A stretch of 64,000 nt of DNA, taken from contig CALLJK010000009.1 in the NCBI GenBank assembly GCA_938091745.1, positions 8,138-72,137 of the forward strand, read 5' to 3'. The stretch is from Candidatus Bipolaricaulota bacterium (lineage in GTDB: Bacteria > Bipolaricaulota > Bipolaricaulia > RBG-16-55-9 > DRXL01). Under the pieces are notes generated by a model. That model was not told where the DNA came from. It saw only the letters and a program-made list of their open reading frames with translations, and searched no databases. The translations under genes and the position numbers were made by a program. Each line of letters begins with the position of its first letter. Position 1 is the stretch's first letter. Positions 1 to 64,000 of the stretch are shown here, in pieces.

Positions 1-158
1 ATGACTTTAGGGCCGCCAAACTCCTTGCCCAAGATGACATGACGTCCCTTTGGCCCTAACGTGATGCGCACGGCATCGGTCAGCTTCTGCACACCCGCTA
101 AGAGCTTCTCTCGAGCATCCGCTTCAAAGATGACTTCCTTGAACTTCTTGACTGCCAT
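1..158 (-). CDS. groEL: Chaperonin GroEL, N-terminal part (runs off window)
   Basis: Manual translation [41 protein letters not shown]; AAGGAGG RBS; follows groES. Confidence 0.95.
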
Positions 159-178
159 AGATCTCCCTCCTTAGAGAG

Positions 179-454
179 TTACTGAATCATCGCGAGGATA
201 TCGCTGCTCTTGACGATATAGTATTCTTCACCGTTGAACGTCAGTTTTGTGCCGGCCAAGGCCGAGAGCAAGACCTTATCGCCTTTTTGAACTTTGACTT
301 TCTCCATATCAGTTCCGACCTCAACGACCTCCGCGCGCACAAAGTCTAAGTCCTTCTTGGCCTCCTCGGGGAGGATGATCCCTCCGGCTTCCTCTTCTTC
401 GAGGCGCCGCACCAAGACTCGGCTTCCTAAGGGCTTCAACTGCAGTTTCTTCAT
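179..454 (-). CDS. groES: Co-chaperonin GroES
   Basis: LKPLGSRVLVRR...GGIILP...DILA; start moved to ATG at 454. Confidence 0.95.
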   Translation of the reverse strand: MKKLQLKPLGSRVLVRRLEEEEAGGIILPEEAKKDLDFVRAEVVEVGTDMEKVKVQKGDKVLLSALAGTKLTFNGEEYYIVKSSDILAMIQ

Positions 455-510
455 AGCTCTACCCCCTTTAATGAAAGATTTGCTTGATTGAAAGCTGATC
501 AGACGTTGAA

Positions 511-537
511 TTAGCACTCTCGCGAGTGCTTTGCTAA
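511..537. promoter_or_regulatory. CIRCE element (HrcA operator), imperfect right arm
   Basis: TTAGCACTC-N9-CTTTGCTAA versus consensus TTAGCACTC-N9-GAGTGCTAA, upstream of groES. Confidence 0.8.
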
Positions 538-547
538 GGACACCTTA

Positions 548-576
548 ATTCTACCCCATAGGGGTAAGTCTGTCAA
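548..576 (-). promoter_or_regulatory. Sigma70-type promoter of groESL
   Basis: TTGACA-N17-TAGAAT on minus strand. Confidence 0.8.
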
Positions 577-605
577 GTCTGCGCGAAAGCTAATAGAGAT
601 GTGGG

Positions 606-648
606 AAAAATAACGGAGCCCGGCTGGAGAGTCTCCAACCGGGCTTCC
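606..648 (-). terminator. Intrinsic terminator after the 664-aa gene
   Basis: Stem AGCCCGGTTGGAG / CTCCAGCCGGGCT followed by GTTATTTTT on minus strand. Confidence 0.7.
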
Positions 649-684
649 GCCCAAGGCCCCCTCCCTAAGCCCCTCTCAGCAACC

Positions 685-2679
685 TTACCAATGAGGTTGA
701 CAAGTCACTTGTTGAAATCCTCCAGCGATCGGGTTGTAAGTGTAACAGATATTGTTCTGGAGGTCGCGTACGACAGCGAAAGACAAATAGGGTTGACCAG
801 CCGCTATCGCAGCGTCGAACGCGTCTTGCAAAGTATAGAAAAATGATGCGCCTTTGTTATAGGGTGGACTTGGGAAATCAGGTACTGTCAAGCGTGCGAC
901 CAGGTTTAGTGCAGGATAAGCGAAGCTCGCCGTCGGCCCTGTGGCATCAAGCCCGGGCACCGTCCCCAAGCCGTATCGCACGATCGGCGCGACAGCCTGT
1001 CCGGAGAACGTAATCCCGCTGCTGAGCGCCAGATTGACCGTCGTGCCCGCGAAATCCTCAACATAGAGGCCCATCGGCGTGTTGGTCACCGTGCTGGTTC
1101 CAGCAAACGTAGCGGACGTTGTCCCCGACGAAGCGTAGACAGCGATCCCCGCCCAGCCAGTGCTCACGCCCGTATCGTGGACGTTCGCCGTGTCGATGGT
1201 CACGCCCGTGCTGTTTGTGAAAGAGATCCCGTTTCTGGAGACGTCCTGCACCTCGACGTTCTTGATCAGCGCTGTCGTCACTGCGATCAGATCGACGCCG
1301 CCGAGGGGTTGCCCACCCGGCTGCACCAGTCTGCCTGCACCGACAAGCTTGGCGTTCTGAATCGTGAAATTGCTCACACCAGAAACGTGGATCATGAAGT
1401 TGCGCGAGTTCCCCGCATTGAGCGTGAATTGCTCCAATGTGACGTTGCTTCCCCCGCCAGATATGTCGATGCCATAGCCGGTCGTCGTCGGATTGATCGT
1501 CACGAGCGCAATCCCCGCCCCGGTGATCGTGAGCGCCTTCGTGATGATGAGACTTTCGTTATACGTTCCTGGGCAGACGAAGATCTTCTGGCCAGCAGAT
1601 GCGGCCGCAATCGCTGCGCTGATCGTGGTGTAATTTGCACTGATCGTGGTATCAGCAGTCGCGGTATTGTCCCCCGGCGCAGGGTCTGGCTCCGTCGCAC
1701 TCACGCTCGCTGTGTCGGTTACTGCACCCGTGTACGCACAACTCCCAGCGTCGTCGTCTACAATCAGATCAATCCCCGTCGCCTTCGCCTGAACGACAAT
1801 AGTTACTGTCGCGTTGGCTCCGTTATTGATCGTCCCCAAATTGCACGTGACCGTCGTCGTCCCGCTGCATGTGCCCTGGCTGGGCGTGGCCGAGACGAAC
1901 ACTACATTTGCGGGTAATGTGTCCGTGAGCGTGACATTCGTCGCTGGATCTGGCCCGTTGTTCGTCACCGTCAATATGTAGGTCACGTTGTTCCCATATG
2001 TCACGGGATCAGGAGAGTCTCCCTTGGTGAGCGACAGATCTGCTGTGAGCAACGTGAACGTTGCCGTACAGGTCTTGTCCGCGTCCATTGTCACCTGCCC
2101 ATCGCTGCAATCAGGGTCTCCGCTCCAGCCATCAAACTTCGAGCCGGCGTCTGGGTCCGCCGTCAGCGTCACAATCGTCCCGTCGTTAAACCCTGCTACA
2201 CACGTTGTCCCGCAGTTGATGCCTGCTGGGCTGCTCGTTACTGTTCCGCTGCCTGTCCCAGTCTTCGTCACTGTCAGTATTCGGGCATTGATCGTTGTGG
2301 TTGCCTGGAGCATAGCGCTTCTGCCTGAAGCTGTCACCAGCTTCACTGTGAACGTGCACGCTCCAGGGGTCGCCCCTGTCGAATCATACGTTACCTGGAC
2401 TGTGGTGGCATTTGTTGGCCCGATGGTGATGGGATTAGCTGGTCCGTTGTTAGGGGTTGTGGTGCTGGTGAACGTTCCGCCGCAATTGGTGCTAAATATC
2501 CAGGTGAACAAGCCCTGGCTGCTGCCGGGGCCGCCGCTGGCGGTGAGCACCACGGTCGCGGGGATGATGATCGACGCGGGCAGGCCCGTCAGAGCAGTGA
2601 TGAACGGTGCGGTCGTCGTGCAGCCGAAGGCGCCCACCAGTGCCAGCAGGCTTAGCACGAAAAGACCTCTTCGAAACAT
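685..2679 (-). CDS. Secreted/lipoprotein surface protein with InlB-B-like repeat, DUF11 Ig-like domain and beta-helix
   Basis: Lipobox-like AFGC; LTVTKTGTGSGTVTSSPAGINCG repeat; ADLSLTK..DSPDPV..NNGPDPATNVTLTDTLP (DUF11); CPGTYNE plus parallel beta-helix; Thr-rich. Confidence 0.75.
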   Translation of the reverse strand: MFRRGLFVLSLLALVGAFGCTTTAPFITALTGLPASIIIPATVVLTASGGPGSSQGLFTWIFSTNCGGTFTSTTTPNNGPANPITIGPTNATTVQVTYDSTGATPGACTFTVKLVTASGRSAMLQATTTINARILTVTKTGTGSGTVTSSPAGINCGTTCVAGFNDGTIVTLTADPDAGSKFDGWSGDPDCSDGQVTMDADKTCTATFTLLTADLSLTKGDSPDPVTYGNNVTYILTVTNNGPDPATNVTLTDTLPANVVFVSATPSQGTCSGTTTVTCNLGTINNGANATVTIVVQAKATGIDLIVDDDAGSCAYTGAVTDTASVSATEPDPAPGDNTATADTTISANYTTISAAIAAASAGQKIFVCPGTYNESLIITKALTITGAGIALVTINPTTTGYGIDISGGGSNVTLEQFTLNAGNSRNFMIHVSGVSNFTIQNAKLVGAGRLVQPGGQPLGGVDLIAVTTALIKNVEVQDVSRNGISFTNSTGVTIDTANVHDTGVSTGWAGIAVYASSGTTSATFAGTSTVTNTPMGLYVEDFAGTTVNLALSSGITFSGQAVAPIVRYGLGTVPGLDATGPTASFAYPALNLVARLTVPDFPSPPYNKGASFFYTLQDAFDAAIAAGQPYLSFAVVRDLQNNICYTYNPIAGGFQQVTCQPHW

Positions 2680-2902
2680 CCTTCAGAACCTCCTTTTCGG
2701 GGATTTTTGCTTTTCAGTTTTTGAATACCGCCGCGAGCAAGCGAAATTATCACCCCCCCCTGATCAATACTCTTTTACTCTCCACTTCACTCTCGTGGAT
2801 GTCTTTTAATTATAAGGCTTTTGTGTCGAGTCGTCTTTGCTCTAGAGCAATGAGCGAAAGAGCAATATTGCAACCTATGTTTGTATTTTTTCGTATATAA
2901 AA

Positions 2903-3607
2903 CTATAACCGCGTAGCTCCCACACTTGCTAATCTCGCGGGCCAGACAATGAGCGCGTGCCGATGCCGCTCCACCATCCCGCGCTGCTCCCATGACTTTA
3001 AAATGCGATTGACTGTGTAGAGCGAGAGCCCCGTAGACGTTGCTAGCTCGTGCTGCGTGACAGGCAAGAGAGCACGATCCCCCTCGCATAAGCCCTCAGC
3101 TAAACGCCGCACAGCCCAAAAGAGCCGTTCCTCCGCAGACCCGCAGGTGAACCAATTCAGCGTCTCTATAAGGTCCACAAGCATCTGCTGCAGCACTGCT
3201 AAAGAATTGAAAGCAACTGAGGGAAACGCCTGCAGCAAGCGCATCGCGTCGTGCATATGCCAACGCAGCGCGCGCACCTCAGTAGCCGCCTGCGCGGACA
3301 CACAATATTGCGAGACCACACCGAAATAGGCGATGCGGAACGCAATCCCAGGCTTGATGAACCTCACAATGATTGGCCTGCCGCTGGGATGATGATGGAT
3401 AATCTTGACGAGGCCGTTGACCAAAAGATAGCTATAATTGGCAGGCTCCCCTTGATGGTAGAGGAACTCTCCAGCGTGGACTTCGAGGAGCCGGGCTGGT
3501 TCGGCTATTATACGTAGCTGGTCATCATTCAATCCTCGATAATACGGGCTTTGGAGTTTTTTGAGCAGTGTGACACGTTCATCGACGGACGTAGGAACAC
3601 TCCCCAT
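2903..3607 (-). CDS. Crp/Fnr family transcriptional regulator
   Basis: cNMP-type domain (GEFLYHQGEP..GLVKI) and C-terminal HTH TQHELATSTGLSLYTVNRILK. Confidence 0.9.
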   Translation of the reverse strand: MGSVPTSVDERVTLLKKLQSPYYRGLNDDQLRIIAEPARLLEVHAGEFLYHQGEPANYSYLLVNGLVKIIHHHPSGRPIIVRFIKPGIAFRIAYFGVVSQYCVSAQAATEVRALRWHMHDAMRLLQAFPSVAFNSLAVLQQMLVDLIETLNWFTCGSAEERLFWAVRRLAEGLCEGDRALLPVTQHELATSTGLSLYTVNRILKSWEQRGMVERHRHALIVWPARLASVGATRL

Positions 3608-3759
3608 GATGCTCTCTTTGTATTTTCTCGCCCAAGCTGTGTAAAAAAATAATATTATATTTGTTCTGCTCTTGTCAACCCCCATAGAGAACTGTGCACT
3701 ATGTATGCGGGACAGCGGGGCTGGACAAGAGAAGAGTCTTTCAGTACAGTGCGCTTGTT

Positions 3760-4233
3760 ATGCCATCGGGGAAGACGCATCTGCGCATCGAGCTGCTCTT
3801 GCTGCCCGTTTGGGTTGCGCTCTTTTATCTCTTTGTAGACACTTCATGGCAAGCTGGAGCTCTCTTCGCTGGGGCGTATCTCTTCTCAAGTCTTCTGCTT
3901 AGCCCTGATCTCGATTTGCGATATAATCGCAGCCGGCGCCGCTGGGGGCTTTTGGGTTTCATCTGGATTCCCTACACGAAAGTCTTCAAGCATCGTGGGG
4001 TCAGCCATAGTCTGCTCTTCGGGACTTTAACCCGTTTGGGATATCTAGGGCTGCTCGCCCTGATCATCGCTTTCGTGCTGAGCTATTTTAATATCTGGGC
4101 AATCCCCAGCGACGCGTTGTCAGCACCCCCCATTGACTTGAAGTTCTTGGGTATTCTCATCGCAGGCTTGTGGTTGCCCAATGTCATTCATACGGTCACG
4201 GATCACGTGCACAGCGCCCTGCTACGCCATTGA
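3760..4233 (+). CDS. DUF2227-like putative metal-binding membrane protein
   Basis: MPSGKTH, LSPDLD and HRGVSHS motifs. Confidence 0.8.
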   Translation: MPSGKTHLRIELLLLPVWVALFYLFVDTSWQAGALFAGAYLFSSLLLSPDLDLRYNRSRRRWGLLGFIWIPYTKVFKHRGVSHSLLFGTLTRLGYLGLLALIIAFVLSYFNIWAIPSDALSAPPIDLKFLGILIAGLWLPNVIHTVTDHVHSALLRH

Positions 4234-4291
4234 GCGCGTTTGACAACTGCTTGTCCGTTGTGGCAAAATACAGTGAACAAGGAGGTAGACT

Positions 4292-4546
4292 ATGGGTGCG
4301 CGCGAAGAGCTAGAAGCCCAACTCAAGAGCATTTTCGGGAAGGCCAAGTACCCCGTCAAGAGCGTCTTTGATCTCCTGCCGGTGCTGCCCCAGGGGCCAA
4401 TGACCAAGTTCACCGCTGGGGATAAGTCTTGGACGGCGATGGAGCTGTCGCAGAAGCTCGGCAGCCAAGCACGGTTCCCGTACAACGACGTCGATTCTCT
4501 CGTGAAAGACTTGCTCGACGGCCTCGCTGCTCGAGGAGAGCTGTAG
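4292..4546 (+). CDS. MTH865-like protein
   Basis: AKYPVKSVFDLLPVLPQGPMTKF...FPYNDVDSLV pattern; AAGGAGG RBS. Confidence 0.7.
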   Translation: MGAREELEAQLKSIFGKAKYPVKSVFDLLPVLPQGPMTKFTAGDKSWTAMELSQKLGSQARFPYNDVDSLVKDLLDGLAARGEL

Positions 4547-4561
4547 GGCTTCAGAGCGCTT

Positions 4562-5722
4562 ATGACGAGCGGAGCCGAGCGCGAGCCGGTCATCGTCGCT
4601 GCAGTTCGGACCCCTATTGGCAAGCGCGACGGATTCTTTAAAGATACTCGTGCTGATGAGATCGGGGTCATCGCCGTCAAAGGGCTGTTAGAGCGCACGG
4701 GCATTAACCCTGCCGAGATCGAGGATGTCGTCTTCGGGTGCGTCACGGCGCGCGGCGAGCAGGGGTTCAACGTCGCGCGCATTATCGCGCTCGAGGCTGA
4801 TCTGCCCATCGAGTCTGCCGGGGTGACTGTGAATCGTCTGTGCGGCTCCTCCCAACAGGCGATTCACTTTGCTGCCCAAGAGATTCTCGCTGGGGTGTGC
4901 GATTGCGCTATCGCTGGCGGGGTCGAGAGCATGACCCGCGAGCCCATGGGCTCTGACTTAGATAAGCCCCTCAACCCTAAGCTCTTAGCGAAATACGAGA
5001 TCGTCCCCCAAGGCGAATCCGCAGAGCGCATCGCTGACCAATGGAACATCTCCCGTGAAGAACTCGATGAGTTCTCGCTGCAGAGCCATCTTAAAGCTGC
5101 GCACGCCCAAGACGCTGGGTACTTCGACAGTCAGATCATCCCAGTAACTATCAATAATATAACGCTGAAGCGCGACGAAGGCGTGCGGCGCTACGCTTCC
5201 CCCGAAGAAGGGCGAGAGAAGCTTGCCAAGCTTGCCCCGGCCTTCCGCCCCACTAACGGGAAGATCACGGCAGGGAACTCGTCCCAGATCAGCGATGGCG
5301 CAGCCGCACTCTTAATTATGACCCGAGAGAAAGCTAAAGCCCTGGGCTACAAGCCCATGGCACGCTTTCGCTCCTGGGCTGTCGCTGGGGTCGATCCGAC
5401 AATTATGTTGACTGGCCCGATCCCGGCAACGAAAAAAGTCTTGCAGAAAGCAGGGCTCTCGGTCAGAGACATAGATCTCTTCGAGTGCAACGAAGCATTT
5501 GCCTCGGTGCCTATCGCGTGGGGCAGGGAACTCGACGTCCCCTGGGAGAGGGTCAACGTCAACGGTGGGGCCATCGCGCTAGGGCATCCCTTAGGAGCCA
5601 CTGGCGCGGTTCTCTTCACGAAGATTCTTTATGAGCTAGAGCGACGCGATGCCCAGTTCGGCCTAGTCACAATGTGCATCGGCTTTGGCCAGGGCATCGC
5701 CACCGTGCTCGAGCGCCTATAG
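4562..5722 (+). CDS. Acetyl-CoA acyltransferase (thiolase)
   Basis: NRLCGSS, NEAFA, GHPLGATG, CIGFGQG. Confidence 0.95.
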   Translation: MTSGAEREPVIVAAVRTPIGKRDGFFKDTRADEIGVIAVKGLLERTGINPAEIEDVVFGCVTARGEQGFNVARIIALEADLPIESAGVTVNRLCGSSQQAIHFAAQEILAGVCDCAIAGGVESMTREPMGSDLDKPLNPKLLAKYEIVPQGESAERIADQWNISREELDEFSLQSHLKAAHAQDAGYFDSQIIPVTINNITLKRDEGVRRYASPEEGREKLAKLAPAFRPTNGKITAGNSSQISDGAAALLIMTREKAKALGYKPMARFRSWAVAGVDPTIMLTGPIPATKKVLQKAGLSVRDIDLFECNEAFASVPIAWGRELDVPWERVNVNGGAIALGHPLGATGAVLFTKILYELERRDAQFGLVTMCIGFGQGIATVLERL

Positions 5723-6172
5723 CGCACTCACCGTCGGGGTGATCTCGTATCTGACGGTGCCACGCACAGCACGAGAGATGAGACACCGTTGATGCGCCAG
5801 CTGCACCGCGCGAGCGATCGCGAGATCGTGAGCCTTGGGGTCGCCCTCTATCTCTAAGTGGGGCTTGAGGACGATCTCCGTGAAATGGAACCCCTCTTCT
5901 TCGTGGGAGGAGACGCGCCCCTCCGCCTCACACTCGATCTTCTTGATGGGCAGACGCATCTTCTCAGCGACGTACGCTAATGTAATGAGATAACATGAGC
6001 ACGCTGCGGAGAGAAAGAGCTCTTCTGGGTTTGTTGGCCCACCAATCCCTCCGAACTCCTCAGCGACGGAGAAGGGCGTCCGTATGGTATGCTCTTCGTT
6101 GACGAGTTCGCCCTGGCCGTGCATCCCTCCGTGCCACCGCCCGAAGACCCGAAAGACATACTTGGTGTGCAT
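5717..6172 (-). CDS. OsmC/Ohr family protein
   Basis: NPEELFLSAACSC ... CLIS. Confidence 0.85.
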   Translation of the reverse strand: MHTKYVFRVFGRWHGGMHGQGELVNEEHTIRTPFSVAEEFGGIGGPTNPEELFLSAACSCYLITLAYVAEKMRLPIKKIECEAEGRVSSHEEEGFHFTEIVLKPHLEIEGDPKAHDLAIARAVQLAHQRCLISRAVRGTVRYEITPTVSAL

Positions 6173-6273
6173 GGGTACCAACCCCTTCATCTGAGAGTGA
6201 TTTTTCAGAATACCAAAAAGTCTCGGATCTGCCAACTCGCCCGCGCGCTCACGAGTGACTATACTTAAAAGCT

Positions 6274-8163
6274 ATGACGAGCATCGAATTCTTATATGCA
6301 CTCAAAGACTATCTGCCGGGGTTTGAGGCCCGCCCCTCCCAGCAGGCGATGCTCAGGGCGTGCGAGCGCGTCATGGGCACTGGGGGCATCTTGCTCGTCG
6401 AGGCTCCCACTGGCGTGGGCAAGACGTTCGCCTATGCGATCCCAGCTATTCTCTCAGGGAAGAGAACGATCATCTCGACGAACAAGAAAAATTTACAAGA
6501 TCAGCTCATCCAGAAAGACTTGCCCTTGCTGGCACAGGTGAAGAGCTTTCGCTTCGCGGTCGCCAAAGGGTTCTCAAACTATCTCTGTCTCCTAGCGTTA
6601 CACGGGTTTCAGCCGAAGACCCTTACAGAAGCCCAAGAGCATGCGCGACTGCTGCGCTGGGCTGACGAGACTGAAGACGGGGACGTAGATTCGCTCGCGC
6701 CGCCCAGCCCCATCTGGGATGAGATCTGCGCCGACTCTGCAGGATGTCTGAGACAAGATTGCCCCCACTACGATCAGTGCTTTTATTTTCGTGCTCGCGA
6801 GCGATGGTTCGGCGCAGATCTCTTAGTTGTCAACCATGCGCTCTTGGCAGCTGACGCCGCCCTATGGGTCGAAACCGGGCGCGGCGTGCTGCCCGACGCT
6901 GATGTGCTCATCATCGACGAGGCACACACAGTAGAAAGCGCATTTTCAGATGCGTCCACGCAGTGGGTCAGCAGATATACTCTAGAGAATCTCATGCGAG
7001 AGGTCCTCGCCCTTGACCGCCGCTTAGCTGTGAAAGCTCAGCCAGCGCTCTCGCGCTTGCAGACGCTCGCCCCAGCGTTCTTTGAGCAGCTGCGCATGCG
7101 CTATCCCTCAGAGCGCCGTCGCGTTACCGCTGAAGAGTTCGCGCTCCGCGCCGACGCTGAACTCTTGCTCCACGCGCTCGTCCAGCTCCATACAGCGATA
7201 GAAGACTTTTTGGCACAAGAAGCGCCGACACTCTTTGCGCAGAGCGACCAACGGATGCATTTGTTTCGGATTCGCAAGAGTGCGGCGCGGGTCGCCGAAG
7301 TCGGTACTACGCTGCTACGCTTTCTCGAGCCTGCTTCTACGGGCTCTCCTCTCGTGCGCTGGACGGAATCTTCTGAAAATCGTGCGGCGCTCTGCGTCGC
7401 CCCGCTCTACCCTAAAACAGAGCTTCAAGACGGTCTACTCACACGCTTTCAGTCTATTATTTTGACGTCAGCGACGCTGTCGGTCGCGGGGGACTTCAGC
7501 TATATGCAAAATCAATTGGGCGTCGAAGGCGAGACCCTGGCGCTGGAGTCGTCATTTGATTATGCGCGACAAGTCCGGCTTTATATTCACAGACTGCATC
7601 CTCCGGATCGAGGCAGTCTCTCAGAGCATTACTTGGACGAGCTCGCGCGACGCATCGCTCGGGTTATTGAGGGCACTGGTGGTGGGGTGCTCGTGCTCTT
7701 CACCAACGCGCGGGTCTTAGACGAGACTGTCCAGAGACTGCGTGAACGTATCACCCTCCCAATGCTCTGCCAAGGGGAAGGATCCCGCCCTCAGCTCTTG
7801 GCTAAATTTCGGGCCGACGGCAATGCTATCTTATTGGGCTTAGATTCTTTCTGGGAGGGGATCGACGTGCCTGGGCCGGCGCTGCGCGCCGTGATTATTA
7901 CAAAGATCCCGTTTGAAGTCCCCGATGATCCCATTCACGAAGCGCGCGTGGAGCGTCTCCGCGAAGAGGGCCGCGACCCGTTCAACGAATATATTCTCCC
8001 TAGGGCTGCGCTTAAGCTCAAGCAGGGCTTTGGGCGGCTCATTCGCACGGCGACCGACACTGGGGAAGTCCATATCTTAGACGGGCGGGTACTGACGCGC
8101 TCCTACGGCACGAGATTACTCCAAGCGCTGCCCCAGGGGATCGAGATTCGGGTTATAGATTGA
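6274..8163 (+). CDS. dinG: DinG/YoaA family Fe-S helicase
   Basis: EAPTGVGKT, Cys cluster, DEAH, SATL, EGIDVPG, QGFGRLIR. Confidence 0.9.
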   Translation: MTSIEFLYALKDYLPGFEARPSQQAMLRACERVMGTGGILLVEAPTGVGKTFAYAIPAILSGKRTIISTNKKNLQDQLIQKDLPLLAQVKSFRFAVAKGFSNYLCLLALHGFQPKTLTEAQEHARLLRWADETEDGDVDSLAPPSPIWDEICADSAGCLRQDCPHYDQCFYFRARERWFGADLLVVNHALLAADAALWVETGRGVLPDADVLIIDEAHTVESAFSDASTQWVSRYTLENLMREVLALDRRLAVKAQPALSRLQTLAPAFFEQLRMRYPSERRRVTAEEFALRADAELLLHALVQLHTAIEDFLAQEAPTLFAQSDQRMHLFRIRKSAARVAEVGTTLLRFLEPASTGSPLVRWTESSENRAALCVAPLYPKTELQDGLLTRFQSIILTSATLSVAGDFSYMQNQLGVEGETLALESSFDYARQVRLYIHRLHPPDRGSLSEHYLDELARRIARVIEGTGGGVLVLFTNARVLDETVQRLRERITLPMLCQGEGSRPQLLAKFRADGNAILLGLDSFWEGIDVPGPALRAVIITKIPFEVPDDPIHEARVERLREEGRDPFNEYILPRAALKLKQGFGRLIRTATDTGEVHILDGRVLTRSYGTRLLQALPQGIEIRVID

Positions 8164-8578
8164 GCAAGAGCTGCTGGAGCTCCAGCTTGACAGAGGCTTG
8201 CAAAGGAACAGCTTGGTAGGCTTGGTGCTGGTTCTGGATGCACTCCGGCCCGCAGACTCTCTTCTGGCGGCGCGTCAGGAGCGAGACTCCTGAGACAGTA
8301 ACTGGGTAAAGCCACAATGCGAGGCGTGCCCCCGGCACTCGCAGCTCGCGCATGATGCGCTGCGCGGCTTCTGCTCCCCAGCTCACAGATTCTTCCTCAA
8401 AGAGAAACATAGCGAATCCAAAGCTTTCACCAAACTGGGCACGGAGCAATCTCTGGGCGTCTTCGCTCTCAAAGGGCAACAACACGAATCGTTTGCGCAC
8501 GTCGAGCGCGCGCACCAGTCGCGCAAAGCCACGACAGTACGCACATGCGCCGTCGTAGATCAACAGTTTCGTTGCCAC
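8153..8578 (-). CDS. DCC1-like thiol-disulfide oxidoreductase (DUF393)
   Basis: N-terminal YDGACAYC. Confidence 0.8.
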   Translation of the reverse strand: MATKLLIYDGACAYCRGFARLVRALDVRKRFVLLPFESEDAQRLLRAQFGESFGFAMFLFEEESVSWGAEAAQRIMRELRVPGARLALWLYPVTVSGVSLLTRRQKRVCGPECIQNQHQAYQAVPLQASVKLELQQLLLNL

Positions 8579-8599
8579 GCCCTCATTGTAACATACGCT

Positions 8600-9940
8600 T
8601 CAGTAATCTTCTAAATAGCGCTCGATCTCCCAGGGCGTCACCGCGAGACGATACTCTTGCAGCTCTTTTTCTTTGGCCTCGAGATATTTTTCTACAATAT
8701 GTTCGCCAAGCGCAGCTGTGACGACTTTGTCGCGCCGGAGCGCCGCGAGGGCTTCGTCGAGGCTGCCCGGCAGTGCCCCGATGCCTCGCTCTTCGCGCTC
8801 TTCCCTAGTAAGCTCGTAGATGTTCTCCTCGACGGGATCGGGGGGTGTGAGCTTGCGCTTGATCCCATCGAGTCCGCTCACCAAGATCGCGGCATACGCT
8901 AAATACGGGTTACACGAGGGATCGGGGCTGCGCAGCTCGATGCGCGTGGACGTCTCCGGGGTGTTGCTTGCCGGAACGCGAATGAGCGCGGAACGATTAA
9001 TACGAGCCCAACTGATATTCACCGGGGCTTCGTAGCCTGGCACGAGGCGCTTGTACGAGTTCACTAACGGGTTTGCCAGCGCCGTGATCGCCCCAATGTG
9101 CTCGATGATCCCCGCGAGAAACTGCCGAGCCACTTCACTCAGCCCGTAAGGGGCTTTGGGGTCGTAGAAGGCGTTCTCGCTGCCGCGCCACAGCGAGATA
9201 TGCGTGTGCATCCCACTGCCGTTGATCCCCGCGACGGGCTTGGGCATGAACGTCGCATGGAGCCCGTGCTGCATAGCAATCGTCTTGACGACAAAGCGGA
9301 ACGTCACGATATTGTCAGCGGTGCGCAGCACGTCGGCGTAGCGAAAATCTATCTCGTGCTGGCTGGGAGCGACCTCGTGATGGGCAGCTTCGATCTCGAA
9401 GCCCATCTGCTCCAACGCCACGACGATATCGGCTCGGGCTGCTTCCCCACGGTCCAGGGGCGTAAGATCAAAATAGCTCCCGCGGTCATGGAGTTCTAGC
9501 GAAGCGCGCCCGTCGGGGGTGCGGAGGAAGAGAAAGAATTCTGCCTCCGCGCCAGCGTACATGGAGTAGCCGAGTTTTTCGACTTCGGACTGGGCGCGCT
9601 TGAGCACATAGCGCGGGTCTCCCGGAAAGGGCTGCCCATTGGGGAGCAAGACATCACAGATGATGCGCGCTGTGCGCCCGTTCCCCAAGTCCATCGTCCA
9701 GGGGTAGATCGCGAAGGTCATCGGATCGGGCCGCAAGTACATATCCGATTCGGAGATGCGCATGAACCCTTCGATAGACGAGCCGTCGAACGCGATGCCC
9801 TTCTCCAACACAGATTGGAGCCGCCCTGCAGGGATCTCGACATTCTTTGGAATGCCGAAAATATCAGTAAACTGCAAGCGCACGAAATTAATATTGTTAT
9901 CCCTGACAGCTTTTAAGACGTCTTCCTTGTGCTTGCTCAT
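8600..9940 (-). CDS. glnA: Glutamine synthetase type I
   Basis: FDGSSI, HHEVA, ATFMPKP, NGSGMH, RLVPGYEAP. Confidence 0.97.
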   Translation of the reverse strand: MSKHKEDVLKAVRDNNINFVRLQFTDIFGIPKNVEIPAGRLQSVLEKGIAFDGSSIEGFMRISESDMYLRPDPMTFAIYPWTMDLGNGRTARIICDVLLPNGQPFPGDPRYVLKRAQSEVEKLGYSMYAGAEAEFFLFLRTPDGRASLELHDRGSYFDLTPLDRGEAARADIVVALEQMGFEIEAAHHEVAPSQHEIDFRYADVLRTADNIVTFRFVVKTIAMQHGLHATFMPKPVAGINGSGMHTHISLWRGSENAFYDPKAPYGLSEVARQFLAGIIEHIGAITALANPLVNSYKRLVPGYEAPVNISWARINRSALIRVPASNTPETSTRIELRSPDPSCNPYLAYAAILVSGLDGIKRKLTPPDPVEENIYELTREEREERGIGALPGSLDEALAALRRDKVVTAALGEHIVEKYLEAKEKELQEYRLAVTPWEIERYLEDY

Positions 9941-9972
9941 CGTTAGACCCCTTCCCATTCAAAGATGGCAAG

Positions 9973-10001
9973 ATCATAGCACAATTCTCACGTTTTGTCA
10001 A
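9973..10001 (-). promoter_or_regulatory. Sigma70-type promoter of glnA
   Basis: TTGACA-N17-TATGAT. Confidence 0.7.
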
Positions 10002-10150
10002 GTAATCTTGAGAAGATCGAAATATATTCGAAAAAAATCCCATAAAATCGATCTCTTCATATGCTTTTAGAGCAAAAATCGATCATTTGTTATTATAGAT
10101 TTTATGTGACTTATAGCGTATGATAGAACACCAAGCCAAGGAGACCGGGA

Positions 10151-10654
10151 ATGAGACTCTTTTATGCGATAGAGAATAGCCCTCTCGGACACTTATTGTT
10201 AGTTGCGACGGAGCGCGGGCTGTGCGCGGTGCAGTTTGGCAATTCTGTCCGAGAGCTCACGAGAACTCTGCATCGACAGTTGCCCAGGGCTCAGAGGGAC
10301 GAGGCTCGCCTCCGCCCTTGGAGCAGAGCTTTACAAGAATACTTTAAAGGACGTAAGCTGACCATGACGCTCCCCCTAGACGTCCAAGCGACGACGTTTC
10401 AAAGACAAGTCTGGAAGGAACTGCAAAAGATCCCCTATGGTCAGACGCGCTCTTATAGTGAGATCGCTCGTGCGATTGGGCATCCCAAGGCGGCACGCGC
10501 TGTGGCCCGCGCCTGCGCTACTAACCCTGTCTCGATAGTGATCCCATGCCATCGGGTCATCAGAAAAGACGGTTCTCTTGGGGGCTACGGCGGCGGGATC
10601 GCGCGCAAGCGCGCGCTGCTCTCTTTAGAAAGGGCTCAAGGAGAGACAAGATGA
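10151..10654 (+). CDS. ogt: Methylated-DNA--protein-cysteine methyltransferase
   Basis: IPYGQTRSY, IPCHRV. Confidence 0.93.
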   Translation: MRLFYAIENSPLGHLLLVATERGLCAVQFGNSVRELTRTLHRQLPRAQRDEARLRPWSRALQEYFKGRKLTMTLPLDVQATTFQRQVWKELQKIPYGQTRSYSEIARAIGHPKAARAVARACATNPVSIVIPCHRVIRKDGSLGGYGGGIARKRALLSLERAQGETR

Positions 10655-11655
10655 GTCAGACGCTTGCAATTAAGACGGAGCATCTAGGCCGCATCTATCA
10701 GATCAAGCGCAAGCGCGGCGAGAGCGGCCCCGCGACGCTCGTCGCCTTAGAGGACGTCAACCTCGAAGTGCGCCAAGGCGAGCTCTTCGGGCTGCTTGGC
10801 CCTAACGGTGCCGGCAAGACAACACTCATAAAGATCTTGACGACGCTACTTACCCCTACCAGTGGGCGCGCGTTTGTCGACGGCATCGACGTTGTTGAAA
10901 ACCCTCAAGAAGTCCGGCGGCGCATCAATATGGTCTCTGGCGGAGAGTCTTGTGGGTATGGGCTGCTCACCGTCGAGGAGAACTTGTGGATGTTCACGCA
11001 GTTTTATGGGCTCGATTTTAAGACCGCTCGCGAGCGCATTCAGTCTATGCTCGAAGTCGTAGGATTGGCTGACCGCGCCAAGACCAAGGCGTACCATCTG
11101 TCGACGGGCATGAAGCAGAAGATGAACTTCGCCCGCGGGTTTCTCAACGACCCGCAGATTCTCTTCTTAGACGAGCCGACGCTGGGGCTAGACGTGCAGA
11201 CATCGAGAATCTTAAGAGATTTTGTGAAGCGCTGGGTGCGCGAGCGCCCCGGGAAGACGATCTTACTCACGACTCATTATATGGCTGAGGCCGACGAACT
11301 CTGTGATCGCGTGGCAATTATAGATCAGGGCAGGATCTTAGCATGCGACACCCCAGCGAATCTCAAGAGGAGACTCCAAGGGGCTTCGATCTTTAAGCTC
11401 CAGACGACACCGCTGGACACGCTCGAGCACTTTAAGCAGCTGCCCGGAGTCAGTCAGTTTGCGGGCCATCGGCGCAATGGGCACACCGAACTGAATTTTA
11501 TTCTTGAAGACGAGAACGCTTTAGTCAAAGTCTTAGATGCTGTTCAAGCTAAGGGCGGGCACTTATTATCGCTGGAGAAGCGCGAGCCGACGCTCGAAGA
11601 CGTCTTTATTCACCTAGTTGGGCGCGGCTTGAGCGACGAGGAGAATCCGACCTAA
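10651..11655 (+). CDS. ABC-2 type exporter ATP-binding protein
   Basis: GPNGAGKT, LSTGM, LDEPT; ATGA overlap with ogt. Confidence 0.92.
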   Translation: MSQTLAIKTEHLGRIYQIKRKRGESGPATLVALEDVNLEVRQGELFGLLGPNGAGKTTLIKILTTLLTPTSGRAFVDGIDVVENPQEVRRRINMVSGGESCGYGLLTVEENLWMFTQFYGLDFKTARERIQSMLEVVGLADRAKTKAYHLSTGMKQKMNFARGFLNDPQILFLDEPTLGLDVQTSRILRDFVKRWVRERPGKTILLTTHYMAEADELCDRVAIIDQGRILACDTPANLKRRLQGASIFKLQTTPLDTLEHFKQLPGVSQFAGHRRNGHTELNFILEDENALVKVLDAVQAKGGHLLSLEKREPTLEDVFIHLVGRGLSDEENPT

Positions 11656-11703
11656 CCCCCAGGCTCCCCTCCCACTTTTAGGGGAGGGGCAGGGGGAGAG
11701 GTC
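11649..11703. repeat. BoxC/REP-like nested palindrome, copy 1
   Basis: GACCTAACCCCC..CCCCTCCC-loop-GGGGAGGGG..GGGGGAGAGGTC. Confidence 0.6.
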
Positions 11704-11708
11704 TCAGT

Positions 11709-12533
11709 ATGAAAAATTTTCGACGCGAACTGATGGTCTTCCTGCGCACGGTGATCGGCCGGGCCTATCCCCGACTGATCGGGCTGCAGCGCGAGCGAAG
11801 CTGGCTCTTCTTTGAGATTTTTCTGCCATTGCTGGGCACAGCCGCGTTTGTCTACATCTATCGGGCGTTGGGGGCTAAGCCCGAATTTACGGGTTTTGTC
11901 GTACTCGGTGGCGCGATGACCGCGTACTGGATGAACGTGCTGTGGAGCATGGCCACGCAGTTCTACTGGGAGAAGGAGACTGGGAACCTCGCGCTCTATC
12001 TCATCGCGCCCACGTCGCGCATGGCGATTCTGCTGGGGATGGCCTTTGGGGGCATGGTGGCCACGACGGTACGTGCTCTGGCTGTCTTAATATTGGGCTC
12101 GCTTGTCTTTCGCGTGACTTTTACGGTGAGCAACTGGGGAGCTTTGTTGCTCGTCTTCTTCTTCACGTTAGTCGCTCTCTACGGATTGGGGATGATCTTC
12201 GCGTCGGCGTTCTTGCTCTACGGGCGCGAAGCGTGGCACATGGCCAATCTATTGCAAGAGCCCGTGTTCTTGTTGTCGGGGTTTTACTTTCCCATAAAGA
12301 GTTTAGGCTTTTGGATCTCTGCTGGGGCGTCGCTCATCCCTATAACTTTGGGGTTGGACGCGATGCGACAATTGCTCTATCCCCAAGCAGGCTGGGGATT
12401 TCTCGACGTGGGCATTGAGACGACGATCTTAGCAGTCTTGAGTGTCGTCTTTCTCATCGCGGCGCATCGGATGCTTCTATGGCTTGAGAACGTGGCGCGC
12501 CGTGAGGGACGACTCACTGTGAGGGGACAATAA
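11709..12533 (+). CDS. ABC-2 type permease
   Basis: About 6 TM segments, EKETGNL, LSGFYFP. Confidence 0.88.
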   Translation: MKNFRRELMVFLRTVIGRAYPRLIGLQRERSWLFFEIFLPLLGTAAFVYIYRALGAKPEFTGFVVLGGAMTAYWMNVLWSMATQFYWEKETGNLALYLIAPTSRMAILLGMAFGGMVATTVRALAVLILGSLVFRVTFTVSNWGALLLVFFFTLVALYGLGMIFASAFLLYGREAWHMANLLQEPVFLLSGFYFPIKSLGFWISAGASLIPITLGLDAMRQLLYPQAGWGFLDVGIETTILAVLSVVFLIAAHRMLLWLENVARREGRLTVRGQ

Positions 12534-13399
12534 TGACTGTGCTTCAGCGAGAGTCATGGCGCGAGAGCCTGCGCAGCTTAAAAGTCGCCACATGGCTGGG
12601 CTGGCAGATCGAATCGAACTGGACTGATCCGTTTCTCTTTGCCGTCTACTCGCTGATCAAGCCTATCGCCGGGGCGATGATCTTGGTCGTGATGTACTTG
12701 GTCGTCTCCGGCGGCCAGACGGACAACCCGATCTTCCCGTATATCTATCTGGGGAACGCATTCTATATCTACGTGGGCTCGGTGCTCATGGGGATCAGTT
12801 ACGCCGTGATCGAAGACCGTGAGCACTACGGCGTTCTGAAATATATTTACGTCTCGCCGATCCAAGTCTATTTTTATCTGTTGGGGCGCGGCGTCGCCCG
12901 CACGCTGACAGGCACAATCGCGGTGATCATCACGTTGGTGTTTGGGGTGCTTGTCTTCAAGCTTCCCGTAAATTTTCTAAAAATGAATCACGCGCTCTTT
13001 TGGCCGGTCTTTCTGATTGGGCTGGCGGGGTTAGCGCTTGTAGGGATTCTTCTAGCGGGGCTGACGCTCATCACAGCAAGACACAATTACTTCATGGGCG
13101 AGGCCGTCGCTGGAGCGTTGTATTTGCTCTGTGGCGCGGTCTTCCCGCTCGATGTGCTCCCCAAGGTTCTTCAGTATATCGGGCTGGGGCTGCCCATGAC
13201 CTATTGGCTCGAAGGGGTGCGCCGGGCAATGCTCGGCACAAGCGTGAGTCCGGTGCTTGCGCCCTTTACTCACGAGACGATCTTAATAATTCTCTTCAGC
13301 TCGACGCTCTGTGTCGGGGCGATCTCGCTGGGTTTTTATCGCTGGTGCGAGCGCCGCGCCAAGGAGAAGGGGCTTATAGATATGCAGACGATGTATTGA
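12533..13399 (+). CDS. ABC-2 type permease
   Basis: About 6 TM segments, GAVFPLDVLP. Confidence 0.88.
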   Translation: MTVLQRESWRESLRSLKVATWLGWQIESNWTDPFLFAVYSLIKPIAGAMILVVMYLVVSGGQTDNPIFPYIYLGNAFYIYVGSVLMGISYAVIEDREHYGVLKYIYVSPIQVYFYLLGRGVARTLTGTIAVIITLVFGVLVFKLPVNFLKMNHALFWPVFLIGLAGLALVGILLAGLTLITARHNYFMGEAVAGALYLLCGAVFPLDVLPKVLQYIGLGLPMTYWLEGVRRAMLGTSVSPVLAPFTHETILIILFSSTLCVGAISLGFYRWCERRAKEKGLIDMQTMY

Positions 13400-13413
13400 T
13401 ATAATAGGGTACT

Positions 13414-13938
13414 ATGAGCACTTTCGTGAAGATCCTGATCGTGATCGCGTTCATGGCTGTGCCGGCCCTGGCCCAACAGCCGCTCGTGGTGAAGGTCTCT
13501 TGTCGCGATAGCCAGACGCTCGCCATCGAGCCGGATCGTCTTGATTCGCTCATCTTGCGGGCGACGGGGCGGACCGTCCAGTGGGAGCTGGAGACCGTGG
13601 GCTGTCCCCAGACGGTCTCGCGTGTCGAGATTCGCTTTGCCCAGACGAGCCCCTTCGGCGAGACCCCCGCAGATAAAGAGCTCGTCGTGCCGGAGCTGCC
13701 CTCGCCGCTGCCGGAGAGCGTCCCTCTTGTCAGCCGCGAGATTTCCGTTGCTGGGGAGCATCGCTACGAAATCTTGCTCATGGATGCTGAGGGCAACGTC
13801 TTAAGCAAGCAACAAGGGCGGATCTCCGCACGCGCCATCGCGCCGGGGATGACTCTTCCTAGTTTGCTTTTGGCTGGCTTGGTCGTGGGGCTCTTCTTCT
13901 TGTTGATCCGACGTCGCCTCAGCGCGCTCTCGGCATAA
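13414..13938 (+). CDS. Secreted protein with C-terminal sorting-like signal (candidate exosortase substrate)
   Basis: Signal peptide (ALA-Q); C-terminal APGMTLPS + TM helix + RRR. Confidence 0.65.
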   Translation: MSTFVKILIVIAFMAVPALAQQPLVVKVSCRDSQTLAIEPDRLDSLILRATGRTVQWELETVGCPQTVSRVEIRFAQTSPFGETPADKELVVPELPSPLPESVPLVSREISVAGEHRYEILLMDAEGNVLSKQQGRISARAIAPGMTLPSLLLAGLVVGLFFLLIRRRLSALSA

Positions 13939-13947
13939 TAGCATGGG

Positions 13948-14436
13948 ATGATTGGGAATCGTGCCCTGGTGCGGGCGTGGTTGGTGCTCATCGGAACTAT
14001 CCTCGCGTTCGTGGTGCTCCAGCCATTGCTCATCTTTATAGGCTTTGTGCGCTGGGCTAATGAGAGCACTGCTCAACTGTTAGCATTCGCGCTGAGCTTG
14101 CTTGGTAGCCCCAGCTCTGCTGAAGGGACCATCGTGCGTTCTCAGCTCTTCTCGCTCGAGATTGTTTTTGAATGCACGGCGATCCTCCCGATGGTGCTCT
14201 TTGGCGCTGCTGTCGCGGCAACGCCTGCGGTGACCAACGCGAAACTTTGGGCACTTGCGTGGGGCCTGCCCGCCATTGTCCTCTTCAATCTTGTGCGGCT
14301 GGCGAGCTTAGTGTATATAGGGCGTCTCGCTCCAGAGGCGTTTGACACAGTGCACTTACTGATCTGGCAGCCGTTGACGATTCTCTTTGCTCTGGCGCTG
14401 TGGCTGCTATGGGTCGAGCGCCGACGTCACTCATGA
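13948..14436 (+). CDS. Exosortase/archaeosortase family protein (XrtH-like)
   Basis: EIVFECTA (Cys), NLVR (Arg), HLLIWQ (His) triad in a multi-TM protein. Confidence 0.8.
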   Translation: MIGNRALVRAWLVLIGTILAFVVLQPLLIFIGFVRWANESTAQLLAFALSLLGSPSSAEGTIVRSQLFSLEIVFECTAILPMVLFGAAVAATPAVTNAKLWALAWGLPAIVLFNLVRLASLVYIGRLAPEAFDTVHLLIWQPLTILFALALWLLWVERRRHS

Positions 14437-14924
14437 CGAAGATCGTTCTCTTCGTGGTGGGCTGTGCTCTTGTTCTCACAGCGTTCGCGCTGGTGTGGCC
14501 GCTGGCGGCTCCTCTCTACGCGCAACTCCAGGTCTTCTGTGCCCAGCCTGTGCTTAGCTCTGAGCTGCACTTGAGCATAGACACTGATGGGATCGCTGTC
14601 TCTCGCGGCGAGAAACTTTTGACGCGCCGCGAGTTTTTGAGTTTCGGCGGGCTGGGATTGACGCTTGCTCTTTGGCTGCTGACGCCGGGCTTCTCGTGGA
14701 AGAAGCGCATACTCTGGGGAACTTTTGGGTTCGTATTGATCTTCTTCTGGCACGTGCTGGGGCTGTGGGGCTTGATTGCATTCGCTGAAGCTCTGGAGCG
14801 CGGGCAGGGCGGTGGGCTGATGACGCTGCTCTATAGCGTTATCGCTGTGGGCGACTGGGTTGTGCCCGTCGTGCTGTGGGGGGCGGTGCTCATCTCTTAT
14901 CGGGGGTCGGGGGCTGCGCCGTAG
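14433..14924 (+). CDS. Exosortase-associated membrane protein
   Basis: About 4 TM segments, LALWLLTPG..KKR; ATGA-coupled to the exosortase. Confidence 0.6.
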   Translation: MTKIVLFVVGCALVLTAFALVWPLAAPLYAQLQVFCAQPVLSSELHLSIDTDGIAVSRGEKLLTRREFLSFGGLGLTLALWLLTPGFSWKKRILWGTFGFVLIFFWHVLGLWGLIAFAEALERGQGGGLMTLLYSVIAVGDWVVPVVLWGAVLISYRGSGAAP

Positions 14925-15574
14925 ACTGCGGTCTTGCGTCCTAGGCGCCAGGCCCAGCAGCTGTCGCCGTAGGACCAGTGCCACCACTCGCCAGCATAGT
15001 TGGTGAACCCGGCTTTGGTCATAACTCTGATGAGCAGTTCTCGGTTCTTGCGCGCTTCTTCGGAGATGCCTTCAGCGTACGTAGCGGCGACGGCGCGGGC
15101 TTTGGGCGTGCGCCATTTGTATGGAGACGTCATATCGAGTTCTTTGCCGTCGGGGCCGATCAGAGTGAGATCGATAGCTCCGCCGGTGCTATGTCCTGGG
15201 GGAGTTTTGATATCTGGGGGATGCACGAATCTATTCGTCAGCCGTCTGAGGACACTTTTAGGCGCAGTGGGATGACGGCGTTTCATGCGCCGATAGACTC
15301 TCTGATAGATTCTCTTTTGCTCTTCGAGGGAGCGGTAGGCGCTGAAGATCCCGAGCTTATAGCCCTTGGGGAGGAGCCGTGCGGCCTTCTGGAGCATCTG
15401 AGCGACGGTCTTGCGGGCGAAGAGCTGTTGCGGCTCCCCGGTGTGCCAGTTGGGCAAGACGACGATGCGAGGGTCAAGCCCATTGAGCTCGACCAGCGGC
15501 TCGCCGGTGTCGCGAATTTGAATCTTGTTCAGCTCGCTGATTGGTTCAATAAGGGAGTTGCGGCGTCTGAGCAT
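14897..15574 (-). CDS. ddpX: D-Ala-D-Ala dipeptidase (VanX/DdpX, M15)
   Basis: SAYRS, HSTGGAIDLT, EWWHWS. Confidence 0.85.
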   Translation of the reverse strand: MLRRRNSLIEPISELNKIQIRDTGEPLVELNGLDPRIVVLPNWHTGEPQQLFARKTVAQMLQKAARLLPKGYKLGIFSAYRSLEEQKRIYQRVYRRMKRRHPTAPKSVLRRLTNRFVHPPDIKTPPGHSTGGAIDLTLIGPDGKELDMTSPYKWRTPKARAVAATYAEGISEEARKNRELLIRVMTKAGFTNYAGEWWHWSYGDSCWAWRLGRKTAVYGAAPDPR

Positions 15575-15622
15575 AGGGTGTGATTATAGAGAAATTGGGC
15601 TTACGGCTCAAGGTTCAGAAAT

Positions 15623-16612
15623 CTAGCGCGTCCCGCGCAGACGCGGGTCTAAAATATCGCGCACCGCGTCGCCTAACAGATTCCACGCCAGCACAAAGAG
15701 CGTGATGGTCATCCCCGGGAAGACCCACGTGTACCAATACTGCATCACGTCGCCGCCGGCAACTCCAACGATCCTGTTTCTGGCAAATGCGATCATCTGC
15801 CCCCAGTCGGCGTAGTCTTCTCCTTGCCCTAACCCCAAAAAGCTCAGCCCCGACAGCCCCAACACGATCGAGCCAATATCGAGCGACGCTAAAATCAAGA
15901 CAGGGTAGATCGAGTTGGGCAGGACGTGTCGAAAGATAATGTGCCAATGGCTGGCTCCCAAGGCTTTCGCCCCGGAGACGAACTCGCGCTCGCGCACCGA
16001 GAGAATAATCCCGCGCACAAAGCGCGCATAGCCTGCCCACCCAAAGAGAATGTCAACGAGCACAATCTTGTCTAATCCGCGCCCCCAAATCGAGAGAATC
16101 ACCAATGTCATCAAGAACGTCGGAAGCGCCAAGACGAAATCCACCCCGCGCATCAACACAGAGTCGACCCAGCTGCCAAAGTACCCCGAAATTGAGCCAA
16201 TAATAATCCCGATGAGCAGCGTGCACCCGACGATCACAATCCCAGCGATGAGCGCGGTGCGCGTCCCCCACACAAGCCCGTACCAAATATCGTAGCGATT
16301 CTCGGTCGTCCCTAGGGGGTGGAGCATCTTGCCGAACTCGTCTTTCAGCCTGGGCGGAAAAGTCTTCCAAGCTTGCGGGTCTGGGGGCAGGGGCGCAGCT
16401 CGGAAGCCGTCGCGCGGAATTCTGAACGGCTCGCAGGGCAGCTCTTTCATAAACGGGCGCAAGATCCAATCCGGGACGATATAATAGACAAACGACGGGC
16501 AAGGCTTAGCCGGCGGCGCCAGCCACGGCGCAGCTAGCGCCATAAAGAAGAAGATCGCCAACAAGACGATCCCCGTCAACGAGAGCGGATTCTTCAGTAA
16601 ACGCTTCAGCAT
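15623..16612 (-). CDS. Peptide ABC transporter permease (DppC/OppC type)
   Basis: HPLGT, AKALGAS, HVLPN, LSFLGLG. Confidence 0.92.
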   Translation of the reverse strand: MLKRLLKNPLSLTGIVLLAIFFFMALAAPWLAPPAKPCPSFVYYIVPDWILRPFMKELPCEPFRIPRDGFRAAPLPPDPQAWKTFPPRLKDEFGKMLHPLGTTENRYDIWYGLVWGTRTALIAGIVIVGCTLLIGIIIGSISGYFGSWVDSVLMRGVDFVLALPTFLMTLVILSIWGRGLDKIVLVDILFGWAGYARFVRGIILSVREREFVSGAKALGASHWHIIFRHVLPNSIYPVLILASLDIGSIVLGLSGLSFLGLGQGEDYADWGQMIAFARNRIVGVAGGDVMQYWYTWVFPGMTITLFVLAWNLLGDAVRDILDPRLRGTR

Positions 16613-16614
16613 AG

Positions 16615-17670
16615 CTAATCGTAGCGCACCCTCGGGTCAATGAAGACGTACAGAATATCGACTAAGAGATTTGTCAAGACGATCAACGACGTCCCTATCA
16701 GAGTAAATCCCAGCACCATCGGCACGTCAAATTGTAGCGTTGCGTCCACCGAGAGCAAGCCCAAGCCCTTATAATTAAAGACCGTCTCAGTGATCACAAC
16801 GCCCGAAAGCATCAGCCCGATCACGGTGGGCACGGCGATTGTCGTGACGGGGATGAGCGCGTTGCGCAGGCCGTGCTTTAAGATCACGATTCTCTCTGTG
16901 AGGCCCTTGGCGCGCGCCGTCGTGATATAGTCTTGTCTGAGCGTCTCCAGCATACTTGAGCGCGTCACCCTCTGAAGCCCGGCCCAACTGAGATACGAGA
17001 GCGTCAAGACGGGCAAGACTAAGTGCCGCAGCGCGTCCACAAAGATATCCCAGCGATTATTAAGAATAGCGTCTATTGTGTTGAGCCCGGTGTAGCGCGT
17101 GAACTGAGCCGAATCGTAAACGATGCGCTCAGCCCAGAAGCTCAGTCGTCCCGGCGGGAACCACCCGAGTATTCCGTAAAAGAACATTAAAACAAAGATC
17201 CCGAAGACGAACGTGGGCAGCGAGTACCCTGTAATAGAGAAGAAGCGCAGAGAGTGATCAAGAGGCTTATTATGATGGACTGCTGAGAGTACCCCAAGCC
17301 AGATAGCTATGAGCACGACAGGGAGCACGGCGTACAGCCCCAGCTCGAACGTCGCCGGCAGGCGCTCGCGGATCGCTTCGAAGACGGGCTTCTGCGCGAC
17401 CTTCGACCAGCCGAAGTTCCCTTGAAAGACCTGTTTGATCCAGCGAACGTACTGGCTGATCGCAGGCTGGTCGAGTCCGTATTTCTCAATGAGCCTTTGA
17501 AGCTGTTCTTTCGTGAGTTTTCCACCAAAAGCTTGCTCGGGGTTGACGTTGATAAAGAGTGCCACGCGCTGGTACGGCCCTAAGGGCTCTAATAACAAAA
17601 ACGTCAAGAACGTGATGGCAAACCACAAGAAGGGCAAGAAGAGCAATCGTCTTATGATAAAGCCGAGCAT
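16615..17670 (-). CDS. Peptide ABC transporter permease (DppB/OppB type)
   Basis: DYITTARAKGL, HGLRNAL, DPRVR. Confidence 0.92.
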   Translation of the reverse strand: MLGFIIRRLLFLPFLWFAITFLTFLLLEPLGPYQRVALFINVNPEQAFGGKLTKEQLQRLIEKYGLDQPAISQYVRWIKQVFQGNFGWSKVAQKPVFEAIRERLPATFELGLYAVLPVVLIAIWLGVLSAVHHNKPLDHSLRFFSITGYSLPTFVFGIFVLMFFYGILGWFPPGRLSFWAERIVYDSAQFTRYTGLNTIDAILNNRWDIFVDALRHLVLPVLTLSYLSWAGLQRVTRSSMLETLRQDYITTARAKGLTERIVILKHGLRNALIPVTTIAVPTVIGLMLSGVVITETVFNYKGLGLLSVDATLQFDVPMVLGFTLIGTSLIVLTNLLVDILYVFIDPRVRYD

Positions 17671-17675
17671 ATCCT

Positions 17676-17780
17676 AGGCCCTCACCCCCCGGCCTTACGT
17701 CAGACTTCGTCTGGACTGTTCGCCGTGCCGCCGGAGGCGGCACGATGTACGGTCCAGGCGAAGCCTGGGGGTGAGGGCCT
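17676..17780. repeat. BoxC/REP-like nested palindrome, copy 2
   Basis: Terminal IR AGGCCCTCACCCCC / GGGGGTGAGGGCCT with two internal stems. Confidence 0.7.
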
Positions 17781-17788
17781 CTCTTTCA

Positions 17789-19825
17789 TTACTCCTTCCA
17801 GAGATACCAATAGTACGTGCCGACGTAGGCCATGTTCCAGAAGAACCCCTTGACCCAGCTGCGCGTGAAGCGCTTAAAGACCCCTTGCTCGATGGGGATG
17901 AGCAGCGCATGATCGTAATTGATCTGCTCGATCTGATAGTACAACTCTTTGCGCTTTGCGGGGTCCAGCTCGCGGCGGGCTTGTAAGATTAACTCATCGA
18001 GCTGTTTCTGGAGATTCGGCTCGATGTCCAAGAAGCGCCCGAAGTATCCTGTGCTCCCTAATAATGGGTATGCCCAGTTGTGCGGGTCGTGATAGTCTTG
18101 GCACCAGCCGCTACTGTCGAACGGGATTTTGTCGTTATTGAAATCTTGGGTGATCTGCGTCCCTTGAAATTCAAGGGCTTCGAGCTTGAACTTGGGATTG
18201 ATCCTCTCTAAGTTGGCTTTGAGAATGTCGAGCGCGACGCGGCTGCTGCCGGGGACATGGGGCATGAAGAGCTTAAAGCCCTTCTCCCAGACCTGACCGC
18301 CCCAGGCACGCTTGAAGTGCTCCGTTGCTTTTTCTAAGTCAAGCGAATAATAAGGCACGTCGGGATTATAGCCGAAGACTTCTTTGATCATAATCGTCTT
18401 GGCTTGGACAGAATCGCCCTCGAGGGCTTCGGTGATATACGTATCCCAATCAAACGCATACGCAAACCCCTTGCGCACATCTTCGTCGCTGAAGAAGTCG
18501 GGGGGAATGCCATCGCCGTCGAGCTTTCCAGAGCCAATATACGGATTGTTCTCAGGGTTCACTCTTTGATTAGGCATCCAGAAGGACATACACTGATCAG
18601 GGAGATCTTTGTACATTGTGACAAGCCCTTGGTCTACAAGCGGGTAGACCTGATCGCGGTTGCGCGCTAAGATCGTGACTGCGTCGGCGTCGCCGTTCTG
18701 GAGCATGAGCAGCCGTGTAGCCCACTCGCGATTAAACTTAATATTGACATTGAGATAGGCGGGGCGCTCACGCCAGTAGTCTTTGAAGATCTTTAGCGAG
18801 ATCTCTTCTTCGCGGCGCCAGCGCTCTAAGATATACGGCCCTGTTCCGTTCGTGATATTAAAGAGCTCGCTCTCTTCGGTTGGGGGATCGTAGAACTTTT
18901 TCCAAGTCTCGCAGCTGCCGTCCCAACCCGCTTTCTTGTTGATCTGTTTGATCTCGGCCATGACCCACTCTCTGTCTAAGATCGAGCCCCAGAACCCCAC
19001 GAGAATCTGCAAGAACGGCGCGAACGGCTCCTTCAAGTGAAAAACAGCGTTGCCGTCCTCGACCTCGACGGTCGCCTTGACGCGCTTGCAGACTTCTTCT
19101 AATCCTTCGGGGCTGACGTCGTCTATAGACTGAATCTGACTGGGGTCTGTGCCGTGCAGCTCGCTCTCGACTTGTTTAGCTAAATCTAAAATTGAAGAGA
19201 CGCCGAGCAGCGGCTCTAGTAAGAGCCACTGGGGGCCGCCGGCACGGTCTTGGAGCATCCCGCGCTCAAAAGAGTATTCGACGTCTTCGGGGGTGAGAAT
19301 TCCGCTGCCGGGGATGATAGTACCGTTGGCGTCCTTGACTGGGCCGTAGTGAAACTTCACGCCTTGACGAATGGGAAAGACATACGTGCGCCCCTCATCT
19401 CGGATAAGCCCGTTTTCTACGCTAGGCACGGCCGTAGCGAGCCAGGGGACGAACTTATCCGGGTGTGGGCCATCAAAGAAAATGAGCGTCTCGTAAATAT
19501 TAAAGAGAATGCTTCCCGAGCCGGTGTCGTACGCGGCTGCGGGGTCAAGTGTGTCTATAAAGTCCCCAATCCCCACGACGACATACGTGTCAGGGTTTTT
19601 CACTTCCGGTCTGGGTGTTGGGGGCACAGTTGTTGGTGGCGATTGAGGCTCTTCGGGCTTAGAAGTAACTGAAGGGCTTGGCTCTGAAGGTTGTTGTGTC
19701 TCTGGAGGTTGAGTAGCAGTCTCTGTTGGTGGAGGTGGAGACGATTTCTGCCCACAGCTAGTCATAAGCAACGTGAACGTAGCGAGGACGAGCATCACCC
19801 CTAGTATCAGCCATGATCTTTTCAT
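17789..19825 (-). CDS. Peptide ABC substrate-binding lipoprotein (family 5)
   Basis: Lipobox MTSC, Pro-rich linker, TLDPA, IYETL, GTGPY. Confidence 0.92.
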   Translation of the reverse strand: MKRSWLILGVMLVLATFTLLMTSCGQKSSPPPPTETATQPPETQQPSEPSPSVTSKPEEPQSPPTTVPPTPRPEVKNPDTYVVVGIGDFIDTLDPAAAYDTGSGSILFNIYETLIFFDGPHPDKFVPWLATAVPSVENGLIRDEGRTYVFPIRQGVKFHYGPVKDANGTIIPGSGILTPEDVEYSFERGMLQDRAGGPQWLLLEPLLGVSSILDLAKQVESELHGTDPSQIQSIDDVSPEGLEEVCKRVKATVEVEDGNAVFHLKEPFAPFLQILVGFWGSILDREWVMAEIKQINKKAGWDGSCETWKKFYDPPTEESELFNITNGTGPYILERWRREEEISLKIFKDYWRERPAYLNVNIKFNREWATRLLMLQNGDADAVTILARNRDQVYPLVDQGLVTMYKDLPDQCMSFWMPNQRVNPENNPYIGSGKLDGDGIPPDFFSDEDVRKGFAYAFDWDTYITEALEGDSVQAKTIMIKEVFGYNPDVPYYSLDLEKATEHFKRAWGGQVWEKGFKLFMPHVPGSSRVALDILKANLERINPKFKLEALEFQGTQITQDFNNDKIPFDSSGWCQDYHDPHNWAYPLLGSTGYFGRFLDIEPNLQKQLDELILQARRELDPAKRKELYYQIEQINYDHALLIPIEQGVFKRFTRSWVKGFFWNMAYVGTYYWYLWKE

Positions 19826-19875
19826 AGAGTTCCTCCCTAGCCGATATTGTACTGCATAGAATGAGCTCTCGCACT

Positions 19876-20850
19876 TCACTGTATTGGCTCAGCAAGCTGC
19901 GCCGCCGCCCCGATGACGGCTTGAGCAATGCGCCGCGCATACGAGAGATTAAGCATTCCCAGCACGTCGCAGAGCGTATGATAGCACGGGTTGAAATCTT
20001 CTGTCTCGCCGAATTCTGTGTCTTCAATGATCATCAGAGCTGGATAGCCGCGGCGCCAGAAAGACTCGTGATCTCCTCCCCTCCTGGGATCGTTGAGCAC
20101 CTCAGGGGCTAGAACTATACTGTAAGTCTCGATTGTCCTGACGATGAGATCAGCAAGCCCCTCCGACTCCCCAGGCCTGACCCACATCTCAAAGAGCCCG
20201 TTGTCGTCACCATCGTAACCGATCATGTCCATATTGAAGACGCCGAGAACCTGAGCGCCTGCACTTGCAAGCTTTCTCGCATAGGCCGAGCTTCCTACCA
20301 TCCATTGCTCTTCCCCGGTGAAGAGCACAAACCGAATCGTGTGTTTGAATTTATACTGACTTAAGATTCTCGCAGCTTCTAAGACAGCAGCACTGCCGCT
20401 GGCGTCGTCGTCAGCACCAGGAGCGGGACTTGCTTTGCTCACCCCTGTTGCGTAGCTGTCTAAGTGGGCTACGAGCAGAACGATCTGAGAGCTCTCAGTC
20501 CCGGGCAATTCAGCTTGGATATTGTGTGATAACCCAGGCCGACAGCTCAGCGAATAGGGGTCAAGCTGCGTCTTTAAGCTTAAATTCTCAAAATATTGTC
20601 GCGCATAGTCCAGTGCTCGATCAATAGCTGTGCCATCGCAAGACCACCGCGAGCCCTGCTCGTTGCAGTACTCTCCGCCCTCGCGAGACTGAAGCTGACA
20701 GATGTGTTCTCGCAGATGGTGCTCTTGCACCTGCCCAATGATATCGGCGATAACATCGCCTGAGGACACTGTCGAGACAGCTCTGAACGCCCACGACGGG
20801 AGACTACCAACCACCAACACAACAGCCACAACGGCAATGAGCCGTTTCAT
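19876..20850 (-). CDS. Secreted M28 family aminopeptidase
   Basis: AHLDS, PGADDDASG, GEEQ, DMIG, YHTLCD. Confidence 0.9.
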   Translation of the reverse strand: MKRLIAVVAVVLVVGSLPSWAFRAVSTVSSGDVIADIIGQVQEHHLREHICQLQSREGGEYCNEQGSRWSCDGTAIDRALDYARQYFENLSLKTQLDPYSLSCRPGLSHNIQAELPGTESSQIVLLVAHLDSYATGVSKASPAPGADDDASGSAAVLEAARILSQYKFKHTIRFVLFTGEEQWMVGSSAYARKLASAGAQVLGVFNMDMIGYDGDDNGLFEMWVRPGESEGLADLIVRTIETYSIVLAPEVLNDPRRGGDHESFWRRGYPALMIIEDTEFGETEDFNPCYHTLCDVLGMLNLSYARRIAQAVIGAAAQLAEPIQ

Positions 20851-20950
20851 AGATAGAGCTCCTTCAGATTTAGATGGGCCAATTTTAAATGAAAGTCTTC
20901 TCATTTTTCAAAACGCTCCGTCTTCGTTTATACTATCAAGGGTGATATCT

Positions 20951-22483
20951 ATGCGCCGACTTATAGGGTTCATAGCGATAGCGCTTCTGAGCTTCGCGGG
21001 GGTGGCCCAGCAGGCAGAGCAGCCGATCCCTGAGGGGATCATCGTCCAGCCCGTTCAGACCCCGTTAGCAATCCAGCTCGGATTGGATAAAGCCCTTTAT
21101 GCTCCCGGCGAGAAACTTCGCTTGAGTATTGCGCTTAATCAGGACGCGTACGTTTATATCTATAACATCACGCCAGACCGCCGCGTCAATTTGCTCTTTC
21201 CCAATGCGTATCAGCCCGTGAATTTTTTACAAGCCGGCGTGCATACAATCCCTAATCAGCGCTATAGCCTCGTGATCTCGCCGCCCATGGGCTTTGAATG
21301 CATCCAAGTCTTGGCACTCGCTGCGCCCTTGCCCTTGGAACAGCTCATCCCCGAAGGAAAGTTCTCTCCGCAAAACCCGTTTCCCGTGCTCAGCCAAAAG
21401 CCCCAAGAGTTCAAGACCTTTATGCAAAACTTGGTCGTCGGTGCAGTGAGCACCACGGGCTGGGCTGCAGCCTGGACGTGCTTTTATGTTGCTGTGCCTC
21501 AAGCGCGCTTGAGGGTCATCTCGAATCCCTCGGGTGCGCTCGTCTCCGTGAACGGTATTGTCATGGGCCAGACCCCGCTCGAGCTTCCACTTGCCCCCGG
21601 ACGCTATCGCGTGGCGCTCTCGCGCTTCGGCTACGACGAATGGTCTCAGGCCGTCGAGCTGAAACAGGGCTCTGAAATTACTCTTGAAGCTCAATTGACA
21701 CCGAGCCCGCTTTTCAGACCCTTAGGGCGCACGGCGCGGCTGCGCATCGTCTCTGACCCTGATGACGCTGACGTCTTCATCAATAACGCCTATGCAGGCA
21801 GAACCCCACTGAGTTTAGAAATTGCTCCAGGGCGCTATCGCGTCGTTGTCACCAAAGCCAATTACGAGAGCTGGGCTCAGACGCTTGAACTTAAGGGTGA
21901 TTCAGATATCACCCTCGAAGCAGTACTGAAGCCCTTGGGGGTGCAGACCCCTCCTCCGATATCGCCGCCGGTGCCACCAAGTCGGCCAGCACTCTCTACC
22001 CCGACCGTGCTGGTAAGCTTCAACGCTGGTTTGAACGCTGCGCAGATCCCCAGCGTGGGGTTTGAGTTCGGATTTTTGATCTCGCAGCGAGCCAGCGTTG
22101 TGGGCCTGGGATTTTCATTCTCGATGACGGGCGAAGATGTCCCGGAGTACGAAGATATTGGGGGCCCCAGAGATCTTGGCCCAACGATGACATATCGGGA
22201 GGGCCCGGAGACAGAGTTCTACGGAAAACTCTCGCTTGGGGTGCTTGGTGCGCTGAGCGTCGATCTCTTAGGCGGGCTTGCTATTCAGAAAGAAGCGCAT
22301 ATTGCGCTGCCCCTAGGGCCCGCGCGCGCCCTCGACGTGATCGTCAAGCCCAATGGCTACCAGACCGAGAGATACTATCTAACGTGGCTGATCGGGCTTA
22401 GCTTGCGTTCACAGAATATCGTGCTCAGTGCGGGAATGCACAATCGCCGCGGCTGGGTGATCGGCGTGGGGGTTGTCTTCTGA
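20951..22483 (+). CDS. DUF4384 + two PEGA domains + C-terminal beta-strand-rich domain
   Basis: QDAYVYIYNI..LLFPN; two SxPxxAxVxIN..GxTP repeats; ends GWVIGVGVVF. Confidence 0.75.
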   Translation: MRRLIGFIAIALLSFAGVAQQAEQPIPEGIIVQPVQTPLAIQLGLDKALYAPGEKLRLSIALNQDAYVYIYNITPDRRVNLLFPNAYQPVNFLQAGVHTIPNQRYSLVISPPMGFECIQVLALAAPLPLEQLIPEGKFSPQNPFPVLSQKPQEFKTFMQNLVVGAVSTTGWAAAWTCFYVAVPQARLRVISNPSGALVSVNGIVMGQTPLELPLAPGRYRVALSRFGYDEWSQAVELKQGSEITLEAQLTPSPLFRPLGRTARLRIVSDPDDADVFINNAYAGRTPLSLEIAPGRYRVVVTKANYESWAQTLELKGDSDITLEAVLKPLGVQTPPPISPPVPPSRPALSTPTVLVSFNAGLNAAQIPSVGFEFGFLISQRASVVGLGFSFSMTGEDVPEYEDIGGPRDLGPTMTYREGPETEFYGKLSLGVLGALSVDLLGGLAIQKEAHIALPLGPARALDVIVKPNGYQTERYYLTWLIGLSLRSQNIVLSAGMHNRRGWVIGVGVVF

Positions 22484-23433
22484 TGAAGAGAAAGCCTCAG
22501 AACATTTATGCGTTCTTGGGGGACGCTTATTTGCGCGAGCGTGCTGCTAAGAAGCTGATCGCGCAACTGCAGCAGAATCAAAAACGTGCTCTGATTCCCC
22601 TGGAGGGGCGCGAGCTGACGAGCTCTCACATAGTAGAGCACTTCAGCGGGATATCGCTCTTCGATGACGCGAAGATTCTCTATGTCCGCCGCGCCGATGA
22701 GCTCCCTGAGCCAGAAGAGCTTGCCGAACGCATTGCAAGGGGGATCTCTGCAAACATCGTGCTTATCTTAGACGCTGATAAGCTCGATAAACGCTCGAAA
22801 CTCTATAAAGCCCTAGAGCAATACGGCTCTGTCGAAGAGTTTCCTACTCCTGACCGGCGCAGCTTGCCCACGTTGGCCCGGGAGCTCCTGGCTGAGCACA
22901 ACGTCAAGCTGACCTCGTCAGCCTTAAAATATCTCTTGGCAACAGTAGAGCCGGAACCGGCACGCATCGCCAAAGAGATCGAGAAGCTCGCATGCTATAG
23001 CACAGAGAAAGAGCTTGACGTCGCGGAGCTGCGCGAATTGCTCTTTAGCGATCAGAGCGAGAGCGTCTTGAAATTCTTAGATCTTATAGGTGAGCGCAAC
23101 CCGCAGAGCCTCAAATATCTACGAGAGCTTCTGCGGGGCGGGGAGGACCCCAATAAGATCTTCTTCATGCTGGCGATGCAGATCCGCGGGCTGCTAGCCG
23201 TAAAGTCTTTAGCCGCTCAGAAGAAATCGAGCGAAGAGATCGCTAAAGAACTGGGAAAGCTGCCATGGATTGTAGCCAAGCACAAAGCGATGGCACAGCA
23301 CTTCTCTGAACAAGAGCTTATAGAGTTTCTGCACAGACTCCATGAAGAAGATGTCAACATCAAGACAGGGGAACGCGCTCCTGAGGAGGCACTCTTTGAT
23401 CTCACGCTAGAGCTAGCTCAGCCCTTGACTTGA
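22483..23433 (+). CDS. holA: DNA polymerase III delta subunit
   Basis: YAFLGD, DKRSKLYK, EIEKL, DVNIKTG. Confidence 0.85.
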   Translation: MKRKPQNIYAFLGDAYLRERAAKKLIAQLQQNQKRALIPLEGRELTSSHIVEHFSGISLFDDAKILYVRRADELPEPEELAERIARGISANIVLILDADKLDKRSKLYKALEQYGSVEEFPTPDRRSLPTLARELLAEHNVKLTSSALKYLLATVEPEPARIAKEIEKLACYSTEKELDVAELRELLFSDQSESVLKFLDLIGERNPQSLKYLRELLRGGEDPNKIFFMLAMQIRGLLAVKSLAAQKKSSEEIAKELGKLPWIVAKHKAMAQHFSEQELIEFLHRLHEEDVNIKTGERAPEEALFDLTLELAQPLT

Positions 23434-24389
23434 GCAGTTAACCCGCGCCGCCGCCATATTAACAGAATCGGGCTGGCAATGAAGATCGACGAATAAGTGC
23501 CGACAATTACCCCGATAATCAGCACTAATGCGAAGTCGCGCAGTACCGGCCCACCTAAGATATACAGCACTAAGGCGGCCAGCAGCGTCGTCAACGACGT
23601 CAAGATCGTGCGGCTTAAGACTTGGTTGAGCGCGCCGTTAATAATTTTTATGAGCGGATCACGCTGATGCTTTCTTAAGTTCTCACGAATTCGGTCGAAG
23701 ACGACGACCGTGTCTGTCAGCGAATATCCAGCGATGGTCAGGAGCGCCGTGACGATGAGCAGCGTGAATTCCATCCCTAAAGCCCACGACAGCCCCAAGA
23801 CCGAAAAGACGTCGTGGAACGTCGCGATGGCTGCAGCAACACCGAACTTAAAATCAAACCGAAATGCGATATAGACCAAGAAGCCGAGCGTCGAGAACAC
23901 CACGGCCCAGATAGCTTTGTCGCGCAGCTCCCTCCCGATAGTTGGGCCGATGAACTCCGTGCTGACGACCACGGGCCGGCTGTCGGCAAAGGACTTTTCG
24001 AAGAGGGCTTGAATACGAGCAGAGACTTGCTCGCCCTCCTCGCTGAGCTTGGTGCGGATGGCTAGCTGATTGGTGCCCTTGATATCTTGAATTTGAGCAT
24101 CGCTGAAGCCGTTCTGCGCCAAGAGCGTGCGGGCTTGATCGATAGGCACAGGTTGCTCGAAATCGAGCGTGATCGCTGTGCCCCCGGTAAACTCCAGCCC
24201 CATCTTGGCATTCCCTGTCCAGATCTGGACAAACGCGAAGATCCCCAGGAGCACGAGCACCGTCGAGAGTCCGAACGCTATGTAGCGCTTGCCCATAAAG
24301 TCAATATGGGTCTCCTGGGGCAGTACGGAGAAGAACCGCACAGTAGGCTGTGTCAGCGATGCAGAAACGCTCTTGGCGTTGTTCTTCAT
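23418..24389 (-). CDS. secF: Protein translocase SecF
   Basis: GLEFTGG, HDV, GYSLTDTVVVFDRIREN. Confidence 0.96.
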   Translation of the reverse strand: MKNNAKSVSASLTQPTVRFFSVLPQETHIDFMGKRYIAFGLSTVLVLLGIFAFVQIWTGNAKMGLEFTGGTAITLDFEQPVPIDQARTLLAQNGFSDAQIQDIKGTNQLAIRTKLSEEGEQVSARIQALFEKSFADSRPVVVSTEFIGPTIGRELRDKAIWAVVFSTLGFLVYIAFRFDFKFGVAAAIATFHDVFSVLGLSWALGMEFTLLIVTALLTIAGYSLTDTVVVFDRIRENLRKHQRDPLIKIINGALNQVLSRTILTSLTTLLAALVLYILGGPVLRDFALVLIIGVIVGTYSSIFIASPILLIWRRRGLTAQVKG

Positions 24390-24401
24390 AGAAGATCTCT
24401 C

Positions 24402-25796
24402 CTAGATGCTGAGTCGTTCGACCTTGCGCAGCTTCACGAACTCGAAGACCAAGCGGGTCCCAATGAGCACAGTAAAGAGATTGATGATGATGCCCAAACT
24501 GAGAGTCGTAGCAAAGCCGCGGATTGGGCCGGTCCCGAAGATAAAGAGAAAGAGTGCTGTAATGAGCGTTGTGACGTGCGAGTCCCAGATGGTCGCTAAC
24601 GCCCGATGATACCCCGCGTCGATAGCTGCGCGGGCGACTTTACCCAAGCGTAGCTCCTCGCGCATACGCTCGAATATCAAGACGTTTGAGTCTACACCAA
24701 CGCCGATTAACAGAATCAACCCGGCGATACCCGGGAGTGTCAGCGTCGCTTTCAAGCCCGCTAACGCCCCAATCACTACGAGCAGATTGAGCAGTTGCGT
24801 GAAGACCGCGATGAAACCGCTGAGACGATAATAGAGCACCATGAAGACCAACACGACGATCCCCGCGATCCAGCTCGCTGTGATGCCCTTCTCGATAGAA
24901 TCGCGTCCCAGCGACGGCCCCACAATGCTCTCTTGGATAATCTTCAGTTCCGTAGGCAGAGCGCCGGCGCTTAGGATCGCGGCGAGCAAGCGTGCTTCAT
25001 CTGCTGTAAAGTTTCCCGTGATCACGGACTGATCGACCTTGGGTTGGCGGCGTGCTGTCTCATAGAGACTCTTGGCGATAGTCGGGGCGCTGTAGACGAC
25101 GCGATCAAGCACGGCAGCAATGCGATCCGATTCGGGCTTGAGCTGCAAGATGACGTCACGCCATTGATGAGCGCCGGCATCGTTGAACGTGAGCCCAATA
25201 TAAATGGGGGTGAGTCCGCTTCCTGGTTGGGGGTTGAAGCGCACTTCAGCTTTGTTGAGCACTGCCCCGGTCATCAACGGTTCTTTCTTGACCACATACG
25301 CTTGGCACTTTTCTCTGAGCTCGGGCTTAGCGCACTCATAGCCCATCAAAACTTCTTCGTCGATCTCTTCGGTGAAGGTCTCTCCCGGAGGGCCTTCCTT
25401 GACGACCTTGCGGAACTCCAAGAGCGCTGTGCTGCCTACAAGCTGACGTGCTTGCTCTGGATCGGTCGTACCGGGTAGTTGTACGACGATTCGGGTATCT
25501 CCAGCTTGCGTGATGATGGGCTCGGTCACACCGAGCGCGTTGACGCGCGTCTCTAACACGCTAATGGACCGATCCATGATCTTCTGGCGGTCGTCGAGTG
25601 AAGTCCCTTCGGGAATTTGCGCTTCCAGTGTCAGGGTGACGCCACCGCACAGATCCAACCCAAGACGAATCTCTCTGATCGTGCATGGGCGCTCCTGCGG
25701 GGGCTGCCACGGCGCAAATATTAATAATAGAGACGCAATAATAGCAACGGTGATGAGCGCGAACCGTCCCCAGTTCATCAGCACTTCAGGTCTCAT
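24402..25796 (-). CDS. secD: Protein translocase SecD
   Basis: LGLDLCGG, VGPSLG, VDSNVLIFER. Confidence 0.96.
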   Translation of the reverse strand: MRPEVLMNWGRFALITVAIIASLLLIFAPWQPPQERPCTIREIRLGLDLCGGVTLTLEAQIPEGTSLDDRQKIMDRSISVLETRVNALGVTEPIITQAGDTRIVVQLPGTTDPEQARQLVGSTALLEFRKVVKEGPPGETFTEEIDEEVLMGYECAKPELREKCQAYVVKKEPLMTGAVLNKAEVRFNPQPGSGLTPIYIGLTFNDAGAHQWRDVILQLKPESDRIAAVLDRVVYSAPTIAKSLYETARRQPKVDQSVITGNFTADEARLLAAILSAGALPTELKIIQESIVGPSLGRDSIEKGITASWIAGIVVLVFMVLYYRLSGFIAVFTQLLNLLVVIGALAGLKATLTLPGIAGLILLIGVGVDSNVLIFERMREELRLGKVARAAIDAGYHRALATIWDSHVTTLITALFLFIFGTGPIRGFATTLSLGIIINLFTVLIGTRLVFEFVKLRKVERLSI

Positions 25797-26140
25797 GCGG
25801 ATTTCTCCTTCTGCGTGATGCTCTCTTTGAGCACGCGCACAGTTGTTCCCTCATCGTTGACTTGGAGAGTGACGTAGTCTTTTTCGATCTTGACGATCTT
25901 GCCATAGATCCCTCCGATGGTAACGACCTCATCCCCCCGGCGCAGGCTCTCAAGCAGAGCTTGGTGCTCTTGCTGGCGCTTGCGTTGCGGACGCACCAAA
26001 AAGAAATAGAAAAAGACCATCATGAGCGCCAGCATGATGATCAGGGTGATCCAGCTCTCGCCGGCGGAAGGCTGCGGCTGCGCTTGGGCCCACACAATAC
26101 TCATAATAGATAACAAATCCATGGCTTGGATTTCCGTCAT
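25793..26140 (-). CDS. yajC: Preprotein translocase subunit YajC
   Basis: RPQRKRQ, GDEVVTIGGIYG. Confidence 0.95.
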   Translation of the reverse strand: MTEIQAMDLLSIMSIVWAQAQPQPSAGESWITLIIMLALMMVFFYFFLVRPQRKRQQEHQALLESLRRGDEVVTIGGIYGKIVKIEKDYVTLQVNDEGTTVRVLKESITQKEKSA

Positions 26141-26164
26141 TATATCATAGACGGGCTGACGATG

Positions 26165-26743
26165 CTACTGCACCTTGGAAGTGACGATCCCTATTTGCTT
26201 TTGGTACTTGCCCTTTCTATCAGCATACGAGACCTCACAGACCTCGTCTGCTTCGAGAAAGATCATTTGGGCGATCCCCTCGTTGGCATAGATCTTGGCT
26301 GGCAACGGCGAAGTGTTGGAGATCTCGATGACGAGCTGCCCTTCCCATTCGGGTTCCGCGGGGGTTATGTTTACAATAATTCCACAGCGCGCATAGGTGC
26401 TCTTCCCCAGACAAAGAGCTAAGATATTTCGCGGGATGCGGAAGTATTCTACGGAGCGCCCTAGCGCAAACGAGTTGGGCGGGATGACACAGACTTCCCC
26501 ACGATAGTCGACGAATGAGTGCTCATTAAAATTCTTTGGGTCGACGATGACGGGTTGGCCCGTGGCAAAGAGCTCGGGATTGACGCTCGTGAAGATCTTG
26601 AATTCGTCAGCAATACGAATATCATAGCCGTAGCTTGAAAGCCCATAGGAGATCACGCCCTTGCTCATCTGGCGCTCGACGAAGGGCTCGATCATCTTGT
26701 GCGTGCGGGCCATCTCGCGAATCCAGCGGTCGTTCTTCACCAT
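26165..26743 (-). CDS. dcd: dCTP deaminase
   Basis: [19 protein letters not shown]. Confidence 0.95.
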
Positions 26744-26862
26744 AGGAGAACCTCACACTCCCCACAGAATATCAAAATTATCGCATCTTGCTCGTGGGCT
26801 TGCAAATGCTAGATAAATTGGCTACAGTAGGTCTACATTACAGTACAGGAGGTGATACTCCC

Positions 26863-27612
26863 ATGGCTGGGCATTCCAAGTGGGCCAATATCAAATATCG
26901 CAAGGAGAAGCAAGATGCGGCCAGGATGAAGCTCTTCTCCAAGCTCTCTAAGGAGATCACGCTTGCGGCGAAGGCCGGAGGGCCCGATCCCCAGAAGAAT
27001 ACAGCCTTGGCCAATGCGATTGAGCGCGCTCGCGAGGCCAACGTCCCAAAAGAGAACATTGAGCGGGCGATCAAGCGCGCGACCGGGGAACTCCCCGGTA
27101 TGCAATACGAAGAAGTCTTTTATGAGGGCTATGGCCCTTACGGGGTCGCGGTGCTCGTGCGCGTGGTCACGGACAATAAGAACCGTGCCGTCTCAGAGAT
27201 CCGCCATATCTTTGAAGAGTACGGTGGCAATTTAGGGGGCTCGGTCGCGTGGATCTTTGATCGTCGCGGGGTCATTGCTCTGGACAAGTCTAAGATTCAG
27301 TGTGATAAAGATGAGCTGTTGATGAACGTCATTGATCTAGGGGCTGAAGATATCCAAGAGAAAGATAGCGAGATTGAGATCTATTGTGAGCCCTCAGCGT
27401 TGAAAGCCGTGCGGGAGGGCTTACAGAAGCTGGGGGTGCCGGTGGAGCGAGCGGAGGTCTCTCTCGTCCCGAAGAACACGGTGCACTTGGAGGGGCGCGA
27501 GGCCGAGAAAGTTCTCAAGTTCATGGAAGCGCTCGACGAGCAAGAGGACGTTCAGGAGGCCTACGCGAACTTTGATATTCCCGACGCGATTTTAGAGAGT
27601 GTCGGTTCGTGA
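26863..27612 (+). CDS. yebC: YebC/PmpR family protein
   Basis: MAGHSKWANIK, YEGYGP, TDNKNR. Confidence 0.96.
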   Translation: MAGHSKWANIKYRKEKQDAARMKLFSKLSKEITLAAKAGGPDPQKNTALANAIERAREANVPKENIERAIKRATGELPGMQYEEVFYEGYGPYGVAVLVRVVTDNKNRAVSEIRHIFEEYGGNLGGSVAWIFDRRGVIALDKSKIQCDKDELLMNVIDLGAEDIQEKDSEIEIYCEPSALKAVREGLQKLGVPVERAEVSLVPKNTVHLEGREAEKVLKFMEALDEQEDVQEAYANFDIPDAILESVGS

Positions 27613-27679
27613 TTTCACGCACCCTGGGGTCATGCTCTATAATATATTTGTAATCTTTGGGGAATAGGGGGGAACTATC

Positions 27680-28168
27680 GTGACACGTCGCTGGATTTGG
27701 GTGGTAGTCCTGGGGCTCGTTCTTGGTTTGGCCTGGGGGACTCAGGCGCAGACGGTGGGCGTGGGCGTGAAGATCCCTGTGGAGTTAGCGTCTTTTACAG
27801 TAACGAGCGTGACTGATAACTGGGAGGTCTTTGGACGGCTGGGCGTAGGGGCATTCGCCCTGGAGATTGGAGTCTTCTTTCCCACTGTGCCGCTGGTCGT
27901 GAGCGCTCATGCCACGTGGGTCGTCTCTGACATAACCGATCAGTCTCTCTTTTTTATCGGGATTGGGGGGTATCGGATCTTCATTGGACCGGAGACGTTC
28001 ACGGGGTTTGACGCAAAAGTCGGCTTGGAGTGGGCTTTTTCTGATATTCCCGTGCGAGCTGTTCTTGAAGCGGGCTGGCAGTCATCGGTAGAGATTCCGT
28101 TAGCGGGGGCGGGAGGGGCGTTTGTGAGCGTTGGGATGCGGTGGGACTGGCCCCGCTTATCGCCATAA
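27680..28168 (+). CDS. Putative small outer-membrane beta-barrel protein
   Basis: Signal peptide, amphipathic beta strands, C-terminal VGMRWDW. Confidence 0.55.
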   Translation: MTRRWIWVVVLGLVLGLAWGTQAQTVGVGVKIPVELASFTVTSVTDNWEVFGRLGVGAFALEIGVFFPTVPLVVSAHATWVVSDITDQSLFFIGIGGYRIFIGPETFTGFDAKVGLEWAFSDIPVRAVLEAGWQSSVEIPLAGAGGAFVSVGMRWDWPRLSP

Positions 28169-28177
28169 GAGAACTTT

Positions 28178-28612
28178 ATGAAAAATTTTCTGGTCGTGTT
28201 GGCTGCTCTCGTCTTGTTAGCAGGGCCATGCCGAGCGCAGCCGTTAGGAGTTGGTGTCAAGGTCCCGTTACAAGCGTTTGTCTTTGTGGGGCTTACGGAG
28301 CACTTCGCTATAGAAGTGGGATTGCCCATCGGGCTGAGCATAGGAGGATTAGCTGCTGTCGCGGACGTGAAGCTCTTCTTTGGCACCTATGAGATTATCA
28401 ATCTCGTATGGAAGCCGTTTGTGGGTGCGGGAGCGTCCGCTGGGGTGCGCTCTCAAGGAGAGTTGCTCATTATCGAAGCGACATTCCAAGGGATCGTGGG
28501 GGTAGAGGTTCCTGTGCCGCGGACAAGTCTCTTCGCGTTTGCTGAAGTCTGGTTGTTAGCGGGGCGGCCCTTGCCTGGGGTCTTCGTCCTTGGGGTCCGC
28601 TATGAGTTCTAA
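28178..28612 (+). CDS. Putative small outer-membrane beta-barrel protein (paralog of previous)
   Basis: Signal peptide, QPLGVGVKVP, KPFVGAG, ends LGVRYEF. Confidence 0.6.
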   Translation: MKNFLVVLAALVLLAGPCRAQPLGVGVKVPLQAFVFVGLTEHFAIEVGLPIGLSIGGLAAVADVKLFFGTYEIINLVWKPFVGAGASAGVRSQGELLIIEATFQGIVGVEVPVPRTSLFAFAEVWLLAGRPLPGVFVLGVRYEF

Positions 28613-29005
28613 GAGTGCGAGCACCTTCTGTTCGATCATATCGCGGACTTTTCTGTAAAACTCTAAGCCGCGCCCGATAGGGTCAGGAATTCCCCAGTTC
28701 TCGCTCACTCCGCGAAAGCCCGCAGGGCAGATATCTGAGTCGAGACACCCCATGGCGATCACATAGTCGTAGTTCTTGAGCTCCTCGGGGTCAAAGCCCT
28801 TGGAGTACTGTTGAGAGATATCAATGCCTTTCTCACGCATAACGGTGATGGCGTCAGCGTGCACGGAGCCTGCTGGTTGCGTCCCCGCACTGCGAATCTC
28901 GAGATCGAGCCCCATCTGTTGGGCGTAGTGACGGGCGAAGCCTTCGGCCATCTGGCTGCGGCACGAGTTGCCTACGCAGATAAAGATTATCTTCTTGCGG
29001 CTCAT
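28556..29005 (-). CDS. arsC: Arsenate reductase (LMW-PTP fold)
   Basis: CVGNSCRSQMAE, second and third Cys, WGIPDP. Confidence 0.85.
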   Translation of the reverse strand: MSRKKIIFICVGNSCRSQMAEGFARHYAQQMGLDLEIRSAGTQPAGSVHADAITVMREKGIDISQQYSKGFDPEELKNYDYVIAMGCLDSDICPAGFRGVSENWGIPDPIGRGLEFYRKVRDMIEQKVLALLELIADPKDEDPRQGPPR

Positions 29006-29814
29006 GTTCTGTGGAGACCTCCAAGCTCTCGGCGTGCATAGCGTAGATGCTCTTTCAGGATAAAGAGTCTGTTCTCGGGCGCAACTAAATAATAATCATA
29101 GGGGGCATAGAGCTGGCCGTTAGTGATGTCTACGCAGTACTTATCAGGCCCGGAGCGCTTCCCCAGGAGCGTGTCTACGCAGAAGCGATATTCATAGCCC
29201 AGTAGGAGCGCTTCGTCTTTCCAGAAGCCCTTTTTTTGGTGTCGGGCTTGGCGCACCGCGTCTTGCACGCGCTCCCAGTCTTCGGGCTTGGGAAGATTGG
29301 GATATATAATATAATTGACGGCCCAACCCTCTTGTAATAATAAGAGATTGAATGTCAAGCGCTTCTGGGGGTTCTTCTCTTCTGGGGCGACGTAGGCGAG
29401 CAATCGCCGATACTGATCAAAGAGCTGGGTGCCCACAGTGAGATAGAGATTTTTATAGCGTATTTGGCCGCCAGCGCGATAGCGCAATCTCTGCGCAGCG
29501 AGCTCTTCAAACGCTTTGCGCGCACGTTCCCCCCAATAAAACTGGCGCGTCCCAGGGCGATCGGTGAGTTTGGGGGCAAGATATTCTCGGAACTGTTTTG
29601 TCTTGAAAGCGCCTTGATGGGTCTTAAGGAGGTTCTCGAGCTTCCTGTCGAAGGCGCTGGGCTTTCGCGTGCCGGGGTAGTGAGTCTCTGGAGCGTCGAT
29701 ACCTACCAATCGAATGGTGATCTGGACGCTTGGGGTATCGCCGTCGGGGGCGCCTAGCCAATGGGCAAAGCCCACGTGCTCACGCCGGGAATCATAGTGC
29801 AGCGCGATGGTCAT
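29002..29814 (-). CDS. Thermonuclease (SNase) family protein
   Basis: DGDT, IRLVGIDAPE, DQYRRLLAYV, N..LLQEGWA. Confidence 0.85.
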   Translation of the reverse strand: MTIALHYDSRREHVGFAHWLGAPDGDTPSVQITIRLVGIDAPETHYPGTRKPSAFDRKLENLLKTHQGAFKTKQFREYLAPKLTDRPGTRQFYWGERARKAFEELAAQRLRYRAGGQIRYKNLYLTVGTQLFDQYRRLLAYVAPEEKNPQKRLTFNLLLLQEGWAVNYIIYPNLPKPEDWERVQDAVRQARHQKKGFWKDEALLLGYEYRFCVDTLLGKRSGPDKYCVDITNGQLYAPYDYYLVAPENRLFILKEHLRYARRELGGLHRT

Positions 29815-30521
29815 GGTGCTCCTGCCTCATCGGGGAGGCCGCGCTTCTTGCGCTCCTTCCGCCCCGTGACCATATAGATGGTGCGCTCAGAGATATTCAC
29901 GGCGTGATCGCCCACGCGCTCTAAGTCCCGAATCGACCACAAGACAGGGATGACATCGTCGACGAATTCTTTCGCTTCGTGTGGGGAATGAGCTTCGCGC
30001 GCTAGCTCCAAGAGCTTCGCCAAGACTTTGCGCCGGAGCTGCCAGCAGCGTCCGTCGAGCTCTTCGTCTCTTTGAATGATCTCTTGAGCACACTCGATAT
30101 CTCGAGTGACGAACGCGTCTACGGCGTCGCGGAGCATCTCTCGAGCGAACTCTCCTAGTGCTGTCAGCTCTTCTTTCGGCAAGAGCACAAAGACCCCGAC
30201 GTCCATGCCGTACTGCCCAACGTTGACGGCCAAGTCGGCGGCGCGCTCTAAGTCGGTGATAATCTTAAAGACGCTCGTGATGAGCCGTAAATCGATAGCG
30301 ACGGGCTGCTGGAGAGCTAACAGATCGAGACATTCTTTTTCGATAGCGATGTTGAGTTCGTCGACTTGATCGTCCCATGTATCGAGGCTTTCGGCTAAGG
30401 TGCGATCATGCTCGCGCAAGGCTTTCAGCCCAAGATCGATCCCCTCGATGACTTTGGCCCCCATCTCGCGCACCGATTGGGTAAGACGCTCTAACTGTTG
30501 CTTATAGCTTTCGCGTACCAT
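29811..30521 (-). CDS. phoU: Phosphate signalling protein PhoU
   Basis: QQPVAIDLR, DLERAAD, LERVGDHAVNI. Confidence 0.95.
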   Translation of the reverse strand: MVRESYKQQLERLTQSVREMGAKVIEGIDLGLKALREHDRTLAESLDTWDDQVDELNIAIEKECLDLLALQQPVAIDLRLITSVFKIITDLERAADLAVNVGQYGMDVGVFVLLPKEELTALGEFAREMLRDAVDAFVTRDIECAQEIIQRDEELDGRCWQLRRKVLAKLLELAREAHSPHEAKEFVDDVIPVLWSIRDLERVGDHAVNISERTIYMVTGRKERKKRGLPDEAGAP

Positions 30522-30535
30522 AATCAAGAGCTATT

Positions 30536-31357
30536 TTACCCAAATTTGCCCGTAATGTAATCTTCGGTCTCTTTCTTGTCGGGGTTCTCAAAGATTTTCT
30601 TCGTCGGCCCGTACTCGATCAAGCGTCCCAGATAGAGAAACGCTGTGAAATCCGAGACGCGAGCAGCCTGCTGCATATTGTGCGTGACGATCACCACTGT
30701 GTAGTCTCTTTTCAGCTCGAGCATCAAATCTTCGATCCTGGCTGTCGCAATGGGATCGAGAGCCGAGCACGGCTCGTCCATCAAGATCACTTCGGGTTCG
30801 ATAGCTAATGTGCGCGCGATGCAGAGTCGCTGCTGTTGTCCCCCCGAAAGATCATACCCGCTCTTTTTATGCAGATAGTCTTTGACTTCGTCCCACAGGG
30901 CCGCTTGGCGCAGGGCGCGCTCCACCAGCTCATCCAAGTTCCCTGTAAAGCCGTTGATGCGCAGCCCGAACGCCACGTTCTCGTAGATAGATTTGGGGAA
31001 GGGATTGGGCTTTTGGAAGACCATCCCGATTCTCCTACGGACTTCGACGGGGTCGACGTCGGGATCATAAATATTCTTGCCGTGATAGAGGATCTCCCCG
31101 CTGATGCGCACGCCAGGGACGAGATCGTTCATGCGATTGAAGCAGCGAATGAGCGTGCTCTTGCCGCAGCCTGACGGCCCGATGATCGCTGTGATTCTAT
31201 TCTTGGGGATGTCAATGCTGATCGAGTCCAGCGCTTGCTGTTTGCCGTACCAGAGGCTGAGCTGGCGTGTCTGCAAGATGGGTTCCCCTAAGGGGGCGAA
31301 GTCATCCTGCGGGAGGCGGACCGCAGGGCGAGATTGTATGACAGTTGTGGTCTTCAT
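30536..31357 (-). CDS. pstB: Phosphate ABC ATPase PstB
   Basis: [40 protein letters not shown]. Confidence 0.97.
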
Positions 31358-31362
31358 AGAGT

Positions 31363-32778
31363 CTACCACCTCCTCTGGAATTTGATGCGCAAGAAGATCG
31401 CCAAGGCGTTCATGGCTAAGAGAATCGTCAGGAGCACCAAGATTGCCGCGGCAGCAATGCTGGCAAAGCCATCTTTTGCTTCGCCGATCCACGTAAAAAT
31501 CTGAATGGGAACGACGGTGAAGTAGCTGCGTAAGTTGGGCAGAAATGTTAGATACTGAAAGGCTCCCAGGAGAATAAGCAGGGCGGCCTCGCCCATCGCC
31601 CGTGAGAGCGCGATGATCAAGCCCGTCAAGATCCCTGGCAGGGCGTAGGGCAGCACATGGGAGCGTACCACTTGCCAGTGCGTCGCGCCCACGGCGTACG
31701 CCGCATGGCGAATCGAATCAGGGATCGTGCGCAAGGCTTCGCGCGACGCGATGATCACCATAGGGAGTATGAGAAGCGTCATAGTGAGGGCTCCGGTGAA
31801 GAGCACGCGGTCCATCTTGAGCGCCCGCGCTAGGATCTCTAGCCCAATGATCCCATAGATCACCGAGGGGACGCCGGCAAGATTCGCAATCAATAACTGA
31901 ATCAGCTCGGTGAGCCAATTCTTGCGGGCGTACTCTTCTAAGTATAACGCTGCGCCAACCCCTAGGGGCAGAGCGAAGAGCGCCGTCAGCCCAACTAAAT
32001 AGAACGACCCCACGATAGCACTGGCCAGCCCCGCTTTCTCGGGGGAGTTGGAGTCATAACTCGTGAGAAAGTCCCAGATAGCTTGTCCCCAGCTGCGCGT
32101 GATGGGGATCTGCGCTGTCTGCTCAGCTTCGAGCGGAAGAGTCAAGAGTTCCCCGTCGCGCTCAATGTGAACAGAGAACGGGCCTGGCTGGGCTCTTCTC
32201 TGGGCGGCGACGATGAGCGCTTCCCAGGCTTGGCGTGCCCCCGTGACGGGAATATCTTCGATTCGTACTATAATATCGCCGACGCGCAGCCCAGCTTGAA
32301 AACCAAGACTCTCTTCAGGCAGATAGTCTATGACGACGCGCAGCGCGCCCGTCTGCGGATCCATCTGGGGGAGCAGTTCTCCGAAGATCTTCACAGGGTC
32401 GCCGTTGATCCAACTGATGGGGAGCGTATCGTTGGGCAGGCGTGCGATGGCGTCCCACACATGCGCTGAGCGAAAGACAACTTCTGAGCCGATGCGAATA
32501 ACTGCGTCGAACTCAGCGATCCCCGCGCGGGCCGCGGCGCTGTCGGGGATAAAATCCGTGATGATGACATAGGGCAAGTTCTGCGCATCCCATTGGATGA
32601 CCATAGTGGAGAGCACCAAGCCTGCGCGAGAAGCCGCGCGCATGGCCATCAGTGGGCGCGCATTGATAAGAATATAGACGATCAAGGCGACTAAGAGAGC
32701 GAAGCTGATGAGGATCGTGCTGAGGGTCAGCGTGCCAAAAAGCGTGCTCTTTGTCTTACGCCAAGCGAGTGCGCTCAT
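31363..32778 (-). CDS. pstA: Phosphate ABC permease PstA with two inserted PDZ-like domains
   Basis: [25 protein letters not shown]; about 170-aa insert with [16 protein letters not shown] and [14 protein letters not shown]. Confidence 0.9.
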
Positions 32779-33710
32779 TCGTATCGCTCCCGAAAGCGGC
32801 GCACGATCCAATAGCTCAGAATATTTAAGGACAGCGTGATCACGAAGAGCAGCGCGCCGATGGCGAAGATCGTCGCCCAGATGAATGCGCCGGCTTCAGC
32901 GTCCCCTGTGGCGACGTTGACGATGTGCACCGTCAGGGTTTCCAAGGGCTTGAGCAGATCTGGGGGCCAGCTTGGCACACGTCCAGCGGCAATAGCGACG
33001 ATCATCGTCTCGCCGATAGCACGCGACATCGCCAATATGAACGACGCGGCGATCCCTGACAGGGCCGCGGGCAGCACGACATGGCGGATCGTCTCGAACT
33101 TCGTCGCCCCAAGAGCATAGGCGCCCTCGCGCAGCTCGCGCGGCACCGCGTAAATAATATCTTCGCTGAGCGACGAGACCAACGGGATGATCGCTATTCC
33201 CAAGACGATCCCCGCGCTGAGCGCGTTCCAAAACTGAATATCTGGGAGCACCGTGCGCAAGAGCGGCGTCACGAAGAGCAACGCGAAATAGCCATAGACG
33301 ACCGTAGGGATGCCTGCTAAGATCTCTAAGATGGGTTTGGCTATTTTGCGCACGCGCCCGGATGCAAATTCGCTCAGATAGATCGCGCTGAGCAGCCCGA
33401 TGGGCAGAGCTACTAATAAAGCAATCCCCGTGATGATGAGCGTGCCCATGATTAAGGGCAAAGCGCCGTAGGATGGGGTGGAGACGTCTGTGGGGGCCCA
33501 GCGTATGCCCCCTAAGAATTCCCTAAGAGAGACCTTGCTGAAGAAGACCCCTGAACCGGAGATAAAGAGCCAGATAGTAGCTGCGGTGACGACCACAGCG
33601 AGAAAAGCGCAGACGAAGAGCACACCCTGAATGAGCCGTTCCTTGAGATACCGCCCTGGAGGGGCATGCAGGGCAGGCTGGAGTGCCGTCTGCTTCATGG
33701 TTCTTTTCAT
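32775..33710 (-). CDS. pstC: Phosphate ABC permease PstC
   Basis: AIYLSEF, LAGIPTVVYG, SRAIGETM. Confidence 0.96.
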   Translation of the reverse strand: MKRTMKQTALQPALHAPPGRYLKERLIQGVLFVCAFLAVVVTAATIWLFISGSGVFFSKVSLREFLGGIRWAPTDVSTPSYGALPLIMGTLIITGIALLVALPIGLLSAIYLSEFASGRVRKIAKPILEILAGIPTVVYGYFALLFVTPLLRTVLPDIQFWNALSAGIVLGIAIIPLVSSLSEDIIYAVPRELREGAYALGATKFETIRHVVLPAALSGIAASFILAMSRAIGETMIVAIAAGRVPSWPPDLLKPLETLTVHIVNVATGDAEAGAFIWATIFAIGALLFVITLSLNILSYWIVRRFRERYE

Positions 33711-33712
33711 TT

Positions 33713-33763
33713 CTATATAGTTTTCCCCATAAAATTATAGCACCCCAGCCCAAGGGCAGTCAA
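33713..33763 (-). promoter_or_regulatory. Internal pstC promoter with CTATATAG palindrome
   Basis: TTGACT-N18-TATAAT (with TGn extension); CTATATAG at 33713-33720. Confidence 0.6.
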
Positions 33764-33778
33764 ATGAGAAGGGAGGGG

Positions 33779-33817
33779 CCGAGCCTCCTAGGGGCGAGGG
33801 GACCCCAGGAGGCTCGG
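33779..33817 (-). terminator. Stem-loop after pstS
   Basis: CCGAGCCTCCT / AGGAGGCTCGG 11-bp stem, pyrimidine tract downstream. Confidence 0.6.
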
Positions 33818-33832
33818 TGTTCGGGGGTTGGC

Positions 33833-34981
33833 TCACTTGCAGTGCTCTTTATATTTATTACGGATCTCCGTGAGCGACAGGCCGCTGTAGTTGCCGCCAA
33901 AGGCCGTGCCGGTGATGCGCTTCGCCCAGCAGGTGCGGGCTTCATCGCGCACCTCGCGCGGCGCGGGGAGATACCCAGCTTTATTGAGCATAAATTGCTG
34001 ATTACCAAGGCGCTCTTCAGCGAGATAGAACTTGATGAACTCGTCCACAGCGGGGCGCTCGCCGCTCTTCTTATTCACATAGATGAAGAGCGGTCGGCTC
34101 AACGGCTGATACGTGAATCCCAAGATCGTATCGACGGTGGGCAGGATGCCCTTGCACTCCCCGCCCTTGTTTTCTAAGGGCTTTTTGCCGTTCTTGGCCC
34201 GGCGCGCGTTGATCTCTTTCAGCACGTCTGCAGGGGTGCTGATCAGCTCGCGGCGCGGGTCGATCGCCACGGCCTGCACAAGCTGAGTATTGTGCACGAA
34301 GAAGTTATACCCAAAGTATGTGAGGGCGAAGGAGTTCGCGCCGGTCTGTTGAGCCAAAAGCTGGTCTTCTTCAGTACCGAAGTAGTCTTGTCGGGTGTCG
34401 CCCTCTTTGCCGGTAATAGCTGAGGTGAAGAAGTCGAACGTCCCAGACGTTTCAGCTGCGCCGGAGAGCGTGATCTCAGCGTTGGCGAGCGTGCTGCGCA
34501 CTTGGTTCCATTTGGTGATGAATTTTTCGGCTTCTCTAGCCCACAGCAGCTCCAGCTCGCCCACGGTCAAGCACACGGGAGCATTCCCAAAGATTTGGGT
34601 CTTGGTGCTGACGGCGACGGTCAGGCCGTCAAGGGCGACCAAGAGTTCAATATATTCGACGCCGTGCTTCGGCGCGGTCTCGATTTCGGATTGCTTAATA
34701 GCTCGAGAGGCATTGCTGATGTCGGTCTCACCGGTGACGAAGCGCCGAAAGCCCCCCGACGTGCCGCTGACAGCCACGGTGACGTTGATGTCCGGGCGGA
34801 CCTTCTTAAACTCTTCGGCCATCGCCTTGGTGATAGGGGCGACGGTGCTGGAGCCATCCGAGAGAATATTCTTTGAGTCCTTCGGAGCCCCCGGCTGCCC
34901 CACCGCCGACAAGACGACCGACCCGACGACAACCAAAACGACCAACGCTGCGCGCCTTAGAAGAGACGCGTTGAGTTTCAT
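33833..34981 (-). CDS. pstS: Phosphate-binding protein PstS
   Basis: DGSSTV, GTSGG, ASR, SGTFDFF, PLSRPLFIYV. Confidence 0.93.
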   Translation of the reverse strand: MKLNASLLRRAALVVLVVVGSVVLSAVGQPGAPKDSKNILSDGSSTVAPITKAMAEEFKKVRPDINVTVAVSGTSGGFRRFVTGETDISNASRAIKQSEIETAPKHGVEYIELLVALDGLTVAVSTKTQIFGNAPVCLTVGELELLWAREAEKFITKWNQVRSTLANAEITLSGAAETSGTFDFFTSAITGKEGDTRQDYFGTEEDQLLAQQTGANSFALTYFGYNFFVHNTQLVQAVAIDPRRELISTPADVLKEINARRAKNGKKPLENKGGECKGILPTVDTILGFTYQPLSRPLFIYVNKKSGERPAVDEFIKFYLAEERLGNQQFMLNKAGYLPAPREVRDEARTCWAKRITGTAFGGNYSGLSLTEIRNKYKEHCK

Positions 34982-35011
34982 ATTTGTCCTCCTTTAAGTA
35001 TAGTTTGCTTA

Positions 35012-35064
35012 CGATCTATATAGATCGCGCCATAAGTATACAGTACAGGAGGGGGTCTTGTCAA
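35012..35064 (-). promoter_or_regulatory. pstS promoter plus perfect 16-bp palindrome CGATCTATATAGATCG
   Basis: TTGACA-N18-TATACT; palindrome at 35012-35027 just downstream. Confidence 0.7.
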
Positions 35065-35546
35065 GTCGGGGGTATCTGCGCCAAGAAATCGTTACTAGGG
35101 GTAGGCGAAGCGTTTTGGTGCGACCGCTTTCTCAAACAAGATGCTGCACCAAAACGTTTCGGTGTTGCATATGGTTGAGAAGAGCGGGCATTCTTTACAA
35201 AGGCACGATTCTGGAAGAGTACTCAGAGTGGGGAGATTTTGAAGCGGATTGACCGGCTCAGCCAGAAGTTCTTTACGCCCTTGGGAGCGAAGCCGGTGCG
35301 CTTGTATGGACGGAGTCGTGGCACAAGCTGCTCCAGCTGGGAAAGTACTGAAGGAATTTGCGGTGTTGCCGCTATCGTGTGAGATGGGATTGCGATTGAT
35401 TGGGGCCTAGTAACGATCTATTGACCCATTACAAGAGATTTTGCTATACTTCTTTCAGCGTAGGATTTCTACAGAGCCATGTAGGAATGAATCGTCGTAG
35501 GCATTCGTGCGGGAGGTCAAAGATCGCGACACCAAATACTGATCCA

Positions 35547-36196
35547 ATGGATGAACATGCAAAGGCAATGGCCGAACGTGAAAAGACAATGAATGAATTC
35601 GCAGAGACCTTTTTTCGGACAGAATATGAGTCAGGAGGATCATGGCTCGCACGTGGAGTGCATTTATTACGGGCAGCCGAACTCGTTTGGAATGCTTATT
35701 ATCGTGATGAGCAGGAATTTCGTAAAAGGGTAGAGAACGTAGGTGAAGCTATAGTAAGTGGAATCAAAATTAATGACCTAATCTACTTAGATCAGCTCCC
35801 CATATGGGCGATGCTTGCTGGGCTAGCATTAGAGAACATGCTTAAGGCTCTCCTTATTGCTAAAATTCCCCCGCCGGAGCAAAAGCAAAAGAAGGATTTT
35901 AAGACGCTCGACAAGAAGTTAAAACCCATAATCTCATCGATTTAGCCAAGCAAGCAAAACTCTCGTTGAGTTCTGAGGAGAGCGAACTTGTTTCTAATCT
36001 TTCAAAATTCATAGAGTGGGGAGGCCGATATCCAATACCTACCAAGGCTCAAGAGATGCGCCCTGATCGGTTACCAAGGATTCCTGCTGGAGACATCAAG
36101 GAAAATCACGATCTTCTTATGCGGTTGTGTAAGCGAGTGTCTAATGGGTTCAATATCAATTTAGATGATTTGGTAGTCCCCAAGGATAGGAGCTAA
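35547..36196 (+). pseudogene. HEPN-like protein split by a one-base frameshift
   Basis: ENMLKA in the first frame; THNLIDLA...IEWGGRYP in the -1 frame after the A-run at 35921-35924; AT-rich. Confidence 0.6.
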
Positions 36197-36582
36197 GATG
36201 GCTGTGGTGATCCCTTATGTGGAAAACCGAAGCTGCCTTGTGCTCGCGTCTGCAACTGGACAAGCTGTGGACCCACATGCGCAACAAGGGCCAAAAAGCA
36301 GGTATCCTGAGACCCAAGAAAAGAGTGGCCCGTGCAGTAGGCAATCGGTAGGGGACCTTGTTGGAAAAATTGCTCTACCATGTGTAAGAGTACGTGGCGG
36401 GGACTCCAGCCATAGCCAAGTGATCAGTTATCGGGCTATGTTGCGGGTAGCAATCAGAGGTGACAATAGCGAGAATCGATGCTGGCGATGGTTGCGGGGC
36501 CAAGGGATCACGTCTGGATGATCAGGGAGTTTGCGAAGCTCACTTGCCTACGGAAGTGACTGCACTAAATGGGGTGACTACC
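36172..36582 (+). mobile_element. Degenerate IS1-family-like remnant
   Basis: Ends GGTAGTC / GACTACC; fragments LQLDKLWTHMRNK and LAMVAGPRDHVWMIRE. Confidence 0.5.
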
Positions 36583-36705
36583 CGGCTCTCACTTTGATGG
36601 AGGCCGCGTTACTCCCGGCTTATATCGCTGATTATGGCTGCTGTACGAATCAAAAATCTTGCCCAAGGCTGAAAACTAAGGTATGATGCAACAAGGAGTG
36701 AGACT

Positions 36706-36927
36706 ATGAAGCTCAAGGTTATCCTAGAAGCTGAAAAAGAGGGGGGCTATTCCGTGCATTGCCCGGCTCTGCCAGGCTGTTACAGCCAAGGTGATACCGT
36801 TGAGGAAGCTCTCGCAAACATTCGAGAAGCCATTCAGCTTTATATCGAAACTCTTAAGGATTTAGGGAAGCCGATCCCTACAAGCGACCCGGAGATCTTC
36901 GTTGAGGTTGTTGAAGTGAACGCATGA
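36706..36927 (+). CDS. hicB: HicB family antitoxin (short)
   Basis: GGYSVHCPALPGCYSQGDTVEEALANIREAI. Confidence 0.92.
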   Translation: MKLKVILEAEKEGGYSVHCPALPGCYSQGDTVEEALANIREAIQLYIETLKDLGKPIPTSDPEIFVEVVEVNA

Positions 36928-37153
36928 AGAAGCTTCCCAGCGTCCCCGGCAGCCGGGTCGTAAAAGCCTTAGAGAAGATCGGTTGGTATGTCCATCGGCA
37001 CTCTGGGGACATGTGATCTTGCGTCATGCTCGTTACCCTGACAAGCTGATTGTGGTGCCCATTCACGGCAAAAAGCCCGTGAAGAAAAGGGTTTTAAGTG
37101 GAATTCTCAAAGATGCCGGACTCGTGATAGAGGAATTTAAGCAATTACTTTGA
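36924..37153 (+). pseudogene. hicA: HicA toxin with a one-base frameshift (or sequencing error)
   Basis: MKKLPSVPGSRVVKALEKIGW..RHSG / HVILRH..VVPIHG..ILKDAGL; span is 230 nt; G-run at 37005-37008. Confidence 0.8.
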
Positions 37154-37249
37154 ATTTCGGCTCAGCTACGGGCATGATGAGCCAAACGATGACGAATCCA
37201 GAGGAGTGCTGCACTGGGGGAGCTGAAACTAGGTACGTGCTAGCTCGAG

Positions 37250-38002
37250 TTAAACATCGTGTAAGATTTCGTTCAATTCTTGCAGATTGTTAATGCGGGC
37301 TGAGGCGCGCTCATTGGTCGGGATCGAGTGGAGACCACTGAGGGGGGAGAGTCGGCCGGGGTAGAAGCGTCCCTGGAGTTCGGGTCGTTCGATCCAGACG
37401 GCGTGCAAGCCCGCACGCCGCGCCCCACGAATGTCCGTCTCAAAATCGTCGCCGACGTGTAGCGCCTCGTGCGGGGCTGCGCCCGCTCGCTTCAGCACAG
37501 AAGCCCAAAAAGCTCGGTCGAGCTTCCCATGCGCGATCCCCGTCGAGTCGGGACTAGCCAGCCAGCGGAAGAACTCTTTTAGTCCGTGCTTCTCCAGCGA
37601 GCGTTCGATCCCTGCTATCGGGCGATGCGACACGATCCCCAGCTCGATCCCGCGCCGACGCAGTCTTTCTAACGCTTCCGGCACCTCGGGGAAGAGCTCA
37701 TCTGTAGGGGTCTCCCAGTAGCGTTGGATCTCTTCAGCTATGAGCGAGAGATCGCCATTCAGCCCTAGCTCCCTTAAGATCAACTTGTTCCACTCAACAA
37801 ACGATTCCATGCTGAACCCCAGGCGCGGGCGGATCTCTTGCTGCCACCGCTCTTGCGCACGGTGATACGCTTGAGCGAGCTGCTCGCGATCCGGCGGTAT
37901 CCCAAGCTTTTCAATCCGTTGTGCAAACCAGTCGGCCTGGCCACTCCCCGGCACCCACACGAGCGTGCCGTCCATGTCGAAAAAGATCACTCTCACGCGC
38001 AT
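37250..38002 (-). CDS. HAD-superfamily hydrolase
   Basis: FDMDGTL, HVGDDFETDIRGA. Confidence 0.9.
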   Translation of the reverse strand: MRVRVIFFDMDGTLVWVPGSGQADWFAQRIEKLGIPPDREQLAQAYHRAQERWQQEIRPRLGFSMESFVEWNKLILRELGLNGDLSLIAEEIQRYWETPTDELFPEVPEALERLRRRGIELGIVSHRPIAGIERSLEKHGLKEFFRWLASPDSTGIAHGKLDRAFWASVLKRAGAAPHEALHVGDDFETDIRGARRAGLHAVWIERPELQGRFYPGRLSPLSGLHSIPTNERASARINNLQELNEILHDV

Positions 38003-38081
38003 AGAGTGTTATCGTACGCGATACAGCAGCTCACGTCAAGGGCTTGCACGCACCCGCGCCCTGAGCTAAGATAAGCTCACT

Positions 38082-39038
38082 ATGGATCTCACGATCTCAC
38101 AGATTTCTATTCCAAATCCATATTTTGAAAGCCCAACGAATGTCTTCTTGATCCGGAGCTCGCAGAGCCCCCCTGTACTCATAGATACCGGAATCAGCAC
38201 GGAAGAGTCCTTCAGTTTATTGCGCCGCGAGCTGGCCAAGCATAGCTGCTCGCTCAAGGATATTGCTGTCGTTCTGTTGACTCATAAGCATATCGATCAT
38301 AGCGGGCTGGCACGCGCCATCCAAGACGAGTCTGGAGCAGTAGTCTACGTGCATAGCGACGATTGGACAGACGTCGCTCTCTTTGAAGAGCGTCACGAAA
38401 GGGTCTCGCAGCTCTATCTAGAAGCAATGCGCCGCTGGGGCATCCCTGAAGAAGTTATTGTGCAGGTGGGGCACTTTCGCTCGCGGTTTGCTGGGCTTGG
38501 GCGTTCTGTCCCCACAGCCCAGAAGATCAGTGACGGTCAGATACTGCGCTTTGGCGAAGTAGAACTGCATGTCTTGCACACCCCTGGCCATACCCAAGGG
38601 TCGGTCTGCTTTCTGCTTGGGGAGAAACTCTTCGCTGGGGATCATCTCCTGCCGACGTACACGTCGAACGTCGGCGCGACCGACGTCACTACTGACGGCC
38701 ATCTCGAAAAATTTCTCGCTTCGCTCAAGAGAATTCTTGAGTTACCCAACGCGGAACGCTTAGAGATCTACCCGGGGCACGGTCAGCCCTGGACCGATCC
38801 GCGCCCGCGCATCACAAAGATCTTCAAGCACCATTATGAGCGGACTGATCGTATCTTAAAAATCTTGAGCGACGGTCAAGCGCTCACGGCATTTGAGATC
38901 GCGCAGAAGCTCTTTGGGCGGCTCAAAGACTATCATGTGCTGCTTGGAGCTGGTGAAGTATATGCCCATCTTGAAGTCCTAGAGAGCCAGGGGCGCATCT
39001 GTCAGAGTGAGCCGAATCGCTTTGCCCTGCGCACGTGA
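38082..39038 (+). CDS. Metallo-beta-lactamase fold hydrolase
   Basis: THKHIDH, TPGHT, GDH, PGHG. Confidence 0.9.
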   Translation: MDLTISQISIPNPYFESPTNVFLIRSSQSPPVLIDTGISTEESFSLLRRELAKHSCSLKDIAVVLLTHKHIDHSGLARAIQDESGAVVYVHSDDWTDVALFEERHERVSQLYLEAMRRWGIPEEVIVQVGHFRSRFAGLGRSVPTAQKISDGQILRFGEVELHVLHTPGHTQGSVCFLLGEKLFAGDHLLPTYTSNVGATDVTTDGHLEKFLASLKRILELPNAERLEIYPGHGQPWTDPRPRITKIFKHHYERTDRILKILSDGQALTAFEIAQKLFGRLKDYHVLLGAGEVYAHLEVLESQGRICQSEPNRFALRT

Positions 39039-39091
39039 CAAAACATACGTCCTCTGCTACAATACCGACATAAATTTTATAGAAGGGACTG

Positions 39092-40144
39092 GTGACCATG
39101 ACGCGGACGCGACTCATGCACGTGCTTTTGGGGGTCATCTTAGCGCTCGGTATTCTTCTGGTGCCTGCCAAGGCGACAATCACTGTCCGCTTTAGCGATA
39201 TCTCGCTGCGCCCAGAAGAGAAAATCGACTACGATTTCACACCCACCACCACAGGCGAGATCGTCTTCAAATTAGCCCTGCGCCCGACGACTGCTGCTCT
39301 GCGGGTTCAGCTCTTCCTTGAGAAGACTCTTATAGTAGATCAGTCGGGGCCAGTGACGCAAACGGCCAAGGCAGAGGTCTCCGAAGAGCAAGTCGGTCGC
39401 CCCTGGCGTTTGGTCGTGACCAATCTCAGCTCTCAAACAGTCGAGGGGCGCCTCGAGCTCACCTATCCTCGACGCTTCTGCAAAGAGATTTCTGCGCAAT
39501 ATCGCATCAAGGTGAGCTATGAAGTGGGCACAGAGCTGGAAGATCTGCATTGTCAGCAGCTTTATGGGGTCTTGCGCTCGCTGCCCGCGGAGCATCTCAA
39601 GCGCCTGCGGGAGATTCGCGCCCGCGAACCTGATTTTCTCTATGGGCAGTACTTCCCGCCCAGCTTGATAGAGCTTCCTGGGCTGCGCGCCAGCCGCACG
39701 TTCACGCTCGTCGTGTATCATGAGCTTGGGCACTTGGTGCATTTTACGCGCTCGACAGCTGATCAAGAAGCTCGTTGGGAGAAGCTCTTCAGCGAGTCTG
39801 GTCGTGATCCCGATAACTTCGTGCGTGATCCCATCGACCGCTCGCTCTACGCTATGACCAATCAGTATGAAGACTTCGCCGTGACGTTCTCAGCGTATAT
39901 CGCCGACAGCCAGCTTTTTATGAACGATGCGCTCACGCGCAGCCAGCGCAGCAAGCCCCTGCTCTTGCAGAAGTTCAAAGTGATTCTAGAGTACTTCCGG
40001 CATCAGGTGGACGGCCAAACGAAAGTCTATATTTATCGTGTTGGGACGGAAGTGCCCATCCCTACGGTCTATCGTGCTTCTGTACCGTTGACCCCAGACG
40101 ATTTACCAGACTTCACTGGGCCCATCGCGTGGGAGCCTTTTTAG
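39092..40144 (+). CDS. Secreted putative zinc metalloprotease
   Basis: Signal peptide; HELGH and YAMTNQYEDFA. Confidence 0.6.
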   Translation: MTMTRTRLMHVLLGVILALGILLVPAKATITVRFSDISLRPEEKIDYDFTPTTTGEIVFKLALRPTTAALRVQLFLEKTLIVDQSGPVTQTAKAEVSEEQVGRPWRLVVTNLSSQTVEGRLELTYPRRFCKEISAQYRIKVSYEVGTELEDLHCQQLYGVLRSLPAEHLKRLREIRAREPDFLYGQYFPPSLIELPGLRASRTFTLVVYHELGHLVHFTRSTADQEARWEKLFSESGRDPDNFVRDPIDRSLYAMTNQYEDFAVTFSAYIADSQLFMNDALTRSQRSKPLLLQKFKVILEYFRHQVDGQTKVYIYRVGTEVPIPTVYRASVPLTPDDLPDFTGPIAWEPF

Positions 40145-41130
40145 GGCATAGGGGCAGCCGTATTGAGCGCGGTCTCAGCGATATTGACCGAATAGTCTTT
40201 AACGCGCCCGATGCTGTCGAAGGCAATCCCGATGAGCTGAGCTTCTTGAGGAGCAAGGTCCCACAAGAGCTTGATGGCCTTCATGAGGCGCTCTTCGACC
40301 CCTGAGGCCTTGTCGATTACTTGGCTGGCGAGGTCGGGATCGGGCGAGCGGAACGCATCCACAGACTCTTTCAGTAAGTTCGCCACGTGCTCCCCGCCCT
40401 TGTGCAGGGCATCGGCGACCTTGGGTGGGGCAGGAACTTTGATCACCGTCGTCACACGAGCGATCTTGACCGCATGATCGGCGATACGCTCTAGCTGCCG
40501 CGCCACCGTGTGGGTATCGAAGAGCTTGACGCGACTGATGCCCAGCGCTTCTTCGGCGAGCAGATCACGCAACGCGATGCGGAACTGTCTGTAGAGCATC
40601 AAATAGAGACGGTCGACGTCCTCGTCGCGTGCGGCAATATCGTGTGCGAGCTCAGCGTCGTAGTCAGTGAGCGCGCGGACAGCATCGGTGAACATGTCGT
40701 GCACCATTAAGAAGATGCGTTCGAGCGTCTTTGGCGCGGAGAGCTCGGAAAGATTGAGCAGATTATGAATGACGATAGAGTCTCGTGATTCTTCCATGAT
40801 CTCCGGGCCGATGAGGGCTTGGGTGATCTTGCGGATTGTCTGGCGCTGTTCGGGGGTGATGCGCTCCCCGCGGACTTCGATGATGTCAAATCCTGCGACG
40901 TACATGGAGATGAACGCCCGCATAAGGGTGTCGCCGGTTTTAGCATTGAGCTGGAGGACGCCGCGGGTCAGTTGGGAATCGCGGTGCGGTCGCAAAATCA
41001 GCAAATCAGGGCTGTGGGGGTGGAGTTCGATTTCTGCGCCGGCATGGAGCTTTTGCGCTTCAGCCCAGTCTTTCGGCAGGGTGACCATGAACGTCGCCCC
41101 GCCAGTGATCTGCACTCTCCGGGTCTCCAT
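40141..41130 (-). CDS. AbrB-PhoU fusion phosphate uptake regulator (archaeal type)
   Basis: METRRVQITGGATFMVTLPKDWA (AbrB); YVAGFDII; DEDVDRLY, QLERIADHA (PhoU repeats). Confidence 0.85.
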   Translation of the reverse strand: METRRVQITGGATFMVTLPKDWAEAQKLHAGAEIELHPHSPDLLILRPHRDSQLTRGVLQLNAKTGDTLMRAFISMYVAGFDIIEVRGERITPEQRQTIRKITQALIGPEIMEESRDSIVIHNLLNLSELSAPKTLERIFLMVHDMFTDAVRALTDYDAELAHDIAARDEDVDRLYLMLYRQFRIALRDLLAEEALGISRVKLFDTHTVARQLERIADHAVKIARVTTVIKVPAPPKVADALHKGGEHVANLLKESVDAFRSPDPDLASQVIDKASGVEERLMKAIKLLWDLAPQEAQLIGIAFDSIGRVKDYSVNIAETALNTAAPMP

Positions 41131-41160
41131 AGTCCCTCCTGTCTATCGCAATTGGTTCGA

Positions 41161-41224
41161 ATTATAATATATAACTATATAGACTGTCAAGGGGTTGACA
41201 AGGCACGGGCTAGGGGTGTATACT
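41161..41224. promoter_or_regulatory. Back-to-back divergent promoters (AbrB-PhoU regulator / zur)
   Basis: Minus: TTGACA-N18-TATAAT containing CTATATAG; plus: TTGACA-N18-TATACT. Confidence 0.7.
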
Positions 41225-41229
41225 ATAAC

Positions 41230-41244
41230 TGAAAATTTTTTTCA
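41230..41244. promoter_or_regulatory. Zur/Fur box 1
   Basis: TGAAAAT-T-TTTTTCA, 7-1-7. Confidence 0.65.
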
Positions 41245-41256
41245 ATAAGGAGGACT

Positions 41257-41685
41257 ATGAGCATCCTGACGGAGAACTGGGAGGAGCGCCTCAAAGAGCA
41301 GGGCTACAGGATAACCAAGTCTCGTCGCACGGTGCTGGAGGTGCTGGAAGCAAGTCCAATCCGTCTAACGCCAGAAGAGATCTATCGTCGGGCGCGGCGG
41401 CGCCATCGCAAGCTAGGATTGGTCACGGTCTATCGGACTTTGGCCCTATTGGAGAAGCTGAACTTAGTGCAGAGAGTTCATACCGAAGCCGGATGTCGCA
41501 GTTTGACAGCTGTGCGCTTGGACAAAGGACATCATCATCACTTGGTCTGTCGCACCTGCGGCTACGTCGAAGAGTTTCCTGATTGTGCGCTCGGCAGCGT
41601 ACTGCGCAAGCTCCAGGCGCGCACAGGGTTTGCTATCGAATCCCATCATTTGGAGGTGGTCGGCCGATGCCCGAAGTGTCAGTAG
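41257..41685 (+). CDS. zur: Fur family regulator, likely Zur
   Basis: TVYRTL, HHHHLVCRTCG, CPKC; precedes znuACB. Confidence 0.8.
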   Translation: MSILTENWEERLKEQGYRITKSRRTVLEVLEASPIRLTPEEIYRRARRRHRKLGLVTVYRTLALLEKLNLVQRVHTEAGCRSLTAVRLDKGHHHHLVCRTCGYVEEFPDCALGSVLRKLQARTGFAIESHHLEVVGRCPKCQ

Positions 41686-41706
41686 CAATTTTTTGAGCCT
41701 CACAAA

Positions 41707-41721
41707 TGAAATCTATTTTCA
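41707..41721. promoter_or_regulatory. Zur/Fur box 2
   Basis: TGAAATC-T-ATTTTCA, followed by ATAAG as in box 1. Confidence 0.65.
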
Positions 41722-41738
41722 ATAAGAAGGAGGTCGCT

Positions 41739-42626
41739 ATGAAGAAAGTAGCAACGCTTCTCATGGTGCTCATTGTCTTACTCGGATGTGGAGCGGGTGT
41801 AGCGCAGCCCAAGCTCAAGGTCGTGGCGAGCTTCTATATCCCGTATGAGTTCACCAAGAACGTCGGCGGGGATCGCGTTGAAGTCAAAAACTTAGTACCG
41901 GCGGGCGCAGAACCTCACGATTTTGAGCCCTCCCCCGCGGATATTCGGGCGATTGAAGACGCCCAGGTCTTTGTGTATAACGGGGCGTCGATGGAGTCGT
42001 GGGTCGAGCGCGTGCTCTCGGTCATCAAGAACCGTGATAAGCTCGTGGTCATCGAAGCGACCAAGGGGCTGCCCTTGCGCAAGGCCGAGGAAGAAGAGCT
42101 TGAGTTCGACCCTCATGTCTGGACGGACCCGATTCTGGCCAAAGAGATGGTGAAGAATATTCGCGACGGCTTGATCACGGCCGACAGCGTGGGTAGCTCG
42201 GTCTACATTGAGAACGCTCAGAATTACAATACCAAGCTCGATGCGCTCGACGCTCAAATTCGCGAGGGCGTGAAGGTCTGTCGGCTGCGGGACTTTATTA
42301 TCTCGCATAGATTTATGGATTATTTCGCGGCTCGATATAATCTGACGGCGCATTCAATTTCGGGGCTGGAGCCCAGCGAGCCGACCCCCCAGCGCCTGGC
42401 CGAGCTGATTCGCTTGGGCAAGGAGAAGGGTATCAAATATATCTTTGCCGAGAGATCCGACGCGCTCAAGGCCCTCGCAGTTCTGGCGCGCGAGCTGGGC
42501 GCGCAGATTCTGACGCTCAACACCGGGCACAGCGTCACTGAAGAAGAAGAGCGTGCGGGGAGGAACTATCTGGTGCTCATGGAAGAGAATCTTAAGAATT
42601 TACGAATCGGGCTGGAGTGCCGATGA
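41739..42626 (+). CDS. znuA: Zn/Mn ABC substrate-binding protein
   Basis: EPHDFEP, DPHVWTDP, SH. Confidence 0.85.
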   Translation: MKKVATLLMVLIVLLGCGAGVAQPKLKVVASFYIPYEFTKNVGGDRVEVKNLVPAGAEPHDFEPSPADIRAIEDAQVFVYNGASMESWVERVLSVIKNRDKLVVIEATKGLPLRKAEEEELEFDPHVWTDPILAKEMVKNIRDGLITADSVGSSVYIENAQNYNTKLDALDAQIREGVKVCRLRDFIISHRFMDYFAARYNLTAHSISGLEPSEPTPQRLAELIRLGKEKGIKYIFAERSDALKALAVLARELGAQILTLNTGHSVTEEEERAGRNYLVLMEENLKNLRIGLECR

Positions 42627-43375
42627 GCGATTCTGTCGTTGAGATCGAAAATCTCTGGTTCAGCTACGGTGCTGAGCCGGTGCTCGAGGGCGTCTCGCTC
42701 ACGGTCACGCGGGGGGAGATCCTCGGGCTGATCGGCCCTAACGGCTCTGGAAAGACGACGCTGCTGAAAGTGATCTTGGGGCTGCTCACCCCTCAACGGG
42801 GGACGATCCGGCTCTTTGGGCAAGAGCTGAGACGCTTTCGTGAGCGCGCACGGGTGGGGTATGTGCGCCAGCGCAGCTGGGACTTCGAGCGCAATTTCCC
42901 TGCTTCTGTAGAGGAGCTCGTGCGCCTGGGGCGGGTGCCGCGCTTGCGCTGGGGCCTGTGGAGCCGTGCTGACACCGCAGCTGTGGAGCGGGCCATGCGC
43001 GCTGTACACATAGAAGAGCTGCGCGCGCGCCCCATCAGCGAGCTCTCTGGGGGCCAGCAGCAGCGGGTTTTTCTCGCGCGTGTCTTATCCCAGGAGCCTG
43101 AGCTCTTATTGTTGGACGAGCCAACGGCTGCCATCGACCCCGCTGTCGAAGCCGAGTTCTACGAACTCTTAGCTCAGCTCAACCGCGAGCAGGGCTTGAC
43201 TATTCTCTTGGTCTCTCACGACATTGAAGCTATTGTCAAGCAAGTGACGAAGATCGCGTGCTTAAACAGAAAATTGCTCTTCTGTGGGACGCCCCAAGAG
43301 TGCTTGGCCAGCGACCTCTTAGAGAGGGTTTACGCGGGGAGAAAGCTTGTGCAGCATCAGCATCCGTGGGGGTAA
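42623..43375 (+). CDS. znuC: Zn/Mn ABC ATPase
   Basis: [23 protein letters not shown]. Confidence 0.85.
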   Translation: MSDSVVEIENLWFSYGAEPVLEGVSLTVTRGEILGLIGPNGSGKTTLLKVILGLLTPQRGTIRLFGQELRRFRERARVGYVRQRSWDFERNFPASVEELVRLGRVPRLRWGLWSRADTAAVERAMRAVHIEELRARPISELSGGQQQRVFLARVLSQEPELLLLDEPTAAIDPAVEAEFYELLAQLNREQGLTILLVSHDIEAIVKQVTKIACLNRKLLFCGTPQECLASDLLERVYAGRKLVQHQHPWG

Positions 43376-43377
43376 GT

Positions 43378-44205
43378 ATGTTTGAGATCTTCGAGTTCGA
43401 ATTTATGAGATTGGCGTTTGTTGGGGGGACGATCATTGGGGTGCTCGCCCCGACGATCGGGATCTTTTTGGTGCTACGACGCTATGGGCTTATCGGTGAT
43501 GGATTGGGACACATTGCGTTTGGGGGCGTGGCATTTGGGCAGCTTGTGCGAGCTGACCCGACTCTGATGGCGCTCTCGTACTCGGCACTCGCTGCTCTTG
43601 GGATTGAGCGCCTGCGCGCGAAGGGGCGCTTAGGTGGCGATGTCGCTATCGCGATCTTCCTCTCGTCGGGGTTGGCTTTAGGACTAGTCTTAGCGCGCCT
43701 GGCGCGACGGTCTACAGATCAATTATGGGGGTATCTCTTTGGCAGCGTGATCGCGCTCCAGCCCAGCGATATCGTGCAGATCGCATTGATAGCGTTCTGT
43801 GTGATTGGGACGCTCTTTGTTGTGCGCCGTGAGCTCTTCTTCATCACGTTTGATGAAGAGACGGCACGGGCTTCGGGAATCCGCGTCGGCTTCTATAATA
43901 TTTTATTAGTGCTCCTAGCAGCGCTCACCGTGGTCTCTGCCATTCAGATAGTCGGGTTGCTCTTGATCTCAGCGCTGTTGGTCCTGCCGGTGGCGGCGTC
44001 ATTACAGATCGCGCGCAGCTTCCGTCAGGCACTCTTTACGGCGATCGGGTGTAGCCTGGTGTCGGTCTATGGTGGGCTGATCGGATCGTATTATTTGGAT
44101 ACCCAGCCAGGACCGACAATCGTCTTGACGGCGTTGCTTGTCTTTGTGCTTGCAAGCGCGGTGCGCCTCGTCTGGAGGCCCTCACCCCTAGCCCCTCTCC
44201 CGTGA
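43378..44205 (+). CDS. znuB: Zn/Mn ABC permease
   Basis: GDGLGHIAFGG, YLFGS, FDEETA. Confidence 0.85.
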   Translation: MFEIFEFEFMRLAFVGGTIIGVLAPTIGIFLVLRRYGLIGDGLGHIAFGGVAFGQLVRADPTLMALSYSALAALGIERLRAKGRLGGDVAIAIFLSSGLALGLVLARLARRSTDQLWGYLFGSVIALQPSDIVQIALIAFCVIGTLFVVRRELFFITFDEETARASGIRVGFYNILLVLLAALTVVSAIQIVGLLLISALLVLPVAASLQIARSFRQALFTAIGCSLVSVYGGLIGSYYLDTQPGPTIVLTALLVFVLASAVRLVWRPSPLAPLP

Positions 44206-44246
44206 GTCTCACGGGAGAGGGGTGCCGTCAGGCGGGGTGAGGGCCT
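44176..44246. repeat. BoxC/REP-like nested palindrome, copy 3
   Basis: AGGCCCTCACCCC..CCCCTCTCCCGTGAG-CTCACGGGAGAGGGG..GGGGTGAGGGCCT. Confidence 0.75.
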
Positions 44247-44903
44247 TCAGCGCGTCTTAGCGCTGCGTAGGTACTCTTTTATGGTATTAAAGATCACCTG
44301 TGCGACCGTCCATTGATACGTGAAGCTGCGCAGGCTCATCTCTTCAGCAGGGTTTGTCAAAAACCCCGTCTCGATGAGCACGGCGGGCATCTCGGCCCAC
44401 CGGATGAAGAGCGTTTGGTGTTTGATCCCTCGGTCAGTGACGCCCAGCGCGCGCGTGAGGCGTTTTTGTAGGAGCAGTGCTAAGGTACGACTCTGTGGGT
44501 AGGTGGGAAGATTTGTATCGTCGTGGACTAAGACCTCAATGCCGTTGGCTGCAGCATGACGCGGGTGCGCGTTGGCGTGAATAGAGACGAAGAGATCGGC
44601 TCGCAGACGATTGGCCAAGCCGGTGCGCTCGCGATGTGGGACGTAGACGTCTTCAGAGCGCGTCAGCACAATAGAGATTTCATCATCGTACAGCCCTAAG
44701 AGTCGGATAAAACGCGCGATATCAAGATTGATATCTTTCTCTTGGGTGCCGTAGTAGCCGATAGCGCCGGGGTCCCAGCCGCCGTGTCCGGGGTCGATGA
44801 CGACTAAGAAGCGCTTGGCTTGGCTCTGGCCGATCTGGCCCCATCCGCAGATGCAGACCAAAACTATCACAAAGACGAATGCTTTTGCTGTCAGGGCCTT
44901 CAT
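44247..44903 (-). CDS. N-acetylmuramoyl-L-alanine amidase (Amidase_3)
   Basis: IDPGHGG, EKDINL, SIHAN, LIETGF. Confidence 0.93.
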   Translation of the reverse strand: MKALTAKAFVFVIVLVCICGWGQIGQSQAKRFLVVIDPGHGGWDPGAIGYYGTQEKDINLDIARFIRLLGLYDDEISIVLTRSEDVYVPHRERTGLANRLRADLFVSIHANAHPRHAAANGIEVLVHDDTNLPTYPQSRTLALLLQKRLTRALGVTDRGIKHQTLFIRWAEMPAVLIETGFLTNPAEEMSLRSFTYQWTVAQVIFNTIKEYLRSAKTR

Positions 44904-45116
44904 GAGCCACAGTATACCGAATGAAGGAGAGCTCAGACTATAATCGGCATTACATTGAGCCGCACGAAGGAGCCCTTTCGCTGATAAAATGGGGGCATTG
45001 CTCGCTTATCCCCCTCATTTGACAAGAGTGCCTCCCCTCCAGTATAATATAGTGAAAGTGCGCTTTATATATAGAACAGCGCATTACTATAAACACTCCC
45101 AGAGGAGGTAGGGACT

Positions 45117-46157
45117 ATGCGGATATGGTGTGCGCGTCGGGTCGTCGGTTTGATGGGTCTGTTGGCCGTTGGGGTCTTGTTGGGAAGCTTGGTTGTGGGC
45201 TTCCCTGGGGTGTCGCAGCAGGGGTTGATCCCTGAAGAGCTTGTTGTGGGCATGGTGCCCTCGCGCGCGGCGACGATCTTGCAGCCCCCAGTAGAAGGCC
45301 TCGCAAAACTGGTGTTGGACTACGTCCAGAAGAACGGCTTCTCTCAGGTGAAGCGCGTGCGCGCGGTCATCCCCGAGTCCTATCCGGCGACAATAGAAGC
45401 CATCGGTGCGGAGAAGATCCATGTCGGGCTGCTGGGGCCGTTCCAGATCGTCCAAGTCGTGGATAGCTACGGGGCCATCCCCATCAACGTCACCAAGCGC
45501 GGAAACAACTTGACGTTCCGCGCCCAGTTCATGGTGCATGTCGACAGCTCGCTCAAAGCCCTCAAGGACGACAATCAAGACCCCAAGGACGACCTGGTGG
45601 GCTTAGTCAAATCCGGGGCGACCGTGAGATTCAGTTACGGCGGCAGCTCCACGTCAACCTCGGGCTTTCTCTTCCCCTGCAAGACCCTCAAAGACTTGGG
45701 GATCCTGCCAGGAGACTATAAGAACTTCAAGACGATCCGCGCTGCCAATCACTTAGCCTCGGCCATCGCTGTCTACAAGAAGGACGTGGATGTGGGCGTC
45801 GGGTTCGACGATGTGCGCCAGAGCCTCAACACCGAGCAGACTAAGAAAGAATTGGGCTGGAAGCCCGGCGACCCCGAACCCAGCACCAAAGTGAACGTCA
45901 TCGGCTACAGCGATGACATCCCCAACGACGGCATCGTCGCTATTAAAGCATTAGATGCCAAGCTGCGCGAGACGATCAAACAAGCGTTCGTCGAGGTCAT
46001 GAAGACCGAAGAGGGCAAGAAGTTCGGCAAGGACGCGCTCGATGCCACGGACTTTGTCGCCGTCCCTGAGGGCTACGATATGCTGAAAGCCCTCGAAGCC
46101 GTGCGCGTCGTGGCCAAGGAGATCCAGCCCAACTTAGCTAAGTGCGAGAATCAGTAA
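45117..46157 (+). CDS. phnD: Phosphate/phosphite/phosphonate ABC binding protein
   Basis: SYPATIEAI, STSTSGFLFP, NH, IPNDG. Confidence 0.8.
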   Translation: MRIWCARRVVGLMGLLAVGVLLGSLVVGFPGVSQQGLIPEELVVGMVPSRAATILQPPVEGLAKLVLDYVQKNGFSQVKRVRAVIPESYPATIEAIGAEKIHVGLLGPFQIVQVVDSYGAIPINVTKRGNNLTFRAQFMVHVDSSLKALKDDNQDPKDDLVGLVKSGATVRFSYGGSSTSTSGFLFPCKTLKDLGILPGDYKNFKTIRAANHLASAIAVYKKDVDVGVGFDDVRQSLNTEQTKKELGWKPGDPEPSTKVNVIGYSDDIPNDGIVAIKALDAKLRETIKQAFVEVMKTEEGKKFGKDALDATDFVAVPEGYDMLKALEAVRVVAKEIQPNLAKCENQ

Positions 46158-46175
46158 GCGTTCATAGCAGCAGTG

Positions 46176-46208
46176 AGAGGGGGCAGGGCGAAGCCCTGTC
46201 CCCTCTTT
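46176..46208 (+). terminator. Stem-loop after phnD
   Basis: AGAGGGGGCAGGGC-GAA-GCCCTGTCCCCTCT then TT. Confidence 0.65.
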
Positions 46209-46245
46209 GCGTTCTCACCCTACGTTGGTTTAAAATACGGTGAGC

Positions 46246-47031
46246 ATGACTGCGCCTATCTTGCGTGTTCATAACCTCACGGTGATCTATCCTGGGGTGC
46301 AACCCGTCAAAGCCCTCGATAATGTGAACGTGGAGATCTACCCTGGGGAGTTTGTCGTCGTCGCTGGGGTTTCCGGATCGGGGAAATCGACGCTCTTGCG
46401 CGCGATCAATCGCCTAGCAGAGAACGATCACGCGCAGATCCACGGGGAGATTTACTTCGACGGCGTCAACGTCTTAAAAGCTTCCCGGCGACAACTCCGC
46501 GAGATCCGCTCGCGCATTGGATTTATCTTTCAAGAGTATAACGTAGTTGAGCGGTTGCCGGTATTGACGAACGCTTTGGTAGGCTCGCTCGGATACGTTG
46601 GACTTGTACGCTCCTTGCTGGGACGGTTCCCCAAAGAGCAGATCGAGCGGGCGCACCACGCATTAGTGCGCGTGGGGATCCCTCAGCCACGGCATGGTGA
46701 TCGCGCCGCGCGGCTGTCGGGTGGGCAGAAGCAGCGCGTGGGCATCGCGCGAGCTCTGTTGCAGAAGCCCAAGCTCATCTTGGCTGACGAGCCCGTTGCT
46801 TCGCTCGATCCCATCACGGCGAACGTCGTCATGAATATCTTCAAAAAAATTAACGAAGACGAGGGGATCACGACGATCGTAAATTTGCATGACCCTGTCT
46901 TGACGTTCAAATACGGCAAGAGAATTATCGGGCTCAAACACGGGCGGATCATCTACGATAAGCCCATTACCGCGATCAATCGCGAGACGTTCGAAGAAGA
47001 TATCTATGGCACAGTGGACAGAGAGGGCTAG
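46246..47031 (+). CDS. phnC: Phosphonate-type ABC ATPase
   Basis: GVSGSGKST, LSGGQKQRV, ADEPVASLDP, VNLH. Confidence 0.88.
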   Translation: MTAPILRVHNLTVIYPGVQPVKALDNVNVEIYPGEFVVVAGVSGSGKSTLLRAINRLAENDHAQIHGEIYFDGVNVLKASRRQLREIRSRIGFIFQEYNVVERLPVLTNALVGSLGYVGLVRSLLGRFPKEQIERAHHALVRVGIPQPRHGDRAARLSGGQKQRVGIARALLQKPKLILADEPVASLDPITANVVMNIFKKINEDEGITTIVNLHDPVLTFKYGKRIIGLKHGRIIYDKPITAINRETFEEDIYGTVDREG

Positions 47032-48577
47032 AGGGGAGATCTGGCTCAGGCGCCTAGGGTTTTTTCTTGGGCTGCTCTTTCTTATTGCTCTCTATGGGTG
47101 GGCGCTGCGGGGCGTCGAATTCGACCTCTCATCTATTTTCAAATACGGCGGGAAATTCTTTGAGCTTTTAGGACGAATGTACCCCCCGGATTTCTCCGCG
47201 CTGCCCCAACTCGTGCGCCCGTTGCTGCAGACCCTCCAGATGGCTACGTTGGGGACGTTCTTTGGGGCGCTGATGGCGCTGCCATTGGTCGTCTTCGGGT
47301 CGCAGCTGGTCGTGCGCTCGGCGCTGATCTACTGGCCGGTACGCATGATTATGAATATTCTGCGCACCATTCCGGATCTGCTCTATGCGGTCTTGTTCGT
47401 CGCGGCGATGGGGTTTGGGCCGGCAGCTGGAGTAGGGGCGCTCTCGTTCTTCGCTTGTGCGATCATTGCCAAGCTCACGTCAGAGTCAGCAGACAATATC
47501 AATCCCAAGCCCATTGAAGCCGTCGAAGCTGTCGGTGCAGGAAAACTTCAAGTCATTCGCTATGCCGTTTTGCCCCAGCTTATCCCGGCGTTTATCGACC
47601 ACGTCATTTACGTCTTTGAGCTGAACGTGCGTGTCTCTGCCGTGATGGGCTACGTAGGCGCTGGGGGCATGGGAATGCAGTTGACGACGGCGATGGAGTG
47701 GCGCAATTACTCACAAGTGCTGACCATTGCCCTCTTGATCTTCGCGCTGGTCATCGTCATTGATCTTGTAGCCAATCGCATTCGCGACGCGTTCGTACAG
47801 GGGATTGTCCTGCCGCGTCCGCTGAGATTTCTCGGCTTGAGCGTCGTTGCTACTCTGATCGTGTGGTCATTTATCTCACTAGAAGTCGATTTCAATCGGC
47901 TGGTCAAGGGCTTCGATTACTTTAGAAATCTTGTTTGGGCGATCGTCACCGATCCGGCGACCGAGTATTTTGAATTAGCCGTTCAGCGCATGATCCAATC
48001 GTTGCAGATTGCTCTTGTGGGCACGACCATCAGCTTCTTGCTCTCAGTCCCTCTCGGGTTTTTAGCGGCGCGCCGCCACGTGGGGATGCCCGTGGCTTTT
48101 GCCGTGGGCATGAAGCAGATTCCCAACATCATTCGCGCATTTCCTGAGTTGATCTTGGCGATCTTCTTCATCGCGACGTTTGGGCCGGGGCCGCTCCCTG
48201 GAGTCTTAGCGATAGCAATTCACTCCATTGGGATGTTGGGGAAATTTAACGCCGAGATCGTCGAAAAAATCCGCAAGGAGCCTGTAGAAGCGTTGCAATC
48301 ATCTGGGGCCTCGCGGTTGCAAGTCTTTCGTTATGCGGTCTTGCCCCAGGTGCTTCCGGAGTTCTTAGCACTCTTTATTTATAGATTTGAGATCAATGTG
48401 CGAGCGGCCTCGGTCTTGGGGATTGTCGGGGCTGGGGGAATTGGGTCGCTTATTAACGAAGCGCAATCGTACCGGGCGTGGGATATCGTAGGGATCTGTC
48501 TCGTTGTGATCATTCCTACGGTCATGGTCATTGATTTTCTCAGTGCGCGTATTCGCAAGAAGCTGATAGAGGGCTAG
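47006..48577 (+). CDS. phnE: Phosphonate-type ABC permease, two PhnE domains fused
   Basis: RTIPDL..FELNVR..GAGGMG and RAFPEL..FEINVR..GAGGIG. Confidence 0.88.
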   Translation: MAQWTERARGEIWLRRLGFFLGLLFLIALYGWALRGVEFDLSSIFKYGGKFFELLGRMYPPDFSALPQLVRPLLQTLQMATLGTFFGALMALPLVVFGSQLVVRSALIYWPVRMIMNILRTIPDLLYAVLFVAAMGFGPAAGVGALSFFACAIIAKLTSESADNINPKPIEAVEAVGAGKLQVIRYAVLPQLIPAFIDHVIYVFELNVRVSAVMGYVGAGGMGMQLTTAMEWRNYSQVLTIALLIFALVIVIDLVANRIRDAFVQGIVLPRPLRFLGLSVVATLIVWSFISLEVDFNRLVKGFDYFRNLVWAIVTDPATEYFELAVQRMIQSLQIALVGTTISFLLSVPLGFLAARRHVGMPVAFAVGMKQIPNIIRAFPELILAIFFIATFGPGPLPGVLAIAIHSIGMLGKFNAEIVEKIRKEPVEALQSSGASRLQVFRYAVLPQVLPEFLALFIYRFEINVRAASVLGIVGAGGIGSLINEAQSYRAWDIVGICLVVIIPTVMVIDFLSARIRKKLIEG

Positions 48578-49638
48578 CGGATTTCGATGCTTCCGTTCGT
48601 TGTCGTCGCGGTGATGGTGATCTTCGTAGGAGCAGTCTGAAAATTATTTGTCTCGCCTTCGACGTGGCGGCGCTCGTGATAGCGAAAGACAAAGTTGGGG
48701 ATCTCCACGCGCACGCGGCTGATTGTGCTCTGAGCCGAGATGGCATATCCAATGGTGGGATCATCGGGCACGTCAAGCTCAATCGAGCCATTAAATGTGC
48801 TCAATTCATAGCTGCCTGTGACGCTCCCCAAGATTAAATCAATTGAGCCGTTAGCTGTTGTGATCGTCGCTTGGCTGGCTGAGAGTTTTCCGCCGATGGA
48901 GCCGTTGGACGTTTGAAGTTTTGCGTGGTGTGCTGTGAGCGTATTCACCCGGATGCGCCCATTCGTCGCGTTCAAGTCTGCTGTCGCTGCATTGATCTCT
49001 TGGACATTGAGCGCTCCGTTGAGCGAGCTGAGCTTCAGGTCGTAGACGCGCCCGCGCGGCACCAGAAGCTGTATATCTGTTTCGAGCGAGCTGAGCGGGC
49101 CAACTGAGACCCTCGGCGCGCGAAAGCTGATCTCTGCTGCGGAGATTTGAGGCTGAAGGGTCACGCTCTCGATGAGCCGTTGGGCTTCTGAAGAACTCCA
49201 CGCGCGAGCGCGCGCCGTGATCGTGATCTGAAATCCCTCGTTCTCCCACGTTTGCACCGTCGCGCTGCCGTTTTGTAGGTCGAGTGTTACCAAGAGCGTT
49301 GCCGCCGATGGGTCGAGCGCGCCCCCAAACGAAAGAGTCTTTTCGGCGCGCTCCGGGCCGATCACGTTCACCCACGTCGAGGCGCCCGATCCAGAGACAA
49401 GCAGTCCCAGCACTGCTGCCCCGATAATAAGTGCAACTAAGTGAATCAGCTCATCGAGGAGCACCGAGCGTGACCAGAGTGCCAGCACGAAACAAATGAG
49501 CAAGACAACCCCAGCAGCGATCACAAGATCAGTTCGTTCGATAGGTGTGAACGCGCCCCAGTCTATATACTGTAACGCGAGCACGAAGACCCCGATAAAG
49601 ATCAAAAATTCCCCCAAGCGCACGGCGCTTGATCTCAT
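48574..49638 (-). CDS. Membrane-anchored DUF4097 (Toastrack/adhesin-like) protein
   Basis: N-terminal TM helices and repeated (S/T)xNGxI beta motifs. Confidence 0.75.
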   Translation of the reverse strand: MRSSAVRLGEFLIFIGVFVLALQYIDWGAFTPIERTDLVIAAGVVLLICFVLALWSRSVLLDELIHLVALIIGAAVLGLLVSGSGASTWVNVIGPERAEKTLSFGGALDPSAATLLVTLDLQNGSATVQTWENEGFQITITARARAWSSSEAQRLIESVTLQPQISAAEISFRAPRVSVGPLSSLETDIQLLVPRGRVYDLKLSSLNGALNVQEINAATADLNATNGRIRVNTLTAHHAKLQTSNGSIGGKLSASQATITTANGSIDLILGSVTGSYELSTFNGSIELDVPDDPTIGYAISAQSTISRVRVEIPNFVFRYHERRHVEGETNNFQTAPTKITITATTTNGSIEIR

Positions 49639-49865
49639 GGCTGGCCTCCTTGCTGAGAGTCCGTCTCAGACTGCGCTGGACGGTACCACCGAGCTAAGCC
49701 CGAGATGAGCAGCCCTATGCCCAAGATGATCAAAATCCCCGGAAGTACAAATCTCCACGAGAGCTCGAACCAGCCCATCAGCGACAATCGCCACGCCACT
49801 CCGCCCAAGATCAGAACGACGCCCCAGAAGAGATACTTATACGGGCTGTGAATCTTCTCAGACAC
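49635..49865 (-). CDS. Small LiaF/DUF5668-like membrane protein
   Basis: LFWGVVLILGG..W..LP..LIILGIGLL; GTG start after GGAGG. Confidence 0.6.
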   Translation of the reverse strand: MSEKIHSPYKYLFWGVVLILGGVAWRLSLMGWFELSWRFVLPGILIILGIGLLISGLARWYRPAQSETDSQQGGQP

Positions 49866-50253
49866 CCTGACCACCTCCGCGACGCGCATAAGCTAAGCCA
49901 ATCAAGAGCACTCCGACGGCGATGAACAAGACCGCCCAGGGAAGTTCTGGGAGATACTGTCTCACGAGCGAGTAGACGCCGATGCCGATCAACAAGAGCC
50001 CCCCGAAGATGAGCCAATCTTCGGAGCGTGGCAGTGCCAGTGTAGGAGCAGTCTGACTTGGCTGAGAAGCTGTCTGGGTCTGCACATAGAGCTTGGCGAT
50101 CAGCAAGCTCGCAATGAGTGCGCCGATGGGCCAGAAGACCCAGCTCACGATAACCATCCCGATGGCGAAGCTGGGATTGACGGCGTACTTGGCGATGAGA
50201 TCGCCCAGCTCAGCGAAGAACTGCAAGGGGGATTTCGGTTGTTCGGTGCTCAC
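49858..50253 (-). CDS. Membrane protein, PspC/LiaF-like
   Basis: About 4 TM segments, FGGLLLIGIG..LPWAVLFIAVG. Confidence 0.5.
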   Translation of the reverse strand: MSTEQPKSPLQFFAELGDLIAKYAVNPSFAIGMVIVSWVFWPIGALIASLLIAKLYVQTQTASQPSQTAPTLALPRSEDWLIFGGLLLIGIGVYSLVRQYLPELPWAVLFIAVGVLLIGLAYARRGGGQGV

Positions 50254-50257
50254 GATG

Positions 50258-50929
50258 TTACCTCCTCCCAAAGGCCGATGGCCATAGGGCCAACGTAATG
50301 GCGGTCAGCAGAGCGCCAACCAACGCGAAGATTGGCGTGATAACCCATAAAAGAACAAGAACAATGATAATTCCCACAAACGCAGCGCATGCTCCAACGG
50401 CTTGTAGGGTCGAAAGACCGTGCGCTTCCCTTACTGCGACAACACCTAGCATCAAGTTCCACAGAGATAGCCCTATATCGCTCACAGTTTTGAGCGCCTC
50501 ACCCAAATCGCCCATGTCTTTCGTCAGCACTGTCAGGATGATTCTAACAATCCCCGGCAGCACGCCAGCGAACCCTAAGGCGCTCAGCGTTTCGGGATAG
50601 CTCCCATTACCACCGAGGAGCCAACTGATCCAGTGCAAGGCTACAGACGATATCAGAAGGAGTACCAGAACAATCGCTGTAGCCATCAATGCGGCCTTCA
50701 ATGGCTTGTCGAAGAAAAACATCAATCGATACCCTAGTTCATAAGCTGTTCGATCAGTCCATGAGGCCAGTGCATACACAAAAGTCACGCTTGCGGTCAG
50801 GGCGATGGCCCAGCCTACAGGCTGTTGGCGGGCTACTCTTTGCAAGCCTTCGGCAGGATAGAGAAAGACCTGCCACATCAACGCACCAATCGATAGAGGA
50901 CGATCCCCTATTGGCCCCAAAGCTTGCAT
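50258..50929 (-). CDS. Yip1 family membrane protein
   Basis: P..GLQRV, LLGGNGSY, AVREAHGLS. Confidence 0.75.
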   Translation of the reverse strand: MQALGPIGDRPLSIGALMWQVFLYPAEGLQRVARQQPVGWAIALTASVTFVYALASWTDRTAYELGYRLMFFFDKPLKAALMATAIVLVLLLISSVALHWISWLLGGNGSYPETLSALGFAGVLPGIVRIILTVLTKDMGDLGEALKTVSDIGLSLWNLMLGVVAVREAHGLSTLQAVGACAAFVGIIIVLVLLWVITPIFALVGALLTAITLALWPSAFGRR

Positions 50930-51878
50930 TAGCGGGCTCCTCCTTCCCTTGTCTCAAATATCGTGGCACGGCGTGCCAGCCCTCTAGCGCCCGCAAGAGA
51001 TAGAGCACTTCTGGCTTGAGCTCGCTCAGCACCGTATTTGTAGCACTCCCCCGGCCAAAAAGCAAATCGAGCAGCCCCGGCGCCGGCGGACGATACTCGA
51101 TCACTTCAGCTTCGGGAACACCAGCTAAGTCTCGCGCTGCTTGCACAGCATCTTCAAGACCCCCTAATTGATCGATCAGCCCAAGCTGCACCGCTTGACT
51201 GCCTGTATAGGGCTGCCCCGTCGCCAGCTCCCGCACCCTTTCAATGGGGAGCTTGCGCCCCTCAGCAACAGCGTTCACGAACTGCTCATAAAACTCGTCT
51301 ACGTACTGCTGGAGCAAGACGCGCTCTTCGTCACTGAGCGGACGCAGCCCACGAAAGATGTCCTTGTACTTCCCCGACTTAAAAATCTCTGGCTGGATGC
51401 CCAAGTTCTTCAGCAGATCTTCAACGGAGAAGAGCAGCGCGATGACCCCAATGCTGCCTGTTGTCGTCCCCGGATGGGCAATAATTTTATCAGCGTAGAG
51501 CGAGATATAGTATCCCCCAGAAGCAGCAATATCGCCCATCGAGACGACGACGGGCTTCTTCGTGTTCTCTTTAAATTTTTTGATGCTCTCGGCGATGGCT
51601 TGTGAGGCTGCTACTGTGCCGCCAGGGCTGTCTATGCGTAGGACCAAAGCTTTGACGGAGAGGTCGCGCTCAGCTCGCTTCAGCAGCCCCTCGACTTGAG
51701 CTGGTGTGATGCCGCCTCCACCGAAGAGCCCGGTATCGAGAGACTCACTGATGGGGCCACTCAAGCGCGCGAGTGCGACCTTGGGGCGCATACTGAAAGC
51801 GATCTGCTGCGCTGCGACATAGATCACATAAATCCCGATGAGAATGAGAATGACCCACAAAATGCGCCGTCCGCGCAT
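50754..51878 (-). CDS. sppA: Signal peptide peptidase SppA (36K type); true end probably near 50955
   Basis: RIDSPGG, AASGGYY, TGSIGV, KSGKYKD, GLIDQLG. Confidence 0.92.
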   Translation of the reverse strand: MRGRRILWVILILIGIYVIYVAAQQIAFSMRPKVALARLSGPISESLDTGLFGGGGITPAQVEGLLKRAERDLSVKALVLRIDSPGGTVAASQAIAESIKKFKENTKKPVVVSMGDIAASGGYYISLYADKIIAHPGTTTGSIGVIALLFSVEDLLKNLGIQPEIFKSGKYKDIFRGLRPLSDEERVLLQQYVDEFYEQFVNAVAEGRKLPIERVRELATGQPYTGSQAVQLGLIDQLGGLEDAVQAARDLAGVPEAEVIEYRPPAPGLLDLLFGRGSATNTVLSELKPEVLYLLRALEGWHAVPRYLRQGKEEPANASFGANRGSSSIDWCVDVAGLSLSCRRLAKSSPPTACRLGHRPDRKRDFCVCTGLMD

Positions 51879-51890
51879 AGGCCACCTCCT

Positions 51891-52841
51891 TTACGGCAAA
51901 CATACCTCGCCTACAAACCTGCCAGATCTGTTGTTCCCCGTGATTATATTCTCGCCCTCAAAAACAACCTTACCAGTGAACTCATCGCGTTCATATCCGC
52001 ATTTGCGGAGTCGAGCTGCTACTCCCCAATCCCAGTTGTTCGCGATGCGCGAATTGCTGATCACTATCTCAGCTTGGTCGCCTACCTCGACACCAGAGCA
52101 TATTGAAAAGAACACACAAATCTGATGATCCGTTCCGTTGTTTTCTATTGCGCTTTCGCGAATCTCCAAGTGGGCTAAGCCACCAGCTGTCAAGCCTATC
52201 CTCCTATTACCAGCGACAACAGATTTCTCAAGAGCAATATGCGTAGACTCTTCCCCAACCCCTGCGCTGATCCCGATGTCGTTATCTAGGATGCGTGAAT
52301 TCACTAGGTTCAGCTTAGCGTCTCCTCCTAGGACCATAATGCCACCAAGCTTAGCTCCCATCACTTGGGAATCAGTAAGTGTTACCGTGACTTGCCAGTA
52401 AAGTATCAATCCAAATACAGAACCCGATACCGTCGTTTTCGCGAGGTCTACGATAGCGTTCTCTAGGATATACATTCCGGCCGCTCGGACATGAACATCT
52501 TGGATGGTGGTGCGAATTGGCCCTCGAATCACAACGCCCTCGATGCTGAGCCCTTGAATCACGACAATAATAGGTAGCTCAGCCCAAGCCATTGCTGTTG
52601 ATCTGATGATGGTTCTCTCGGCTCCGGCTCCGCGAATCGTGATATCCTTCTGGATGAGAAAGCCATCATTCCATGTGCCTTCCTCAAGGCATATGACTGC
52701 TCCTGGCGCTGCTTCCTCAATGGCCTTCTGGAGCGAGTCTTCTGGTTTGAGCGTCACGGTACAGTCTGGCTGGGGTTGCATCGCCATGCCTGTCCAGCTA
52801 ACGAAGACAACCGCGAGAACTACTAAGTACAGTCTTTGCAT
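51891..52841 (-). CDS. Secreted right-handed beta-helix protein
   Basis: Signal peptide, SLQKAIEEAAPG.VICL.EGT, repeated I..N...G. Confidence 0.75.
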   Translation of the reverse strand: MQRLYLVVLAVVFVSWTGMAMQPQPDCTVTLKPEDSLQKAIEEAAPGAVICLEEGTWNDGFLIQKDITIRGAGAERTIIRSTAMAWAELPIIVVIQGLSIEGVVIRGPIRTTIQDVHVRAAGMYILENAIVDLAKTTVSGSVFGLILYWQVTVTLTDSQVMGAKLGGIMVLGGDAKLNLVNSRILDNDIGISAGVGEESTHIALEKSVVAGNRRIGLTAGGLAHLEIRESAIENNGTDHQICVFFSICSGVEVGDQAEIVISNSRIANNWDWGVAARLRKCGYERDEFTGKVVFEGENIITGNNRSGRFVGEVCLP

Positions 52842-52859
52842 TGGGGCCTCCTTTCTTTT

Positions 52860-55502
52860 TTAAAGCCCTACCCGAAACTCGCGCTCGAAGCGCACGCTCC
52901 AGCCTACCTGTGCGCCCTCTTGCGTATTTACCCACAAGGGATATTCTACATACACAATGGGCGATCCGTAAAACCCGAGCGTCACGCCAAGACCCGCCTC
53001 GGCGCGCACAACGTGTTGCTCGGCCTTCAGAATAGCTACGTTCACAAATGCAATCGCGCCCACTGAGAACGGGATTGGCCCAATGTCGATCTTGTTAAGC
53101 GTCGGGATGGGCAGGCGCAGCTCGTTAGACTGCGCGAAGACCCAGTCGCTCTGAAGGTCAAATGCGCGAAAGCCCGCAAAATCTTTAAGCCGAAAATCGC
53201 GCTCTTCGGGAGCGCGCCCCTCGCGCCAGCCCCATACGGTGCGCTGCACCCAGAGCGTCTGCCACCACAGGCGCGTGCGAATCTCGTGACTCCACGAGAA
53301 CTTCTGAAATGCATACTCCCTGCCCCACACGTTCAGACCCAGCTTATAGCTTAGAGCAAGCCGTGCGACCCGCGAGCGGCGTTCGTAACTCATCCCTATG
53401 GAGAAAAGACGCCCCGGATCGCGCGCGACGTTATAGCGATTATGATACAAAGCGTTGAGCGAGAGCTGCACGTCTGTCCTATCGCGGTGCCAACGGAAGT
53501 GAATCACCCCGTCACCCGCGAAGATATGACCTTCATCTTTTTGGGCGAAGCCCCATTCTGAAGTGCAGCGATCCGCGAAGCAGAAGTTGCTCTTCAAGCT
53601 GTGCTGAAAGACAATTCTCTCAAGGCCAAACGCCCACCCTACGTGTATATGCTCCAATCGTATGCCCAAGATCAGCCCATCGTCTGAACGACCGTGGAGC
53701 ATCCCGTGATCGAGCCACGGGCTGAGATCAAGACCCTTGGGAGCAAAGTTATCCGAGCGATCCAAATCGGGCAGCGCGTGATCGGGGTCGAGCGTCACGG
53801 ACTTTATGGGTTTGTCAGAGATGAACGTGAGCGTTCCCCGTCGGTCAAGCATCTCCCAGCGCTGGCGGACTTTCGTGCCGTCGGCGAGCGTCGCCTCGAC
53901 GTCCACGGGGATGCGCATCTCGCCCCGCTGACGCACCATCACGCGCGTCACGTATCTGTTCTCAATCTTCTGTGTCCTCATTCCCTCGAGAGTCACGTCG
54001 AGCGTCTTGGTGCTGGTGAGCCACTGCGCGAAGAACTCTCTCAGATCGCGCCCGCTGACATCTTCAGCTGTTTTTATGAAATCTTCGGCTGTGACTTGCC
54101 GGTAGCGATAGCGCCGATAGTACTCTTGCATAATCTGATCAAATGTTTCCGTGCCCACTACGTTTTCTAACGCAAAGAGCAGGAGCGCGCCCTTCTGGTA
54201 GGGCAGCACGGTTTTGCCCGATGGGACTTTATGGAGCGGGGTAGCAAGCGGAGCTTCACGGCCCTCGCGGGCGACGCGTGTGTAGCTGCTTAGCATTTCT
54301 GCACGCCCGTTGCTCTCCTTCAGCATCTCGGTGAGCAAACCCAGACCCTGAGCTTTTAACCAAAGAGTATTCAAAGAGTTTGCGTCCTTCCCGTACTTGT
54401 GCTCGATGTAGCTCGTTTCAGCAAACGTGGCAAAGCCCTCGTCGAGCCAAGTCTCCTCGAGCTGATTGTTCATAAACATCCCGTAGAACCATTGGTGCGC
54501 CGTCTCATGGGCCGTGACGCTGTCTAAGATAGTAAACAGCTCAGGGAGGCGATAGAGCATATAGCTCTGCTGAATGATCTGAGGGTACTCCATAGCGAAG
54601 CCAAAGCCGCGAATTTCAGCGACTGTAAAATTAGAGTACGGATAGCGCCCGAAGCGCTTGCTGAAATATTCAAGAGCGTCTTTAGCGTACTGGGCAGCAC
54701 GTTTGCCCGCTGCAGCGTCTTCGGGGAAGTACAGAGAGACAATCGTGACGTCCTCCCATTGGACGATCTCGCTTTGATAACGGGCGTCGGCGACCCACGC
54801 AAAGTCGTGCACGTTATCAGCGATATATGTGAGCGTCTTGGTGCCGTCGGGGTTCACAGTCTCACGATAGAGCTGGCCCGTCGCGCCGACGACGAAATTA
54901 TTGGGCACGGTCAGTTCTACAGAATAGTGCGCGAAGTCTTCATAGGGTTCGCTCGCGCCGAACGCATGGGCGACGTCGGGGTGCCAGCCCTTCTGATCAT
55001 AGACGCTCAGTTTGGGGTACCACCAAGAGATATAGTAATTGCCCTGATCGTGCCCGAGACGCTCGAGCGCATGGGGAATCTTAACGATAAACTTTATTGT
55101 GATCTCGACGGTCTGATCGGGGGCGATGGGCGTCTCCAGTGCGATCTTCAGAATCGTGTCATCAATAGAGTACTGAGCTGCTTTGCCGTCGAGCTGCAGC
55201 TCTTGCACGAAGAGATACCCATAATCGGGGCCGTTGGGGAAGAGCATATCGAAAGAATTTGCGCCCATCTCGCGGGCTTGGACGCTCTCTTCAACAAAGC
55301 GATTGGGCCATAGGTGCAGATAGAGTTCTGTGAGGGGCTTGTCGGCCTTGCTGGTGAAGAGAATTCTTTCGTTGCCGTAGAGTTTATGTTCTTTGATGTC
55401 GAGCCGTGCTTGGATCTCGTAGGAAATCTCGTTGGGGAGAGCAAGAACCGTCGTCCCAAGCCATGCCAGAGATACGAGAGCGAGAACAAGACTGTTGCGC
55501 AT
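52860..55502 (-). CDS. Secreted M1 aminopeptidase with C-terminal beta-strand-rich domain
   Basis: VHDFAW, AMEYP, HETAHQWF, WLDEG, YQKG. Confidence 0.9.
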   Translation of the reverse strand: MRNSLVLALVSLAWLGTTVLALPNEISYEIQARLDIKEHKLYGNERILFTSKADKPLTELYLHLWPNRFVEESVQAREMGANSFDMLFPNGPDYGYLFVQELQLDGKAAQYSIDDTILKIALETPIAPDQTVEITIKFIVKIPHALERLGHDQGNYYISWWYPKLSVYDQKGWHPDVAHAFGASEPYEDFAHYSVELTVPNNFVVGATGQLYRETVNPDGTKTLTYIADNVHDFAWVADARYQSEIVQWEDVTIVSLYFPEDAAAGKRAAQYAKDALEYFSKRFGRYPYSNFTVAEIRGFGFAMEYPQIIQQSYMLYRLPELFTILDSVTAHETAHQWFYGMFMNNQLEETWLDEGFATFAETSYIEHKYGKDANSLNTLWLKAQGLGLLTEMLKESNGRAEMLSSYTRVAREGREAPLATPLHKVPSGKTVLPYQKGALLLFALENVVGTETFDQIMQEYYRRYRYRQVTAEDFIKTAEDVSGRDLREFFAQWLTSTKTLDVTLEGMRTQKIENRYVTRVMVRQRGEMRIPVDVEATLADGTKVRQRWEMLDRRGTLTFISDKPIKSVTLDPDHALPDLDRSDNFAPKGLDLSPWLDHGMLHGRSDDGLILGIRLEHIHVGWAFGLERIVFQHSLKSNFCFADRCTSEWGFAQKDEGHIFAGDGVIHFRWHRDRTDVQLSLNALYHNRYNVARDPGRLFSIGMSYERRSRVARLALSYKLGLNVWGREYAFQKFSWSHEIRTRLWWQTLWVQRTVWGWREGRAPEERDFRLKDFAGFRAFDLQSDWVFAQSNELRLPIPTLNKIDIGPIPFSVGAIAFVNVAILKAEQHVVRAEAGLGVTLGFYGSPIVYVEYPLWVNTQEGAQVGWSVRFEREFRVGL

Positions 55503-55565
55503 GATGGCCTCCTGAGTGCTTTTAAGATTTTCATTTCTTTTGTTTGTAGTTTGTCAAGCTGGTTT

Positions 55566-55625
55566 AGTTCAACACATGCTCCGTGCCTTCTCCAGCCGCG
55601 AGCGCGCTAAAGCTACTACCTGCCT
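55566..55625 (-). repeat. Direct repeat R3: diverged copy of the methyltransferase 3' end
   Basis: Encodes VVALARSRLEKARSMC*; 30/35 nt identical to 56932-56966. Confidence 0.85.
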
Positions 55626-55924
55626 CACGTTGCACGGTACTGGATACGACGCCGCAGAGCTTCATAAAGACCTTCGCGCGGTCCGATCATAATGATGAGC
55701 ACTAGCCGATCCTTAGGATAAATCTCGTAGACGATGCGATACTGGATGCCTTTATGGCTAAAATGATAAGACCAGAGTCCTTTGAGGTCATGAGAGAGCG
55801 CTTCAGCTTGCCCGGGATTTTGCTTGATTTTGGCAAAATGTACTTTACGAAGCTGGGTGACTACTGAGGGATCAAGCTTGCGAATATCTTTAGCAACGGC
55901 GCTGTGGAACCGTAGTGTGTACAC
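55625..55924 (-). CDS. RelE/ParE family toxin
   Basis: KDIRKL, LSHDLKGLWS, YRIVYEI, IGPRE. Confidence 0.88.
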   Translation of the reverse strand: MYTLRFHSAVAKDIRKLDPSVVTQLRKVHFAKIKQNPGQAEALSHDLKGLWSYHFSHKGIQYRIVYEIYPKDRLVLIIMIGPREGLYEALRRRIQYRAT

Positions 55925-55927
55925 TGT

Positions 55928-56119
55928 TTAGAATAATTCTCCTTCGGTCAGGGCCTTCCCCGCTCTGAGCTCCGCTCGCGCTTTCTTCCATCGTTCTTTG
56001 AGTTCCCTTTTGAGCTTGGGATTTAAGAGTATAAGCAAGGTCTCCCGCTCCCCAGGCGTGAGCTGCTTTAAAGCTTGGGCCAGCTCTTCCACCTTCAGCT
56101 CCACCTTGACTCGAGGCAT
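55928..56119 (-). CDS. Putative antitoxin of the RelE toxin
   Basis: 63 aa, AAGGAGG RBS, ends ALTEGELF, 3 nt before the toxin. Confidence 0.7.
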   Translation of the reverse strand: MPRVKVELKVEELAQALKQLTPGERETLLILLNPKLKRELKERWKKARAELRAGKALTEGELF

Positions 56120-56167
56120 AGTTTCCTCCTTGTGGGAACCAAGTATGCGTAGCATCCGATCATTTTT

Positions 56168-56225
56168 AGTTTATCACACACTCTGGGCTTTCTCCAGCCG
56201 CGAGCGCACCAGCGCTACTACTGTC
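56168..56225 (-). repeat. Direct repeat R2: diverged copy of the methyltransferase 3' end
   Basis: Encodes VVALVRSRLEKAQSV*; 37/44 nt identical to 56932-56975. Confidence 0.9.
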
Positions 56226-56227
56226 TT

Positions 56228-56623
56228 CTATGGCTTCAGCAGCCGCACGAACCCCTCTTGCTCGAAATGGCGATCGGTAGTCAGTGCTTCGGTGATGCCA
56301 CGAGCGCGCATGAGCACAAAACTGACTGCATCACACAGGGAATAGGTCCTGTCCGGCCGTGCCCGCAACAATGCCAACGCTGAGCGATGTAAATCCTCAT
56401 CTACCCAAACAACTTCCACATGTGGGTTGTCCAGCAAGTCCGTTGCAAACGCTAAAACATCAACGATGTTTAAGCCACGCGCCCGACACAAGGGTATGAA
56501 CTCAGCTAGGACGTAACTGTGTATCAGCCTTAAAGGAGTAGCCTTGAAAAACGTCACGGCATCCGAATGACGGACATCACTTGCATCGAAATAGCAGAGC
56601 AGTCCCGATGTATCAAGCAGCAT
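56228..56623 (-). CDS. vapC: VapC PIN-domain toxin
   Basis: LDTSG, VLAE, SLCDAVSF, TTDRHF. Confidence 0.92.
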   Translation of the reverse strand: MLLDTSGLLCYFDASDVRHSDAVTFFKATPLRLIHSYVLAEFIPLCRARGLNIVDVLAFATDLLDNPHVEVVWVDEDLHRSALALLRARPDRTYSLCDAVSFVLMRARGITEALTTDRHFEQEGFVRLLKP

Positions 56624-56904
56624 TAACTCCCCTCGTGCGTGCTCCCGTATTCAAGCGCTAAATCCGAGTCGATGCTGTCATTGTCAGCGGAACGAGGGTT
56701 ACTGCTGCGTCCTTTGCCTGCGTGCTGCAGTAGACGCTTCCACGCTTCACGGGTTTCTTCCTCTGTTAACTTCCGACGCGGCTTAGGCCCGTATTTGACA
56801 AGAAACTCAAGCACATATTGCTCAACCGTCCCTCCATACTTTTCCGCCATCTGCCGACATGCCTCGTAAACCTCATCAGACACTCTAACAGTCAAGGACT
56901 TCAT
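56623..56904 (-). CDS. VapB-like antitoxin (RHH-like N-terminus)
   Basis: LTVRVSDEVYE; TAATG overlap with vapC. Confidence 0.75.
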   Translation of the reverse strand: MKSLTVRVSDEVYEACRQMAEKYGGTVEQYVLEFLVKYGPKPRRKLTEEETREAWKRLLQHAGKGRSSNPRSADNDSIDSDLALEYGSTHEGS

Positions 56905-56937
56905 TGCTTTCCACTCCTTTTCTATGGCCTCAGTTTA

Positions 56938-64000: not shown

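Follow-up and report, generated by a model that had tools for sequence, protein, structure and literature searches.

The palindrome CTATATAG as a probable operator of an AbrB-PhoU regulator at phosphate promoters of a Candidatus Bipolaricaulota bacterium

In the genome of an uncultured bacterium, the eight-base palindrome CTATATAG is found at the promoters of pstS, of pstC and of a gene encoding an AbrB-PhoU protein, with a near-exact copy at phnD. This box is probably the operator of the AbrB-PhoU protein, which would act as a phosphate-responsive, autoregulated one-component repressor, and at pstS and phnD it would have an additional role in an mRNA hairpin. This reading is drawn from comparative sequence analysis and predicted structures.

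Boxes and promoters of the phosphate locus

The window, that is the whole 64-kb stretch of DNA analysed, carries two phosphate-related transporter loci and the regulator gene. Gene identities were taken from Pfam and NCBIfam profiles (Pfam for the regulator).

29811-33710, minus strand: pstC-pstA-pstB-phoU operon
29811-30527, minus strand: phoU
30536-31492, minus strand: pstB
31363-32811, minus strand: pstA, with PDZ-like matches
32775-33710, minus strand: pstC
33833-34981, minus strand: pstS, phosphate-binding protein (PBP_like_2, 3.4e-31; TIGR02136, 214 bits, above cut-off)
40141-41130, minus strand: AbrB(MazE_antitoxin)+PhoU regulator gene, 329 aa
41257-41685, plus strand: Fur-family gene, followed by znuACB
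45117-48577, plus strand: phnD-phnC-phnE, phosphonate/phosphite ABC transporter

The true start of pstC is probably the second ATG (33698), since the first is unconserved, and for pstB the probable start is Met 46 of the listed frame. Promoters were ranked with a consensus scan scored out of 12, of which the top five hits all have 18-nt spacers. They are listed here with the boxes.

41161-41190, minus strand: regulator promoter, TTGACA-18-TATAAT, 12/12, kept across the genus, with the box within its spacer
45019-45048, plus strand: phnD promoter, TTGACA-18-TATAAT, 12/12
41195-41224, plus strand: fur promoter, 11/12
35035-35064, minus strand: pstS promoter, TTGACA-18-TATACT, 11/12, both the -35 and -10 hexamers kept in relatives
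33734-33763, minus strand: internal pstC promoter, TTGACT-18-TATAAT, 11/12, kept in relatives
35016-35023: box of the pstS promoter, starting 11 nt past the -10
33713-33720: box of the pstC promoter, starting 13 nt past the -10, without palindrome arms
41175-41182: box of the regulator promoter, within the -35/-10 spacer, 2 nt past the -35
45067-45074: 7/8 box ATATATAG of the phnD promoter, starting 18 nt past the -10
41230-41244: palindrome TGAAAATTTTTTTCA, just past the -10 of fur/znuACB

All four boxes thus lie within or just past sigma-70 promoters that the initial annotation had called near-consensus, and that scored 11/12 or 12/12 in the scan. If transcription starts 7 nt past the -10, the pstS box would occupy approximately +5 to +12. 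Such positions, overlapping or closely following the core promoter, are those that a repressor needs, and they imply repression. After the regulator box comes TTATATAT in this genome, and CTATATAT in most other members of the genus, which in effect makes a tandem box of it. Relative to the divergent fur/znu promoter, the box is placed 12 nt upstream of the -35. The palindrome TGAAAATTTTTTTCA is kept as TTGAAAA..TTTTCA in most genus loci with a divergent Fur-family gene. It is probably a Fur/Zur operator, separate from the phosphate box.

The positions given in the initial annotation for the three exact boxes and for the 7/8 copy at phnD were recovered, and the pstS copy was found enclosed, as it had also described, by a longer perfect palindrome (the 16-bp CGATCTATATAGATCG, 35012-35027). 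The three exact copies span 7.5 kb and, as had been noted by eye, a pattern search of the 64-kb window gave no fourth one. Among 100 dinucleotide-preserving shuffles of the window, the mean number of matches was 0.36 and the maximum 2, at least three being reached in none (0/100). The genome-wide count that the initial annotation had proposed gave no excess: the whole genome (1.74 Mb) contains 18 exact copies against 14 of the reversed control pattern, and as a word CTATATAG is not over-represented. According to crude gene calls made in this analysis, six of these copies are intergenic and 12 coding; eight-base palindromes with six A/T bases have on average 2.4 intergenic copies in this genome. 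Given the ordinary genome-wide count, the signal is to be sought in the placement and the conservation of the box, not in its number.

Conservation of the box and of its putative regulator

The box was then looked up in orthologous upstream regions, and its conservation was confirmed at all four promoters. At the regulator promoter it is exact in 11/11 loci of the same genus and in one locus of another genus (L025); overall, 17 of the 28 loci with upstream DNA have it, and the 11 without an exact copy are the more distant ones. Among family-level loci, it is exact in 12 of the 13 pstS promoters with upstream DNA (the thirteenth reads CTATATAT) and in 14/14 pstS-pstC spacers, and the 11 phnD promoters carry either ATATATAG (eight) or exact CTATATAG (three). 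Mean column identity in the pstS alignment is 0.99 for the box against 0.72 for the promoter spacer; the corresponding values for pstC are 1.00 and 0.63, with 0.65 for the 12 nt past the box. By these alignments the box is a phylogenetic footprint, constant while the surrounding spacers drift.

G038, a complete genome of 1.7 Mb related at the class level, provides a test of specificity. It contains only three copies of CTATATAG, and none of the reversed control, and all three fall within 1.2 kb at the pstS/regulator locus: two precede pstS, by 31 nt and 149 nt, and the third is 43 nt upstream of the regulator gene, over its -10. The 11-nt box distance of the window's pstS is seen there as well. 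The AbrB-PhoU gene is present in 36/41 relatives and in many of them stands beside pstS (G025, G028, G031, G033, G034, G038); in the window, 5.2 kb separate the two genes.

Three parts can be recognised in the regulator. A SpoVT/AbrB domain forms the N-terminus (PF04014, MazE_antitoxin; residues 8-52; 30.8 bits, cut-off 24.7), an alpha/beta domain covers roughly residues 56-125, and the C-terminus is a six-helix PhoU bundle (PF01895, 88.2 bits in two stretches). The structure model is confident (pLDDT 91.6); the N-terminus is beta-strand in the models, and the predicted fold of the middle domain is IF3-C/Alba-like. The PhoU part is placed by Foldseek close to 4q25, 1t72 and 1t8b (TM normalized to the target, 0.79-0.81), and the sequence also matches PhoU structures.

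Outside the phylum, the regulator's closest homologues come from haloarchaea: dozens of Halobacteria have proteins 42-46% identical to it over residues 1-329. Invariant columns occur in all three parts of the protein, these homologues included, and the DNA-binding stretch is invariant in bacteria and archaea at R4, V6, Q7, T9, G10, G11, T13, P19, K20, W22 and A23. No other AbrB-type protein of the genome resembles the regulator in this stretch. By its two end domains, its full-length homology and its pst linkage, the protein belongs to the haloarchaeal 'PhoU transcription factor' type. One such protein, PhoU2 of Haloferax, encoded beside pst1, is predicted in PMC6267482 to act as a transcription factor, on the grounds that its N-terminus carries a DNA-binding domain.

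The box is found with the gene in these archaea as well. Of 63 haloarchaeal regulator loci, 36 contain TATATAG and 15 more CTATAGA; these motifs precede the start codon by 45-53 nt and a TTTATA box by about 10 nt. A divergent pstS is present in 38 loci, and the initial annotation's suggestion to look at archaeal pst upstream regions was fruitful: the shared spacer contains exact CTATATAG in 28/38 and a 7-mer in 37/38. The co-occurrence of box and gene in haloarchaea, at another type of promoter, makes the AbrB-PhoU protein much the strongest candidate for binding the box, and their shared travel makes its autoregulation likely.

The pst promoter 'pho-boxes' of Halobacterium salinarum, possible counterparts of the box, reportedly go back to Furtwangler et al. 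in 2010. In PMC6560208, the pho-boxes of Halobacterium pst promoters are given as motifs of PhoU regulators and as required for up-regulation. This requirement agrees with activation rather than repression; control may have a different sign in the two lineages, or the repression deduced from box position may be wrong.

The preferred mechanism can be formulated as follows. The swapped-hairpin N-terminus, of the AbrB/SpoVT type, would contact the palindrome in the form of a symmetric dimer, and the PhoU bundle would signal how much phosphate is available. With sufficient phosphate, the protein would occupy the box within the -35/-10 spacer of its own gene and those over the first 5-20 transcribed bases of pstS, pstCAB-phoU and phnDCE, blocking promoters that are otherwise near-consensus. 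Under phosphate shortage it would come off the DNA, which would derepress all four units, its own gene included.

Extent of the regulon and alternative readings

The initial annotation had spoken of a phosphate regulon, which describes the boxes at pstS, pstC, phnD and the regulator but not the whole set. The remaining three intergenic exact copies of the genome head the hdrCBA-mvhD-hydrogenase, hdrCBA-mvhD-metVF and cooC/acsB operons, and the first two of these boxes are conserved in the genus. These copies at Hdr/Wood-Ljungdahl operons are new here, and their conservation indicates either a regulon wider than phosphate or a binder that is a more general factor.

The same annotation had proposed that control is independent of PhoB. 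No Pho-box direct repeats were seen at the pstS, pstC, phnD and regulator promoters, where the -35 is a consensus TTGACA or TTGACT, and the 64-kb window encodes no OmpR-type regulator, the five Trans_reg_C matches all being elsewhere in the genome. A search of the genome for phoBR did retrieve three OmpR-type regulator/kinase pairs, none of them near pst; the best PhoB score (TIGR02154) is 234.9 bits against an equivalog cut-off of 296.2, in a MAG that is 91.5% complete. With such two-component systems present, PhoB-independence is only a possibility, and the three systems could contribute to control.

These observations bear on the first alternative, in which the operator is real but is bound by another transcription factor, for example an OmpR-type regulator or a small global factor, the AbrB-PhoU gene being just one among the targets and its product acting like an ordinary PhoU at the transporter. 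The conserved hdrCBA/metVF and hdrCBA/hydrogenase boxes do suggest a broader regulator, the three OmpR-type pairs offer candidates, and the AbrB-PhoU protein is tied to the box by co-occurrence. Nevertheless, this explanation appears unlikely. The AbrB-PhoU gene is accompanied by the box in haloarchaea too, with their different transcription machinery and regulator set, and every copy in G038 is at the pstS/regulator locus. Moreover, OmpR/PhoB-type regulators use direct repeats, whereas CTATATAG is palindromic, and the DNA-contacting stretch of the AbrB-PhoU protein is invariant wherever the box is.

Three inverted repeats are predicted to fold as RNA in the transporter units, two of them around boxes.

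35010-35029, minus strand: inverted repeat with covarying arms, enclosing the pstS box and predicted to form an 8-bp stem with an AUAU loop at the mRNA 5' end of pstS
45058-45084, plus strand: inverted repeat GCGCTT.../...AGCGC enclosing the phnD box, predicted 5'-UTR hairpin
33779-33817, minus strand: GC-rich hairpin in the pstS-pstC spacer, arms CCGAGCCTCCT / AGGAGGCTCGG

In the pstS hairpin, 94.8% of the cells are paired, four of the eight pairs changed on both sides and one pair is G-U in six sequences; its covariation score was reached by 0/500 shuffles, for 12 related sequences representing few independent events. For phnD, RNAalifold gave nine pairs, five with two-sided changes, from 11 related sequences that likewise represent few independent events; this hairpin has weaker support than that of pstS. 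The 16-bp palindrome at pstS is, judging from this alignment, not simply a longer operator, since its arms covary as those of an RNA hairpin would, and part of the conservation at pstS and phnD may therefore be at the RNA level. This hairpin-like covariation of the arms is new here. The GC-rich hairpin, whose arms change in step in the aligned pstS-pstC spacers of relatives, probably acts on the pstS message, either as a partial terminator or by stabilising its 3' end.

A second alternative would dispense with a regulator altogether: the element would be mainly a 5'-terminal mRNA hairpin (at pstS and phnD), a -10-like TATATA pausing sigma-bound RNA polymerase, or both. The covarying pstS arms with their G-U pairs and the double changes at five of nine phnD pairs speak for it, as does the TATATA contained in the box at approximately +5 to +20 in three promoters. 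It is nonetheless improbable, slightly more so than a different binder, as the regulator's copy lies in an untranscribed -35/-10 spacer, the arms are absent at the regulator, at pstC and in G038, the copies in haloarchaea precede the TATA box, and the eight bases themselves are invariant and never covary. Under the operator reading, the box at pstS and phnD would also top a 5'-terminal hairpin, which most likely stabilises the messages of the two binding proteins once they are made.

Finally, a chance AT-rich promoter sequence without function of its own, for which the genomic counts (18 against 14, 6 against 2.4) leave some room, is effectively refuted by the concentration of 3/3 G038 copies at one locus, the invariance of the box amid drifting flanks and its recurrence across domains, besides the shuffles of the window, and is very hard to believe.

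Comparison with known systems

Stem-loops at the 5' terminus stabilise mRNAs such as Escherichia coli ompA and the Bacillus subtilis aprE/ermC leaders. The hairpins described here resemble them in lying only a few bases from the predicted 5' end of an abundant message and in the compensatory changes that keep their pairs, but a candidate DNA operator occupies their loop and the upper part of their stem.

AbrB and SpoVT of B. subtilis are swapped-hairpin transition-state regulators, acting as repressors that overlap promoters. The AbrB-PhoU protein shares with them an N-terminal PF04014 domain joined to a C-terminal domain that sets oligomerisation or senses a signal, and it would likewise repress from sites that overlap promoters. 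AbrB recognises loosely defined sites, whereas the box is a strict, conserved 8-bp palindrome, and the protein has PhoU as its partner domain and an additional IF3-C/Alba-like middle domain.

In the E. coli Pho regulon, PhoU-PstSCAB and PhoR/PhoB keep phosphate uptake genes under negative control when phosphate is plentiful; PhoU lacks a DNA-binding domain and acts via the PhoR kinase, and PhoB is an activator whose direct-repeat Pho boxes take the place of the -35. The pst-tied PhoU domain and the pst and phn targets are common to both systems, as the negative control would be. Here, in contrast, the -35 boxes are consensus, the operator candidate is palindromic and no regulator reaches the PhoB cut-off.

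The haloarchaeal PhoU-type transcription factors, such as Haloferax volcanii PhoU2 (HVO_2374), have the same three-part architecture at 42-46% full-length identity, a gene beside or divergent to pstS, and (C)TATATAG before both regulator and pstS. Their boxes stand about 10-13 nt upstream of an archaeal TATA box, and the possibly equivalent pho-boxes are reported in PMC6560208 as required for up-regulation, whereas the boxes described here lie within or just past sigma-70 core promoters, a placement that implies repression. The hairpin arms and the Hdr/Wood-Ljungdahl sites are seen only in the bacterial lineage.

The palindromic box in the phosphate promoters

The initial annotation described an 8-bp palindrome, CTATATAG (the box), in the promoters of the phosphate genes, and proposed that it is the operator of an AbrB-PhoU protein (the regulator) acting as an autoregulated repressor. 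Its descriptive part, namely the box coordinates, a 16-bp palindrome, the 7/8 copy at phnD, the genes and the promoters, was borne out in full. The elements concerned are the following:

29811-34981, minus strand: pstS, pstC, pstA, pstB and phoU (Pfam and NCBIfam)
40141-41130, minus strand: AbrB-PhoU regulator of 329 aa, whose N-terminus is of the AbrB/MazE type and which has two PhoU repeats (Pfam and NCBIfam)
Divergent to the regulator: a Fur-family gene, then znuA, znuC and znuB (Pfam and NCBIfam)
45117-48577: phnD, phnC and phnE (Pfam and NCBIfam)
33713-33720: exact box, pstC
35016-35023: exact box, pstS, in the middle of CGATCTATATAGATCG, a perfect palindrome of 16 bp
41175-41182: exact box, regulator
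45067-45074: phnD copy, ATATATAG, a 7/8 match to CTATATAG

The five top promoters in a consensus scan were those of the regulator and phnD (12/12) and of fur, pstS and pstC (11/12), each with an 18-nt spacer. Both hexamers being at or near consensus, these promoters need no activator. The box starts 11 nt past the -10 in pstS, 13 nt past it in pstC and 18 nt past it in phnD, and the regulator's own copy is found within the -35/-10 spacer. Judged from its position, this placement is the geometry of repression, autorepression included. A bound protein would block the binding of RNA polymerase at the regulator promoter, and promoter escape at pstS, pstC and phnD. In E. coli, PhoU is an established negative element of the Pho response; by analogy, the regulator would occupy its DNA sites under phosphate sufficiency and leave them under phosphate scarcity.

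Several other features of the pst region can be mentioned. The start of pstC is probably the second ATG (33698), since the first one is not conserved. At 482 aa (31363-32811), the frame of the PstA permease is long, with PDZ-family matches at residues 79-225, N-terminal to BPD_transp_1, an unusual insertion for PstA; the PDZ_6 match reaches 32.5 bits, above the cut-off of 27. A GC-rich hairpin at 33779-33817, between pstS and the internal pstC promoter and with no clear T-run after it, has arms that vary together in relatives (for example CCGAGCCTCC/GGAGGCTCGG versus CTGAGCCCCCC/GGGGGGCTCAG), and it could set the pstS:pstCAB ratio, either as a partial terminator or as a 3' stabiliser. Finally, CGTTTTGGTGC ... 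GCACCAAAACG (35111-35169) form an inverted repeat of 11 bp, accompanied by another, related copy. This repeat, some 50-100 nt ahead of the pstS -35, resembles an insertion specific to the lineage, because the relatives have instead the end of another gene at this place.

The three exact copies found in the 64-kb window compare with an expectation of 0.36 in dinucleotide-preserving shuffles of the window, none of which (0/100) reached at least three. The whole genome (1.74 Mb, 56% GC, 91.5% complete) contains 18 exact copies versus 14 for the reversed control pattern; the count proposed in the initial annotation thus gives no overall enrichment. According to the crude gene calls made in this analysis, 12 of these copies are coding and six intergenic, and those of pstS, pstC and the regulator make up three of the six.

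What is decisive for a box beyond chance is its conservation upstream of orthologous genes. Upstream of the regulator it is exact in all 11 same-genus loci and also in a locus of a second genus (L025, 59% protein identity); all regulator loci with upstream DNA taken together, it is exact in 17 of 28. At the family level, it is exact in 12 of 13 pstS promoters, the remaining one having CTATATAT, and in 14/14 pstS-pstC spacers. In box-anchored alignments, the mean column identity of the box is 0.99 (pstS) and 1.00 (pstC), against 0.72 and 0.63 for the -35/-10 spacers. The 11 phnD promoters of the family have either ATATATAG (eight) or CTATATAG (three) in the same place. The complete genome of a class-level relative (G038), in which the locus is 66% GC, contains three copies only, all at the pstS/regulator locus, and no copy of the reversed control. 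There, as in the window, the pstS copy starts 11 nt past a -10, that of a TTGACA-17-TATACT promoter; the copy at the regulator promoter overlaps the -10.

Separately, in most loci of a group of Bipolaricaulota MAGs labelled Thermotogae/Acetothermia (L102-L108), the regulator promoter has TCTATATYGATATA and not CTATATAG. This word holds a 12-bp palindrome, TATATCGATATA, or a one-base variant of it (exact in 4/7: L102, L103, L104 and L108), and may be a variant operator, as if the half-sites CTATA/TATAG had been spread apart.

The AbrB-PhoU protein as candidate binder

The full-length model of the regulator is confident, with a pLDDT of 91.6. Its residues ~130-329 superpose on the PhoU crystal structures 4q25, 1t72 and 1t8b with a target-normalised TM of ~0.8, PhoU structures are also matched at the sequence level, and this PhoU part alone was matched in a fold search with the whole model. 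Residues 56-125 (window 40756-40965) are modelled as a beta-alpha-beta-alpha-beta-beta module, covered by no Pfam family and kept from Bipolaricaulota to Halobacteria. Its likeness to IF3-C, Alba, Smr and SepF, at Z 8-9, is a tie among many common folds and names no function. A structure sequence search found no AbrB-PhoU fusion among solved structures. When modelled together with PstB (residues 46-318), the PhoU part of the regulator (residues 125-329) scored 0.53 and one control 0.55, a result that is neutral on docking to PstB.

The regulator gene is present in 36 of the 41 relatives searched, and in many of them it directly adjoins pstS. A scan of ~186,000 species' genomes returned Bipolaricaulota first, then dozens of Halobacteria whose homologues share 42-46% identity over the full 329 residues. 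This full-length identity, and the hypersaline origin of some Bipolaricaulota MAGs according to their record titles, suggest a horizontal transfer of the regulator (and box) between Bipolaricaulota and haloarchaea. The haloarchaeal regulator promoters contain TATATAG in 36 of 63 loci and CTATAGA in 15 more; the distance from this box to the start codon is 45-53 nt, and a TTTATA box follows ~10 nt downstream of it. The archaeal pst operons, which the initial annotation had suggested including, carry it as well: pstS is divergent in 38 haloarchaeal loci, and the spacer contains the exact CTATATAG in 28 of them and at least a 7-mer in 37. One Haloferax genome has six exact copies, one of them at pst, and one Halobellus genome eight, two at pst; by Pfam, the neighbours of the non-pst copies are unrelated except for one metallophosphoesterase.

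The predicted DNA-contact stretch at the N-terminus of the regulator has the consensus M-E-x-R-K-V-Q-I/V-T-G-G-S/A-T-F/Y-x-V-T/S-L/I-P-K-x-W-A, with eleven positions invariant in all 28 aligned sequences. The four other AbrB/MazE-type proteins of the genome are ordinary and antitoxin-like, without resemblance to this stretch. The box tracks the regulator gene across two domains of life having unrelated promoter architectures, which points to the AbrB-PhoU protein as the binder and constitutes the strongest argument short of a bench experiment. Binding by another factor is hard to square with this co-inheritance and is considered unlikely.

Two additional words were observed around the boxes. 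In haloarchaeal pstS promoters (e.g. L117, L121, L112, L134 and L141), CTATGA is conserved in the interval between the exact CTATATAG and TATA, at a distance of 3 nt from the box. The pstS and phnD boxes of Bipolaricaulota are followed, after 12-14 nt, by CTATAC/CTATAA. Both kinds of word may be auxiliary half-sites.

The proposed independence from PhoB is at most a possibility, as the genome has three OmpR-type regulator/kinase pairs at other places. In this 91.5%-complete genome, none of the pairs is near pst, and no regulator among them passes the PhoB equivalog cut-off.

On the divergent side, the -10 of the Fur-family/znuACB operon is immediately followed by the palindrome TGAAAATTTTTTTCA (41230-41244), which is kept as TTGAAAA..TTTTCA in most same-genus loci retaining the divergent Fur-family gene, and is probably a Zur/Fur operator. 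The 41175 copy of the box was considered as the Zur operator of fur/znu and rejected, because a separate conserved palindrome, TGAAAA..TTTTCA, follows the -10 of the fur/znu promoter. Across the genus, the phosphate regulator and the zinc operon have one common divergent control region.

A predicted, covarying hairpin at pstS and phnD

In relatives, the arms of the pstS palindrome vary together (CGAT/ATCG, TGAT/ATCA, CAAA/TTTG), with G-U pairs in six sequences. In the 8-bp stem, 94.8% of cells are paired and four pairs are changed on both sides, a covariation score reached in 0/500 shuffles. An analogous, weaker hairpin is found at phnD (5/9 pairs doubly changed), and no arms are present around the box at pstC, at the regulator or in G038. 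From this pattern, the 16-bp pstS palindrome is apparently more than an enlarged operator, and the G-U pairing indicates an RNA-level element. As the stem begins a few bases from the expected transcript start, we infer a 5'-terminal stabilising hairpin laid over the operator, from sequences that are few and related.

An element acting purely at the RNA level, or as a polymerase pause site, would account for this covariation, but it conflicts with three observations, namely that the regulator copy is in the -35/-10 spacer, that some copies have no arms and that those of archaea precede TATA; it is judged slightly less probable still than binding by another factor. That the matches arose by chance is highly improbable. 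The autoregulated-repressor reading is supported, with the above amendments, as far as comparative genomics reaches.

Other operons and comparison with known phosphate control

The remaining three intergenic copies of CTATATAG in the genome of the window (G000) are likewise not placed at random, and head operons of a different kind:

G000:C11:70618 (locus L182, 1730-1747): hdrC-hdrB-hdrA-mvhD-[NiFe] hydrogenase
G000:C21:25706: hdrC-hdrB-hdrA-mvhD-metV-metF
G000:C21:5857: cooC-like/ferredoxin/oxidoreductase/acsB (CODH/ACS) cluster

Among alignable genus loci, the hydrogenase-operon copy is exact in 5/6, as a tandem CTCTATAGAG-CTATATAG, the metVF-operon copy in 6/6 and the cooC/acsB copy in just 3/7 (five, four and three loci, respectively, were left out as unalignable). 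The promoters of these three operons are weaker consensus matches. In a relative of another genus (G016), no Hdr/CooC neighbours were found at the 12 checked of its 19 exact copies, so that the Hdr link is shown within the genus only. Either the regulon has been extended in this genus to Wood-Ljungdahl/Hdr operons, or another factor uses the same site. Further phosphate targets were sought at all intergenic 7-mer sites (17 distinct ones in the genome). Next to them are genes for a protoglobin, a family-4 glycosyltransferase and an RNaseH-like protein, gpsA/DUF4384 and unknowns, none of them clearly phosphate-related.

A wider reading can be put forward tentatively, as possible rather than probable. 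The AbrB-PhoU/CTATATAG pair would have crossed between haloarchaea and Bipolaricaulota, would act on both archaeal TATA/BRE and sigma-70 promoters, and would replace PhoBR as master phosphate switch. In this acetogen-like lineage it would also be wired to the Hdr/MetFV, Hdr/hydrogenase and CODH/ACS operons, phosphate gating Wood-Ljungdahl energy metabolism. The pstS and phnD bases would have two uses, as operator and, in the mRNA, as the loop of a hairpin that stabilises it. Should the Hdr/Wood-Ljungdahl sites prove to be true targets, a widespread phylum without cultured members would have its carbon fixation and energy conservation tied to phosphate supply.

Textbook bacterial phosphate control relies on PhoR/PhoB, with PhoU as an accessory protein whose own mode of signalling has been debated for a long time. 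In the present case, PhoU and a DNA-binding domain are joined directly in one protein, and the exact bases of the probable operator can be given, on simple near-consensus promoters. Such a minimal system, one protein and one 8-bp site, makes what PhoU senses testable in vitro, and the occurrence of the same pair in genetically tractable haloarchaea allows the prediction to be checked there.

No paper on the AbrB-PhoU fusion or its box in bacteria was found in a search of freely accessible article texts. In the archaeal reports, Haloferax PhoU2 is a predicted transcription factor (PMC6267482), archaeal PhoU is treated solely as a member of the pst operon (PMC6864096), and a Halobacterium transporter bicluster includes PhoU with an unnamed 'motif #1' (PMC1502140). 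The Halobacterium 'pho-boxes', compared here by description, are presented as PhoU-regulator motifs needed for up-regulation (PMC6560208), and the archaeal sign of control may therefore differ from the repression proposed here. The regulator-box pair suspected, and barely characterised, in haloarchaea thus has a bacterial variant in the system described here.
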